Translations under genes and position numbers: made by a program | The notes under the pieces: generated by a model | What the model saw: the letters and a program-made list of their open reading frames with translations, nothing else | Database searches by the model: none | Told to the model about the DNA's origin: nothing | Shown here: positions 1 through 64,000 of the stretch, piece after piece | Numbering within the stretch: the stretch's first letter is position 1 | Layout: every line of letters starts with the position of its first letter | DNA from: Antedon mediterranea | Taxonomy: Eukaryota; Animalia; Echinodermata | DNA length: 64,000 nucleotides | Assembly: GCF_964355755.1 (NCBI RefSeq) | Contig: NC_092671.1 | Span: 19,530,001-19,594,000 of the forward strand | Reading direction: 5' to 3'

Positions 1-81
1 TGATTGACATTTACAGCGTGCTGCTTTTATTAATGTGTTTCACTTCCTTTCAGATACAATGTACAGTATGTAGAGGGCTCA

Positions 82-195
82 CTAACAATCAATATCGTCA
101 GACTGTGTAATGGCATTCAAGTCTTTCATGAGTCCTTCAAGATTCAACATTTCAGCATTCAAATCTTCTGTGCTAAATGTTCTTGCTGTCCCCGA
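82..195 (-). CDS. NEO1/DCC: Terminal coding exon with P3 motif (SGTARTFSTEDLNAEMLNLEGLMKDLNAITQSDDIDC*)
   Basis: ctgttttag acceptor, TAG stop at 84-82; diagnostic LEGLMKDLNAIT. Confidence 0.95.
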   Translation of the reverse strand, partial: SGTARTFSTEDLNAEMLNLEGLMKDLNAITQSDDIDC

Positions 196-3100
196 CTAAA
201 ACAGAACAAAAATATTATAAAATCATATAGACCTACTGATTACTAATATTGGTCTACTTCTGCTCTAGAACCCTTCTTTGGACACTATTCAAGGTATGGG
301 ACACTATAAGGGGAAACTTTCCTGTAAAATGAATGAGGGGAAATATGTTTACTTAACCCATATTTAAGGAACACCACTTAAGTGTAAGAAATAATGTGGT
401 TTAAAACTGATGATTAAATAACATGCTACTTTTGTCCAAAGATTTACCTCAGGGCTAGTAGCTTCTGCAGATCTATATGTAACATCAGGAGCTCTAGGTG
501 TAACAACTGGAAGTGGATGTGATCTATTACGATTTACAGCAGGTTGTTGCCGTTTCAATAAGCTATAGCTTGGTGCACTTATTTTTACTGTAAAAAAAAA
601 GTATCATATTATTTCACTTTTTTTTATATCGTACATAAAAGTAAAAAAATAGAAAATAGTGAAACATTTATTGTTAACTGGACCAGTGTAGTATAACCAA
701 ATTGTATATTATATATCTGGCTAATATATACATTTATTTTTTTTTTTTCCATTTTGAATATATAATTTTATTTTTTAAAATTTTTTACTACTCTGGTTTA
801 TTAAAAAAAAGAAATGACAGTACAAAATTGAATAATTTAAAATACATCAAGGAGAAAAATGCAAAAATTTAAAATAATAATAAAACTTTGAGGCTCTGTG
901 TTTGCAAAGGTTTATGATATTGCTTTGTAATTATTACATTAACATTGTTGAGCAGTTTAAGTCAGCTGCTGCTTTTACAGATTTTTTTTCAAACTTTTCA
1001 TAAGTCTTTGATTGACACAGAAATGTTGCCAAACATTGTACCTGCATTGCAACAACGAAAACTACTATTACTACTACTACTACTATTTTGTCGAAAGTTC
1101 GGAAACATTATTCACAACATCACCGTAAACACTGTCATTCAAGGACTTAAGAAAGTTGGAGAAACTTTTAGAAAAATCCATAAAAGCAGCAGCTGAAACT
1201 ACTTTTAAACATTTTAAAACGTTCAGCATTTTTATGAAATGTATAATTACATTAATACGGAATACCCTTTTATACACAATGAATATAAAAAACACATGGT
1301 TCATGACACACAGAAATTCACTGGGGTGAACAATGCAAAGGAAGCAGTGTATATGCAAGTAATTATACAAGGTGAGTTACCTCTAGGCTGGGCAGGTGGT
1401 GATTTTGGCAGTGTACCATAGTGGGGTGGTGGACCGGGTACACTAAAACTAGAAAGTGGATGAGTTGAAACATGTGGAGTTGGAGGCTGGTGAATGTTGT
1501 TCTCATCTTGTGACAAATTTGATTCACTTTGATAACCTGAATATATTGAAGAAAAAAATCAATCAATCAATACTGTGTAAAATAAAAATTAAGTATTTAA
1601 AATTAAACAAAGATAACTGTTGGCATTGATCCATGCAACTGGTATTCTTTTTATCCTATCATAATAATCAGTTTCAATCAAGTATGCACAGTATTTTTCA
1701 AATATGAATGTTAAATGTTTTTTTTTTATGCAAACAATAATAAAGAATTATAGTACTAATGTATATGTAATTGGGCTGCCTAAAATGACTAGATTTGTTG
1801 GTTATGTCTAGTTTTGAGAATTCAATTTGAATAGCAAGAAAGAAGTTCAGACAAAATTGTTAAAAAATTAAGGGAGTCCAGTTTTTGAGAGAGTTTGATT
1901 GTATAACAAATTAGTTTTTATGTATATTATTATAACCGAAAAGCACGAAAGCTGTCATTATCCCCACAGAATCGCTACATTGTGTGGGGCATTGCCAATC
2001 CAATCGTATGTGAGACAATTCAATCTTTCAGATTTGTGTATTCTTGATTGACCCATAGAAATGTAGCAATACGAATAGCAACCAGTGAAATGATTATAAA
2101 AACCATCCAAAATAGTGATGAAAATGGAATGCTTTCAAAATTTATATATTTTAAGTACCTAGTGAGCATATATGTACTGCCTCATTACATTTATAAACAT
2201 AAACCAGCCTCTTAGAAAAATCATAGGAAGAACATGTATATCTGACTCGCTCACTTTAGGTCAATTTTAATATGTCAATAGTTCATTAAAAGACTGCAAC
2301 AAATAACATATTTTCCACTTATTATTATTTGATATATTGGTACATTAACTGTAATATTGTTGGCTTTTCAATTTGATTGATTTTATGTGTCTGTCGCATC
2401 CTGTCATAAATATTAATGTTAATACATGCAGTTACACTATGTGATCTAATGCAATTCGTTTACAGACAAGTAGCATAGATCAGTAATTCATTATATATTC
2501 TCATGATGAATTGCACTCAATTAGAAATTTGATTGAGTTAAAGTTCCTTTAGGATGTTTATACAGATGAATGTGCCACTTGGGCATCGCATTGAGTTAAC
2601 ATTAATTAAAATGGCAGACCAATGTGTTTTTAATTTAGATCAATGGGATAATCTAATAGCAAAAAAACAAATGCTTTCCCAATTCAAATATTCTATATTG
2701 AAATTGCTCATACCAACAACATGGCTTAGATTTCCTTTCCCCAAGTTGATATCTCATAATGCAAGAGCTTTCTCACAAAGTGTATACCCCATTAAAAAAA
2801 TCAGGAATGATGAAATTAGACGGCAACTTGGCATGACCAGCATCATAGTGCAATGTGTGTCCAAAAGGCAAATGGTTTCGCCAGTTTAGAATGCCAAGAC
2901 ACAGACTACCATACCAAGACTATAAACAGGATTTCAGCAAGCGTAGGCAGCCAGGCTAGATGGAAAGACCAGATCCCAAAGGATACAAGCTTGGTCATCC
3001 AGATAGAAGGGAATAGTGGATTATCTCCAGTGAGCATGCCAAGGGAACAACCAGTCTTTACGATTAGGGTTTATATTCCATATGCAAGAGCTTTTCCATC

Positions 3101-6100
3101 CTCTTTTTATCCGATTAAATGCAAGAACATTCTCATCAAGGGTAGGTATCGCATTCAATGCAAACTCATGTTTTTATCCCTTAATGCAAGAGCTTTTCCA
3201 TTCCTTTTATATCCTCTAATGTGACAACTTTCTCATCAAGCATATACAAGAACTCATCTTATAAATCGTAATGCAAGATCATTCCTACCAAGTTTATAAC
3301 CCACAAAGCAAGAACTCTTTTATCAAGTGTACTAATAAATGTCCCATCATGCAAAAAAAATCTTTTCTCAATTTGAGTTTATGTCACATCATGCAAAAGC
3401 TTTTCCCCTCATTCACTCCAATTGAAAATGTACCTATTTCATTATACTCATGTTCTATAAAGAAACTATGCTGATCCAGTGAAATTGACCGCCGTAAACG
3501 CCAGTCTTTTTTCCATCTGTGGGAATTTGATAAGGTACGTTTTCGAGGGACGATTTCTGTAGCTACAGTAAAAGTTGTAAAGGTTGGAATGCTTTCCAGC
3601 ACAGAGACTAAGAATAGAAAAAAACAGCAGTAGAAATAAAAAAAATAATGAAGAATGTTAAGAATTAAGATTGGAGAAAAAGATTGAATATTAGAAATGA
3701 AGCAGACATGTAGTAGAGTAGAATTGTTTACAATCTAACAATCACAAATCAAATCATTATTTAAATCACATCTTGTTTGTATTAGTAGGTGTGTTTCAGT
3801 AGTACTAACAGCAAGTATCTTTATTTTGGTACCAAGCTAAATTTAATTTTACTGTACATCACAACAACTTTTTAAAATCTTTCAAATGACCCACAACCGC
3901 CACCACTATCATTTGCAAATATGCAAATTTACCTGGCAGATCAACAGGCTCATCCAATAAATTAACTCCACATGAATTGTTATTATTTGATGAATATGAA
4001 AATCCTGTAGTAGGTTCATTACTCTCTGACCTCCGATAAGAACTCATAAAATGATCTCCGGAGTGACCTACGCCTTTAGTTAGAAAAATAAAAATACAAA
4101 TCATGCAAATATTACAAAGACATGCAAATATAATACTATACAATAAAAACATGCACACAATTACATGCAAATACATATAGGTATGCAAGTGTCACAATAT
4201 GCAAATAACAGACATATACAGTACATTATATATGCAAATAATGGTTATGAATAAATGATTAAATGAATGAATGGTTGATTAATTATATAAAAAAATGCAT
4301 TAAATATAATACATACTTTGTGAATGCAATGAATGATACCCAACTGGCATAGATTGACTATGTTCATAATCACTAGTCACGTGCCTTGCAGGGATTGGGA
4401 TAGGACCTGAGCGCTGAGCAGCAGGTATTCGATCATCAGCATACAGATGAGACGTCAAAGCATGCAGGCTTTCATGGATACCAGATAACGTGTCTGTCTG
4501 CGTGTCTCCTGTTTTTACATGTCCATTCCCATGGACGCTGCCATTTAGAGGGCTGTAAGGGGGATTTTGCGACACACGGCCAGCAGGCATTGTTGCAAAA
4601 CTTGAATTTCCAGAACGAATATCACTCAGTAACGTTGCTGTATTAGCATTGGTGAAATTGGAGCTTGCTACAGGACGATACCTTGAAGTAGGTCCGGCAA
4701 TATGAGCAAAACTTCTTGCTTTGCTCAGGTTCACTCTCCGTCCATCACGAAATGAGCTTCCATGAGATTTCATACTCAGATCTCCCATTGAACGGCCTAC
4801 TCCAAGCCGGCTATTGAGATGGGTGGTTTGTTGCCTGTCAGTTGTGCCAATATGAATGATTGGTACTGCAGTTATATTCGGTGGGTCCATTTGTCCAAGG
4901 GTGCTTGGGATATCTTGAATGGATTGAATAATTGTTGAGCCAGGAGCATTGCTTGTACTATCAATCGTGCCATATGATGGCGCTGTAATCAACAACCATC
5001 AGTATTTTTACATAATTAAACAAGTAGATTTTCTTCTTCAATTTATAGGCAGAATGTTTATCATCATGAAAATGTTACTATTATTGTCACATTTAGGTAG
5101 AAATTTGGCCAAAAATTATAATGTGTATCAATAAATTATTTGTGGATTACTATAGAAAAGATTACCAAATTACCACTGCATGAATTAAATCATACAATAT
5201 TTAAATTTAATCATACTATTTTGAATGTTGGACTCCTGTAAACACAAGCAATCAAATATGGTAATTGCATAAACTAAGGTTTGAAACACTTTCCTTCATT
5301 TAACTTGATAGTGAAACTGAATTAGTAGGCCTAACCATATACTTTTAGGTTAAGTGAAGGTTTACATTATTACACCTTTAATAACACTTTCTGATGAGTG
5401 TTTTTTAGAATATTGAGTAAGAAAGTCAATTTAATTTTGAATGTCCCAGATGTTGGAAGATGGAGGTAGGCCTAACATAGCCTGCAAAAGTAATCCTTTA
5501 TTTCTAATGCTATTGTTCGAATTGATAATTAATATTAATATTATTTGTATTATTAGTATGACTAAAAACATATTTCAAGCAATAATTAAAGTGATAATTT
5601 GAACCACTGCAAAGTAATTTTGCATTGGGAGCTAATTTAGTAATTTAGTCAGATGTGTGGTATTGATAATAATTAGAGTACCACTACATTTTGATTGGTT
5701 GAGCATTAGATGGATTTAAAGGCAATGTAATCCTTACTGAGTAATTTAGTTCATAATATTATACAGGTAGTTGTGTTGTGAAAGATATTCTGATTGATAG
5801 AGTTAGTAACCACTTTTAGTAGTAATGATTAGTCTTCCATTTTCCTGTTTCATATTTTACCTGGTAGAGCCAATTGAGGTGTAGCCAACCCAGGTGAGTT
5901 GGGAACCTCAATGGCAAGAGGCTGGTTGTTAAATCCACTTGCTATAATTGACTGAATGGTGTCGTCATTATTTCGATCAGATGTTGCGTATGACTTTTCA
6001 AACGACTTATGGCTGGAAGTGGTCTTCACATGGCTACCATCAGACATCGGAACTGTTCGTTCTACGGAATGATGAGTAGTGGATTCCTCATACGCGACAG

Positions 6101-9100
6101 TGAACGCACCATTTGCTGATTCAGATGTGGTGTATGAAGTAATACCTCCTAACGGCACTGAAACTGATTGATTGGTCGATTGTCCGTCAACCGATGTTTG
6201 ATTGGACAACTGATCACTCACGTCTATAATTGTACCACTCAAAGCTTGTAATGGTACAAACTCGGTTTTTGCTGACCCATTTGAAATATGCGATGAAGTG
6301 AATTGATTTGTGGTTGCTACATGCAAAATACAGAAAAAAATCACATACATGCAAGTAAGCAACATTAAAGAACATTTACCATCATGCAACAAATATTAAA
6401 TAAAAAATGTATCATGCAACAAAAATTTAATAAAACATAAATTATCATGCAACAAAAATTAAATATAGCATGTAACATCATGCAATAAGCATTAATAATT
6501 ATACATTTTGAACACTTTCAATAAAATGCTTCTTGCTGGGATCTCTGGAAGTCGTATGATATTGTATTCAAGGCCTGATACCAGGGGTTCACAGTTTTTT
6601 TTCAGAGAGCCTGACTGCAATTTACAATTCAGATAGAGTGTAGCATTACAGGTTGGGTCACGAGGGCTCTCAAACTTAGGGGACCATGAGGACTTTCAAA
6701 CTTAGGGGGTCATGAAGGGGGTGAAGACATTAACCTTTTTTAAGGGCCATATGAAATGCACTTTTGGGCCAAATTTGGTTTGCAGAAAGTCATTAATAGT
6801 ACTAGTGGAAACAAATGATCACCTATTTAGTTAGTTTGACCAATAAAGCAATAAGTTCAGTGTGTATAAGGCTTTACATTTAAATGAATAGATAAATATG
6901 TGCAAATATTGAAGCAACAAAAACACTAATATTCAGCAATAATATACAAGAATGTTTCTGAAATGTACTGGAAATTCAAAGCTTTATGTTACACAAAAAA
7001 AAGTATAAACCTAGTAAACTAAAACATATCCTTTGATTATTAATTCCAGTAAAATGATGGTCAAATTAGGTCAATTTATCCAATGATGATTGATCTCCCT
7101 TGAGAGAGTGCATCATTTAAAGCAGTATGGCATGCATATTTTGTTAATTTGTACTAAAAGCAAACACAACGGTTCCTAAACATATTAATTGAGAGTAATT
7201 ATGTAGAATTATAAACACTATTTAAACTAATCCAATATACTTGTGGTATTAACAAATATAGGGTATATCGTCAGTAGGGCACAGTATTGGTTAGGTTGCT
7301 CTCACATCAACATTCCATAATTGAATTAATTATTAATAATAATTTTCATTGAATTCACGAAAAAAACCTTTAATTTCATGTCCAAGAATTGTTCAATCCT
7401 GTTTATTTGGTATTTATGTATACTTATAGTCATCTGGATGTGGCCAAATAAATAAGTTATTATATAAAAAAAATCCTTCTTCCTTTTCATCTGTTTACCT
7501 TCACACTACACACAACATACGAAACATACACACACAACATAATTACAGCACACGCACCTCTCAATAACCTCCATTCAAAATGCTTATGTCAATATTTTCC
7601 AAGAATATGTATTATATGTTTTTTCACAAAAGGTGAAACAAGTGCCATCAGCTAAGCTAGGCGTATTTACTTTCGCTTCTAGTCTGAAAATGGAAAAAAA
7701 GGGGGAATTGTGCAAACTCGCAAATCTATATTGGAAATCGATCCATCAAAAAATAATATTAAATAAATGTAAAAATATGCTTTAAAATGTGCCAATATGT
7801 GTATTTGCAACAATTTGAAAAAAGTACACATTCCATTCCATAATTTCATTTTTTTTGTGTCAGTATTAGAACACATACTCAAACATATAATAACAAAGTC
7901 TGTGTGTTATACATACATACAATGTCGCATTTAAAGTTGTATAAAAATAAAAAAAGGTGTTTGTAAGTATGTTAGTAGGTGGATTAGTGTACCTGTTTCC
8001 ATGTCACCATGCTCCGAGCTAATCGAGTGAACTCTTGGTTCATTCAAACTACCGTAACCAGAAGAAGGGGGATAACACACAGGGTAGGGAGATGGAAAGC
8101 TAGGAGATGTGCACCGATAATTAGCAGTAGAGCGTGGGTATGCAGACCAGTAGCCTAAAGATGTGGAAAATTATCAAAGAAGAAAAGAAAAGCAAATTGT
8201 AACTATAGCTACTACAAACAAAACATGCATATCAACTCAGGATATAGCATAAATAGTTGACTACAAATTAAAATATTGAAGTTTCTATCAACATTTCTAA
8301 TAATCTATATACAATGCAATAAATCAATTAAATTCACACAGTTATTAATAAATATAAATAAAATTAAAAAATAAAAGTAGCTGGAAAACAGACAAACTAC
8401 TTATGGCATGCAACAAACAAAATCAATGAAACAGATGCCAAGCAACACTATAGCACTACTAATTGTATAAAATACTAACATCTCATTTTCTTATACACTA
8501 TTTTTTATTTAAAAAATACTAACTAACAATTCATATACATACAAAATTAGTTTAATTTTCTTTTAAAAAAGAAATGAAATTGTATTACTAAATTATGAGA
8601 AATAAAAATATAATAAAAAAATTTTACAAAATACTTTAAATTATACATGCTCTTTCCCAAAGTTTTTGAAAATAGATATTTACCATGAGAACTTGACCAT
8701 GTACCTGTATGGCCTGCACCACCTCTCATGTGACCATCTAAAATAGAAAAAGGAACAAATGAATGATGCGTTAATGAAAATTATCAACAGAAATAAATAA
8801 TGAACAACCTATATTAGTCTAAATTCACACTATTATACTAGATTCTGTATATTTTGTTTATGCTTAATAATGAAGTCATAAGCATTATTAGGACACTATG
8901 TTCCTCACTAAAAACAATGCCAACAAAGATCTTTACAATCTCTACTGATGATGGTCTAAACAAATCTAATTGACAATTTCTTATGTTAAAAGTATGTATT
9001 TTAGTGAATATCTCTAGTGAATTATATTTCTCTCAGTTTGTTTCTATATTCCTAAAAAATCTTTTGTACTAATTTTAAATAATAAATAAATAAAAACCAT

Positions 9101-12100
9101 GATATCCTGATTGGAGAAAAAAGATAAATGTTAGACAAAAATAAATTGAAAGAAAATAGGACTATAAAATATTCTGAATACAGTAAAAAAAAATCAATAA
9201 AGATGTAAACATGTCAGTAATAACATTTAACAGAGTATACATAAATCAAAATTCATTAGCAAAAAGGTATACAATAGAATTTTATGACTCTAATAGCATG
9301 CAAAATATAATGAACATACATATACTGGCACCAGCATTTAATTCTGTTAGATTACACATATAAATATCATTATAAACCTTCCTTTGGTCAACTTTAATAT
9401 TAAAATTGAGGCTAAATATGGTTAATAAATGAAATTGGAATCCTATATGGGCACTTGTTTTTGAGCAGAAAAAGGCAGATGAAACCATAAAGATAGCTAC
9501 AATACAAGTACTGTATTATTCTTTTAGGCAATTGGTCCCTGGGAAAGTATCTGAAATAGGTCTCTGGAAAATTTAGCTGCAAGTATGACCCTGGCAAAAT
9601 TAATGTGGGACCCTGGGAAAAGTAACTACTACAAGTCTCTGGAAAAAAGTACATGGAGTAGTTCCATGGGAAAATTTGCTGCAAGTATGGTCCTGGCCAA
9701 ATTAAAGTGGGTTCCTAGACAAAGTAACTACAAATATGTCCCTGTGAAAAGTATATGCAAGTAGGTCCTCTAAGATCAATAAGAATATCAAAATATGAAG
9801 TAAAATAATTGTGCAAAAGGTGTAGTTAGTAAACAACAACATTGTACACATTATTAGATGCAAACAATACATGCTGACAAGCGAAGGTCTATAAAGTTGA
9901 AATAATACAATGTATGCCAAAAGGTTTTAGTTGATAATAAAGTTGTTGTCAAAAGGCCTAAATTATACATCCATGAACTTATTATACACTTTACCTAGGT
10001 TAATTTTATTTTATTATTGCTGTTTTCAATTTTAGTATGTTTTAAGAAGAAACCTGCAAAAGAATTTAGGTTTTTTGTTTTTAGTTTTTTTAGTTTGTGG
10101 CATTGTACTTTAGATTACAATTAACCTATATTTTTTTAATTTTATTTAAACAAAAAAAGGGAGATTTGGATGTTTATGCTAAAGGAAGACATTTTATAGC
10201 TGTCTAAATCTGTCATGTCCTGCATTTCTTTTCTAGGGTAAAAAAACGTAATATCTTAAGACAAGAATTCATCTTAAAACTGTGTAGGTCTAAACATCTT
10301 GAAATAACTCCTCAGTATTTGTATATAATAGTCTAACCAGCCAATGGATTGGACCTACAAATCTAAAGGTTCCTCATTTTTTCTTGAAATAATTCATTTA
10401 GATCGAAAAAATTTAGGAGTAAAATGTCCTTTTTGTTGATCCCAGCAAGACTGTAACTAAGTCTGGTGAGAAAACACACTATTTGTTTCTTGATGCTACT
10501 GTGATTAAAATATTGTGTGGTAGCCCTAAAATTAAACTTTAAAATTTAGTTTTAAAATGCTCAATTGTTTAGTAACAGATATAACACATTTATTTATTGT
10601 TGAAATAATTATGCTTTTTTTCCTACATTATATACAATAACAATGGCAGCTCATACTATTTGCATAAATAAGATTTCAGGCTTAAAAAAAAACATAATGC
10701 AAAATTTTTTATAGAAACAAGAAGTGTCCAAAACATTGATTTATGGGATAGCAGATGATACATGATGAATACACTGATTATGGGCACTTTTTCCTTTATA
10801 CCTGAAATCTTGGTGCGTGCATCTTTGTCTTCTATTCTAAGTGTGCTTGCACAATGCACATCTGATTGATGAAATGAATAAAATGCTCAAATATCAAATA
10901 TGAATAAAATACTTTGAATGAATTCATATCAACATGATTTAAATACTGTACTGTAAAGCAAAAATGGCAAATGTACAATTCATGGAAGCAAAACATGCAC
11001 ATTTTGTCTCAATGATATATGCATTGACAATTTGATGTTATACTTTGGTTTTAAATGGAATATGTGTATAAGAACTTGACATTACTAAAAAAAACACTTT
11101 CTTTTTATTTATTTTTTATTTCTTAATTAAATAAAAACTGTATTATTAGTATATTATCTATATAATTAAATAATAAACGGTGAAAAAGTTAATAAAGCAA
11201 TTAAACACAGAATAATAACACAGGAATAATATTTTAGTTGATGTAAATCTAAGGTTCAACAGTTACGGTTATTGGTTTAATTTGCAGAATACCAACACAA
11301 AGCAAGGGGCACAGTTCACTTATGAAATAAATATTCATAACAGTGTAACAACATGAATATTCATGTTGCTTATGTTGTATTTGTGAATACCTGACTCCAT
11401 CGATGAACTGTAATATGATGATGATACATATGACGATGTTGATCCTGCATACTTATTACCTTTTTCTATCAACAATAGGTAAATAAATGAAATGACTAAT
11501 TATTAAATTTCATGAAAGCCGTGTCACTAATTATACAATACATGCAAAATTAAAGAAATAACATGACAGAAACTCATGACATAGTCTACATGCTTTTAAG
11601 AACTATTCAAAGATGTTTTTTATATTTTTTGGTTATGTATTATTTTTATTTATTAAATAAAAATTTATTTATGAAATAAAAAATAAAGCATGATTGAAAG
11701 ACCAGTCTGAAAAAAGTTGTAATCCGAGAACAGTATGACAAATTTTGATGAGGTTGTAATCAAAGACCACTGTTGGTAAAGATTATAAATCAAAGACTGG
11801 TATGAAAGATGTTGATGATTATTAGAAATCAAAGACTAGTATGAAAGATGTTGATGAGTATTAGAAATCAAAGACTGGTATGAAAGATGTTGATGAGTAT
11901 TAGAAATCAAAGATGAAATGTTGATGAGCTTCGAGTCAAAGACCAACATAAAAGATGTTGATGAGCTTAGAATCAAATACCAACATTAAAGATGTTGATG
12001 AGCTTAAGGATCAAAGAACTGTATGAAAGATGTTGATGAGCTTCGAGTCAAAGACCAACATTAAAGATGTTGATGAGCTTAGCAATCAAAGACCAACATT

Positions 12101-15100
12101 AAAGATGTTGATGAGCTTAAGGATCAAAGACTGTAAGAAAGATGTTGATGAGCTTAGAATCAAAGACCAACATTAAAGATGTTGATGAGCTTAAGGATCA
12201 AAGAACAACATTAAAGATGTTGATGAGCTTAGGAACAAAGGCCAACATGCAAGATGTTGATGAGCTTAGAATCAAAGACCAACATGAAAGTATTGATGAG
12301 CTTAGGAATCAAAGAACAACATGAAATATGTTGATGAGCTTAGGAATCAAAGACCAACATGAAAGATTTTGATGAGCTTAGAATCAAATACCAACATTAA
12401 AGATGTTGATGAGCTTAAGGATCATAGAACTGTATGAAAGATGTTGATAAGCTTGGATTCTAAGACCAACATTAAAGATGTTGATGAGCTTAGGAGTCAA
12501 AGACCAACAAGAAAGATTTTGATGAGCTTAGGAATCAAAGACCAACATTAAAGATGTTGATGAGCTTAAGGATCAAAGAACTGTGCGAAAGATATTGATG
12601 AGCTTAGGAATCAAAAACCAACATGAAAGATGATGATCAGCTTAGGAATCACAGACCAACATGAAAATGTCGATGAGTTAGGAATCAAAGACCAACATGA
12701 GCGATGTTGATGAGCATAGGAATTACAGACCAGTATGAAGATGTTGATGAGCTTAGTAACAAAGGCCAACATGAAAGATAATATAGGATCAGGTGGCCAT
12801 ATTGCTGAGGCAGGCTCACATACTTTTATTATTATTATTAAGTCACTTGCCCTTGACGAACTGTTTATTGTGAGCGTTTACCCCTGTACAAGCAAGACCA
12901 TGATTTAAGCAAGAGGCTTGCGTGCATGTTAATCCTACCTGAGCTTAATGTGGCTTGATCACTTGTAACACTGCTAGGTTTACTGCATTTAATACCTCCA
13001 TTTAGCAGCATACCACTGTAAGCAGACTCCAGTGCACCTGGTTAGGATATATTATTAGTTACCCATTTTTATCTAATTCACCCCTTAATATATATTTCTG
13101 TACCTCAGTGCAAATTATAATTCCAGTAATATTCCCATAATAATATTGTAAAATAATTTGTGCAGTTAGACAAATTCAATATTCACCACATTTTAAACCT
13201 AAACCTTTTAACTTATAATATATAAATTATGGTATGAAACAGAGTTGAATACTAATAATATGATCATATGTTAAAAGTGATCATGACTTTAACAGCCAAA
13301 TAAATTAAGAACTCATATTAAATGTCTCCCTCATACAATTTGTAAAAAAGCTATTTTTAACAAGCACTTGTTTTAATCTTAACATTTAAATTGTGAAACA
13401 AATCCTAAACTGTATCTCTAGGGAAAGTTTTATGATACATTTGAAAATGATAAGTCATCATATTTAATAGGAAATTTCCTATTAAAGTTATCATTAGTTT
13501 TCTAACATGCACAATGAAATCTACTAGAACAAAAATACATAGTTAACAAGAACTAGTAGGCTAACCTATCAACGAACAATATGCATGCAAGGACACATAA
13601 AACAATTGTACAAATCTTTGTTTTTACATGGTATAGTACTGTTCAAAGACATTTTTGGTTGTATACGTCAATGACTCAACTGAGCGTTTACCAGTGAAGC
13701 AAGCAGATCATATTTGACAACATTTTTAGTAAGGTGAATAAACTTGAAAGTAAATTTGATAGGATAACCAGGGACTCCGTGGTATATACCGATAACAGCA
13801 ACAAATATAATGCTAATACTATAGTGGTTGCAAAAGATCATGGCCACATTTGTATAAAAGTAAAAATTCAAATTGTTTACGTTATCTTCAGTTTGTCTAT
13901 ATTCTACCTGAACAGTACTATACACATTCTATTTTTAGAATGTTCGTAAAATACAAATACTGTTACAGTACCTTTAAAAATAGTGAAACAAATGATTGTG
14001 AAAAAAAAAGGGTCAAATATTTATATTTGACTTACCTTTAGTTTCAGATGCTATAAATGCAGATTCATCAATTTCTGATAGAAGAATTGAAGAAAAAAAT
14101 AATGTTGGATTTAGTTTATGATTACCTGAATAGAAGGTATTTAATAAATGAGCTGTATTTTACGATTATGATAGAGGATTGATAGAATGCTTTGATCTCC
14201 CGCAAAAGCACTTGAATATAACAAAACTTTAATTTCATATTTATTTGTAATATATCACGTTCATTTTACTGCGGATATTCTAAAAGCAAAAAAGTTTAAT
14301 TTATCGTCTTTGAAAAAAGTAATTTATATTCATTGTATACAATGGTCATTCAAAAAGTATTTTACATACAAGCTACAAATTGCAATATGTTCCTGTGAGG
14401 CTGAATAAGGGTTGTTTCTTTTTGGAAGTACTCAATTTTACAGGATTACAGGCAAAGTGTTAAAACATATACACACTAGAACCCCTCCTTTGGGACACTC
14501 CTATTAAGGAAATACTGTGAAATAAACGAGGAACAATATATGTTTTAACACTGTGGCCAACCACTATTTAGGGGAGACACCTAGGGGACACTTTTTTGGC
14601 ACCCAAAAGGTGTCCTTAATAGGGGTTATACTGTACTCATTCATTTCATAGGAAAGTGTCACCTTAAGGGTATCCCAAGAGATCTCATCTAATACATCTC
14701 TTTTAAATTAAAATTGTATTGAGTGTCCAGATCAAGTTTTGTTACAGTTCTGCTCAATTTTAAATAATTCATTTTTCAGTTCACATTGGTAAAATAATAT
14801 CTATATCTAATCATTATTAGTGACATTGCAATCAACTATGACATTAAAATACATACATCTATATTATAATAACATACTAACCCAGAATGTTTTACTCTAT
14901 CTCCTCTTAAACCACATCAACAAAATGTGCATATAGTTTGAGGTAAGACACCTTTTTATTTTCCTTTAGGTATTCAGTTTTTCAAAATATGAATGTTTCA
15001 CAATCAGGTTACAGAGAGGTCTACTAGTTAACTATAGAATGTTGACTTAAATTTTAGTATTACCTGTATCACCTCGTAATGGCAACATTTCTCCTAGAGG

Positions 15101-18100
15101 CTTGTTGCGGATGTTGAAGACAACGTCTGGACCATCACCTCCATTCGGCGGCTTATTGTACCTAATAAACAAAAATGTCATCAAAGTTTAAAAAACAAAT
15201 ATTGGCAATCATTGGCGAAGATACATAATTTATCAAAAATGTGTGTGTAATTTTGTAAGTAGGATTTTTTTTTCAGCATGCAGAAGGAATCTTGTTATCA
15301 TAACATTAGCCTTTTGTATCATAAATATACTGAATACTGAATTGCTTTATTTGTCAATATCATAATAAAATATAAAAATTCTAGATTGGCAAAAAATAAC
15401 TACTGTATATAAGTTTATATACATTCCTATTCACCATGAAAGTTCCATACAGTAAAACCCCTATGTTTGAATACCACTCATTATGGGGATATGTTATGAG
15501 TAGGTAGGTGTTTGGATACCACTCATTATGGGGATATGTTATGAGTAGGTAGGTGTTTGGATACCACTCATTATGGGGATATGTTATGAGTAGGTAGGTG
15601 TTTGGATACCACTCATTATGGGGATATGTTATGAGTAGGTAGGTGTTTGGATACCACTCATTATGGGGATATGTTATGAGTAGGTAGTGTTTGGATACCA
15701 CTCATTATGGGGATATGTTATGAGTAGGTAGTGTTTGGATACCACTCATTATGGGGATATGTTATGAGTAGGTAGGTGTTTGGATACCACTCATTATGGG
15801 GATATGTTATGAGTAGGTGGTGTTTGGATACCACTCATTATGGGGATATGTTATGAGTAGGTAGGTGTTTGGATACCACTCATTATGGGGATATGTTATG
15901 AGTAGGTAGGTGTTTGGATACCACTCATTATGGGGATATGTTATGAGTAGGTAGGTGTTTGGATACCACTCATTATGGGGATATGTTATGAGTAGGTGGT
16001 GTTTGGATACCACTCATTATGGGGATATGTTATGAGTAGGTAGTGTTTGGATACCACTCATTATGGGGATATGTTATGAGTAGGTAGGTGTTTGGATACC
16101 ACTCATATGGGGATATGTTATGAGTAGGTAGGTGTTTGGATACCACTCATTATGGGGATATGTTATGAGTAGGTGGTGTTTGGATACCACTCATTATGGG
16201 GATATGTTATGAGTAGGTAGGTGTTTGGATACCACTCATTATGGGGATATGTTATGAGTAGGTAGGTGTTTGGATACCACTCATTATGGGGATATGTTAT
16301 GAGTAGGTAGGTGTTTGGATACCACTCATTATGGGGATATGTTATGAGTAGGTAGGTGTTTGGATACCACTCATTATGGGGATATGTTATGAGTAGGTAG
16401 GTGTTTGGATACCACTCATTATGGGGATATGTTATGAGTAGGTAGGTGTTTGGATACCACTCATTATGGGGATATGTTATGAGTAGGTAGGTGTTTTAAG
16501 TATTTACAGTTGGTCTTGACGGTGTCCTATTTATATGGGCTCTACTGTCCCTGAAATCAAGCATTTGATAATTGTAAAATGTATTTCAAAAGCTCTGTCT
16601 ACGCTATCAAACTTTATGTGACAAAAAAATGTGATGTGCACATATATGGACACGATGTTGTCATTTCACTACCATATTTGGGCATATCACTACCATATTT
16701 GGGCATATCCCTGCCATATTTGGGCACATCATACTATTTTTGTCAAACTAGTTTGATGGTGTAGACAGAGCTCAAAATACTGCTGGTGCATAAAAGGGTA
16801 TTGGAAACTTTGTTATGTCATTGTAATTTCTAAATAGGGATTTAAGATACATGGTTTTACTTACATAACTTTTGTCATTCCTTTATCTTCTACAAAACAA
16901 CAACATGGACAACAAGCAGCCCAGCAAGATCGACATCCTGCGCCGCATGCTGCAAAGCACGGGCACAGATCAGCACAACACACGCAGCATCCACATGCAA
17001 TGCAGAGTATTAGGAGAATTGCCAATAGCAATATCAGGAAGGCTATGCCAATAATTAAGAACCATAACCAGCGTGGAATTGTTGCTTCTTCTACAATAGG
17101 CAATAAAGTTGCTTTGATAGCTACGGTCTCAGCTAAAAAATTGTAATAAAAAAAAAAAAAAATATGACATCCAGATTACCTGATTGCAATTAAATAAAAG
17201 ATTAGGTTACTATTACAATCAAATGTGAAGGCCACATAAATATAAAATTGATAGAATATACCTTAACTTAATTTTACTTGTTTGCTACCGATGAAACAAA
17301 AACTCACATATGCATGTATGTTATTATTTTTAGTAAATGTACTTCCTGATCTATCTTGTGCTATTTATTAAATAGAGGTGCTATTTATTAAATAGAGGTG
17401 GTAAGGTAATTTTTTAGAATAATGATCTTTAAACAAATTAAATAATACTTACCTCCAGTACCTGTTGATGGAATTGTTGTTTGTTTGTTAGTTGAAACAA
17501 ATATAACATCAGTCTTAGACGGCACATAGCAAGCTTAAAAAAAACCCAAATGAATTGCACAAAATATTATTAAATACAAAAAAAAAAAAAAAATAATGTT
17601 TGCATTAAAAATACATTTGTTATTTCATAATATAAAAACTCTTGTGATTAGAAATAGAAATGTTTAAAAAAGGGAGGTTTTACTAAAATGATTAATTCAC
17701 GTTAAAAAAAAGACAATTTTTTTATACCAAATGTCAGGCTATATTTATATTTGCTGTATTTGATTTATTATCAACAGCAGCAAGATATTTGTACTGAATC
17801 AATTTTAATTTACTTTAACTTTCATCTGGATTTTTTTTTCAGACTAAGCGAAAGAAAGGTAGGCCCGGACTGATTAACGTTATATTTCTTTTGTTATTGA
17901 TTTTTGGTGGAGTTGGTAGCGGTTGAGGTACATTGGATGAACTTGAATTTATCATATGAATCAGGTAGGTGAAAAGCAATGTTTTCAATATTTTTTTTAA
18001 AACAAAAAAATTTAAATGATTTAAAACATTTTAAATTACAAACCTGGGGTTGTTTCACTAATCTCAAGAGACAGTGGACCATCTCCTTTCCTATTTTCTG

Positions 18101-21100
18101 CTAGAATCATAAAGTAGTACTGAGTATTGCAGTCCAATCCACGGATTGAGGTGGTAATCTCATTGCCATCAACAGACATTTTTGTCCACCGACTTAGCCG
18201 TAATTCATTATTAGTAGAATAGTACACTTTATAGCCTAAAAAAATATACACTCACATATTTAATATGTTGTAAGCTTGAATCATGTCATGTAGGAAAGTG
18301 CTCGATGCTGAGCAAAGCAGAATAAAGATAAATAGTCAAAGACGCTAGTTACATAACTAGCGTCTTTGACTATATTTATAAGTATATACATATTTATATA
18401 TTAGTTTAATTTTTTTCTTCAAGCAGCTCGTCAATTACAGAATGGATAAACTATTTTATAATTATTTTATTTTTTTATTTTATTGTGCTTATAGTCTTAT
18501 TTGAGGCTTTTAAAGTGGAGTTGAAAGAGTCATAAGCTACAACCCTGGCACAGGTCAGGATTGAAACCATGGCCATTCACACATTACAGTATATTTATTA
18601 TGGCTAAACCTAAGCCTGGTTTTGTTTCCAAAGTTGGTGGTGTTTGAAAAAAAAGGTAAACATCAAAGTATTTTCTTTATTTAAATATACTTTGAACAAT
18701 ACATTATTTGGTTTTCTATCCAATTTTGGGTCAAAGTGAATGATTAATATGACATTAAAGTTACCTACAGTAAAGGAAAACAATGAAAAACAGTACCTGT
18801 TATATAGCCATTAGGTTCTGTAGGAGGCATCCAATTGAGGTAAACTATTGACGATGAATTGGCATCAAGCACAACTTTGATGTCTGTAGGCGGTGACGTT
18901 GGTACTAAAATAAAGAGCAAAAGTGATACCAACAGCCTTGTAGTAGAACCATATTATGCAATGGACTATCTACTTCAACACCATTTTAACATTAATACTT
19001 ATACAGCGCATATTTCTATAAGCTCAGCGGCACTTCACTTACTCTCATAACATTGAACACTACTACTGTATATTTGATAAACAGTGGTGGTTTCTGGATA
19101 GAAATTTACATTTTTAATATATTCTTGTGTGGATAGTAGATTTGATAGTGGATTTGTTCATAAACACTTAAAGTTAAACTAACACTGGTTGTTTTGTGAT
19201 GTGTGGTGTGTATATGTATTACAACAAACCTTTTAGTGTAATTTTATGAATATTTAGTCGATTTAATCTTGAATGAATTTACTTATAAGAAGGTTAAGGC
19301 ACATACTCAATATTGATTAATTAATTGAACTAGTTTAATAAATTGTTTTATCACCATTACAATTACTTTGCTATAGTAACACTTTAATGAATTAATATCA
19401 TTCACGCTGATTTCACATTAGCAACCATGCTATTACACTGTGCTTTAACAGTCACCTCAAATTATTTAACAGATAAACTGGTCTAGTTTGCCAACTTATC
19501 AAATTTAGTAAGTCAAATAATGTATCAACACATAAACTGAGAACCAATCATTTAGAACACTTGTCAATAATGTGAATTTTAACAGATAAATAATGCTAAT
19601 GCAATTCAATTTCCATTAAAACTTAAATTTTGAATATCTCAAGTTACATATAATACATCTGGCCTATATAAATGTTTTAACATCAATCAAACTTTAGGAC
19701 TTCTCAAAATGAGTCATAAAGCAACATTTAGGACTGGCTAACCTCAGCGACAACTAACCCCTTTTGAATATGTGTATTCGTCAGCAGGGGTGGCGCCAGG
19801 ATCTTCCCGACGCGGGGGCTACATTCCCCAACGAGGGGGCTATGCGAGCATCACAAGGCTGGGTGCCAGGGGGCCGCCAAGGGCCACCGGTGGGGGTCCA
19901 GGGGGCGAAGCCCCCGGAAGCAACGCGTTCTAGCGTCATTTGAGGTCATTTTAATCAGATTTAGGGTAGCCATTTTTTCCATTTTTTATAATGCATAATG
20001 CTCCCAAGTGTATGCCTGCGTACCATCTGGACTTCCGGGTGGTGAGAAATTCATGACATACACAGGACATTGAAAATGTAATAACTTAGCTATAATAAGA
20101 TGTTGGCTAAGCGAAAATGGCATGTTTTTTTGTTTAGTAATGGATGAAATATTTATTTTAGGTGCCCCACGGTACAGAAGGTTACTTGTAAATTAAAAAA
20201 TTGGTGAACATACGAACAATTAACATAATTCGTTTTTGCTGTAGTGTATAGCGTACGTCGACACAGTACACGACGTAACCGTCGGTAAACTTCGCCTGGA
20301 AAATAACTACAGTACACATTTTGGTCCCTGGATGGAACTTGATATCACGCGTCTCGACCCAACGTTGAACGATTCGTACAAAGAGATACCGCCAGACAAG
20401 TGCGTACCTAGCTAATGTTTAGTAGTAAGTTAGATCGCTGGCAATAATGAATGCATATAAATTGCATAATAGCACTCTGACGTACTCTCAATGTCAATGA
20501 AACGTCGCGGTTTTCTAGGCGCTGAAGCTACCAAGTGAACGCGAACGTTTTTTACTGTATATTATATTCCCCGACAAAAAGTACCCGTGTTCCCTTCGGT
20601 AACCGTCGGTAAACTTCGCCTGGAAAATAACTACATTACACATGTTGGTCCCTGGATGGAACATGATATCACGCGTCTCGACCCAACGGTGAACGATTCG
20701 TACAAAGGGATACCGCCAAACAAGTGCGTACTAGCTATTGTTTAGTAGTTAGATCTCTGGCAATAATGAATGCATAAAAGTGCATAATAGCCCTCTGACG
20801 TACTCTCACGGTCAATGGAACGTCGTGGTTTTCTAGGCGCTGAAGCTATATGAAGTGAACGCGAACGTTTTTTACTGTATATTATATTCCCCGACAAAAA
20901 GTACCCGTGTTCCCCGACGGAGGGGCTAGGCTCCCCGACGAGGGGGCTAGAGCCCCCGTAGCGCCCCCCGCTGGCGCCACCACTGTTCGTCAGCAGTTAT
21001 TTGACATTAAACGAGAATCAATAATGCTCCAACTTATCGTAAAACATATTCCAATCTTAAAAAATAAAAGGGTGGGCTTATGTTATTCTTGCGTGACATG

Positions 21101-24100
21101 AAGATGCTGTATAGAAATCTAGGAACATACAGTTTACCTAGCTGCACCAGTCAGTCGAAAATCATATAAAAAAAAAAGTCCAGTTTATGGAATACTGTAT
21201 TGGTTTGGCTGTTACTACTTCATAGAAGAACTTTTTATTAAAAGAGAAGAATTTACAAGTACAATAAACGTTTTTAGAGCCTAAAGAATAATTATACCCA
21301 TGATGAGTTTATGTCTAACTTTAACATTTCTACTTATTTAATTTTTTTTTCCAATTCGTATTTTACATCAAAAAAACCTCCTAATTTTACTTTAGATTTA
21401 AAATATAATTTCTTAGTCTTTCTGTTATGAAACATAGCTAACTGTGCCAATTGAGGAAATCATTTTCATTATTTGTCCTAGAAGTTTAAAAAAAATAAAT
21501 ATTACAGTTATTACAAAATAGACTACAAATCTTATACGTCGATATAAGACAGTAGGATATTTTAATAATTTCATGTCAAATATTGTAAAATTTATAGTGT
21601 CGTACATGTAGTCCCCTCCTCACACACAATTTGATTTACAATACAATTGGCACCAAAAGAAGCAGCTTGTTAAATAAATTTGGTTACCAATCGTAGTTTG
21701 CCAAAGCTGTAGTTGTCCTAAGGGGTAGTTGTAGGCCTACATGGGGCAGTTTTCCTAGGGGGTAGTTGTCCTAGTAGGTAGCTAGAGGGTAGTTGTCCTA
21801 GGGGGTAATTGTCCTAGGGAGCAGTTGTCCTAGGGGTTAGTTGTCCTAGAGGGTAGTTGTCTTTAGGGGGTAATTGCCCTAGCGGGTAGTTGTCCTAAGA
21901 GGGTAGTTGACCCCTGGCTAACATCAGTCATAGAAGACCCTTTAGGATTTTCTAACATGAGTCTTATAGAGCAACATTTAGGACTGGCTAACCTCAGCCT
22001 CCTGTGCTAACATCAGTCATAGAACACCCGTTTAGGATTTTACATATGCAAATACAGTATTCATCTTATGGTTTGTATTTTTTCTATTCTTCTACCAGAT
22101 GATTTAGTTACCAGAAATATAGGATTGGTAAGTACTACAAAGAAAGTGTAATGTAATGAAATGAAGCTAGATAGAATGAATGTACACTGTCACTCACCTT
22201 CCACAAACAAATGACATCAATTAATTTGTATGTACATTAGAAACTGACTTACATGCATCTTTGGTCTTGGCTGAAGTCTCTATACTAAATTCACTTGATA
22301 TCCTGCCATCACTTGCTTTCACATCGAATATATATGTAGTGAATGGTTTAAGATTAACAACTTGTTGAGAAAAGGATGATGTATTAATGAACATGTAACT
22401 AATAAAAGAAAACAAATGACAAATATCAAAATATGAATATCAAATATTAATGATGGCAATTATGAACATTTAATGATGATGATCACAATAATAGAAATGA
22501 CAAAAATAATGAGACGATGAAGGTAATGAGAATGCTTTGATGAAGGAGATAACAATGATGATATGATGAAAGTGATGACTATGATGATACGATGAAGGTG
22601 TAACAATAAGGATACAATGAAAGTGATGACAATGATGATACAATCAAGGTGATAACAATGATGATACAATAAAGGTATTGAAAATGATTATACGATGAAG
22701 GTGTAACAATGAGGATACAATGAAGGTGATGAAAAATATGATATGATGAAGGTGATGACAATGATGAAGATAATGACAATAATATGATGAAGGTGATGAC
22801 AATGATGAGATGATGAAGGTGATGACAATGATGAGGTGACGAAGGTGATGACAATGATGTGATGAAGGTGATGACAATGATATGATAAAGGTGATATAAT
22901 GTTGATACGATGAAGGTGATGACAATGATGATACAATAAAGGTGAGGATAATGATGATATGAAAGGTGATGACAATGATATGATAAAGGTGATGACAATG
23001 ATACGATGAAGGTGATAAAATGTTGATACGATGAAGATGATGACAATGATGATACGATGAAGGGGATGACAATGAGGATATGATGAAGGTAATAACAATG
23101 ATACAATAAAGGTGATGACATGACGAAGTTGATGACAATGATGATATGATAAATGGGATGACAATGATGATACAATGAAGGTGATGACAATGATGATATG
23201 ATGAAGTTGATTATAATGATGATACAATGAATTGAATGACAATGATATGATAAAGGTGTCAACAATGATGATACAATAAAGGTGATGACAATGATGATAA
23301 AATGAAGGTGATGACAATGAAGATACAATGAAGGTGATGACAATGATGATACAATGAAGGTGAAGACAGTGATGGTATGATTAAAGTGATGACAATGATG
23401 ATACAATGAAGGTGATGACATTAATGTTGATGTTTATTGTATAACTGTTATAGTTTTCAAATGTTGTTTATTCTTATTTTAACCTGACCATTCAAAACAT
23501 GCGCAAGTCCTGCAATTGGTAGCCAAGGATCTTAGGTTACAACTATATAACCCCACTCTATGCCATTGAACATGACCATTTGAAAACAGAAAGATATTAT
23601 CATACTTACCGTGAAGATGAGAAGTTTGCTTTATATCTGAGTGTGTACTTGTAGCTACTTTCACCATTCCATTTCACCATTATAATTGAATCTGAAATTG
23701 CTTGAGCCTCTACTTTTAGTGGAGGGGTCAATATAGGCGTATCTGTTGCTATAGTTACAGAATAATCATGATAAACGTTATTATCACATAAATTATACAA
23801 ATATCTAGTCAAGTTCTTTAGTATGGTATTTAAATTTGTGTGACAATATAAATAAATTTCATAAATCAATGTTTAAACAATGAAGTTAGAATCTAAATTT
23901 GTAATTGTTTTTGTTTCGCTCTACTATAATTACATGTAATTTATTAGAATGAAATAAATTAGTTATTAACATGCAGTTTACAAAAAAGGTTTATTATCAT
24001 TAAATGATATATAAAATAAGCAATGGCCTACTGGATGTAAAAACCCAAGTTGAAAAGTATGTAAAATCTTGATGTAAACATAATATAATACCAAACAAAA

Positions 24101-27100
24101 TAATGATAAAGCAATTTGAAATTACAACTGAAATTAATGCATTGTTTGGTAATGTGGTTTAGGTTAAATAAAATTGGGGGCAGCAAGTATTTTTAAAAGA
24201 ATAGAATACTGTATTCTGTCATTGATGTTTTTTGATATGCTGTAGAATGGTGAAGAAATATAAAAGACATAAATAGAATATTATTGGATACAATTTACAC
24301 ATACATGACAAACAATGATTTAAAATTGAAATAAGAAGAGACAAAACAACAAAATACAGTTACAATTACCTTACTTATCTAATACTGTAATATCAACAGA
24401 ATAAGCCAGTTAAAATAAGTAATAGAATCTAATATGTTGAAGGAAATATTGATTGAATGTCAACCCTCAGTATTATTGTTAGAACACCTGAAAATACCTG
24501 AAAATACTAATAACTAAAATTCCTAAAACTAGATTAAATACACAGATATACCTTGCTAAATTAATCTATTTTTCACACACAATAATCTTTAGGCAAGAGA
24601 ATAAAGGATTGTTGGCCGTTGAAAGTGTTAGCTTTTACTATATTTGCTTACTTATTGGAATCATGGGCAAACTCCAAGAGCATGTTTCTACTGAAAACTC
24701 CAAAAAGAGCAGGTTCCTTTTGAAAATCTGGTTCTGGTAGTAATGATGATCACTTTGCAGCTTAATTTTTAATTTTTAATAAAACAAAACGGATTGTCTC
24801 AGTGGTACCTTAATGGATGTTATAGTACCCATAAACACTGGAAGTGAAACCGAGTTAGGTAATGGTGTGTTGTGATCATGTGAATGTTTGAAACGGTAGC
24901 ATCCTGATGTTGCAGGGCCGGTGGAACGAGTTTGAAATATATAAATGTTTTTTTGGGAGTGTGTAATGTTTTTAATTAATCTACTCTCCACCAAAGCGCA
25001 ACCATGGTTTGGACTAAAATGAGAACATTTTAGGAATAGTAGACATGTAAATGACCTAAAATCGTACTTATTAAAAGTATTCCGACTGGTTGGGATAAAA
25101 TTGATAATTAAAAATAAGCATGCGGCACGCACTATGGTTGGGGCTGGGGTGTGTAAATTTTAGGAATATGGACATGTAAATGCTTTTTGGGAGTGTACCA
25201 TTAATTGTTTTAACCTAATCTATTTCCACCTCAGTCCCAACCATGGTTGGGGCCATCTGAATGAACACAGATTGGTGACGCTTAAAAAAGAATAATCATT
25301 TTTAATGTTGACGCATTAATTTTCAGCTGCCAGGGAAACTAACTAAATTTAACAATATTGTTGATTTACTCAGAAAATTACATTCCTAATATGGCGATTT
25401 AGGCTACCTTTCTTATTCTCAGGTCAGAAAAAATGTCTCTACTTTACCCTTTATATTTTCTAATATTTGTTTTCTTATCTTAAAAAAAATGTCCTTGTTT
25501 CTGCCAGCGTTGTGTTGGGTGTTTAATTTTACTTGGTCACTGAAAAATGCTAAATAATAATAACACTCTACCAGAAAAAAGGCTAATAGCATCTATTTGT
25601 GGTGGCATATACAATATGTATACGCCGTTGTAAGCCTATAGTATTCCAAATGAACAAAACTTATCTTATGACAAAGTAAAATATCAATATTCAACGTAGT
25701 ACAGTAAGACATGCAGTTCTAAAATCTAGGGATTTTGGTGTAAAAGATATAAAAAATGAATAAATACTAATAAAAGTGCACGTTTTGAAAAGTAAAATAA
25801 AAATTGAAAATGATTATTTAGTATTAAATGATTGGTGAACATTTAACTAAAACATGTTGTCAAACCTTCTAAAAAAATTTATTAAAAAAATAAAAAAAAT
25901 TGGGAAAGGTGCCTATAATCCATGCGTTAACGAAGAGAATGTGACAAAAACATGCGTCCTAGGGATATTTGGATGTGTATTTTAATAAAGATCAGAATTG
26001 TTACAGTTTCAATAAGTTAAAAAAATGTTTTTAAGAAATGATTTATATAATTGGGTTTCCTTTAATTTTATAAATGAAAGGGTTTTATGGGTAACTACAA
26101 ATATTTAAATACAGTAGAACACTTCCTGTGAGACATTTATATCTAGGGGACACTTTGTTGGGTCCTGAAGGACGTGTCACTTGCTGTGAGACATTTATAT
26201 CTAGGGGACACTTTGTTGGGTCCTGAAGGACGTGTCCCATTAATAAGGGTTCTACTGTAGGCTTAATAATAACACTAAAACAATCTAATCTACACAAATA
26301 AAAAATCTTCATCTATAATAATCAATAATAAAAAGTGTAAAATAAAGAACTTGAGCTAAAAAATGCATTAAAAAAATAAATAAAAAGAATTTCTCTAGGT
26401 TCAACATTTCAAGGCGTGCATTTTTGTTTCTGAGCTAGGCATTAAACAAGTATGCCGTAAACATTTACTCCATGCCCATTCTGATGAAAATGACTCACGT
26501 TTATTTGGAACACCACAATCTACAGTTCTGGATACAAGACAAGCTTCAGGTCTATTACAATCCTCCTCTGTTTTTGTCCACGAACCACGCGAGCCTGCAA
26601 CCTCCTTTCCTTTCGCATCGAAACACCAACAGTCATTTTGGTCATAGCATTGTAGAGCTTTAAAATCTCCATTGTCGCAGCAACGTGGAAAGAAGGTGGC
26701 ATTTTTGGGAAGGGACTGGAGCCAATTGTAACACATACAAGCTGATGAGAAGATACAGGAACAAGGAAAAGATAAAAACCACAATTGACTATGAAAAGCA
26801 TGTGAATGCTGCAAATCTCAGAGCCAAGAGATATGACAAGCAAGTTAGGAAATCCAAGCGGGACAGAGCTGTCGGATAAGTTCACACCAGTTATAGAACT
26901 ATGGATGAGGCAAAGCTATGGAAAAGAGTGATGGGATGATGTGCTGAACCTATTATAGCCCAATGGCTTGTACCATATTAGCTAAAATGTGCAAGATTAA
27001 GGGAGGTTATTAAAGATTATGTGCTCAAACAAGGAAAAATAAGTTATTAAAAACAAACCACCGCACTTAGTGTGTGTTAGAAACCAGAAAGAAAATTAAT

Positions 27101-30100
27101 TAAAAGAAATAGTAGATATAAAAACATCTTATCTAATATCAGCATTAAAAATCAAGAGTTACTTAAGATACTAAATGAATAAAAATAAAATTATTTATAG
27201 CTACTACCGATTTATTTAGATTTGTAACTAAAAGTTTCTTATTCAGAAAAACAAAAATAATCCTGAATGAACTAAATAATTAATACAAACACACTTTCGC
27301 AATGCTAACTAAACTACAAGCCTATTATAATATACACGTTACTCACGACAACATCACTATACAAATCACAAATAAATTAAAACAAAACAGATAAATCCAT
27401 ATAACACAAACAAGAGAATTAATGTTCCAATGAAGATAATAGTAAACAAAATATAATAATGTTCAACAGACTCCTCAAAACAATGAATAGTAAGGAATAA
27501 ACAAAAACAGGTAATACTTGGCAACATGCCAACCGGTCTTACATGTATCTGCAATGTCACTCGATTCTTGGACCCCAGAGGTACTGACTGTTGCTAAGCA
27601 ACAAGAAAGAAGACAATATTACTGTAAGCTGTTTAGCTTCCAAAGAAACACAAATGAATAAAAAATAATTTCTTCACCAAATAGTTAATTTCCATTCATA
27701 TATGTGATTAAAACCACAAGGATAGGAAGCATCTCATTGGCAGGATTTCAATCCATTTTGTTGATCTCAGCAAAAAGATTAGGATCTTAAAGTGCTTTGT
27801 TAAAATAATACAGGATTGAAAAATTAAATAGGTTTATGTCATCAAATGCACTGCTCTTTTTTTTAGACACATTCCAAAATTTAGACAATTAAAAACATTA
27901 AACAAATTGTCACAGAAACACTACTAACACATTGAAAAATATCATTCAAAAAACATTCAAAATAAATAATAAATACTCATAAACAAATATATAGAACATC
28001 TAAGAAAAATAAGTATTCAAATTCTACAGGTTACTTTCAACATGTATAACAGATACATACACACAGAATATTAAGTCCATCAACATTAGAAAGCCAGTCA
28101 CAGTCAGGCACATGAGTTGGAGGTCAGAATCCAGAGATAGGAGGAGAAATTGTTGATGATAGTAATGATGGAAATGTCTTAATATGAGGATGAAGAGGGT
28201 GAGCTGAGGGTGAGCTGAGGGTGGTAGGCAAGGGCTAAAGATGCAATTCAAACTTAAGGTGAAACAAATATGGACTGAAAATTATAACATTATATCTTAA
28301 AAATAGAAATCAATTAATTTTTAATTAACAAAAGGCATTTAAATGATAATGTGCAGTTCATAAATTAAAAAGTGTCAAAAATTATAAAACTTTTAATTAA
28401 AAATTAAGGTTTGGGTAGATATAAAAAAATGCAATTAAAAATATTTTTTTGGTAAATTAGAATAGTATAGTATAAATAAATAAAAATTGTATTGTATTTA
28501 TTAAGCATGCTTGTAATTATGTTAATTTAATTATTAATAAAGTTAGGAAAAATATTGAAATTGCTTGATTTAACCTAACATTTAGCAGAAATTAAGAAAA
28601 AACAATATCTAATGTACAATTTGATTTATGTCAGTTGTAAAATGTATATGAGGTAACTAAAACCTGATAAAACTGTGTGTTCATTTAAAATACTTGTTTA
28701 CTAAATTATTGTGTGAAAATTTAATATTAAAATCTGTGACATACAAAACAAGTATTACATTATTTAAACAATTTAAATTTTGCTTTGTGATGTGGTAAGT
28801 TCCTTTAAACTATTATTACTTGATGTATCAATTTAAATACATTCAATTAAGCATTAAAGAGAGAAGAAAGAATTAAATATATTAAATTCTTCATAATAAG
28901 TATATAATAAAAACATATATTACAACTGATATTGGCTTAAACATGCAAAACATGCTAGTATGACAGTATAAAGATAATAATGCAACATGCTAAACATGCA
29001 AGATATGCATTGAATGTAGTCACAAGAGAATCCATGCTTTCTTAATAAACCATTTGGATGCTAATAATTACACATGAATAAAAACCAATTGAATTTTGAA
29101 GCACAGACAAAGCAAGTATAACGTACAATAAAGCTTTTAGTTTACATTTACACACTCTTTTATAAATAAAGTTATATAACAAGCTGTGAATAAGTTTGGG
29201 TAGCTGGGTAGTGTGAATAGGCCTACTTTTGTTTCAATGTGTTAATCATGCACAATGATATGGAAAATAAAACTTGCAGTAGCCAGACTAATTCAATTTT
29301 TAAACGTATTTTTTTATTAGTTTGACAAAGATATAAGACAATTATTTTGTTTTAAATTTGTTTGAATATCCAATCTAAATTAATATATATTCAAAGTTGG
29401 TTTTAAAAAACGAGTTATTATATGTCAGCAGGAAAGACATTTGATAAGGTAAAACAATTGTTTAAAATTTTTCACATAATTGTAAAATATTGTATCAAAA
29501 TATTAATAAAATTAAACTAATTTTATAAAGTTTATGCATAATCTAGTTCTATAGCAACAATGCAATAACCATCAGCAACAAATTGTAAGGAAACCACTTT
29601 GATCAATTTAGTAATAATTAATAGTAGTAAATACCAATGGAAATCTAATAAAATCAAGCTTTAAATTCTCTGTCAGTAGTATTTTTTCATAATGTTTTTC
29701 AAAATAAATTAAATCAAAAACATGATTTATGATAGTTTAAAATAGATTGTTCAACTTATCAAACTTTAAATGGTATTCAAGCTATATAAAATGTAAATTA
29801 AATTTATTATTATTCAACCATTAAAAAAAGATTATAGTAACATTATATTCATAAAGCAAGTATATTTTCTAATACAGTAATAAATATTTCATATTAATGA
29901 TTTTAACTAAAATTTGAATGTTTAAAATCAACCCTTGAATTGATTTTTTGTAATTAATTAAACCATTTTATGATTACATGCAAAAAAACATGCAAAAGCT
30001 ATAGTGTGTCAATAAATAAAACTTAGGTATAACCTTTGACATACTGGCAACATTTAAAAACTCCAAGATGCAGTGGATAATGAATGAGAACTAGATCCGA

Positions 30101-33100
30101 CTATTAGCAACAAAATACAAAAGTAGCACATGCGATGGACAATGCACAACTAGAACATGCGAAAAAGAGATGACGTACGTGCAATGACATAACATGCACA
30201 TCATTATCAAACCAACGAATAATACATGCGAATGCATACATTACGTTGACACTTACTTGACTCAAAAAGCCGGTCAACTATCTCATACTTTGATTTTCCT
30301 TCACCAGCTTTATTGACTGCCCGTAGTTTGATTATGTACTGAGTTGCCGGCTCTAGATTTTCAATTATAAAATGCCGCCTATCTGCACCAAGTCTCTCTA
30401 TAACAACATCAGGAATTCGTGGACCGAACCCTAGTATATAACCGTCTACTTTGATGCTTTTGTCTAATGGGGGCGACCACCATACCTCAATACGATTTGG
30501 ATATTTATAGCATACTAGTGAACTCGGTTCAGGGGGAACACGAGACTCTACAGTGCAGTTGTGTGAACGATAGTAGAAAATGAAAAAAGGAGAACAAAAC
30601 ATTATGTTAGTAGTTAGAAAAGATTAGTGCAAAAATGTATTATTAAAGAATGATATTATAACAAACACATTGTAACCTACGACATTTGTACTCTTGAAAA
30701 AAAGTTATATATGTTCCTTACGGTATTATTATTTTGTTATTTAAAAGGACATACAAATACATTTAGAATAAAACAGAACAAAATTTAACAGTGTTTTCAT
30801 TATACAAGGTAGAGAAATAGTGTACATTCATTAAAAGCTTATAATCTTTATCTATAAAAGATGGTATCCTATTTGTCTGTAATGATGTCAATAATTGCAA
30901 TATGGACAGAGCAAATGATCATAATAAATAATTTAGATTTAAATTGTATTAGTTTTGCAAACATATCTTGATATATTTGAATATGCAACCAATCTATTAT
31001 TAATATTCCTAACACCTCTCATCTTAGGTCATGAGTTATACCCATATATAGCAACTTATCTCATTCAAACATCATGATTATAATTTATAATTTATAAAGC
31101 AACATGTTTCGAAGATTGAATATTTAAAATTTGAATGATATTGAACAAGTTGAAATATTTAACCTAAAGCCCATGTGAAATAAAGACGTGATGCTATGCA
31201 TAGGTGATGCAAATGGAAAACCCTTAGCAAGTATAAGCACTTGTGTAGAGCTTACAAGAAGCAATTCAGAATATGATGAGTGAATATTATGAACGATGTT
31301 TAAGCACTGGGAAAATTAATATAAATTTAAGAAAGAAATAGTAAATTACATTTTCCTTCATAATAAATATATTGTTTTATAAATATATTAAATTATTTAT
31401 TTACCGATTGTATACATTTAAATAAATTTAAAAAAAAGATAATTTAATTAAAAATGAATATGTATGTTATTTAGCATTTATTTAATTCGTTCATTTCAAT
31501 CATACTATATTTGAATAGAAAATTAGTATAATTTGTTATATATTTATGACATAAAACCACTTTTAAATGTGACTATAACTAAAAAATATGATATATAATG
31601 TGTAAATACCTCCACCAATGAAGTTACATTTTTTTTCTGGGATATTTATTATTACTAATTTGTATAGCTAAAGAAACAGCTCAGAAAATATTTGGAAAAT
31701 AAATAATGATAACAATGAGAGAATCTAAGTAATAAATTTGTCTAAACCAAAATTGGTCAACAATATTTTATTTACACTTTGTGTAGTTAAATATTGTAAA
31801 TAGTAGGCTAATGTTTTATATTGGTACTCACCATCAGGGGCATCAGTTACCACATTGGTAGGTAATGTTCTACCAGTAACCCAATTGGACCATGGGCCTG
31901 TCCCATTATTGTTCACTGCTAGTATTTTTACTTCATATTCAGTGTCATCATCCAAGTCTATGGAAATTAAAAACTTTGTAATATAGTGAAAATATAGAAA
32001 TTTACACCTTCTTTAGGACACCTTTTAATAATAATACGGTCTTATATAGCGCTAATGCACAAAGTTTCTAAGCGCTTCACATTATTACCACAGTCATTTT
32101 TGGATCAAACATAACTCAACAAACATACTCCCATAATGTTGCAGCCAGTAATCAGAAACTAACGGGGAAATAATGTTTTAACACTACAGCCTACTCTCGC
32201 AATACTTCGTCGTGAGCGGTTGTGTTTACTCGGACCTCTCTCTAGGCCTCAAAAGTACCCGAGCAGTCTAGGCTATACCGGGGCAAACAGAATTTTTAAC
32301 CACTTCGCATTGGTGGCTCAGGGGCACTCCCTAAGCCTAAGTAAAACAACGAAACCAATTGGTGGATTAATGGCCTTTTAATTGCGTTTTTCTCTTCGCA
32401 TCGTAGTACTTCAACTACACAACGAAGCCATTTGGTGGATAATCAACGCTTTATTAGTCTACGGTTTCAGCAAGGTAAGCGTATTTGACTTCTCACACCT
32501 GAAACCAGGAAAAAATGTACATAACCAAAGATTAACATTTTTCGACGAAGCCTTTTGGTGGATAACTTTTCTGTTATTTTATCGGATGAATCGTTTTTTG
32601 ATGTTTCTATTTTCACTTTTAACATTAACTGTATCGGTATTTTATATACCATTGGGTTGCTGAATTCTTGGAATTCCATTTGATTGAATTGTGGATACGC
32701 TTACAATTGTATTTTGTAACGTGGACGGATACAGACGAGCTCAACACGAGCTATTTTTCGAGCAACGCGATCTTTTTGCTGGTCAGATACGGCATACAGA
32801 TAACCTTCCAATATGACTTTTAGTATGGCTTCCTTTATTATCCATGCATCAGTGCTTGTTCTTTTGATTAACAATGTGAAGCATTTTCAACTTGTTGACC
32901 AATTTTTTAACGCAACCGCCGAAGAGAGATACGACATATCAGCCATTTTTACCAGGTGCAAACATTCCAACGCTAACTTTGCGGTCGCTGCAACAAGTGT
33001 CATTTTTGTATCGCCTGCCTATATTTACAGTTCCGGAAATTATCAAACAAGGAAGAATACGTCCCACATACACCGGACTTTTGATCTTAGAGGGAAAGGC

Positions 33101-36100
33101 TTACTCTTTGCTATCTTGCTTAAATGTGGTGATATTTCTCCAAACCTGGGACCCGGAATCCATCTCAATGTGGAGGAAGACTTCAATGTTTTTAAAGAAA
33201 AGGGCCTTCACTTCATTCATCTTAACGTAAGGTCAATACTGCCAAAGATGTCTGAACTCCGCCTACTCGCAATAAAAACCAATGCAGCCGTTATCTCTAT
33301 ATGTGAAACTATATTGGATAATACTGTTCCTGATGCGGAGCTCAACATTGAAGGATACAACGTTTTCCGTCGAGATCGAAATCGGTCTGGAGGAGGTGTT
33401 TGTTTTTTTGTCAAGGAAAGACTATCTATACGCGAACGCCGGGACCTGGATTCTGAAAGTATTGAATCAATTTGGATGGAAATTTTGCTTCCGAGGACGC
33501 GTCCTATTGTTGTTGGATCAATTTATCGTCCACCAAGTCAATCATATAAGCTATTTATTGACTCGTTTGAAAATATATTGGCTGCTATTCGACCAGATGT
33601 CGAAGTTATTGTCCTTGGTGACTTCAATATTAATTTGAAAAATGAATCTGCATCAATATACAAAATGTTAGAAACAACTCTTGAAACTTTTAGCTTTACC
33701 CATCTGATAAAGGAACCAACTCGAATTACTAAGTATACATCAACAGTTTTAGATATTATCATATGTAACCATTCGCAAAAGATTTTGCAATCGGGTGTCA
33801 TCCATGTAGGCATTAGTGACCACAGCCTAACGTTTTGTACTCGTAAATCTTTAAAATATAAATTTAACCAACATAAAACTATCAAAATTCGTTCACTTAA
33901 GAACTACGATGTTAATATTTTTAATGAGCAATTGACACAATCTGATTGGTCGCCTGTTCTCGATTCATCAGATGTGGACTTTGCCTGGTGCTCTTTAAAA
34001 AAAATATTTTTGTCTCTTATAAACAGAATGGCTCCTCTCAAACAGGTGCGCCTAAAACAAAAATCTGAAGAGTGGATGACACCGGAAATATTAAGTGCCA
34101 TAAAAGAAAGAGACTCGATATTAAATAAGTTCAAGAATAACCCAAATAGGCCAGACCTTTACGATGCATTTCGTAAGTTACGTAATCGCATACAAAAGGA
34201 CATAAAGAAAGCAAAATCTGAATGTTTTTTAAATAAGGTAGAAGTTAACAAAAATAATCCCAATAAACTCTGGAAATGCCTTAAAGATTTGGGATATAAA
34301 AATAAGCCACAAAAGGGTAGCACTGTTTCGTTAGATGTTAATGGGAATCTTTGCCATAATGAAAGCGAAGTTTCAAATTATTTCAATAAATACTTCGCAA
34401 ATATTGCTTCCGATATAATGAAGAAATTGCCTTCTCCCAGTAACCTTTTTAGTGTGGGTTCGAATGCCTTTAAAAATTACTATAATAGCAAAATCAAACA
34501 TGTTTCTGGTTTTTCTCTCGAAGAAATTGACGAGAGCCTTATCGAAGAGGAATTGAGAAATCTCAACCCATCTAAAAGTGTAGGCCTTGATCAGATTCCT
34601 GCAAAATTTCTTAGAGACGGAGCTCCTAATATTAAAACACCAATAACACATATAATTAACCTCTCCATTAAATACGAACGTATTCCCTCGGATTTTAAAC
34701 TCGCAAAAGTCACGCCCCTTCATAAAAAGAATTCCAGAACTGAGGCTAACAATTACAGACCTATAAGCATTCTCTCCTCAGTTTCGAAAATTCTGGAGAA
34801 GGTGGTATATATACAAGTTTCCGATTACCTTGAAAGGAATCAACTTATCTACGATCATCAATCCGGTTTTCGTAGATCATTTTCTACCGACACATGTCTT
34901 ATCCATCTTAGAGATCACCTTAGAGTTCAAATGTCAAATGGTTTATTTACGGGTATGGTTTTACTCGATGTCCAAAAGGCCTTTGACTCGGTCAATCATG
35001 ATATTTTGTGTAAAAAACTTAAGTATCTAGGATGCCGGTCTATCGGTTGGTTTCAAGCGTACCTGTCTGGGCGAAATCAGATTGTCGATATTAAAGGTAC
35101 CAAATCAAACTCTATTGAGATTGGATGTGGAGTCCCCCAGGGTAGCCTTTTGGGTCCTCTCTTGTTTCTTATTTACGTGAATGACCTACCATCTAGTATC
35201 GAAAGTGATTGTAAAGTTGTTTTGTACGCTGACGATTGTGCAATTTTTTACTCCCATAAAGATCCAATCGCAATCCAATCTAAACTCCAAAACAATCTCG
35301 TATCATGCAATAATTGGCTGATCGACAATCAACTTTCGCTTCATATGGGTAAGACCGAATGCATCCTGTTTGGTTCTAAACGTAGATTAAGCAAAGTAAA
35401 CGAATTCTATATTGATTGCTTTGGAACGACTATAAATGGATCAAAATCTATCAAATATCTAGGTATTGAGATTGACCAAAATGTATCAGGTGACGTCATT
35501 GCCCGCTCTGTTATAAACAAAGCAAACGGCAGACTGAAATTTCTGTACCGACAATCATCATTTCTTAATTCACATTGTCGCAAAATTCTTAGTTTTGCTT
35601 TAATCCAACCGATGTTCGATTATTCGGTTTGCTCATGGTCTTCTACGGTAAATAAAAATTTAAAATCAAAATTACAAACGACTCAAAACAAAATGGTTCG
35701 TTTTATAAAAAAGTTAGGTCCCCGATCTCATGTTGGTCAATCTCAGCTAAACGACGTTGGTATGTTAAAAGTCCAAGACCGTGTCGAATTTCTTAGAGCC
35801 TGTCATGTTTTAAAAATATATAATCATTGTTGTCCACCTTATTTATGCAATCGTTTTATTAGAATTTCAGACAGTCATAATTACAATACTAGGGGATGCA
35901 ATTTTAATTTTAGAATCCCAACTATCAAGCCAATGGCACATGTGACCTTTTTTTACAATGCTATTAAAGAATGGAATAATTTACCAATTAACATTAAGGA
36001 ATCACAAACTGTTTGTTGTTTTAAAAGTAAAGTTAAAAAGTATCTACAGGAACGTTCACTAGCTCTAGAAACTATTTAATTTGCGCTTCTTCTTTTTTCG

Positions 36101-39100
36101 ATTGTCCTTTTTGCTGTTTTTTGTCTTTTTTTTTATGTTGCTTTGTTTGTCTTTTTTGCTGTTCTTTCAAAGGACCTCATTGGAAACAAGTCCGTAGAGG
36201 ACTTTTATGAGTTATCCTTGGCATCCTTGTTTTATATTGGTATTTTTATATTTGTCAATTTTAATTGTATGTCTGTGATATTTTATGTACTGATGCCGAA
36301 ATAAATCAAATCAAATCAAATCAGCCAATCCTTATTCAGGGGATACCCCTATAAAGGTGACACTAAAGAGTTTCATGCCTATTACTTGCTCTCCTAGCAA
36401 ATCACGTTCATTTTAAATATTACTACTAGAAAGCAGGCATATCTATGGCCTATAGTGTATAGCATAACATAGTTTTGATGAAGCAGGGCTCTTCAAAGGC
36501 TGTGTTTGGACGTAAAATCAGTTACATGCGTAACTTTACATGTGTAATCAGTGATCGTTCGGACGATGAACAATTTACACGTGTAAAGGTCATATTTCAT
36601 CTCTTTACACTATTAAGGTCAAATTGCTCCTTATCTTGCGGTTAATCAGCTTGCGGTTTAAGGTGTAATTGAAAAATCCACCTCATGAGGTGGATTTTTG
36701 AAACAGCAAGTTTATCTCAAAATATACACACACGCGACCTATACACGTGTAAATTTGTTCCGTCCAAACGGGTTCTAAGACTAAAGTAAATGTTGGCCAA
36801 TACAATGCTTTGTTAACAAACAATGACCTTTCGGATCTGACAATGAATGAAGCGTGACAGGAGGTCACATTGCTGTCCAGAATATATAAATAGCAATTTC
36901 TATAATTATTATTTTTTATTACAAAAAGTGTAACATCTAGTTCACTTTTAGCATAATCATAAAAAACTTACCACTAAGCCTGTGTTGGGAAATTCCATAC
37001 GTAACCGTTACACTGTTCGATCCTCCAGAAACAACTTTGCGATAACGTAGACGATAACCTGTGATTTCACCGTTAGTGGATTCGGGTGGTGGTGGCACCC
37101 AAAACACCATCAACTCACTTGGTGATATTGCATCATTGTCACTAATAGCTTGAATTGTGATTCTAGAGGGTGCCTCACTTGGAACTTTAATATAAAGATA
37201 CAATAATAAAACTAAATTTACCTTATTTCTTCCAATATAATAAGAATATTATTAACAAACAATTGAAATATTATTTAACATATTAACCATGTTATAATAA
37301 TACCTAAATTTAAAACTGTGCACAAATTTTCTATGTACTTTATTATTTAGTATTACCTTCTGTATATCATGGAAAATGAATAAAATAGCGTATTTACTAT
37401 GATAAAAAAATAAAACAAAAAATAATTCTTAAAATCATAGACAAATGCTTGTCTGTGTTAACGTACCGTCAGAATATGTTTGCCCTGTTACCTCAGCTGA
37501 TGGTAACCCTTCTCCATGCACATTTACAGCTCGAATGTAGAATGTGTAGTCTGTATTTGGCATTAATCCTAAAATATTATAGGTTAGTTCTACAGTGTTT
37601 GTTGTTTCCTGTACGCTTGGTGTTTCTAAGCTCTCCGTTGGACGGAAGTATATGTTGTATTTTTTGACAGTGTCAATACCAACTTCTGGACTTAACCATG
37701 ATAATTGAGCACTAGTTGATGATAGTATATTGGCAACTAGCTCGAGTGGTTCTGATGGTGGTAATACTGCAAAATATATAAAAATTACATGACAAGAGAA
37801 AAATCCAGAATGTTGTGAAAGAGGGGATAGAACTGGTTGTATGAGGTCCTCTCACCAATACAAGAAACCTTCTCAAAGAAGCTTGTTAAACACTTACGCC
37901 CGTATTCTTAAACCGGACTTTAGTCGTAGTTCGAGCTAAAACTAAAAAAATGACGTCATTTTAATTCATAAACCGAACTTCAACTAAATCACCGACTAAA
38001 TCAGGCCAACCTCGACTAAAGCGAGACGGATTTTGATCGATTTTTTTAGTCCTGGAGGGGGCAGGCTAAATGGTCGACTAAATGGTTTTTAAACGATGTT
38101 TATAAAAAACGTAACAGTCATTGAGTTGTTATATTGGCCAGATATTGAAGAATTAAATATCTATATTTATATTAGCTTAATTAAATATACATTGGTATAA
38201 GTTATAATAATGAAAATCATCTTTATTTACAACTGTATACAAATTACATTATTTTCTTCGCGCAAGTCCGACTTGAGCTACGTCACGCCATAGCGACAAT
38301 GGGAGATGCGGCAATTCACCACGCGATGGAATGTTTAGGGGGCCTAGCGCTTTCTTGTCACGCTATGAAGTGCATGGTTCGTAGCGATTATACTTTGTTG
38401 GGGGCCTAGAAAATATAAAAGTTACCGTACCGCCATGGTTCCTAAATATATTTTGAAGATTTTATTTGTTGTTAATCAAATATACTTCACTGTTAAATTA
38501 ATACTGATATTGTTCTAATAATTAACGATTAAAATTATTTTTCATGTATATAGTCCTGATGCGTAAAAAGTGTTGTAAGAAATGGAAAGTGATATTAATG
38601 CGCAAAATTTCGTCTGCTCCTCAAATACTCTCTTGTCATTGGCCAATGTATAGCCTTTGTTACCCAGACGTGTGCAACTCGACTAAAAGCTCGACTTCAT
38701 TAAGTCGAACTGCAAACTTCGACTACTTCGTTTTTGAATCGAATTTGAAGTAATAGCTCGAACTACGACTTTTTCAAGTCGAACTTCGAACTACGACTAA
38801 AGTCCGGTTTAAGAATACGGGCGATAGGCTCACCCACCACCCTCTCCTTCTCTCCTCTTTCCTTTTGTAATTAACTCAAACTACAAATAATCAACAAATT
38901 CAGTATCTTTTTCTGTTTCCATGGCAGAATTTGATATCTAATCATTACATTCCGTTAAGACCAATTACTTACATTCAGGTTGTGTTCTAACAGTCGCCAT
39001 GGTTGTGCACTCTCCTCGTCCATAGCTATTCCATGCACACACAGAGTATTCATATTCCGTGTCAGGGATCAGATCTTTAATGGTGGCAGAAGTTAATGCT

Positions 39101-42100
39101 GGAGCAGTAGTATTGATAATTCTTGGTCTGAATGCAATATACATAATTAAGTGTTACAGAGTATAAAAACATTTTTTTTTTATTTTTCAATTTGATAATT
39201 TCCGTGAATTTACTGCTACAGTAAAACAACAAAATCTCTAATTGGGATTGCAGCATATAGTGGAATCTTATTTACCAGGACAGTGAATTCAGTGACATAA
39301 TTCAGATGGCATTCAATTCAACAATATAAATCCCAGTAAAATTAATTAATGGAAATGTCACTAGTTTCTAGAGGAATCTTATTGAATGGCGACAATTCAC
39401 TGGGACCAACCTGATATTATTTCTGTTATTTTGGTTGTAATATAGGTGTTTATATTGTCATGGATCAGTTGTTGTTCGTGTGCGTTCTGCATATTTGCAT
39501 ATAAGTGTCTTGCTGCTAGCTGTTTTGCGAGCATTGTGTTTGGCGCATTTGCATATAGGTGATGTTTTGGTTAACTACCTGGTTTTTCTGTCTGCGCGTC
39601 AGAAAAGCTTTTGTTGCAAACACAGGAAGATGTGATTTTTGTTACCGTGTTGTGTATATATATATTATTAAGCCGTTGTTGAAGTTACCATTGTAAGTAG
39701 TAAAAAGAATTATATTACATGATAGACGGATCATTGCCTGTTAATTTATTATAATAAATTGCATGCATACAACTTAAATAAAGCAAATAATGTTCTCAAA
39801 TCTTTACTTCAATTTATAGAGAAATGGTTGATTGCTGTACGATCTTTCGTTCTTAGTTAGTAAATACATCATTCAAGTTGATTCAGGTATTAATCATTTG
39901 TAATGACGTTTAATTGATTGTATTGTCCTTAATAACCAGTTTGTACACAGTGTGTTTAAGTATAGTGGTAATACAGTGGTAAAGTGAAGTTATAAACTGA
40001 CTGTTATTGAAATTATGTAACGCTTGTTTGTATATTTTCAGGGTTTTCCTTTCTTTGTTCTCTTTATTTTCTGAGTGACGTTGATTCGTACACAATAAAT
40101 GGTATGGTAACGGCAATCAACAACTTGTTGTCTTTCTTTTGGTCTTGATATTGCATTCATTTGAGCCAAGCCTCGCACGCTTGATACCCGGGGAGAAAAC
40201 TTCCAAATTAATCCGGGCATGGTCTCACGTACCACGACAATATAACCATGTGTACTACATGTAGCCCCCTTGAATATTGTAAATGGACTCAAGACTTTAC
40301 AGTAATAATATTAAACATTTAATTAAGAAATTACATAAATCAGACATTTTGGGCAAGTCCAGGTAGCTAGATTATTTTCCATTTGAAAGTTCTTTGACCA
40401 GTTAATTTCGGATGCTGTGGTTGATTTAAGAAATAGTTTGCTTCCATGATGCATTTGGTTTTATATTGGTGGTGTTAAAATGTTCAGAGATTCATGTTCG
40501 GAAACATTCTAGAGTACATCTGATATGAACCGATTTAAGAACTATTGTAAGATGCTCTTAGGCTTATTGAAAGATTACCATCATGTTAGTCATCTTTATT
40601 TGTACGTACCTGTCTTTTCCAGGTTCTCCAATCATTACACTATATGTCAGAATGATACCATTTGGGTTTCGTGGTGAACGCCATCCAAGTGAAATCTCTC
40701 TTGTTGATACTAATGTCTCGACGACCAGTTCTGGTACACCAGGAACAGGGGCATCTGGGGCTGCTGTAGGGCCTACATTTATGGGTGAATCAGTCAGAAT
40801 ATTCTGTCTTGATGTAACAGGGTTAACAACTGGTGGGAGGGATGGAATTGGTACACCTGTAATCATGCAGGGGTGCAAAGAAAAAAACATAATGACAACA
40901 TGCAAAAAGCAGCTAATTCATGCAAACACAAAATATACAACATGACATGCATTATGATATGTTATGAATTATTGTAAAAAATAATGTTACATCATTGTCA
41001 GTATTAATGTGACTTTGTAGTTACAGTAAATCAAGCATTTCAGAATAGCTATGAGTACAAATAGGCTAGGCAATCTAGCATTTTGAGTGAAAAAATTGTA
41101 AACAGAGATTTTTTTTTTAAATGGTCACATATGATGGGGAGATCAAAATTTGAGCATCACTCTTCACTCATCCTATCCCATTGATCTCCTAATCATATGT
41201 GACCATTTAAAAAAGAATAATCTCTGTTTGCAATTTGGGCTGTTTTTTTAATAGATTTCCTAGCCTAAAACAATTTAAAAAATAAAAATTACAATGTTTT
41301 TCTGTAGACATAAAAATAAATGTATAGAATATGTTTTTTTTCTATTGATATTATATCTGAAATAAAAGAATGAATAACTGAATTTTAAGAAATAAGAACA
41401 GCAAAATTCGAAAGATAGCCTTCATGTCTTACTACAGTTAAATAAATATTGATTAATTGTTAAAGACCATACATGTTTACCTTAATGAGGATAATTGATG
41501 TAAGTCAATTTGTAGAAGTTGAGTGATGTCAGAAAGATGTTATACATACAAGTGTTGTTGGCCGTGAATAAACTACTTGAGTTGTTTTATGGATGTAACA
41601 CTAAATTACGCTTGTTAGCAAATATTGTTTGTTTCTCATATTAAGGTATTGAACAAAAAAATTGTCCTCAATATTTGCAAGGAAAGCAGTGTGAAATTAC
41701 AATTTGCTAACGATAAGATGGCTGAATTTCGCAAGGAAAGCATTGTAAGAGATGAGATGGCAGAATTTTGTAACTAGTATTTTTCAACGAAAATGTAGTA
41801 AAGCAATGTATTATAATCTATTCTTGACATGTTCAACTTGCAAGCTTTAATGTGTAAAATGAAAATGGACAAGGATAAGTGTAAACCTTATTGAGGTGGT
41901 TGACTATATATGGTTTGTTTGCTTGAAAATAAATCACTGTTAAGCCTTCATGCGTCAGTACTACATGCACTAAATTATTAATTCATTTTAACTTAATTTA
42001 ACATTCAATCATGCAAGTTTATAACTATGTAATCAAGTTTAAGTTTCATTAGCAGTAATTAGTGGCCAATACAAATTTGATTGAATTGCTGATTAAGGTT

Positions 42101-45100
42101 CCATTTACTGTACATTCAATTAAAAATGTATGTAATGCATAACAAGCTTATGGGTATAAGACATGGTTTTGATATCTGTGTCGCAATATATGAAAATAAG
42201 GATAGGCCTATCAAAGCAGACTCTTAAACAGCGATATCTTTAGTCAGGCAACTTGGCTAAATCCTATTATCAAACAAATGCTGGACATTTGTATATTAGG
42301 AATTTTAAATCATTTATCAAAATTAAATAAATGTGTTACTGTTAAATTTTAACAACAAATAATGAATTTTTATTTGATATTTAAAAAAAATAAAAGTATA
42401 TTTGTTTTTTTTATGTATATTTTGTTTTTGTAACTATTAAACATTTACAGGGCAATATTAAGTATACATGGATTGTGTGAACCAATTCTCAATAAGTACA
42501 TTAGATGAGATAAAGCATATCAATTAAAAAAATATATTATATATATTGAAATCATGCTTGTTTGTATGTACTTCACAACATGCAATATCTACCAAACAAC
42601 TACTGCACACAATATACAACACTGGCAAAACACTGGGAGCTCCAGGGACCAATTCTCATATTCTACATGATGATGGTATAACTAATTGACATAAATGAAT
42701 ATTGAGAAATTAATCATCATCAGATTAATAAAATTAAGAAATAGATATTTGGGAAAATTGAGTAAGAAGAACACATACAATGGTGACATATATACATTTA
42801 AAAGAGGAAATAATAACTGAGATAAAAATAGATATAAGAAGATAGATATTTTAGAAGATATTAGGAGGCAAATTATTATAATTTGCCAAGGTTAAGAACA
42901 TTAAACAGAAATCAGATAGATTTAAAATACAAATGTGTGAACAATTTATTAATAAATTAAAGAAACCTTTCAATAAACAATGCAAAATATAGTAAATATA
43001 CAATTCACCAACAAAGCATAATATGCAGCAGCTCTATCAACAATTTCAATGGCACCACATTTGTCTTATTATTACGGTACATATGTTTTCTTATGGCCCA
43101 AATTCTTTCATACTATAGTGTTATTGTAAATGTAATGCTATTTGTCCTCATTTGAGTAAATGTCAGAATATTTCTTCTAAGGGCCATGCAGTGCCTAACA
43201 TGATAAGCATATCCCGAGAATTGTTTTTAAATTGTGTAAAGTTCTCTGTTGTGCACATACTTTATGTACATAGAAGCAGCAGCTCATCCAAGAGTAAAAC
43301 ATCTTACCTAGTAAGCAATATGTTAAAGGTTTTGAACCCATAAAAATGCATGCTGAAAACATACTTTCCAGAAAAATCCAGACATGTTTGGCTAGCCCAA
43401 GGTGTCTGAGTTTGTATATTATCAGTTTTAATCAGGCCTATGGCATTGAAAAGAATTTCATAACAAGGAAATTAATTTTGAAAAAGACAATCTTCTATTA
43501 GGAAAGGTAAATAATACTAATAAATATAAAATAATAATAATAAATAAATAATAATTAATTTGAAATTAAATGCAAAAGAATTTTATTGATTTTATTTCAT
43601 GACAATTATACTATGATATTTAGAAATGAATCTGAACTAAGCATGAACTTCAGGTAGAAAGAATTTCAAGAGTAGTATTATATCTAATAATTCTTGATAG
43701 CTTATAATGGATACACAAGCAGATCTGTTGAATGTTCTATGATAGATTATTTGGAGTTGTAGATTTCATTTAGTGTCTTTTACTGGTCAGTAATATATGT
43801 CATGGTGTATTTTTTTCCATGAAATTGTAGTTTCAAATAATTGTTTTGCTGAATCTGACCTGAATCTAAGTTAGGGGGAAAGTAAAAGAGATACAAGCTA
43901 ACGTATTGTCAGGAAGTAAAAACAAATGAGAAATTTAAATGTTTCTTTTGTGAAGCTTTACTGAGATTAGTACTATTATAAACCCTCTTAAAATCATATT
44001 TAAATTTACATTTGTGAGTCAATTAAACACAGCTTTTTAGTTCTTTGTATTTCTATCAATTTTCTCTTTCAACCTTATTTATTCATTATAGTGCTTTGGG
44101 CTATATAAATTTGAATAATGTGTCAAATATGTATTAACACAGTATTCACTACGTCATTGTTATAAAATTCCTTTTAAAATATGGTAAAAATAAATTTCAT
44201 TATACAGTATATTTGGCAATAATGAGTCTTTGTGATTACTATACAGTACCATGATCTTATTTTCGCGCTGCGCCTTTAATCATTAGGAAACAGTTACCAT
44301 GCAGTAGCTTATTATTTACTACGGCTTAAAAAATGGGTATTTGGAAACCAGTGAAGCATGTCTGGGAGAAAAGAGTTTATGAGATGTATGCAAATGGCGT
44401 GCTTCCCTGGCGTGTATAGATGATGAATTGTTTGATTAAGAAGCCCATGTTTATTGGCGGCTGTAAGTGAAGGTTCTAGGTAATTAGAAATGTTGTTTAT
44501 TGGGTACAACCTTTAGGGAGTAATGCCACTACCCCGGAATATGAACAGTACTATAGTTTAGTTTAAGATTATATTTTTGTTCTGTACATCAGTAGGCCAC
44601 GGCTACAGACTTTTGTTCTGAAATAAAAGTTGTTTGATTGCGGATTTAATTAATTGATTGACAGAAAGAAAACTGAATCCAGTTAAAATATACATCCTCA
44701 AAACAGTTGTATATTTAATACTTGATAGACCCTGCGTTATGATTAAATAGAGCATTTCAGACTATATTTAACTTTACACAAATTTTTACTGTACATTTTT
44801 TTTAAATTTATTTCTTCAATTTCTGCTATACACAATTCATAGAAAAAACAAACCAAATATAATAGGCAATAGATCAAACAGGTGAAAATAATAAAATAAA
44901 AAAATACATCATTATTTCTTAAATTGTTTAATAGAATATCAATTTTTAAAAAACATCGTTTAATGAAGGAAAAACAGTAATTAAAACTGCTCCTTCAAAA
45001 AGTTGAGTAGCATTTTTTGTAAGAAATATTTTTGTTTATACTACAATTCATGGCTAAATATTTCAAGAGTTTATGTTTAATCATTTTAATTCATTATAAA

Positions 45101-48100
45101 TAATGTAAATTACTACAATTATGACACAGAGAGGAAAATTTGTGTAATGTTTGGATGTGACAGACCTTGGAAAACATTATTGTAAAGTAGAATTTTGTTA
45201 TAAGCAACTCAATCATTTTTATTAAAATGAAAGCTTTTAGTGCAATGGTTGATGGCTGCAGGTTGAACACAAAACACAGATCAATAAAGAATAAATGTGC
45301 CAATTACTACAAAAGCTTACAAGATGATCGACAACGAATTTTAAACAATTTCCAAAGATCAATTTTTCGAAATTTGCCTTTTAGACTCAATATTATAAAT
45401 TACTATGATGTAGTTCTTAATGTAAAAATTGTAAAATGTCTAAGTCAAGATTTAGAATCAATCTTTTGTTATTATATACTCAGATTTTCTTTCAATAAAA
45501 ATGTTGTAAGGCTCATTCGTTTATATCATAATTATTCTTTCTCTTTGGATGGAATATAAAGCCGTTGGTCCTGTGTGTATACAGTGCATTTTACAGAACT
45601 TGGTACACTTGTTTTTAGGAAATACTTTTTTTATTTTAATTATTAATTAAAGTAATATAACTTTAAAGTAACAAATTAAATAATGATGAACAATTCAATA
45701 AACTATTGTATTTGATTAGATAATTGAATTATTTGACAGTGATTTGCAAAACTATTATAATGTCCTCAGGATATACAGTATGGAAATTGAGTTCTCTTAA
45801 ACTGATATAATTATCCCTTTTAACCAGGGTGTTGTTCTAAATTATAAGGTCATTTAAATTTCAATGAAATTATTGAGCTTGGTTGGTTGATTACCTAGTT
45901 AGAACAGGAAAAAAAACCAAAGACAGTGGGGGCGGAAGAAAGGGATGTCATAGATTTGTTGAAATATATTGTTCATATGTACTTTGTTTGTATGGTCATG
46001 CTCCACTGTGTTCTAAATTGTGTCAGCTCCTATATTGGTCATCACAACACTGTTTTGGAATATTATAAATATTTAAATTAAATGCTTGGACCATGATTTT
46101 CTCATTTTATCATTAGTGACATAAATACCAAACCCTCCTTCATATACATCATCACTACCTCTCTTTTTACACTACTGTACTTTATTTTTTGCAGGTATAA
46201 AAGAAAGCTTACCTGGTGGAAGAACAATTAGTTGAGCAATTGCATTGATGTTTCCCACCTCATTTGACACAATACATTGATAGTATTTACTGTCTGACTG
46301 CTTAACACCAATGATGCGTAACGTCTCTCCAACTTCACCATTCCGTTCAATCCTGAAAGCATTCTCCTTTGGAATTGGGTCACCATCCACGAGCCAAGTC
46401 ACAGCGGTCGGACGTGGAACACTGTACCAGCTACATTCGAATTGAGCATTCATCCCTTGCCTAGCATACGTTGAGACAGGCCGCTTCACAAAGCGTGGCG
46501 GAACTGACAGTGAGGAATTAAAACAGAATGAAATACATTTTACAGAATCCATCACTAGCATTGTGACGCCAAGTATATAAAAACCACTATACCAGATTTA
46601 TACTCTCAGGTGCTATTAGTGTTACAGTTGTTCTAACTAATTGATTCATTGTACAATTGTTTTCTATAAAAATCTAGATTACACATTATTTGAATAAAAT
46701 ATATGTGCTCAGAAATAGTGGGTTTCATGTTGTAGTCAACATAAATGTCAAAAGATATTTATATTCAGTGTATTTTTATTGATCAAAACTTTTACACAAG
46801 ACTGAGTCATCCATCAGCTGTTATATCTGATGTTGCATTATCTCTTTGTGTAACATCAACTTACTCTCTTAACACAAACACACTCTAACATGCTGTGTCA
46901 ACCTCTTCTAGTCTCCTGTCCATTTCATCAATTACAGTGTGTTTATTTCTACATTTACGTTGCTATATTTTATAGCAAATCAACTACTCCATGACAAGAA
47001 CATGTTTTTTTGGTGTAGTATCTATTACTGCATCTAGAATGTTACACATTGAGTATAATGTAAAATGACACAGAGCATTTCATCATTCAAACAATTTCTT
47101 GATTAACTATTTCCTATGGCATGTAATTCTTGTTAGGTTACCATTATATTTAAAAGTGTGTCACTGGATGGCATAGTTTAAAGACATCAATTGTATGTTT
47201 TATCTGTTTGATATTATACTTTCTATACAGTACAATATTGTAGCAAGTAGCACAATTAATCTATTTTTTCAATAATTTGTAATATGTTATTTAAAAACAA
47301 AAATATTGTATTTAAAATGTCTACCCTAAGATACCAACATAGGCAAATTCAAGTACTTAGTATCAAATAATCTACCAGGAATTTCATTTATTAATTACTC
47401 ATTTTCACAATATTTTTTTTAAATTACATATTTTATGTTAGCTTCTTGTTAGTGTCTCCAGAACTGTATTTATATTTAAAATAAAACTAAATACTCATTC
47501 TTACACTCAACTATGAATTGAATGTTTTGAATTAAATGTTTTGAATAATATAAATATCATAATATCAATATCAATATGGATCCTTTACATAGAATCCTAA
47601 CAGACCTGAAATAGTGGAATACATATTTCTAAACCCAGGTCTGTTAGGATTCTCTGTAAAGGCAGCGTGGAAAGGAGATGAGGGTACCCAAACGGCGTTC
47701 CATACTCAACTGTATACTGTGTATTGTTAACAATTGCATACCTCTGACAGTAACTTGAATTTCTTTCTCTACATTTCCTAAATTATTACTTGCACGAACT
47801 CGATATAATCCTGTGTCAAGTTCATCAGCATTTTCAATGCGAAGATTCCCTTGGCCAACTAATGAATAGTGGTTGTCAAACCTGAATTGAAAATGGATAA
47901 ACAGATAAAACTATTAAATACAAGAGTGGAGATTCAGAAAGCATAGTCAATGCTGTACACATACACACAAAAACATTGTACAAAACATCTGGCTTAATAT
48001 GATATGAAATTCATAAAGAAAATTGAAAACATATACAGAAAAAGACCTCCTTTGGCACCATTGTTTTTTAGGAGACAATCAATTTGTTTTTGTGGAAAAG

Positions 48101-49821
48101 GGCTTCTACAAAACACTTTTCGGAGGTACTGGCTTTTTTGTGTGCATGCTTTAACTTGACAGTTAATTATATATATTATATGATAATAACTCCATATTCA
48201 GAGAAAACCATATTGAGGGAACTTTCCTGTGAAACAAAATGGGGAAATATATATTTAACACTATGGCCAACTGTTATTTAATTCTATTAAGGGAATTGTA
48301 GTAGGGCCAAAAAGGTGTCCCTTAATAGGGTTCTACTGTATTACTTTTGTATGTGGATAAATCCCTTTCCACTACTACTTTACTAATAATACAACTTACT
48401 GCAGTACCAACTCTTCATTTTTCTTAAACCATGTAAATGTTGCTGGACCATCTACAGCAACCTCTAGCACAATGCTTTCGCCGAGGTTTACAAACACATT
48501 CTGTGGAGGGGATACAATGAAGGAGAGCTCCTCTACTGGTGGAAGCCCTTCATCTATAAGATTTAAAAAAGTCATTAGAAACATCAAAGAATACTTGCTT
48601 GTTGTTTTCCTTTCACATTCTAAACAAAATAAAATATAGTGAATAGTGAACTTACCATTGACAGTGAGGGTAATATCAGGACTTGTCTCAGAGATGCCAG
48701 CCATTCTGTTCTCTGCTTGGCATCGGTAGACACCAGAGTCAGATTCATGTACATCTCTAATTTCAAGGTTACCACTTGGTAGCACAGCAAACCTTGCAAA
48801 TGCATCACTTTGCTCTGGATCCACTACAGTCCCACTTTTTATCCACCTACAAAATGAATGTTTTTTAAGGAGTGTTCAGTTCGCGAAGATGTAGTGAGCT
48901 ACATCATTAACTTATGTACCACAAAAAGATAGTGGTCTAACAACAATAGTGAGGATTCCCTAATGGTGTTCCTCTATCATGATAGTGATGATCCAGTATC
49001 GACGACTCCTCCATGTTGATTCTGGTGAGGATTTCCTATGGTAATTATGGAAATGATGTAAGGTATATTCTTCTATAATACTGATAGGTATATTCCTCTA
49101 TAATGATGATGAGATTTTTCTGTAATGTCATGATGAGTTTTTCTATAATGATAATATTCCTCTATAATGATAGTAATGTTCCTTTTTTCTATAATGGTGA
49201 GGTTTCTCTAATGATCGTAAGGTGACATTCTGTTATGCATGCTTTTAGCAAACAAAGTTTTAAGTTTAATTCATTTTTATAAAGGAAGTAAAATCAATCG
49301 TTTTTCTCATATTCAAACAAAAGCATTTCCTTGGCGAGACAATCCATTTTTATCTTCATTTTTCATTTTGATGCTGTCATCATTGATTTGAATAAAGCGA
49401 GTCACCTACGTCACCTACCTGCTTAACAGTACCATTTACAGACCAAATTCAGCACTTTACACACAAACTTCAGGGCATAATTATAGCATGTAGCCAATTC
49501 ACTGCTCATATATTTTAACACGTAACATGTTACTTTGAATTTTGGCTTAATTCTAGTTTTAAATTATCTTTGATTGTTTGATCATCTTTTAGAATTCATG
49601 AACGTCTCTCACAACACTATAGGCTTACTAGGCCATAATATGAATCAGTCAATCATGTTGAAACATCCACTGACAAGGCTCATTATTAATATCTTTTTTT
49701 TTCTTTCAAGAAGCACCTTACCTAATGAATGGTTTAGGATGACTTGTAACGTCACATTGCAATATAACAGTATCTCCAACATCTGTATACAGGTCTTGTG
49801 AGCTTCCACTCATGGTTAAAC
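82..49821 (-). CDS. NEO1/DCC: DCC/Neogenin/Frazzled-family netrin receptor, multi-exon gene, 5'-incomplete (signal peptide and Ig1 outside the window); about 1920 aa in-window if all 32 candidate exons are used
   Basis: Exon order Ig2-Ig3-Ig4-6xFN3-TM-tail with GT-AG sites and matching phases. Family motifs present: VRTQPE|L, TYSD|VPSEAP, NGTGPWSNW, DESRVPPEPSSL, P2 THPLSSFSVPGPPP, P3 EDLNAEMLNLEGLMKDLNAIT. Confidence 0.95.
448..587 (-). CDS. NEO1/DCC: Cytoplasmic exon (RSHPLPVVTPRAPDV)
   Basis: ttacag acceptor, gtaaat donor, 140 nt, phase 1 to 0; resembles the DCC/Neo PVxVPxAPEV segment. Confidence 0.88.
1381..1536 (-). CDS. NEO1/DCC: Cytoplasmic exon with P2 motif (THPLSSFSVPGPPPHY)
   Basis: ttcag acceptor, gtaact donor, 156 nt; resembles the neogenin P2 motif HPLKSFAVP. 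Confidence 0.9.
3434..3607 (-). CDS. NEO1/DCC: Cytoplasmic exon (SVLESIPTF...RKRTLSNSHRWKKDWRLRRSISLDQH...)
   Basis: tttctattcttag acceptor, gtacat donor, 174 nt, phase 1-1. Confidence 0.7.
3933..4073 (-). CDS. NEO1/DCC: Cytoplasmic exon (VGHSGDHFMSSYRRSES...LLDEPVDLP)
   Basis: aag acceptor (alternative tag 6 nt downstream), gtaaat donor, 141 nt, phase 1-1. Confidence 0.7.
4317..4982 (-). CDS. NEO1/DCC: Cytoplasmic exon (222 codons, low complexity)
   Basis: tacag acceptor, gtatgt donor, 666 nt, phase 1-1; within ORF 4300..4995. Confidence 0.85.
5861..6316 (-). CDS. NEO1/DCC: Cytoplasmic Ser/Thr-rich exon (152 codons)
   Basis: tgtag acceptor, gtaaaa donor, 456 nt, phase 1-1; within ORF 5850..6392. 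Confidence 0.8.
6320..6484 (-). promoter_or_regulatory. Cluster of six TGCATG (Rbfox) elements just upstream of the acceptor of exon 5861-6316
   Basis: CATGCA on the plus strand at 6320, 6348, 6383, 6413, 6446 and 6479. Confidence 0.6.
7993..8154 (-). CDS. NEO1/DCC: Cytoplasmic exon (GYWSAYPRSTANYRCTSPSFPSPYPVCYPPSSGYGSLNEPRVHSISSEHGDMET)
   Basis: ctttag acceptor, gtacac donor, 162 nt, phase 1-1, GC-richer than flanks. Confidence 0.75.
8684..8737 (-). CDS. NEO1/DCC: Cytoplasmic mini-exon (DGHMRGGAGHTGTWSSSH)
   Basis: ttttctattttag acceptor, gtaaat donor, 54 nt, phase 1-1. Confidence 0.72.
10802..10861 (-). CDS. NEO1/DCC: Candidate cytoplasmic mini-exon (DVHCASTLRIEDKDARTKIS)
   Basis: atcag acceptor, CAG/gtataa donor, 60 nt, phase 1-1. 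Confidence 0.55.
11391..11465 (-). CDS. NEO1/DCC: Cytoplasmic exon (EKGNKYAGSTSSYVSSSYYSSSMES)
   Basis: gatag acceptor, gtattc donor, 75 nt, phase 1-1. Confidence 0.7.
11755..12780. repeat. Diverged 38-39-bp minisatellite, roughly 26 copies
   Basis: Unit approximately AATCAAAGACCAACATGAAAGATGTTGATGAGCTTAGG. Confidence 0.92.
12824..13047 (-). mobile_element. SINE/LINE 3' fragment with (TAA)n tail
   Basis: GC-richer body ending in AATAAA and a (TAA)n tail on the minus strand; similar tails near 32023 and 51590. Confidence 0.4.
14036..14074 (-). CDS. NEO1/DCC: Cytoplasmic mini-exon (EIDESAFIASETK)
   Basis: Pyrimidine tract with atcag acceptor, gtaagt donor, 39 nt, phase 1-1. Confidence 0.7.
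15064..15161 (-). CDS. NEO1/DCC: Exon: cytoplasmic (YNKPPNGGDGPDVVFNIRNKPLGEMLPLRGDT), position of the P1 motif
   Basis: attag acceptor, gtaata donor, 98 nt, phase 2 to 1, matching the TM exon. Confidence 0.85.
15450..16547. mobile_element. Tc1/mariner-type MITE hosting a 45-bp minisatellite
   Basis: Ends TA-CAGTAAAACCC ... GGGCTCTACTG resemble the CAGTAGAAC MITE family. Confidence 0.6.
15465..16495. repeat. 45-bp minisatellite, about 23 near-identical copies
   Basis: Unit GGATACCACTCATTATGGGGATATGTTATGAGTAGGTAGGTGTTT; a few copies have 1-nt deletions. Confidence 0.95.
16865..17132 (-). CDS. NEO1/DCC: Exon: transmembrane helix and Cys-rich juxtamembrane segment
   Basis: tttttag acceptor, gtaagt donor, 268 nt; WLWFLIIGIAFLILLLAILLILCIA then a Cys-rich run. 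Confidence 0.92.
17453..17533 (-). CDS. NEO1/DCC: Exon: extracellular stalk (ACYVPSKTDVIFVSTNKQTTIPSTGTG)
   Basis: tttttaag acceptor, gtaagt donor, 81 nt, phase 1-1. Confidence 0.8.
18044..18235 (-). CDS. NEO1/DCC: Exon: FN6 C-half (GYKVYYST...GLDCNTQYYFMILAENRKGDGPLS)
   Basis: tttag acceptor, gtttgt donor, 192 nt. Confidence 0.92.
18797..18904 (-). CDS. NEO1/DCC: Exon: FN6 N-half (LPTSPPTDIKV...LNWMPPTEPNGYIT)
   Basis: ttttag acceptor, gtactg donor, 108 nt. Confidence 0.92.
19785..20985. mobile_element. Non-autonomous hAT DNA transposon
   Basis: 15-bp TIR CAG(G/T)GGTGGCGCCAG, perfect 8-bp TSD TTCGTCAG (19777-19784 and 20986-20993), internal ~324-bp tandem duplication. Confidence 0.9.
21710..21915. 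repeat. ~15-bp AGTTGTCCTAGGGGG tandem repeats, probably MITE-internal
   Basis: About 12 degenerate copies. Confidence 0.75.
22253..22398 (-). CDS. NEO1/DCC: Exon: FN5 C-half (NLKPFTTYIFDVKASDGRISSEFSIETSAKTKDA)
   Basis: attag acceptor, gtaagt donor, 146 nt. Confidence 0.92.
22460..23420. repeat. (GAT)-derived ~27-bp degenerate tandem repeat
   Basis: Unit approximately GATGATACAATGAAGGTGATGACAAT; produces spurious His/Ile/Ser-rich ORFs. Confidence 0.92.
23610..23748 (-). CDS. NEO1/DCC: Exon: FN5 N-half (TDTPILTPPLKVEAQAISDSIIMVKW...YTLRYKANFSSSR)
   Basis: tatag acceptor (alternative in-frame AG 6 nt downstream), gtaagt donor, 139 nt. Confidence 0.9.
26112..26257. mobile_element. Tc1/mariner-type MITE (CAGTAGAAC TIR family)
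   Basis: TA-CAGTAGAAC...GTTCTACTG-TA, internal ~60-bp tandem duplication; related degenerate copies near 265-380, 14477-14635, 48033-48340 and 58510-58620. Confidence 0.75.
26499..26741 (-). CDS. NEO1/DCC: Candidate cassette exon encoding a thyroglobulin type-1 domain in the FN4-FN5 linker
   Basis: Strong acceptor ctttttccttgttcctgtatcttctcatcag, gtgagt donor, 243 nt, phase 1-1; motif FFPRC-CDNGDFKALQC-YDQND-CWCFDAKGKEVAGSR---C. Confidence 0.8.
27543..27593 (-). CDS. NEO1/DCC: Candidate cassette mini-exon in the FN4-FN5 linker (TVSTSGVQESSDIADT)
   Basis: Polypyrimidine tract cttctttcttgttgcttag, gtaaga donor, 51 nt, phase 1-1, no stop. Confidence 0.75.
30257..30547 (-). CDS. NEO1/DCC: Exon: FN4 (ESRVPPEPSSL...GYILGFGPRIPD...LEPATQYIIKLRAVNKAGEG)
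   Basis: tgtag acceptor, gtaagt donor, 291 nt, phase 1-1; resembles DCC/Neo FN4. Confidence 0.94.
31832..31957 (-). CDS. NEO1/DCC: Exon: FN3 C-half (LDDDTEYEVKILAVNNNGTGPWSNWVTGRT)
   Basis: catag acceptor, gtgagt donor, 126 nt. Confidence 0.93.
32156..36318 (+). mobile_element. Apparently full-length non-LTR retrotransposon of the CR1/L2 group (Crack/Daphne-like), antisense to the host gene
   Basis: One intact APE+RT ORF, 3'UTR ending in (AAATC)n, candidate target duplication AATCAG at 32150-32155 and 36319-36324. Confidence 0.88.
32813..36079 (+). CDS. LINE ORF: apurinic-type endonuclease plus reverse transcriptase, 1088 aa
   Basis: Endonuclease motifs HLNVRS, ICET, GGGV, IYRPP, LGDFN, SDH; RT motifs NYRPISIL, QSGFR, DVQKAFDSV, GVPQGSLLGPLLF, YADD, YLG. 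Confidence 0.96.
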   Translation: MTFSMASFIIHASVLVLLINNVKHFQLVDQFFNATAEERYDISAIFTRCKHSNANFAVAATSVIFVSPAYIYSSGNYQTRKNTSHIHRTFDLRGKGLLFAILLKCGDISPNLGPGIHLNVEEDFNVFKEKGLHFIHLNVRSILPKMSELRLLAIKTNAAVISICETILDNTVPDAELNIEGYNVFRRDRNRSGGGVCFFVKERLSIRERRDLDSESIESIWMEILLPRTRPIVVGSIYRPPSQSYKLFIDSFENILAAIRPDVEVIVLGDFNINLKNESASIYKMLETTLETFSFTHLIKEPTRITKYTSTVLDIIICNHSQKILQSGVIHVGISDHSLTFCTRKSLKYKFNQHKTIKIRSLKNYDVNIFNEQLTQSDWSPVLDSSDVDFAWCSLKKIFLSLINRMAPLKQVRLKQKSEEWMTPEILSAIKERDSILNKFKNNPNRPDLYDAFRKLRNRIQKDIKKAKSECFLNKVEVNKNNPNKLWKCLKDLGYKNKPQKGSTVSLDVNGNLCHNESEVSNYFNKYFANIASDIMKKLPSPSNLFSVGSNAFKNYYNSKIKHVSGFSLEEIDESLIEEELRNLNPSKSVGLDQIPAKFLRDGAPNIKTPITHIINLSIKYERIPSDFKLAKVTPLHKKNSRTEANNYRPISILSSVSKILEKVVYIQVSDYLERNQLIYDHQSGFRRSFSTDTCLIHLRDHLRVQMSNGLFTGMVLLDVQKAFDSVNHDILCKKLKYLGCRSIGWFQAYLSGRNQIVDIKGTKSNSIEIGCGVPQGSLLGPLLFLIYVNDLPSSIESDCKVVLYADDCAIFYSHKDPIAIQSKLQNNLVSCNNWLIDNQLSLHMGKTECILFGSKRRLSKVNEFYIDCFGTTINGSKSIKYLGIEIDQNVSGDVIARSVINKANGRLKFLYRQSSFLNSHCRKILSFALIQPMFDYSVCSWSSTVNKNLKSKLQTTQNKMVRFIKKLGPRSHVGQSQLNDVGMLKVQDRVEFLRACHVLKIYNHCCPPYLCNRFIRISDSHNYNTRGCNFNFRIPTIKPMAHVTFFYNAIKEWNNLPINIKESQTVCCFKSKVKKYLQERSLALETI
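36497..36776. mobile_element. Degenerate Tourist/Harbinger-like MITE
   Basis: Imperfect terminal inverted repeats GTTTGGACG ... CGTCCAAAC and repeated subterminal TTACACGTGTAA-like motifs. Confidence 0.55.
36972..37184 (-). CDS. NEO1/DCC: Exon: FN3 N-half (VPSEAP...FWVPPPPESTNGEITGYRLRYRK)
   Basis: aag acceptor, gtaag donor, 213 nt. Confidence 0.93.
37467..37766 (-). CDS. NEO1/DCC: Exon: FN2 (LPPSEPLELVANILSSTSAQLSW...GLMPNTDYTFYIRAVNVHGEG...QTYSD)
   Basis: ttgcag acceptor, gtacgt donor, 300 nt, open frame. Confidence 0.93.
37897..38823. mobile_element. Non-autonomous PIF/Harbinger-like DNA transposon
   Basis: Perfect 38-bp TIR CGCCCGTATTCTTAAACCGGACTTTAGTCGTAGTTCGA; flanks TTA and ATA (TWA-like); no transposase ORF. 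Confidence 0.85.
38973..39127 (-). CDS. NEO1/DCC: Exon: FN1 C-half (PRIINTTAPALTSATIKDLIPDTEYEYSVCAWNSYGRGECTTMATVRTQPE)
   Basis: ttcag acceptor, gtaag donor, 155 nt; FN3 LxPxTxY motif and TQPE end as in DCC. Confidence 0.93.
39436..39719 (+). mobile_element. Probable solo LTR
   Basis: TG...CA ends with a 9-bp inverted terminus TGTAATATA / TATATTACA; flanks TGGT and TGAT; TATA-like and AGTAAA motifs. Confidence 0.55.
40610..40856 (-). CDS. NEO1/DCC: Exon: Ig4-FN1 Pro/Thr-rich hinge and FN1 N-half
   Basis: acag acceptor, gtacgt donor, 247 nt; VSTREISLGWRSP...ILTYSV. Confidence 0.92.
41062..41267. repeat. Fold-back inverted repeat (small MITE-like)
   Basis: Arms AACAGAGATT...AAATGGTCACATATGAT..GGAGATCAA and TTGATCTCC..ATCATATGTGACCATTT...AATCTCTGTT. 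Confidence 0.75.
45546..45612 (+). mobile_element. Possible Nin/Deu-type SINE core fragment
   Basis: GGATGGAATATAAAGCCGTTGGTCC...CAGAACTTGGTACACT resembles conserved SINE central domains as I recall them; not aligned. Confidence 0.35.
46213..46503 (-). CDS. NEO1/DCC: Exon: Ig4 (VPPRFVKRP...FECSW...DSKYYQCIVSNEVGNINAIAQLIVLPP)
   Basis: tcag acceptor, gtaag donor, 291 nt, phase 1-1; resembles DCC/Neo Ig4. Confidence 0.95.
47742..47881 (-). CDS. NEO1/DCC: Exon: Ig3 C-half (FDNHYSLVGQGNLRIENADELDTGLYRVRASNNLG...VTVR)
   Basis: ttcag acceptor, gtatgc donor, 140 nt; DTGLYRV has Val at the F-strand Cys position. Confidence 0.9.
48400..48553 (-). CDS. NEO1/DCC: Exon: Ig3 N-half (LSFIVSPPQNVFVNLGESIVLEVAVDGPATFTWFKKNEEL)
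   Basis: atag acceptor, gtaag donor, 154 nt; I-set pattern with Val at the B-strand Cys position. Confidence 0.9.
48656..48846 (-). CDS. NEO1/DCC: Exon: Ig2 C-half (WIKSG...LPSGNLEIRDVHESDSGVYRCQAEN...LTVN)
   Basis: gtag acceptor, gtaag donor, 191 nt; DxGxYxC motif. Confidence 0.93.
49722..49821 (-). CDS. NEO1/DCC: Exon: Ig2 N-half (LTMSGSSQDLYTDVGDTVILQCDVTSHPKPFIR)
   Basis: tttttag acceptor, gtaagg donor, 100 nt, phase 1 to 2; Ig B-strand Cys motif GDTVILQC. Confidence 0.9.
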
Positions 49822-52800
49822 CTAAAAATTATAAATGTAATATTAATATTATAAAATGATATTATATTCCTTCATCATTTATTTGATTGAAAGATTAACA
49901 AAGAATATGGAATTATTATACTGAAGTTGAATTACACAATTTTAGTATAGTTATTATTTTATATAGGTAAAAACAAATAAATTCAAGACTATTTAAAATT
50001 AAATGATTTTTTTGATGATTATGCCTATTTTGATTTTCAGCAATTAAGTTAAGGGTCCTCTGTATAATATGCAAGATACACATTTTACCAATCCTCAAAA
50101 ACATAAGCACAAGCTTTATACTGTAGGGTTAGGGTTAGAATTTAGACATTATTCACATTTTAATTCAATTAATAATAACAATATAAATTCTGTCATCCAT
50201 TGTTGTGCTTTAAGGATTAGTGTAAGATATAGGTCCTTATGATTTATTTCTGAGTGCTTCTTAACAAAAACATAAAGTCCTTATGATCTAATTCTATTTC
50301 TTAGAGTGTTTTTGCGGCTTAAGAAATAAATGTCTTTAGACGATGGCTTTTGGAACAATAAAGGGGGAAAATACATTGATATTTGTGAGAGCACCAAAGT
50401 TGCATTTATAATGATACCCTGTGTAAATTATAATCCTTATTGGTATTTAAATCTAAAATATTTGTATGCTTTTATCAATCCATAGAATTTACTATGTAAA
50501 TATATGAGACGCAACGTTTAATGTATTTTCTGGATAGCACCTACCATGTAAAGAAACTGTCAAACAACAGAAAGCAGAAACCCCACTGATTTTTAAAATA
50601 ATGGAATGCTTGTGACAATTGAAATAAAGGGTGTCACATGTAAACAAACTCCACTAGCTGATAATTAATCTTGTTAACAATTGTAATGAAAGTATTTAAA
50701 GTGTAAATAGATGTATGGCACGCAAAGGCTTGGCTAAAATCCCTTAAATTCTGAAGACTAGGTAAAATGAATTAATACTGCAAAATCTAGGTCAGTCCTG
50801 GAATTATTACAAAACCACAACAATAACATAAAATATGTACACACCTACAGATCAATACTGTTTATCATTGTCCATTTTTTTCCATTCTCATTTTTCAAAA
50901 TTAGCTAGACATAACTGTGGTATAGTAAACCAAGCAAATAAAATAGATAGTAAATGAATGAATCACTACATTCTTTAGTAAGTTACTGAAATTAAATAGT
51001 GGAGTGAAAACAAAAGGAAATAATTTTCAGGAATGTAAAGTTGTAGAGAAAATTCACAAGAAATACATTGTTATTAAATACCCTGTATAACATGTCACGT
51101 GAATGGGTGGAAATGAATATGGTTCCAGAAATTAGTCTGGAATGATACTTATTACTGCCAACATTTGCATCTGAAAAAGTAGCAGTGGGTCACCTATTCC
51201 ATGGAGGAATTATTTAGAATCCTCCATACCTAGCCAAGCACTTTTTGTTTAGCCTGGGCACATGTTTATGAATAAACAATGATATACAAATAACTATGCA
51301 GTGTACATTATAATTTTGTTCATATATATCTAATGTTTAGCAAACAAGATTGGCAACATAATATTGTTTACAAATAACTCATTAAAAAAATATAAAAAAT
51401 CAATTTATTATGTTATTGTAAATGTATGGTCTGTAGTACTACATGAATTTATAAGTTAAATGGTAAAAGTTACCATGCCACGTCTTGTTTCCTCCTTTAC
51501 ACGAACAACTTCTTTATTAGTTATTCTTCTTTGATTTAGTAGTTTTTAATAGTAGTTATTAGTTTGTTACAAAATTTCTAATTTCAGTTTTATTATTATT
51601 ATTATTATTATTATCTTTTAGATGAAGTGAAAACTATTTGTACTCGACCTGCTTCTAAGCCATGGACTGAAACCGAGACAGTTCACTTTGGGGCACCTAC
51701 CTAAATTTCCTTGTGGTTTTGTTGTGTTAGAACGGTCATTTTCCATATGTCCAGGCAAATTTCTTTATTTATGTTAACCAAACTATTAACAGTGAAATAT
51801 ATGATATATTCTTCTCATATGATTATTGATTGGTGCAAATGAACAATAACATGAATTGTTTGAATAATTTATAATATCTGTTGACAGATTAAGACAAAAG
51901 CTCTGATTACTTAATATTCAGTTGCATATAATAAAACAATATAACATTACATTAAGGGAGGTTTAGTGTACTTTTGTGCATTGCAAAGTGTCAACTAACA
52001 CTGTCGTAATGCTGTCAGCATATTTGTAAATGAAAATTCAATAGCCCAAATTTATACAGTTGGCATAATATCAATAAATTTCATGTAGTTTCTATGTGAT
52101 AAACCAGTCAATATACCAATTGTGGTATGTATACTTTTAGAACCAAGTTTTTATTCATTTTAATATCTCAATAAAATAGGCATATAAATTATCTATTTTA
52201 GGAAAGGAAGCATGAGGTGTTGGTGCCCTAATTTTATAGGCCCTGCTAATAAATCACTAATTAATCACTTCTGTAGAAAAAAATGAATAAACAAAAGAAT
52301 GTTTTATTTTAATTTAAATTACTGTTTTAGGTGAATAATTTGTTATCTTTTTTTTGGTCAGAGTGAATAACTATTATGTGACATTAAATTAGATGTTAGC
52401 GTTCTCCCAATCAGCCTCTGAATATGTTTGAACATGATCACAAACGACTACTATGCCATAGTAGAGCACAAACAAACTTTCCTTATCAGTTTATAATTAT
52501 AATTAAATATGATCTTAAAATTCAGACATGTATGGTATACAGTACATGTAAGGCAAGCTAATCTTGTTTATACAAACCAGTTTGAATGCTTTGACTGATA
52601 TAAACAGCAAAGCTATAGGCGTGATTTTTAAATAAGAAAAAGAATAATAATTAATTTTCTTATAAGGTATCAATTACTTGATGAATATGCTTGTTTTGAA
52701 TATAGTAATTATTATAAACAAATATATTATTAAACATTAATATATTAAAAATGAAGTAAAACCTGACATTAACTGTACTATAATGAATTAATCTACGCTA

Positions 52801-55086
52801 CTAAGCAAGAGCACCCTGTAATAGGTGGCATTATGTTATTATCTATACTAGCAATTACTATATTATATTTATATGGTAGTTCCCTTAGGGAAAAATATTC
52901 ATAATGGATTTGACTTTTCCATTCAGTTCAAAATACATGTTGTGATTTATGTTAAAGTTTAATACATATTAGAATAAAAGTAGGCCTACATGTTGAAAAC
53001 TACATTTGGCCTACCTCAATGGGTTAAGGGTGGTGTGCTTTCCAATGGTTAAGTTGTGTGCTAGAAATACAATAGATTAACTGCAGATAATCATAATTAG
53101 TTACTTTGCTATTCCCTCATATAATCATGGTTTTTTTTTATAGTCACCTAAAAAACATCTCAAAAACAGACTAAAAACCATATAAAAACAACATAAAAGT
53201 CACTTGGTACGTCAACTTAAAAACAAAATGTGTTAGTACATATTCTACAGTAATTCAAACTATCCTGTTTCTTTTTCTAAAATAAAGCTTTTACTTAGCA
53301 GTGCCTTATAGTATGATACAGTAAGCTGGCCCTGTGTGTTTTAACTAGTAATTTTAGGGTGTAATAGATAAGATACTGAAGATGACAATATATCAACCAA
53401 ACAATTTACTAAAACTAACTAACAAAAGTTAATACTTCAATAAATCTGGCATAAATAACACTACTAGTAGTCGTACTAGTAAATAATGTAATATCTTGTG
53501 GCATCCTTTCCATCCTCAAATCAATATCAATATTTGTAGTAAATGACTCACTTCCTACACATTATTAGACCAGTCACAAATGATTTCTTCTTACCTACTG
53601 CAATAAAAGCCTATAACTAATATTGCAATAATAAAGTCTAGATATTATTAGATGTTGAGATGATTATTTCCAACATTTAATATATTTATAAAAAGTAATA
53701 AAGGAAAATTAAATGAAAAAATAAATATAAATCATCATTGTTTCTGACAAAAAAAACATTTACAAAGCAAAATTCTGGAGAAAACGGGAGTGTAAATGGA
53801 TTGCACCCATCTAAATTATTTATCATTTCAAGAGTACGAGTCATCAATGTATTTGAAATTAGGTCACTATTTGGAACCATGTGAACATTTTCAGTCACAT
53901 TTAGCCAAACATAGTGTTTAACAATGTTGACAGGTTTGAAAAACACAAAATATGAAAATATAGAAAAAGACTATTATGCTTGAGAATGTAATTACTAAAT
54001 AAATGAATTTTATTCATCTAACTTTATGTAGTGGCTTAGTACACCATAAAATGTTTAGTGAGATATAGTAGTAAATCAAACACACTATCTGTATGTAAGT
54101 AAATAACATATAACATGACATAACTATTATTCCATCATAAAAATGTCAGTGTATATTAAAGATTAGACTTGTCCCAAGTCTGTATTCTTTGTCTTCTTTT
54201 TTAATTTATTTAGTGCTATTTAAGTATGAACGAGACTGAATAACTGTTGAAATATAAAATCGTGTTGCCAAGTTGTTATTTTTATTAATTGTCTAGTCCT
54301 GGCCTAGGCCTCCTTCGTAGGCCTACTCAACTCGTGCCAAATAAAACTTCAATAAAGTACCTCCACCGGCACACAACAGAGCTACACCACCACACAGGAC
54401 AGGGTCTGGGTGGGAATTAAATCAAATTATCTACGCATAATAAATGAACCATTCAATGTTTGATTTGCGGAGAAGCTAGCCTGGGAGATGAGATTTCATA
54501 TTCTTGAGAAAAATCTTATCAAATGTTTACCAGACTACTAGGCATATAAAATAATTTCTAGCCTTCAGAAACTGTCATCAATGTACGTCTAAACGTAACA
54601 TAGCGCATGCGCATCATCATAGTTGTTGATCAGTCTCTGAAATTCTGAAATATGAATATTAAAACTGCGTACGAGTCAACTGGATAATCATATGAACCAA
54701 GAATTCTTGGTGTCAAACCATGTGACTTGTACGTGTGTGCCCAGGCGGAGTATCGAAGCTCAAGTAATATACATATGAAACGCCATATGTGCCAAAATAT
54801 TTATCTTTTTACTAATATTAAGACAAAACTCCATTTGGAACCCAGACTAATTAAAGATGTAAAATAAACTGATTTAAAAATACATTAACATGTAAATATA
54901 TTAAGCCAACAAACAACTGTAATATCTAAAATATAGTGGTTGTGATTATGTAAAAATAATGAGTGTCTGATCCGAATGTAGTTCTTTAATTTTTGCATAC
55001 TAGACCTCATGCTAATTAAACAAACTAATGATTGATGGAATTGTCATTGCAGCCACAAAGTGAATCTAATGTGACTACAGACACTT

Positions 55087-57032
55087 GTCATAGTCATAGT
55101 CATAGTCATATATACTTTATTGTCCATTTAAAAAACAGAAATGTGATTTGAAAACTGGCAAAATACAAAAATATAAAATACAATTTACAAGAACACACAC
55201 AAAAAGTTAAGAGGCTAAAAATTGTTAAAATTAGATAAAAATTATCGGTTACATTTTACCTTTGTACTCTGGAGTTATATAAGTGTATAGCATTAGGTAC
55301 AAACGAGCACCTAAACCGTTTTGTTTTGGTATTAAGTGCACGTAGTCTTATGCCAGAATTCATGAGAGCAAATTGTTTGTGAAGAGGATGTGTTTCATCA
55401 TCAATGATACTTTTTACTTTTTTTAACACATTTTCTTTATACAAGGATTCAACATCAGATAAGTGCTCTCCTACTAGTCTAATTGCTCTATTTCCTATTC
55501 GATTAAGTTTAATTTTATCTTTTTGCATTGTATTACCATAAAAACAAACATTACAAAAAAGTATTACACTGAGAATTACAGAGTTATAAAACAATTTAAG
55601 TATAGTTTTGTCAATTTGTAGGTACTTCATTTTTCTTAAAATAAACATCCTTTGGTTGGCTTTGCATGTGGCTTTATTTACATTATTTATCCAATTTAGC
55701 TTATTGTCAATTATACAACCCAGATATTTGTACTCATTTACTACTTCAATCTCATTTTCATTTATAATCAGAGGTTCTAAGGGTTCTTTAATTTTCCTAA
55801 AATCAATTTGCATTTCTTTTGTTTTCTTTATGTTTAGTTTCAGGTTGTTATTGCAGCACCAGTGATAAAAATCACATCCTAGTTGTCTATAGCTTGTTTC
55901 ATCATTGCCAGTAATGTATCCAGTGATGACTGTGTCATCTGCATATTTTACTATACAACATTCATTTGAATTGGCTCTGAAACTGCTGGTGAACAGTGAA
56001 AACAACATTGGGGAGATAACAGACCCTTGTGGCGTGCCAATGCTAACAGTTCTTTTATCAGATAAAATACCGTTTAGTTTAACATACTGGAACCTTTTTG
56101 TTAAGAAATTATATATCCATGAAGTCAATGTGTCGTTTACGTTCATTTCTTTAAGTTTGCGTACTAATGAACCAGGTTCAACGGTATTAAAAGCACTAGA
56201 AAAATCTATATACAAACATCTTACATATGATTTAGGCACATCTAAATGTTGGTAAATATTATGTAAGTGGAAGAGCACAGCATCTTCAACACTTCTATTA
56301 CTCTGATAGGCAAATTGGAGAGGATCGAGAAACAATTTGGTCTGATCAAGCAACTGCCTAAGTACAATCTTTTCTAGGCACTTACCAACATTGGATGTGA
56401 TAGCTATTGGCCTATAGTCATTAAGTTCCTTGGGATTTTTTATCTTAGGAATAGGTGAGATACAGGCCGTTTTCCATTGATTGGGCACTGTACCACTTGC
56501 TAAACTCTCATTAAAAAGTTTGGTATATATCGGTGCCAACTCTTGGTTGCAGTATTTAATAACACGATTTCCAATTCCACCAGGGCCAGTACTTTTACCA
56601 GGCTTTACTTTGGCGAATACATTACGCACATCAACTACATTTATGACTGCATTGTTTACTAATGAAGTCTCATTTTCGCGGATTTCTGTGTCTTCATTTT
56701 CATTTTTGGTAACTAATATCTCGGATTCAAAACGACAGAAAAAGTTGTTTAAGTCATTAGCGAAGTTCTCACTTCCATGTACACGCAATATGGTTTCTTT
56801 GTAGCCGGTTAGTGTTTTAATTGCTTTCCATGCTGCTTTAGGATTTTTGTCTTTAAATTTATTTTCTAGTGTTTTTTTGTATTTCAGTTTACTATTTTTT
56901 ATACACTTGTTTATTTCCTTTTGAATTTCCTTGACTTTAGGAGTATCTTTTCCTCTATGCGCTATACGCTTATCTTGTAACAGTTTCCTTAGTTGGTTAG
57001 AGATCCATGGTTTTTCATTTGCATATATCTTT
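55087..57032 (-). mobile_element. 5'-truncated Rex1/Babar-like non-LTR retrotransposon
   Basis: RT frame open back to the truncation point; AATAAA followed by a (TATGAC)n tail; 26-bp direct repeats at 54834-54859 and 57033-57058. Confidence 0.87.
55256..57031 (-). CDS. Reverse transcriptase, N-terminally truncated (endonuclease domain missing)
   Basis: YANEKPW, NDYRPIAIT, DPLQFAY, DFSSAFNT, GTPQGSVISPMLF, KYADD, HPLH..F...SG.RLR; frame stays open upstream of the annotated start at 56788. Confidence 0.9.
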   Translation of the reverse strand, partial: KIYANEKPWISNQLRKLLQDKRIAHRGKDTPKVKEIQKEINKCIKNSKLKYKKTLENKFKDKNPKAAWKAIKTLTGYKETILRVHGSENFANDLNNFFCRFESEILVTKNENEDTEIRENETSLVNNAVINVVDVRNVFAKVKPGKSTGPGGIGNRVIKYCNQELAPIYTKLFNESLASGTVPNQWKTACISPIPKIKNPKELNDYRPIAITSNVGKCLEKIVLRQLLDQTKLFLDPLQFAYQSNRSVEDAVLFHLHNIYQHLDVPKSYVRCLYIDFSSAFNTVEPGSLVRKLKEMNVNDTLTSWIYNFLTKRFQYVKLNGILSDKRTVSIGTPQGSVISPMLFSLFTSSFRANSNECCIVKYADDTVITGYITGNDETSYRQLGCDFYHWCCNNNLKLNIKKTKEMQIDFRKIKEPLEPLIINENEIEVVNEYKYLGCIIDNKLNWINNVNKATCKANQRMFILRKMKYLQIDKTILKLFYNSVILSVILFCNVCFYGNTMQKDKIKLNRIGNRAIRLVGEHLSDVESLYKENVLKKVKSIIDDETHPLHKQFALMNSGIRLRALNTKTKRFRCSFVPNAIHLYNSRVQR

Positions 57033-59505
57033 TTTGGAACCCAGACTAATTAAAGATGGAAATGGATTTTGTGACCCTAATATTAAGCCTTAACATACTG
57101 TTTGATTCATTTTAAGAGCTGAAAAAATCTAAGATGTCTTGTGTAGCTCTCTACTTAACCCCTTTTCAGTAAGTATAAGCCACTACATAGTTTAACGTCA
57201 CTTTGTAGCATCTAGAATGTAGAATTTAGGCTCTAGATAAATCACAACAAGGTATTGTAGTAGGCCTACATTCTCTTTAATAAACATTGAACCTCACCCT
57301 AATTAATCCACCTATTGATTATGAAATTCAACAGTAGCATGTAGTACGTTTGACGAAACAATGTCGAAATTGAGCCGCAAGAGATGTGGGTATTCTGCAA
57401 CCATGTAACATAATATGATGTCTTGAGAATTATGAACTATTATATGTATTGAATTGCATGGTATGTGTATTTATAATAAGCATTTGATAGTTGTCATGTC
57501 CTCTATATATAAACATTATCCTACTTACATTTATATTATAGTATCACTCTATATAATTAGGCTCCTGCAGGTTCAACTAATCTATTTGAAACTTATCTAT
57601 CTTGCTTTATGTCAGCTTCTTAACCTAGAAAATTCCATTCATCCTTTTTGTAAAAATTACTTTAACATTAGAATTTTTAAATATTATTTGATTCCTTGTC
57701 ACTTAACAATAACTCAACTAAATTTAATTAAAATTATGTTTCACTTTAAATGTCCAAACTTGGATATTTAGAGACTTTATAAAAGTCTAGTCAATCATAG
57801 AGGGGATGTGATATTTTTGTTTAAATACATTCAAATATAGAGGGTGCTATTTTAACAAATCTTTGGCATTGTCATCTATAGTCTGGGTATGCTAGGTGCT
57901 CTCTAAGTTTATACCAATGACAATTGGGGAAAATTTGTCATTAACACTTTAGTTAAACCAAAAGTGGCCTAGTACAAAAGTATAACAGTCTGTAAATGTT
58001 AAATGTATACACACACTATCAGATGTTTTTGTTGTTGCATGTTTTGGATCAGGAAGAATACCAATTGGTTTGAATTATCATAATACCAGTAACTCTCTGT
58101 GAACAATCTCAAAATAATAAATTAAGAAAGGGTGTTTTTTCCTGTGAGAAGCTGCCGCACTATTACAAATAGGCTTGTACATGGCCAAACCATGACCATT
58201 GTTAATGTCGGATGGCAAATCTACTATAAATATATCATTGTATACAGGAGGCCTCATATACAGTAACATATAGTAATAATTAAATGTGTTGGTTTTAAAC
58301 TAAATTGTGAAAATCAGCATGAATGAACATTGCACTTTGCCATAATAAAGCAATGATAATCAATATAGTACATCATCTACTATCAAAATCAATGCTTACC
58401 CACAGGCTCACTTGCCATCTCAAATATGTACTTTCACAAAATCAATTTCCTACTGCTAAAATCATTCATATTTATATATGAATAATTTGGAGCATTATTT
58501 CTGTTTTATATAGCTGAAACCCTCCTTTGAGACATCCCTGTTGGGGACACTTTCCAACAGCGGGCAATGTATTTTAAGACGGTTCCGAACCCCTATTCAG
58601 GGGACACCCTTATTAGGCGGACTCATTGTCTATCTTAAATTTTATAATGTCAGAAAACATTCTTATCACTGGTATGCATTCTGTATTGTGGCTTTGTACT
58701 GCCTTTTAATCCTAGTGCTGGTAATACTGTAACTAATTTCTGCAAACAAATGGACATTATATAAAAATAGATTTATGAAAATCTAATGAACCAGAGGTTA
58801 CAGTATGTTGATGTGATAATAATATGTGTCAACAGTAGCAATAAAGAAACAGGAATAATTGAGGTAATTGAGAAGTTAATTGGGTTTATTTTCAATACAG
58901 CAAAAGTGGATATGTACATTGCAATGGATACTATCAGCTATCTCAATCTATTTCCTATCTATTTTTATGTAGTAGATGTAGGTAATAAAGGTAATCGTTG
59001 AGACTTGCTTGCTTCCTATAGGTCTGAAATTCAATACAGCATGCGGTTAATCCTTATGTACACGAAGGCATATATTGTTGCAATCTAAAGGCTAGTATCG
59101 ATATTCTATGTTAACTTATACTCTGAAATTGATAAACTAACATTTACTTCAACGCTTTTTGTAAATGCTACAACAAGAAAATCACCTGGCTGTTTTAATT
59201 AACTTACAAGTTCGTAAGGTCTTTGTATAATTACTTTACATACGAGATGAAGAGCATCAAAGCTGTGAGTGCATGTTGAAAGAGTACCAGCTGATGATCT
59301 TATTACTATGGTAACATATAGCATTTACTCGCTAATCAAATACAGCTTTTATATATTATTTGCTTGTATATAAGTTAAACATCTGTACATAGCTTTGACT
59401 AAAATTTCTGTCTATGAGATAGAAACTTGATGAAAATTACACAAACCAGAAATGGTGTTGGTATACTATGAGTGCCGCTTACCTGGATAAACCCGACATT
59501 AGCCA

Positions 59506-60420
59506 TTTTCCACGAAGTGCATAACAATTACGAAAAGAAGAATTTTGTGGTAGCTCATCTCCATGATAAATGGGACAGTTCGCTATAGCACCCTCTCGTG
59601 CAACCACTCCCACGTAATACCGCCATCATTTCTTTTCGTATCGTCATATCGACAAGACACAAAGTTTTGAAGAGAATATTTCTCTAATTTTAAGGAAGTC
59701 AGTCAAGCTAGCCGAGGCTATGTTGCTCTTTATTTATAAAGAATTTAGATACGTTGCAATACGTTGCCTTTGTTTACTTGTAAACAAGGCAGAAATACCG
59801 ATATATTTATCGTTTTTTTTGACTTGATACGTTAAAAACCGTTGACTCGTCTAAGCACGAGTCAGAAATATTTCTTCACCGGAAGTTCACCGGCAGATTG
59901 TGTAGGCAACAATAGAACCAGTCAGACGTATCACCATAACAAAGACTTACGCTAGGTTATTAGGCTGTCTGCTAGACGGTATCTGTGTGTTTGTTAGACA
60001 GGTGTTTTGCCCGCCAATATGCCAAAACAAGAGTGCGTTTAGTGCAGTGGGCCGCGTTCGACCGTGAAGTGGGATCGCCACATGCGATGCATTAACTGTC
60101 GTATGTGTAACCAAGATGATCCTTGCAATGTTTGTGTATGCTGGACGCCAGCAAAATTTGCGTCGTTACCACGGCCTGCGGGATGTACTTCTGAAAATGC
60201 TTCGGAGGAGACCGCGCCTGAGGCGGCTCCAGTGGTAGCTCTGCGAGGGAGAGCCTGTGGCTCCCACTCCTCTCGTGAATGATGCTATTTTCGGCGCCGC
60301 GCCTATTCCTACTGAGCCCTCTGTGATCCCGGACCCTACTGAGTTGTCTCCGGCGATCTTGCAAGCCATTGCGGCAGCGGTGAGGGCTATACCTTAGGAC
60401 AAGCCTGTGGTGGCCCTAGT
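59506..60420 (+). mobile_element. 5' remnant of a DIRS1-like (tyrosine recombinase) retrotransposon with a pseudogenised gag zinc finger
   Basis: CpG-rich island; ATG at 60019 reads MPKQECV*CSG...WDRHMRCINCRMCNQDDPCNVCVCW, matching the D-x-H-x2-C-x2-C...C-x2-C pattern of DIRS ORF1; stop at 60040; boundaries approximate. Confidence 0.55.
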
Positions 60421-62444
60421 TCAACGTCCTCCTATTCTGTATTAATTCTGCACTAATTCTGCACTAATTCTGCACATGCTCAAAAAGATATGAGCATGCA
60501 CAGAATGTCAGTGGACAGTGATGAGTCATAAAAATAAAAGTTTTTGCGTTTGCGTTTTTGGTCAATGATTTGAATCATAACTATTGTTATCAGGGTTTAC
60601 AATAAATTAAGTCCTAATCATATTTTTTGCATAGTGGGTATGTACTATTACTATTTAGGTGATCATAGAATAAAATGATCACCTATTGTTATTGTATAAA
60701 TCTTTGTTCTTCTTAGGCTATCGCTCTCTGTAGAGCGTAGCTTATTGTTATTGTCAAAAATTAATTTTTTTCTGATCTGATCTGGTGGCAGATCTCTAAA
60801 ACGGCGAAAGCTATTTAGCTGTAACTAGGCCAGTAGGTGCACGTATATATGTAGTTGTGCACCTGACTTTGGTTTAATGAAAATATGGCTACATAGCGTA
60901 ATTATGTGCTATTTTCTGAAATTCTTAGATTGACTATAAATTAGAAACCAATAGATATTTTTTAATAAAACTTGACACATGTATGCTTCATGTCAAGGGT
61001 CATTTTCCTGTATCATCACCAAAATTGTGAACATTGGTATTTTTTATATGGTAAAAGCTATAACATTTGATGAAACATTTTTCTTCTTTAACCATTACTA
61101 TTTTTTAGATTTTAAAATTCTCAAAAAAAACAAACAAATATTACATGAATATTCATTTATTTATGAAATAGAGGTTTAGTATATTTGAAAGCTGTATTTG
61201 TATTTTAAACCAATTAATAAATTAATGATGATATGAATGTAGGTAGAATATTCTAATGCATGCCAATGACATTTAATACATTGAATGCATTAAATAGTGA
61301 TTTAAGAGGCCTAAATAATTGCTTGTAAAAATAGCTGCTCATAATTTGATACATAAAATATACTATTATACAATATCTTGTGTGAAAAACAAAATTGTGG
61401 GCCAGTTTTATTGCTTGCCTTAACAAAAGCAGATATCATAAGCTTGAATCTCAACTTCAAGATTTTTACATTTTTATAATTAAAAAAAATTAAGAAAATA
61501 CCTTAACCATATTACTTTTTTATTATCTTAAAAATGTTTACAGAAAGTAAGGTCAGTAATAAAAATACATCCATCATACAACAAACAGTACAGTTTATCA
61601 TGAGATTTTAATTGATGATGATTACTCTACTCTGTAAACTATAAAAGGATTTTATTGTCATTAAATGCACAATCTTCGATTGACAGTTTGCTTTCACAAC
61701 ATCCATTATAATTCAAAAACAAATCCCTTATAATTAACATCTAAAATAAAGCATTCAACTTAGCAAATGCTTTGCACAATGCTTTAATTCTGTAACAAGA
61801 ATCATAATTTTGTTCATGTTGCACAATCTAGGTAAATAACTTTGGGTGACATTTAAAACGATAACACCAACTAAGCCAGTAAAGCCAATAGATTTTTCAG
61901 TTACCGGTCTCTCTAGCCCAGCAATTTTTAAAATACAAATGATTCATAATCCCACGAGATCCGATATTTAGCTGTTAATTGTAATTTTCAATTTCAGAAG
62001 CTTCAATCTAAAATGTTTTCTATGTATTTCGAAAAATAGCTTCACACAAACATTGGTGTGGTTTACAATGACTCAAATAGTTTTGGTACAGCAGATTTTT
62101 TAAATCCCTTTTTCTTTAACACTACAGATATTTACAATTCCGGCTTACCGCTATGTATTATGTATATCCATCGAATTGTATACAAAGTACCTACAGTACA
62201 GTACTGTTATAGTAAATTAAAAATACATGATAATTTTTCTTTTATATGTTATTATATATTTTATTATTATTATTATTATTATGAATATGTATTCAGATGC
62301 CTTTTTCACTTGTTCTCCTGTGAGTTTTGTTGCTACAAGCTCTCTTTGGAGCTTCAAAATGATAAGGCCATAAAATAGGTTATTCTACATCATCTCCATT
62401 CATCTTAATTCTTTTGGTTACTTTTAGGGGATTCCAGCACCTGT

Positions 62445-62665
62445 CCTTTTGGCACACGGCCTGTTGCCACCCACCCAGCCTTTTGCCACCCGCCTTTTTG
62501 CCACTCTCAGATCATGTGGCAATTGGCCGGGTAGGAAATTTTGTAGGTGGAAAAAGGTCTAGGTGACCAAAGGCCTATGGTGGCAAAATGACTGGGTAGC
62601 TTATGGCAAGGTGGCAAAATACCGAATGAAAAAGGGCCTGGTAAAATGCCAGGTGGCAACGGGCC
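62445..62665. repeat. TTTTGCCACC / GGTGGCAAAA motif cluster, probable MITE remnant
   Basis: Motif occurs in opposite orientations in the two halves. Confidence 0.55.
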
Positions 62666-64000
62666 TAGACCCCTTTTAGGATATGCCTCTTCTTTTTGTG
62701 TCAAGTAGTTCAAAATATTTACTATGTAAGTAATATTATTATTATATTTCTGTACGTGTACTACGGTTGAGAGGTCTAGGGTTCGATCAACACAATTATT
62801 CAAATGTTTCTCCTTACTACTGAGATCACATTTGATAATAACAGAATGATTTTAATAAAGATTTTGTCTATAACACAAGAAAGAGAGAGACAAATCCTTA
62901 TAAAGTAACTGGTGTTAAATTGGTAGAATACATATGCTTATATAAATTAATAAATAAAATGAAGAAAACAATATGATCATCATGCATAAGTGCTCGAATA
63001 CATCAATATATTTTGAAAAGCATTGCATAATGATACGTCAATCAAGTATATAGTTACTATTGCATTCATACCAAAGTGTATTACATCAATAATTCTGAAA
63101 CATAAGACAATTTTCATTTTCAAATATCTATATATTTGTCACCAAGTCATTAAAGTTTTGTGATATATATACACCAATTAATGTTAATAATTGTTTATCT
63201 TCATTTTTTTTGTAATAACTTAAACCAAGATTTAGGCTAAATAAAAAAAAAGTAAAAAAGAAATTTCAATTTCAACAAAATGTACATTAAATAAATAAAT
63301 AAAAAGTTGATTTATTTGTGTTTTTAAAATTTTATATGAAGAACTACAAAAAAAAATCGAAATACATGATCCGTTGATTGTTTGTAAACAAATCGGACTA
63401 GCATATCAGATTACTCCTGTCTATGCTGTATATTTATTATTTTGTATTCTTGGGTGACATAGTTTTGTCATTGCCTCACCCTTTTGATGTAACGTGATAG
63501 CTGATGGTCACATTAATTCTATCTAGGCAAGGCTGCTCAGTTTATAAAACACTAGAAAAATTTCAAGAAATTTATAATCAGTCAGTATACAACTGAGTAA
63601 TACTGTACATTTGGCAAAAATTAGGGTCTGGTATCTGAATTTAGCCTTAATTCGGGAGTGGGATTATACTTGAGCATGATTATACTTGGGTCATATACGG
63701 TATATATATCTACCTATCTACAGATGAATTATATATTTTGAAGTTTACGCATCACAAGTAATTTATACTTGACAATCCACACACAGATTTGGACTGTTGG
63801 TATTTTCTTAAAATTTATATAAACACTATATTTCTGAAATTGATTTGATTAGTGTCGTCCATCATCAAATGGCAGTGATAAGCAAGCTGAAGTACGTCAG
63901 CCTTTAAGTTCAATAAGCAAGTGAAAGCCAATAACAGTAATTAAATATATTGACAGTTTTGCAATGATAACACTGGCAGTAGCACATACATGCTGATGAC

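What the first reader, a model, noticed from the sequence alone, without database searches (positions are those of the whole stretch)
26499..26741. Thyroglobulin type-1 domain cassette exon inside the netrin-binding FN4-FN5 linker of a DCC/Neogenin receptor
Seen: on the gene's sense strand, between the FN4 exon (donor at 30257, phase 1) and the FN5 exon (acceptor at 23748, phase 1), lies a 243-nt stop-free exon. It has a long pyrimidine tract plus CAG acceptor and a GTGAGT donor, and is phase 1-1. It encodes CMCYNWLQSLPKNATFFPRCCDNGDFKALQCYDQNDCWCFDAKGKEVAGSRGSWTKTEEDCNRPEACLVSRTVDCGVPNK. This has the six-Cys Tg1 core (C...FxPxC..G.F...QC....CWC....GxE..GxR...C) plus four extra Cys, an even total of 10. 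Known: DCC/Neo/Fra/UNC-40 ectodomains are 4 Ig + 6 FN3; FN4 and FN5 bind separate sites on netrin and linker length changes complex architecture; Tg1 domains can inhibit cysteine cathepsins (thyropins) or bind IGF and heparin. Inference: exon shuffling placed a splice-optional folded domain between the two netrin sites, which could change netrin cross-linking or add protease or growth-factor binding. I know of no DCC-family member with this architecture.
Basis: partly seen in the sequence, partly recalled or inferred. Interest (0 to 1): 0.92.

Follow-up and report, generated by a model that had tools for sequence, protein, structure and literature searches.

The report
Feather-star netrin receptor gains thyroglobulin module
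In feather stars the DCC/neogenin receptor gene carries an extra spliced exon encoding a thyroglobulin-type domain between the two domains that bind netrin in vertebrates, which likely lets splicing re-space or replace a ligand-binding site in a receptor whose outer part is otherwise built alike across animals.

Summary
Real. The 243-nt exon (26741-26499, minus strand, phase 1-1) encodes a thyroglobulin type-1 (Tg1) domain (Pfam 46.8 bits, cut-off 20.6) inside a DCC/neogenin gene. A contig from a probable RNA run joins it to the FN5 exon over a GT-AG intron. The peptide is identical to RefSeq Antedon mediterranea neogenin-like and 66/80 identical to the Anneissia japonica orthologue, with all ten cysteines kept. 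It is missing from 116 of 116 non-crinoid DCC/neogenin sequences tested, so it looks like a crinoid gain. Annotated Antedon isoforms show four forms: FN4-Tg1-FN5 (8 of 11), FN4-17 aa-FN5, FN4-FN5, and Tg1 replacing FN4. FN4 skipping is also annotated in sea urchin, sea stars and brittle star. Best reading (0.55): a splice switch that changes netrin cross-linking and probably adds a binding surface. Cathepsin inhibition is less likely, because the loops differ from known inhibitors. The exon is already in automatic annotation, but my literature searches found no description of it. Function is untested.

The parts
26499..26741 (-). Tg1 cassette exon, 243 nt, phase 1-1, 80 residues plus a split codon, 10 Cys
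   Evidence: joined to FN5 in a contig of X1; in 9 of 11 Antedon and 7 of 7 Anneissia isoform sequences
26742..26781 (-). Polypyrimidine tract and CAG acceptor of the Tg1 exon
   Evidence: 81% pyrimidine
23749..26498 (-). Intron between Tg1 and FN5, 2750 nt, GT..AG, beginning GTGAGT
   Evidence: skipped exactly by X1 contig 1
27543..27593 (-). 51-nt alternative linker exon (17 residues), phase 1-1
   Evidence: exact in RefSeq Antedon X5; never together with Tg1 in 11 isoforms
30257..30547 (-). FN4 exon, 291 nt, phase 1-1, itself skippable
   Evidence: best PDB matches are NEO1 and DCC FN4; skipped in Antedon X7
31832..31957 (-). Second FN3 exon; its donor is used with either the FN4 or the Tg1 acceptor
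   Evidence: the same 15-letter loose end at 30548 and 26742 maps only to 31833-31847; RefSeq X7
23610..23748 (-). First FN5 exon
22253..22398 (-). Second FN5 exon
18797..18904 (-). First FN6 exon
18044..18235 (-). Second FN6 exon
16865..17132 (-). Transmembrane exon followed by a cysteine string
85..195 (-). Last coding exon with the P3-like end of the DCC family
   Evidence: (PF06583)
82..49820 (-). Host gene, DCC/neogenin orthologue, from Ig2 to the stop; residues 1-132 (signal peptide, Ig1) have no match in the window
   Evidence: tblastn of RefSeq Antedon X1 on the window

Best explanation
This is a crinoid exon that adds a thyroglobulin type-1 domain to the DCC/neogenin receptor between FN4 and FN5, and it likely works as a splice switch that re-spaces, or takes the place of, a netrin-binding site. 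Shown: the exon, its splicing to FN5, its conservation in two crinoids, and four annotated forms in Antedon (FN4-FN5, FN4-17 aa-FN5, FN4-Tg1-FN5, and FN3-Tg1-FN5 without FN4). Predicted: a folded core of about 60 residues and a loose tail of about 20, with no fixed orientation to FN4 or FN5. Inferred: it came in by phase 1-1 exon shuffling into a slot that was already alternatively spliced. With FN4 present it would act like an extreme long linker and change how netrin cross-links receptors. With FN4 skipped the receptor would lose the main netrin site and show the Tg1 surface there instead. The strong conservation suggests that the domain also binds something, which is unknown.
For: Junction Tg1-FN5 in X1 and not in X2 or X3. 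Four exon combinations each match a RefSeq isoform exactly. Tg1 is 66/80 identical between Antedon and Anneissia against 193/293 for FN4-6 (Fisher p 0.004; 0.02 without cysteines). 0 of 116 non-crinoid sequences have it. Other echinoderms carry optional peptides of 12-16 residues in the same slot, and FN4-less isoforms are annotated in 4 other species from 3 classes. Model of the domain: residues 1-50 at pLDDT 88-93, 51-60 at 79, tail 55-59. FN4 and FN5 fold well on either side, with pTM 0.40. In vertebrates FN4 is the high-affinity and FN5 the lower-affinity netrin site, on two different receptor molecules (PMC8063088). Netrin binding there depends on linker length, not on linker sequence (PMC5563286), and the long and short DCC forms differ in function (PMC4930329).
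Against: No netrin binding was tested for any crinoid protein. Crinoid FN5 lacks a 9-residue stretch present in NEO1, and FN5 and FN6 are the least conserved ectodomain domains between the two crinoids (66% and 56%), so the vertebrate binding mode may not hold. A mere spacer would not need to be more conserved than its neighbours, which favours a binding role of its own. In Anneissia no skipping is annotated (7 of 7 include the exon). The FN3-Tg1 join has only 16 letters on one side in X1, below the tool's bar of 31, and the RefSeq model may rest on the same run. X1 is RNA by guess only. Isoform counts are annotation counts, not expression levels. Absence outside crinoids was tested on annotated proteins, not on introns.
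Confidence: 0.55

Rival explanations
1. The Tg1 domain mainly gives the receptor a new partner (a second ligand, a matrix component, a co-receptor or itself), and any change in netrin geometry is secondary.
For: It is as conserved as Ig2-4 (66/80 against 251/290, p 0.37) and more than FN2-6. Residues 55-68 are identical in both species. Tg1 domains serve IGF binding in IGFBPs and cis-dimer formation in EpCAM (PMC7349879 passages).
Against: No partner is known. The exon sits exactly in the slot where other echinoderms and vertebrates splice linker length. The net charge is about zero (10 K/R, 11 D/E), which gives no sign of a basic heparin patch.
Confidence: 0.22
2. The domain is a tethered thyropin that inhibits cysteine cathepsins at the cell surface and protects the receptor or its ligand complex, as the Tg1 inserts of saxiphilin inhibit them.
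For: Short helix and short loops, as inhibitors need (PMC7349879). The best TM-score by target length is to the p41 fragment (0.71, rmsd 2.6 over 60 columns). 7 of the 14 differences between the two crinoids fall at positions 17, 33-34 and 45-54, the predicted wedge loops, which could reflect adaptation to proteases.
Against: Loop 1 carries an N-glycosylation sequon at residue 13 in both species; 15 of 586 comparison domains have one there. It has Ala where 370 of 586 have Gly. Loop 2 is five residues and acidic, whereas saxiphilin has the six-residue Gly-Ser loop that lies over the active-site cysteine. Many Tg1 domains do not inhibit.
Confidence: 0.13
3. A tolerated passenger: a Tg1 exon landed in a permissive phase-1 intron and is kept only because it must fold.
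For: The slot is the most variable part of the ectodomain across animals. Cysteine-rich domains look conserved through structural constraint.
Against: Identity stays at 56/70 without cysteines, above FN4-6. It is kept in two genera and in most annotated isoforms.
Confidence: 0.08
4. Artefact: a nested gene, a repeat-borne fragment or a mis-annotation that is not part of the receptor.
For: None found, except that X1 is RNA by guess and RefSeq models are automatic.
Against: Direct GT-AG join to the FN5 exon. One copy in the window. A single contig runs through it in X2 and in X3, unlike the small repeat at about 26104-26236. Same position in a second genus.
Confidence: 0.02

Closest known systems
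Vertebrate DCC long/short and neogenin linker isoforms
   Same: Alternative splicing in the FN4-FN5 linker. The crinoid FN4-FN5 form is collinear with the NEO1 FN4-6 crystal construct, and the 17-residue exon resembles the 20-residue DCC insert (PMC4930329 passages).
   Different: The crinoid insert is an 81-residue folded, cysteine-rich domain, not an unstructured peptide, and one form drops FN4 altogether. A review states that all DCC homologs have 4 Ig and 6 FN3 domains (PMC10084454 section 8).
Saxiphilin (two Tg1 repeats inserted in a transferrin)
   Same: A Tg1 module inserted into an unrelated scaffold as an independent protrusion (PMC6584486 section 7); sequence match E 4e-11.
   Different: Saxiphilin is secreted, has two repeats and inhibits cathepsins. 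Here there is one repeat with four extra cysteines and different loops, in a membrane receptor.
p41 invariant chain (CD74 p41)
   Same: One Tg1 domain in a membrane protein; closest fold by target TM-score. That p41 arises from an optional exon is recalled, not from a call.
   Different: p41 is a proven cathepsin L inhibitor; the crinoid domain is untested and has a loop-1 sequon and extra cysteines.
EpCAM/Trop2
   Same: Non-inhibitory Tg1 domain inside a cell-surface ectodomain.
   Different: Long protruding loop and dimer role there; weaker match here (E 0.007).
RefSeq neogenin-like of Antedon mediterranea (XP_071942906-917) and Anneissia japonica (XP_033096448-459)
   Same: The first is identical to the window's gene over the tested exons; both hold PF00086.
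   Different: Automatic models named neogenin-like; nothing found in print on the insert.

Membership tests
DCC/Neogenin/Frazzled/UNC-40 | Four Ig domains | tested here: met
   4 Ig_3 stretches in the identical RefSeq protein; Ig2-4 map to the window, Ig1 does not; best PDB match DCC Ig1-4, E 2e-59
DCC/Neogenin/Frazzled/UNC-40 | Six FN3 domains | tested here: met
   6 fn3 stretches; FN4-6 match NEO1, E 1e-53; five in the FN4-less isoform X7
DCC/Neogenin/Frazzled/UNC-40 | Single transmembrane helix | tested here: met
   hydrophobic stretch after FN6 and the stalk
DCC/Neogenin/Frazzled/UNC-40 | Neogenin C-terminus with P3 motif | tested here: met
   PF06583 78.9 bits, cut-off 25; P3-like pattern in 18 of 18 crinoid sequences
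DCC/Neogenin/Frazzled/UNC-40 | P1 motif | tested here: inconclusive
   a strict pattern finds it in 0 of 18 crinoid, 52 of 90 other echinoderm and 26 of 26 outgroup sequences; it may be diverged rather than lost
DCC/Neogenin/Frazzled/UNC-40 | Ectodomain made only of 4 Ig and 6 FN3 | tested here: not met
   16 of 18 crinoid isoform sequences hold the Tg1 domain; met by Antedon X5 and X6, so the gene is an orthologue with variant isoforms
DCC/Neogenin/Frazzled/UNC-40 | Binds netrin through FN4 and FN5 | not testable with these tools
   no crinoid netrin was held and no assay is possible
Thyroglobulin type-1 domain (type 1A) | Pfam PF00086 above the curated cut-off | tested here: met
   46.8 bits against 20.6
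Thyroglobulin type-1 domain (type 1A) | Six core cysteines | tested here: met
   C20, C31, C37, C39 and C61 invariant in 21 aligned domains; the first core Cys is C1 or C3
Thyroglobulin type-1 domain (type 1A) | CWCV signature | tested here: inconclusive
   CWC is present but followed by F; 519 of 586 comparison domains have V
Thyroglobulin type-1 domain (type 1A) | N-terminal helix plus two-stranded sheet | tested here: met
   predicted H2-9, E29-32, E36-40; top Foldseek matches are thyroglobulin, p41 and saxiphilin
Thyroglobulin type-1 domain (type 1A) | Disulfides I-II, III-IV, V-VI | not testable with these tools
   model coordinates are not returned
Thyropins (MEROPS I31) | Short helix and short loops | tested here: met
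   criterion from PMC7349879
Thyropins (MEROPS I31) | Loop 1 and loop 2 like those of saxiphilin | tested here: not met
   sequon and Ala in loop 1; five-residue acidic loop 2. This is a likeness test, not a strict rule
Thyropins (MEROPS I31) | Inhibits cysteine cathepsins | not testable with these tools
   needs an assay

The most novel reading that the evidence does not exclude
Echinoderms splice out the high-affinity netrin domain FN4 as a shared ancient switch, and crinoids built on it a domain swap: Tg1 takes the place of FN4, turning the netrin receptor into one with a new ligand or protease partner. That would be a change of ligand specificity by exon choice in a receptor family described as having a fixed ectodomain.
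Probability: 0.3. Interest if true: 0.82.

Novelty: new variant of a known kind. Interest (0 to 1): 0.64.

Why it matters
The FN4-FN5 linker sets how netrin cross-links DCC and neogenin, and vertebrates tune it with inserts of 16-20 residues. Crinoids put a whole folded domain there and can also drop FN4. This is a natural test of how far the two netrin sites can be separated and what a receptor without FN4 does. It can be tested in vitro with crinoid fragments or by grafting the exon into mouse DCC. It also dates an exon-shuffling event to the crinoid line. The annotated FN4-less isoforms across four echinoderm classes were not found in print either.

Tried and rejected
No whole genome is held, so genome-wide copy number and a donor locus in this genome were not tested. 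Run search: no RNA holder on record was listed; this says nothing on expression. Only 3 of the 5 listed runs were laid, on 23550-31000. No second laying was obtained, so the six unaligned letters at the end of the FN4 contig were not read. They fit the six letters shared by the starts of the 51-nt and FN5 exons, which is inference only. The FN4-Tg1 join was not seen in X1 contigs; contigs show presence, not absence, so this join rests on RefSeq models alone. Contig depth arithmetic hinted at similar levels of the FN4 and FN4-less forms but cannot rank isoforms and is not used. Donor search: a profile of the two crinoid domains gave 484 hits at E up to 0.001, the best 150 were listed. Apart from the Antedon protein itself (183 bits) the best single domain scored 44 bits, and 0 of 586 cores had the extra Cys after the second core Cys; no donor was identified, and the 334 weaker hits were not seen. 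dN/dS was not possible without Anneissia DNA; one synonymous difference in the exon was seen in X1. Disulfide pairing could not be read. The idea that the single Cys in crinoid FN4 pairs with Tg1 was dropped: it aligns with a Val of DCC and NEO1, probably buried. In the three-domain model the Tg1 part had only two aligned sequences and was partly mis-folded, so only the FN confidence and the low pTM are used. The ESM Atlas gave only generic Tg1 clusters. No complex prediction was run because no crinoid netrin or cathepsin was held. The first exon table had several boundaries off by one or two bases; one search corrects those from FN2 to FN6. Xu et al. 2014 was not read; it is known here only through passages of other papers. 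Earlier scan findings: none returned.

Full report
Observation. The minus strand holds a 243-nt exon at 26741-26499, with a CAG acceptor after an 81% pyrimidine tract and a GTGAGT donor. Pfam assigns PF00086 at 46.8 bits, E 2e-12, cut-off 20.6. PDB sequence matches are thyroglobulin, saxiphilin, p41 and EpCAM/Trop2, 14 distinct sequences in all. The exon occurs once in the window.

Host gene. The peptide found 2 proteins among 8 candidates: Antedon mediterranea neogenin-like (100%) and Anneissia japonica neogenin-like (85% by BLASTP). The Antedon protein maps exon by exon to the window from residue 133 to the end; residues 1-132 lie outside. It has 4 Ig, 6 FN3, a membrane helix and Neogenin_C. 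The exon upstream matches DCC and NEO1 FN4 best, and FN4-6 is collinear with NEO1. So this is the crinoid DCC/neogenin orthologue, and the insert lies between FN4 and FN5.

Splicing. Three of five listed runs were laid. X1, RNA by guess, has a 1315-nt contig that joins 26499 to 23748 across a 2750-nt GT..AG intron, with 139 letters on the shorter side; X2 and X3 do not show it. X1 also has the same 15 loose letters at the starts of both the FN4 exon and the Tg1 exon, and they map only to the end of the FN3 exon at 31833-31847. That points to a join from FN3 straight to Tg1; with 16 letters on one side it is weak alone. The RefSeq isoforms agree. Of 11 Antedon sequences, 8 are FN4-Tg1-FN5, 1 is FN4-51nt-FN5 (X5), 1 is FN4-FN5 (X6), 1 is FN3-Tg1-FN5 without FN4 (X7), and 0 have both the 51-nt exon and Tg1. 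Each of the four forms, spliced from window exons, matches its isoform exactly from FN2 to FN6. All 7 of 7 Anneissia sequences are FN4-Tg1-FN5. These are counts of automatic models, not levels, and they may rest in part on the same run as X1. The FN4-Tg1 join was not seen in X1 contigs and rests on the models.

Distribution. A search with the FN3-FN5 region gave 14 hits among 1047 candidates, and one with the C-terminus gave 20 among 137; in both only the two crinoid clusters list PF00086. A fresh Pfam scan of 13 orthologues found it in 0 of 13. After listing 96 of the 132 members of ten clusters, a profile of the crinoid domain hit 0 of 116 non-crinoid sequences and 16 of 18 crinoid ones. The 116 comprise 90 sequences from 11 species of sea urchins, sea cucumbers, sea stars and a brittle star, and 26 from hemichordates, Lingula, a wasp, frogs and one unnamed source. 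These are annotated proteins; introns were not searched. The simplest reading is a gain on the crinoid line. Sea urchins, sea stars and the brittle star show optional peptides of 12-16 residues in the same slot. Isoforms lacking all of FN4 are annotated in Strongylocentrotus, Patiria, Acanthaster and Amphiura (5 sequences), in 0 of 16 sea cucumber sequences and in 0 of 26 outgroup sequences. The region was thus probably a splicing hot spot before the Tg1 exon arrived.

Conservation. Between the two crinoids Tg1 is 66/80 identical, against FN4 75/98, FN5 63/96, FN6 55/99 and Ig2-4 251/290. The excess over FN4-6 holds with (p 0.004) and without cysteines (p 0.02). All ten cysteines and the sequon at residue 13 are kept.

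Structure. With 21 aligned domains AlphaFold gives mean pLDDT 80.5: a helix at 2-9, a hairpin at 29-40, 88-93 over residues 1-50, 79 for 51-60 and 55-59 for the last 20. Foldseek returns thyroglobulin, p41 (TM 0.71 by target length, rmsd 2.6) and saxiphilin first. A model of FN4-Tg1-FN5 folds both FN domains at about 90 or above but has pTM 0.40, so no fixed arrangement is predicted; its Tg1 part was poorly supported. The variant is unusual: 0 of 586 comparison cores have the extra cysteine beside the second core cysteine, and no donor protein was found.

Mechanism. From papers: netrin bridges FN4 of one receptor (high affinity, LN domain) and FN5 of another (lower affinity, LE3) (PMC8063088: passages and the first part of section 9). 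Binding depends on linker length, about 19 residues in a cell assay, and not on linker sequence (PMC5563286: first third of the text). DCC long and short differ by 20 residues and in function (PMC4930329: passages; bioRxiv 10.64898/2025.12.11.693717: abstract only). Inference: the crinoid gene makes a short form, a long form, a form spaced by a folded domain plus a loose tail of about 20 residues, and a form in which Tg1 stands where FN4 was. These would differ in netrin-driven clustering, and the last would lack the main netrin site. I put this at 0.55. A new binding partner as the main role gets 0.22, cathepsin inhibition 0.13, a passenger 0.08 and an artefact 0.02. Inhibition is marked down because loop 1 has a conserved sequon and lacks the usual glycine, and loop 2 is short and acidic, unlike saxiphilin (loop roles from PMC6584486 section 7, and PMC10889554 passages). 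Against my reading: crinoid FN5 lacks a 9-residue stretch of NEO1 and changes fast, and no netrin binding has been shown for this protein.

Novelty. A review says all DCC homologs have 4 Ig and 6 FN3 domains (PMC10084454: passages and section 8). Full-text searches found nothing on this insert: thyroglobulin + neogenin + crinoid gave 1 paper, seen as a listing only, on echinoderm cell types; thyroglobulin type + DCC + netrin + domain gave 0; crinoid + neogenin + netrin gave 0; Antedon + neogenin gave 0; echinoderm + DCC + neogenin + netrin + isoform gave 2, one being that review. One search aimed at FN4 deletion gave 2 listings that appear unrelated. The library lacks most subscription journals, and no supplements were read. 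The architecture is in RefSeq as unremarked automatic models. Verdict: a real, conserved, lineage-restricted domain insertion at the known control point of a well-studied receptor; a new variant of a known kind, interest 0.64.

Noticed in passing
window 30257-30547 and orthologues: Isoforms lacking the whole FN4 domain are annotated in Antedon (X7), Strongylocentrotus (X4), Patiria (X16), Acanthaster (X15) and Amphiura (X10, X11), and in none of 26 outgroup sequences. This may be an echinoderm-wide way to remove the main netrin site.
   Followed up: partly
window about 16890-17005: A cysteine string (16-17 Cys in 45 residues) follows the membrane helix. It is present in all ten echinoderm proteins shown and absent from hemichordates, Lingula and frog. 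It is likely a palmitoylation cluster; untested.
   Followed up: partly
window 47742-48553: Ig3 lacks both canonical Ig cysteines in crinoids and in the nine other echinoderm proteins aligned, while hemichordates and Lingula keep them.
   Followed up: partly
cytoplasmic exons, window 82-15166: A strict P1-like pattern is missing from 18 of 18 crinoid sequences but found in 52 of 90 other echinoderm and 26 of 26 outgroup sequences. The tail is long, about 680 residues in Antedon X1.
   Followed up: no
window 30007-30256 and 40857-41106: Four GCATG motifs lie within 250 nt downstream of the FN4 exon and four upstream of the exon at 40856; 1.6% of 250-nt windows reach four. They resemble RBFOX sites (recalled); the test was made after seeing them.
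   Followed up: partly
window about 26104-26236: A short repeated element in the Tg1-FN5 intron draws many contigs and loose ends in all three runs; similar text occurs near 48335. It is not part of the exon.
   Followed up: no
window about 32000-36000 and 55300-56900: Two intronic stretches look by eye like decayed LINE-type retroelements; not scanned.
   Followed up: no
window about 15480-16500, 22500-23420 and 11800-12800: Long intronic tandem or low-complexity arrays, one with a unit of about 45 nt.
   Followed up: no
window 7988-8170 and about 10809-10883: Two stretches match the Anneissia X1 cytoplasmic tail but not Antedon X1, so they are probably further alternative cytoplasmic exons.
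   Followed up: no
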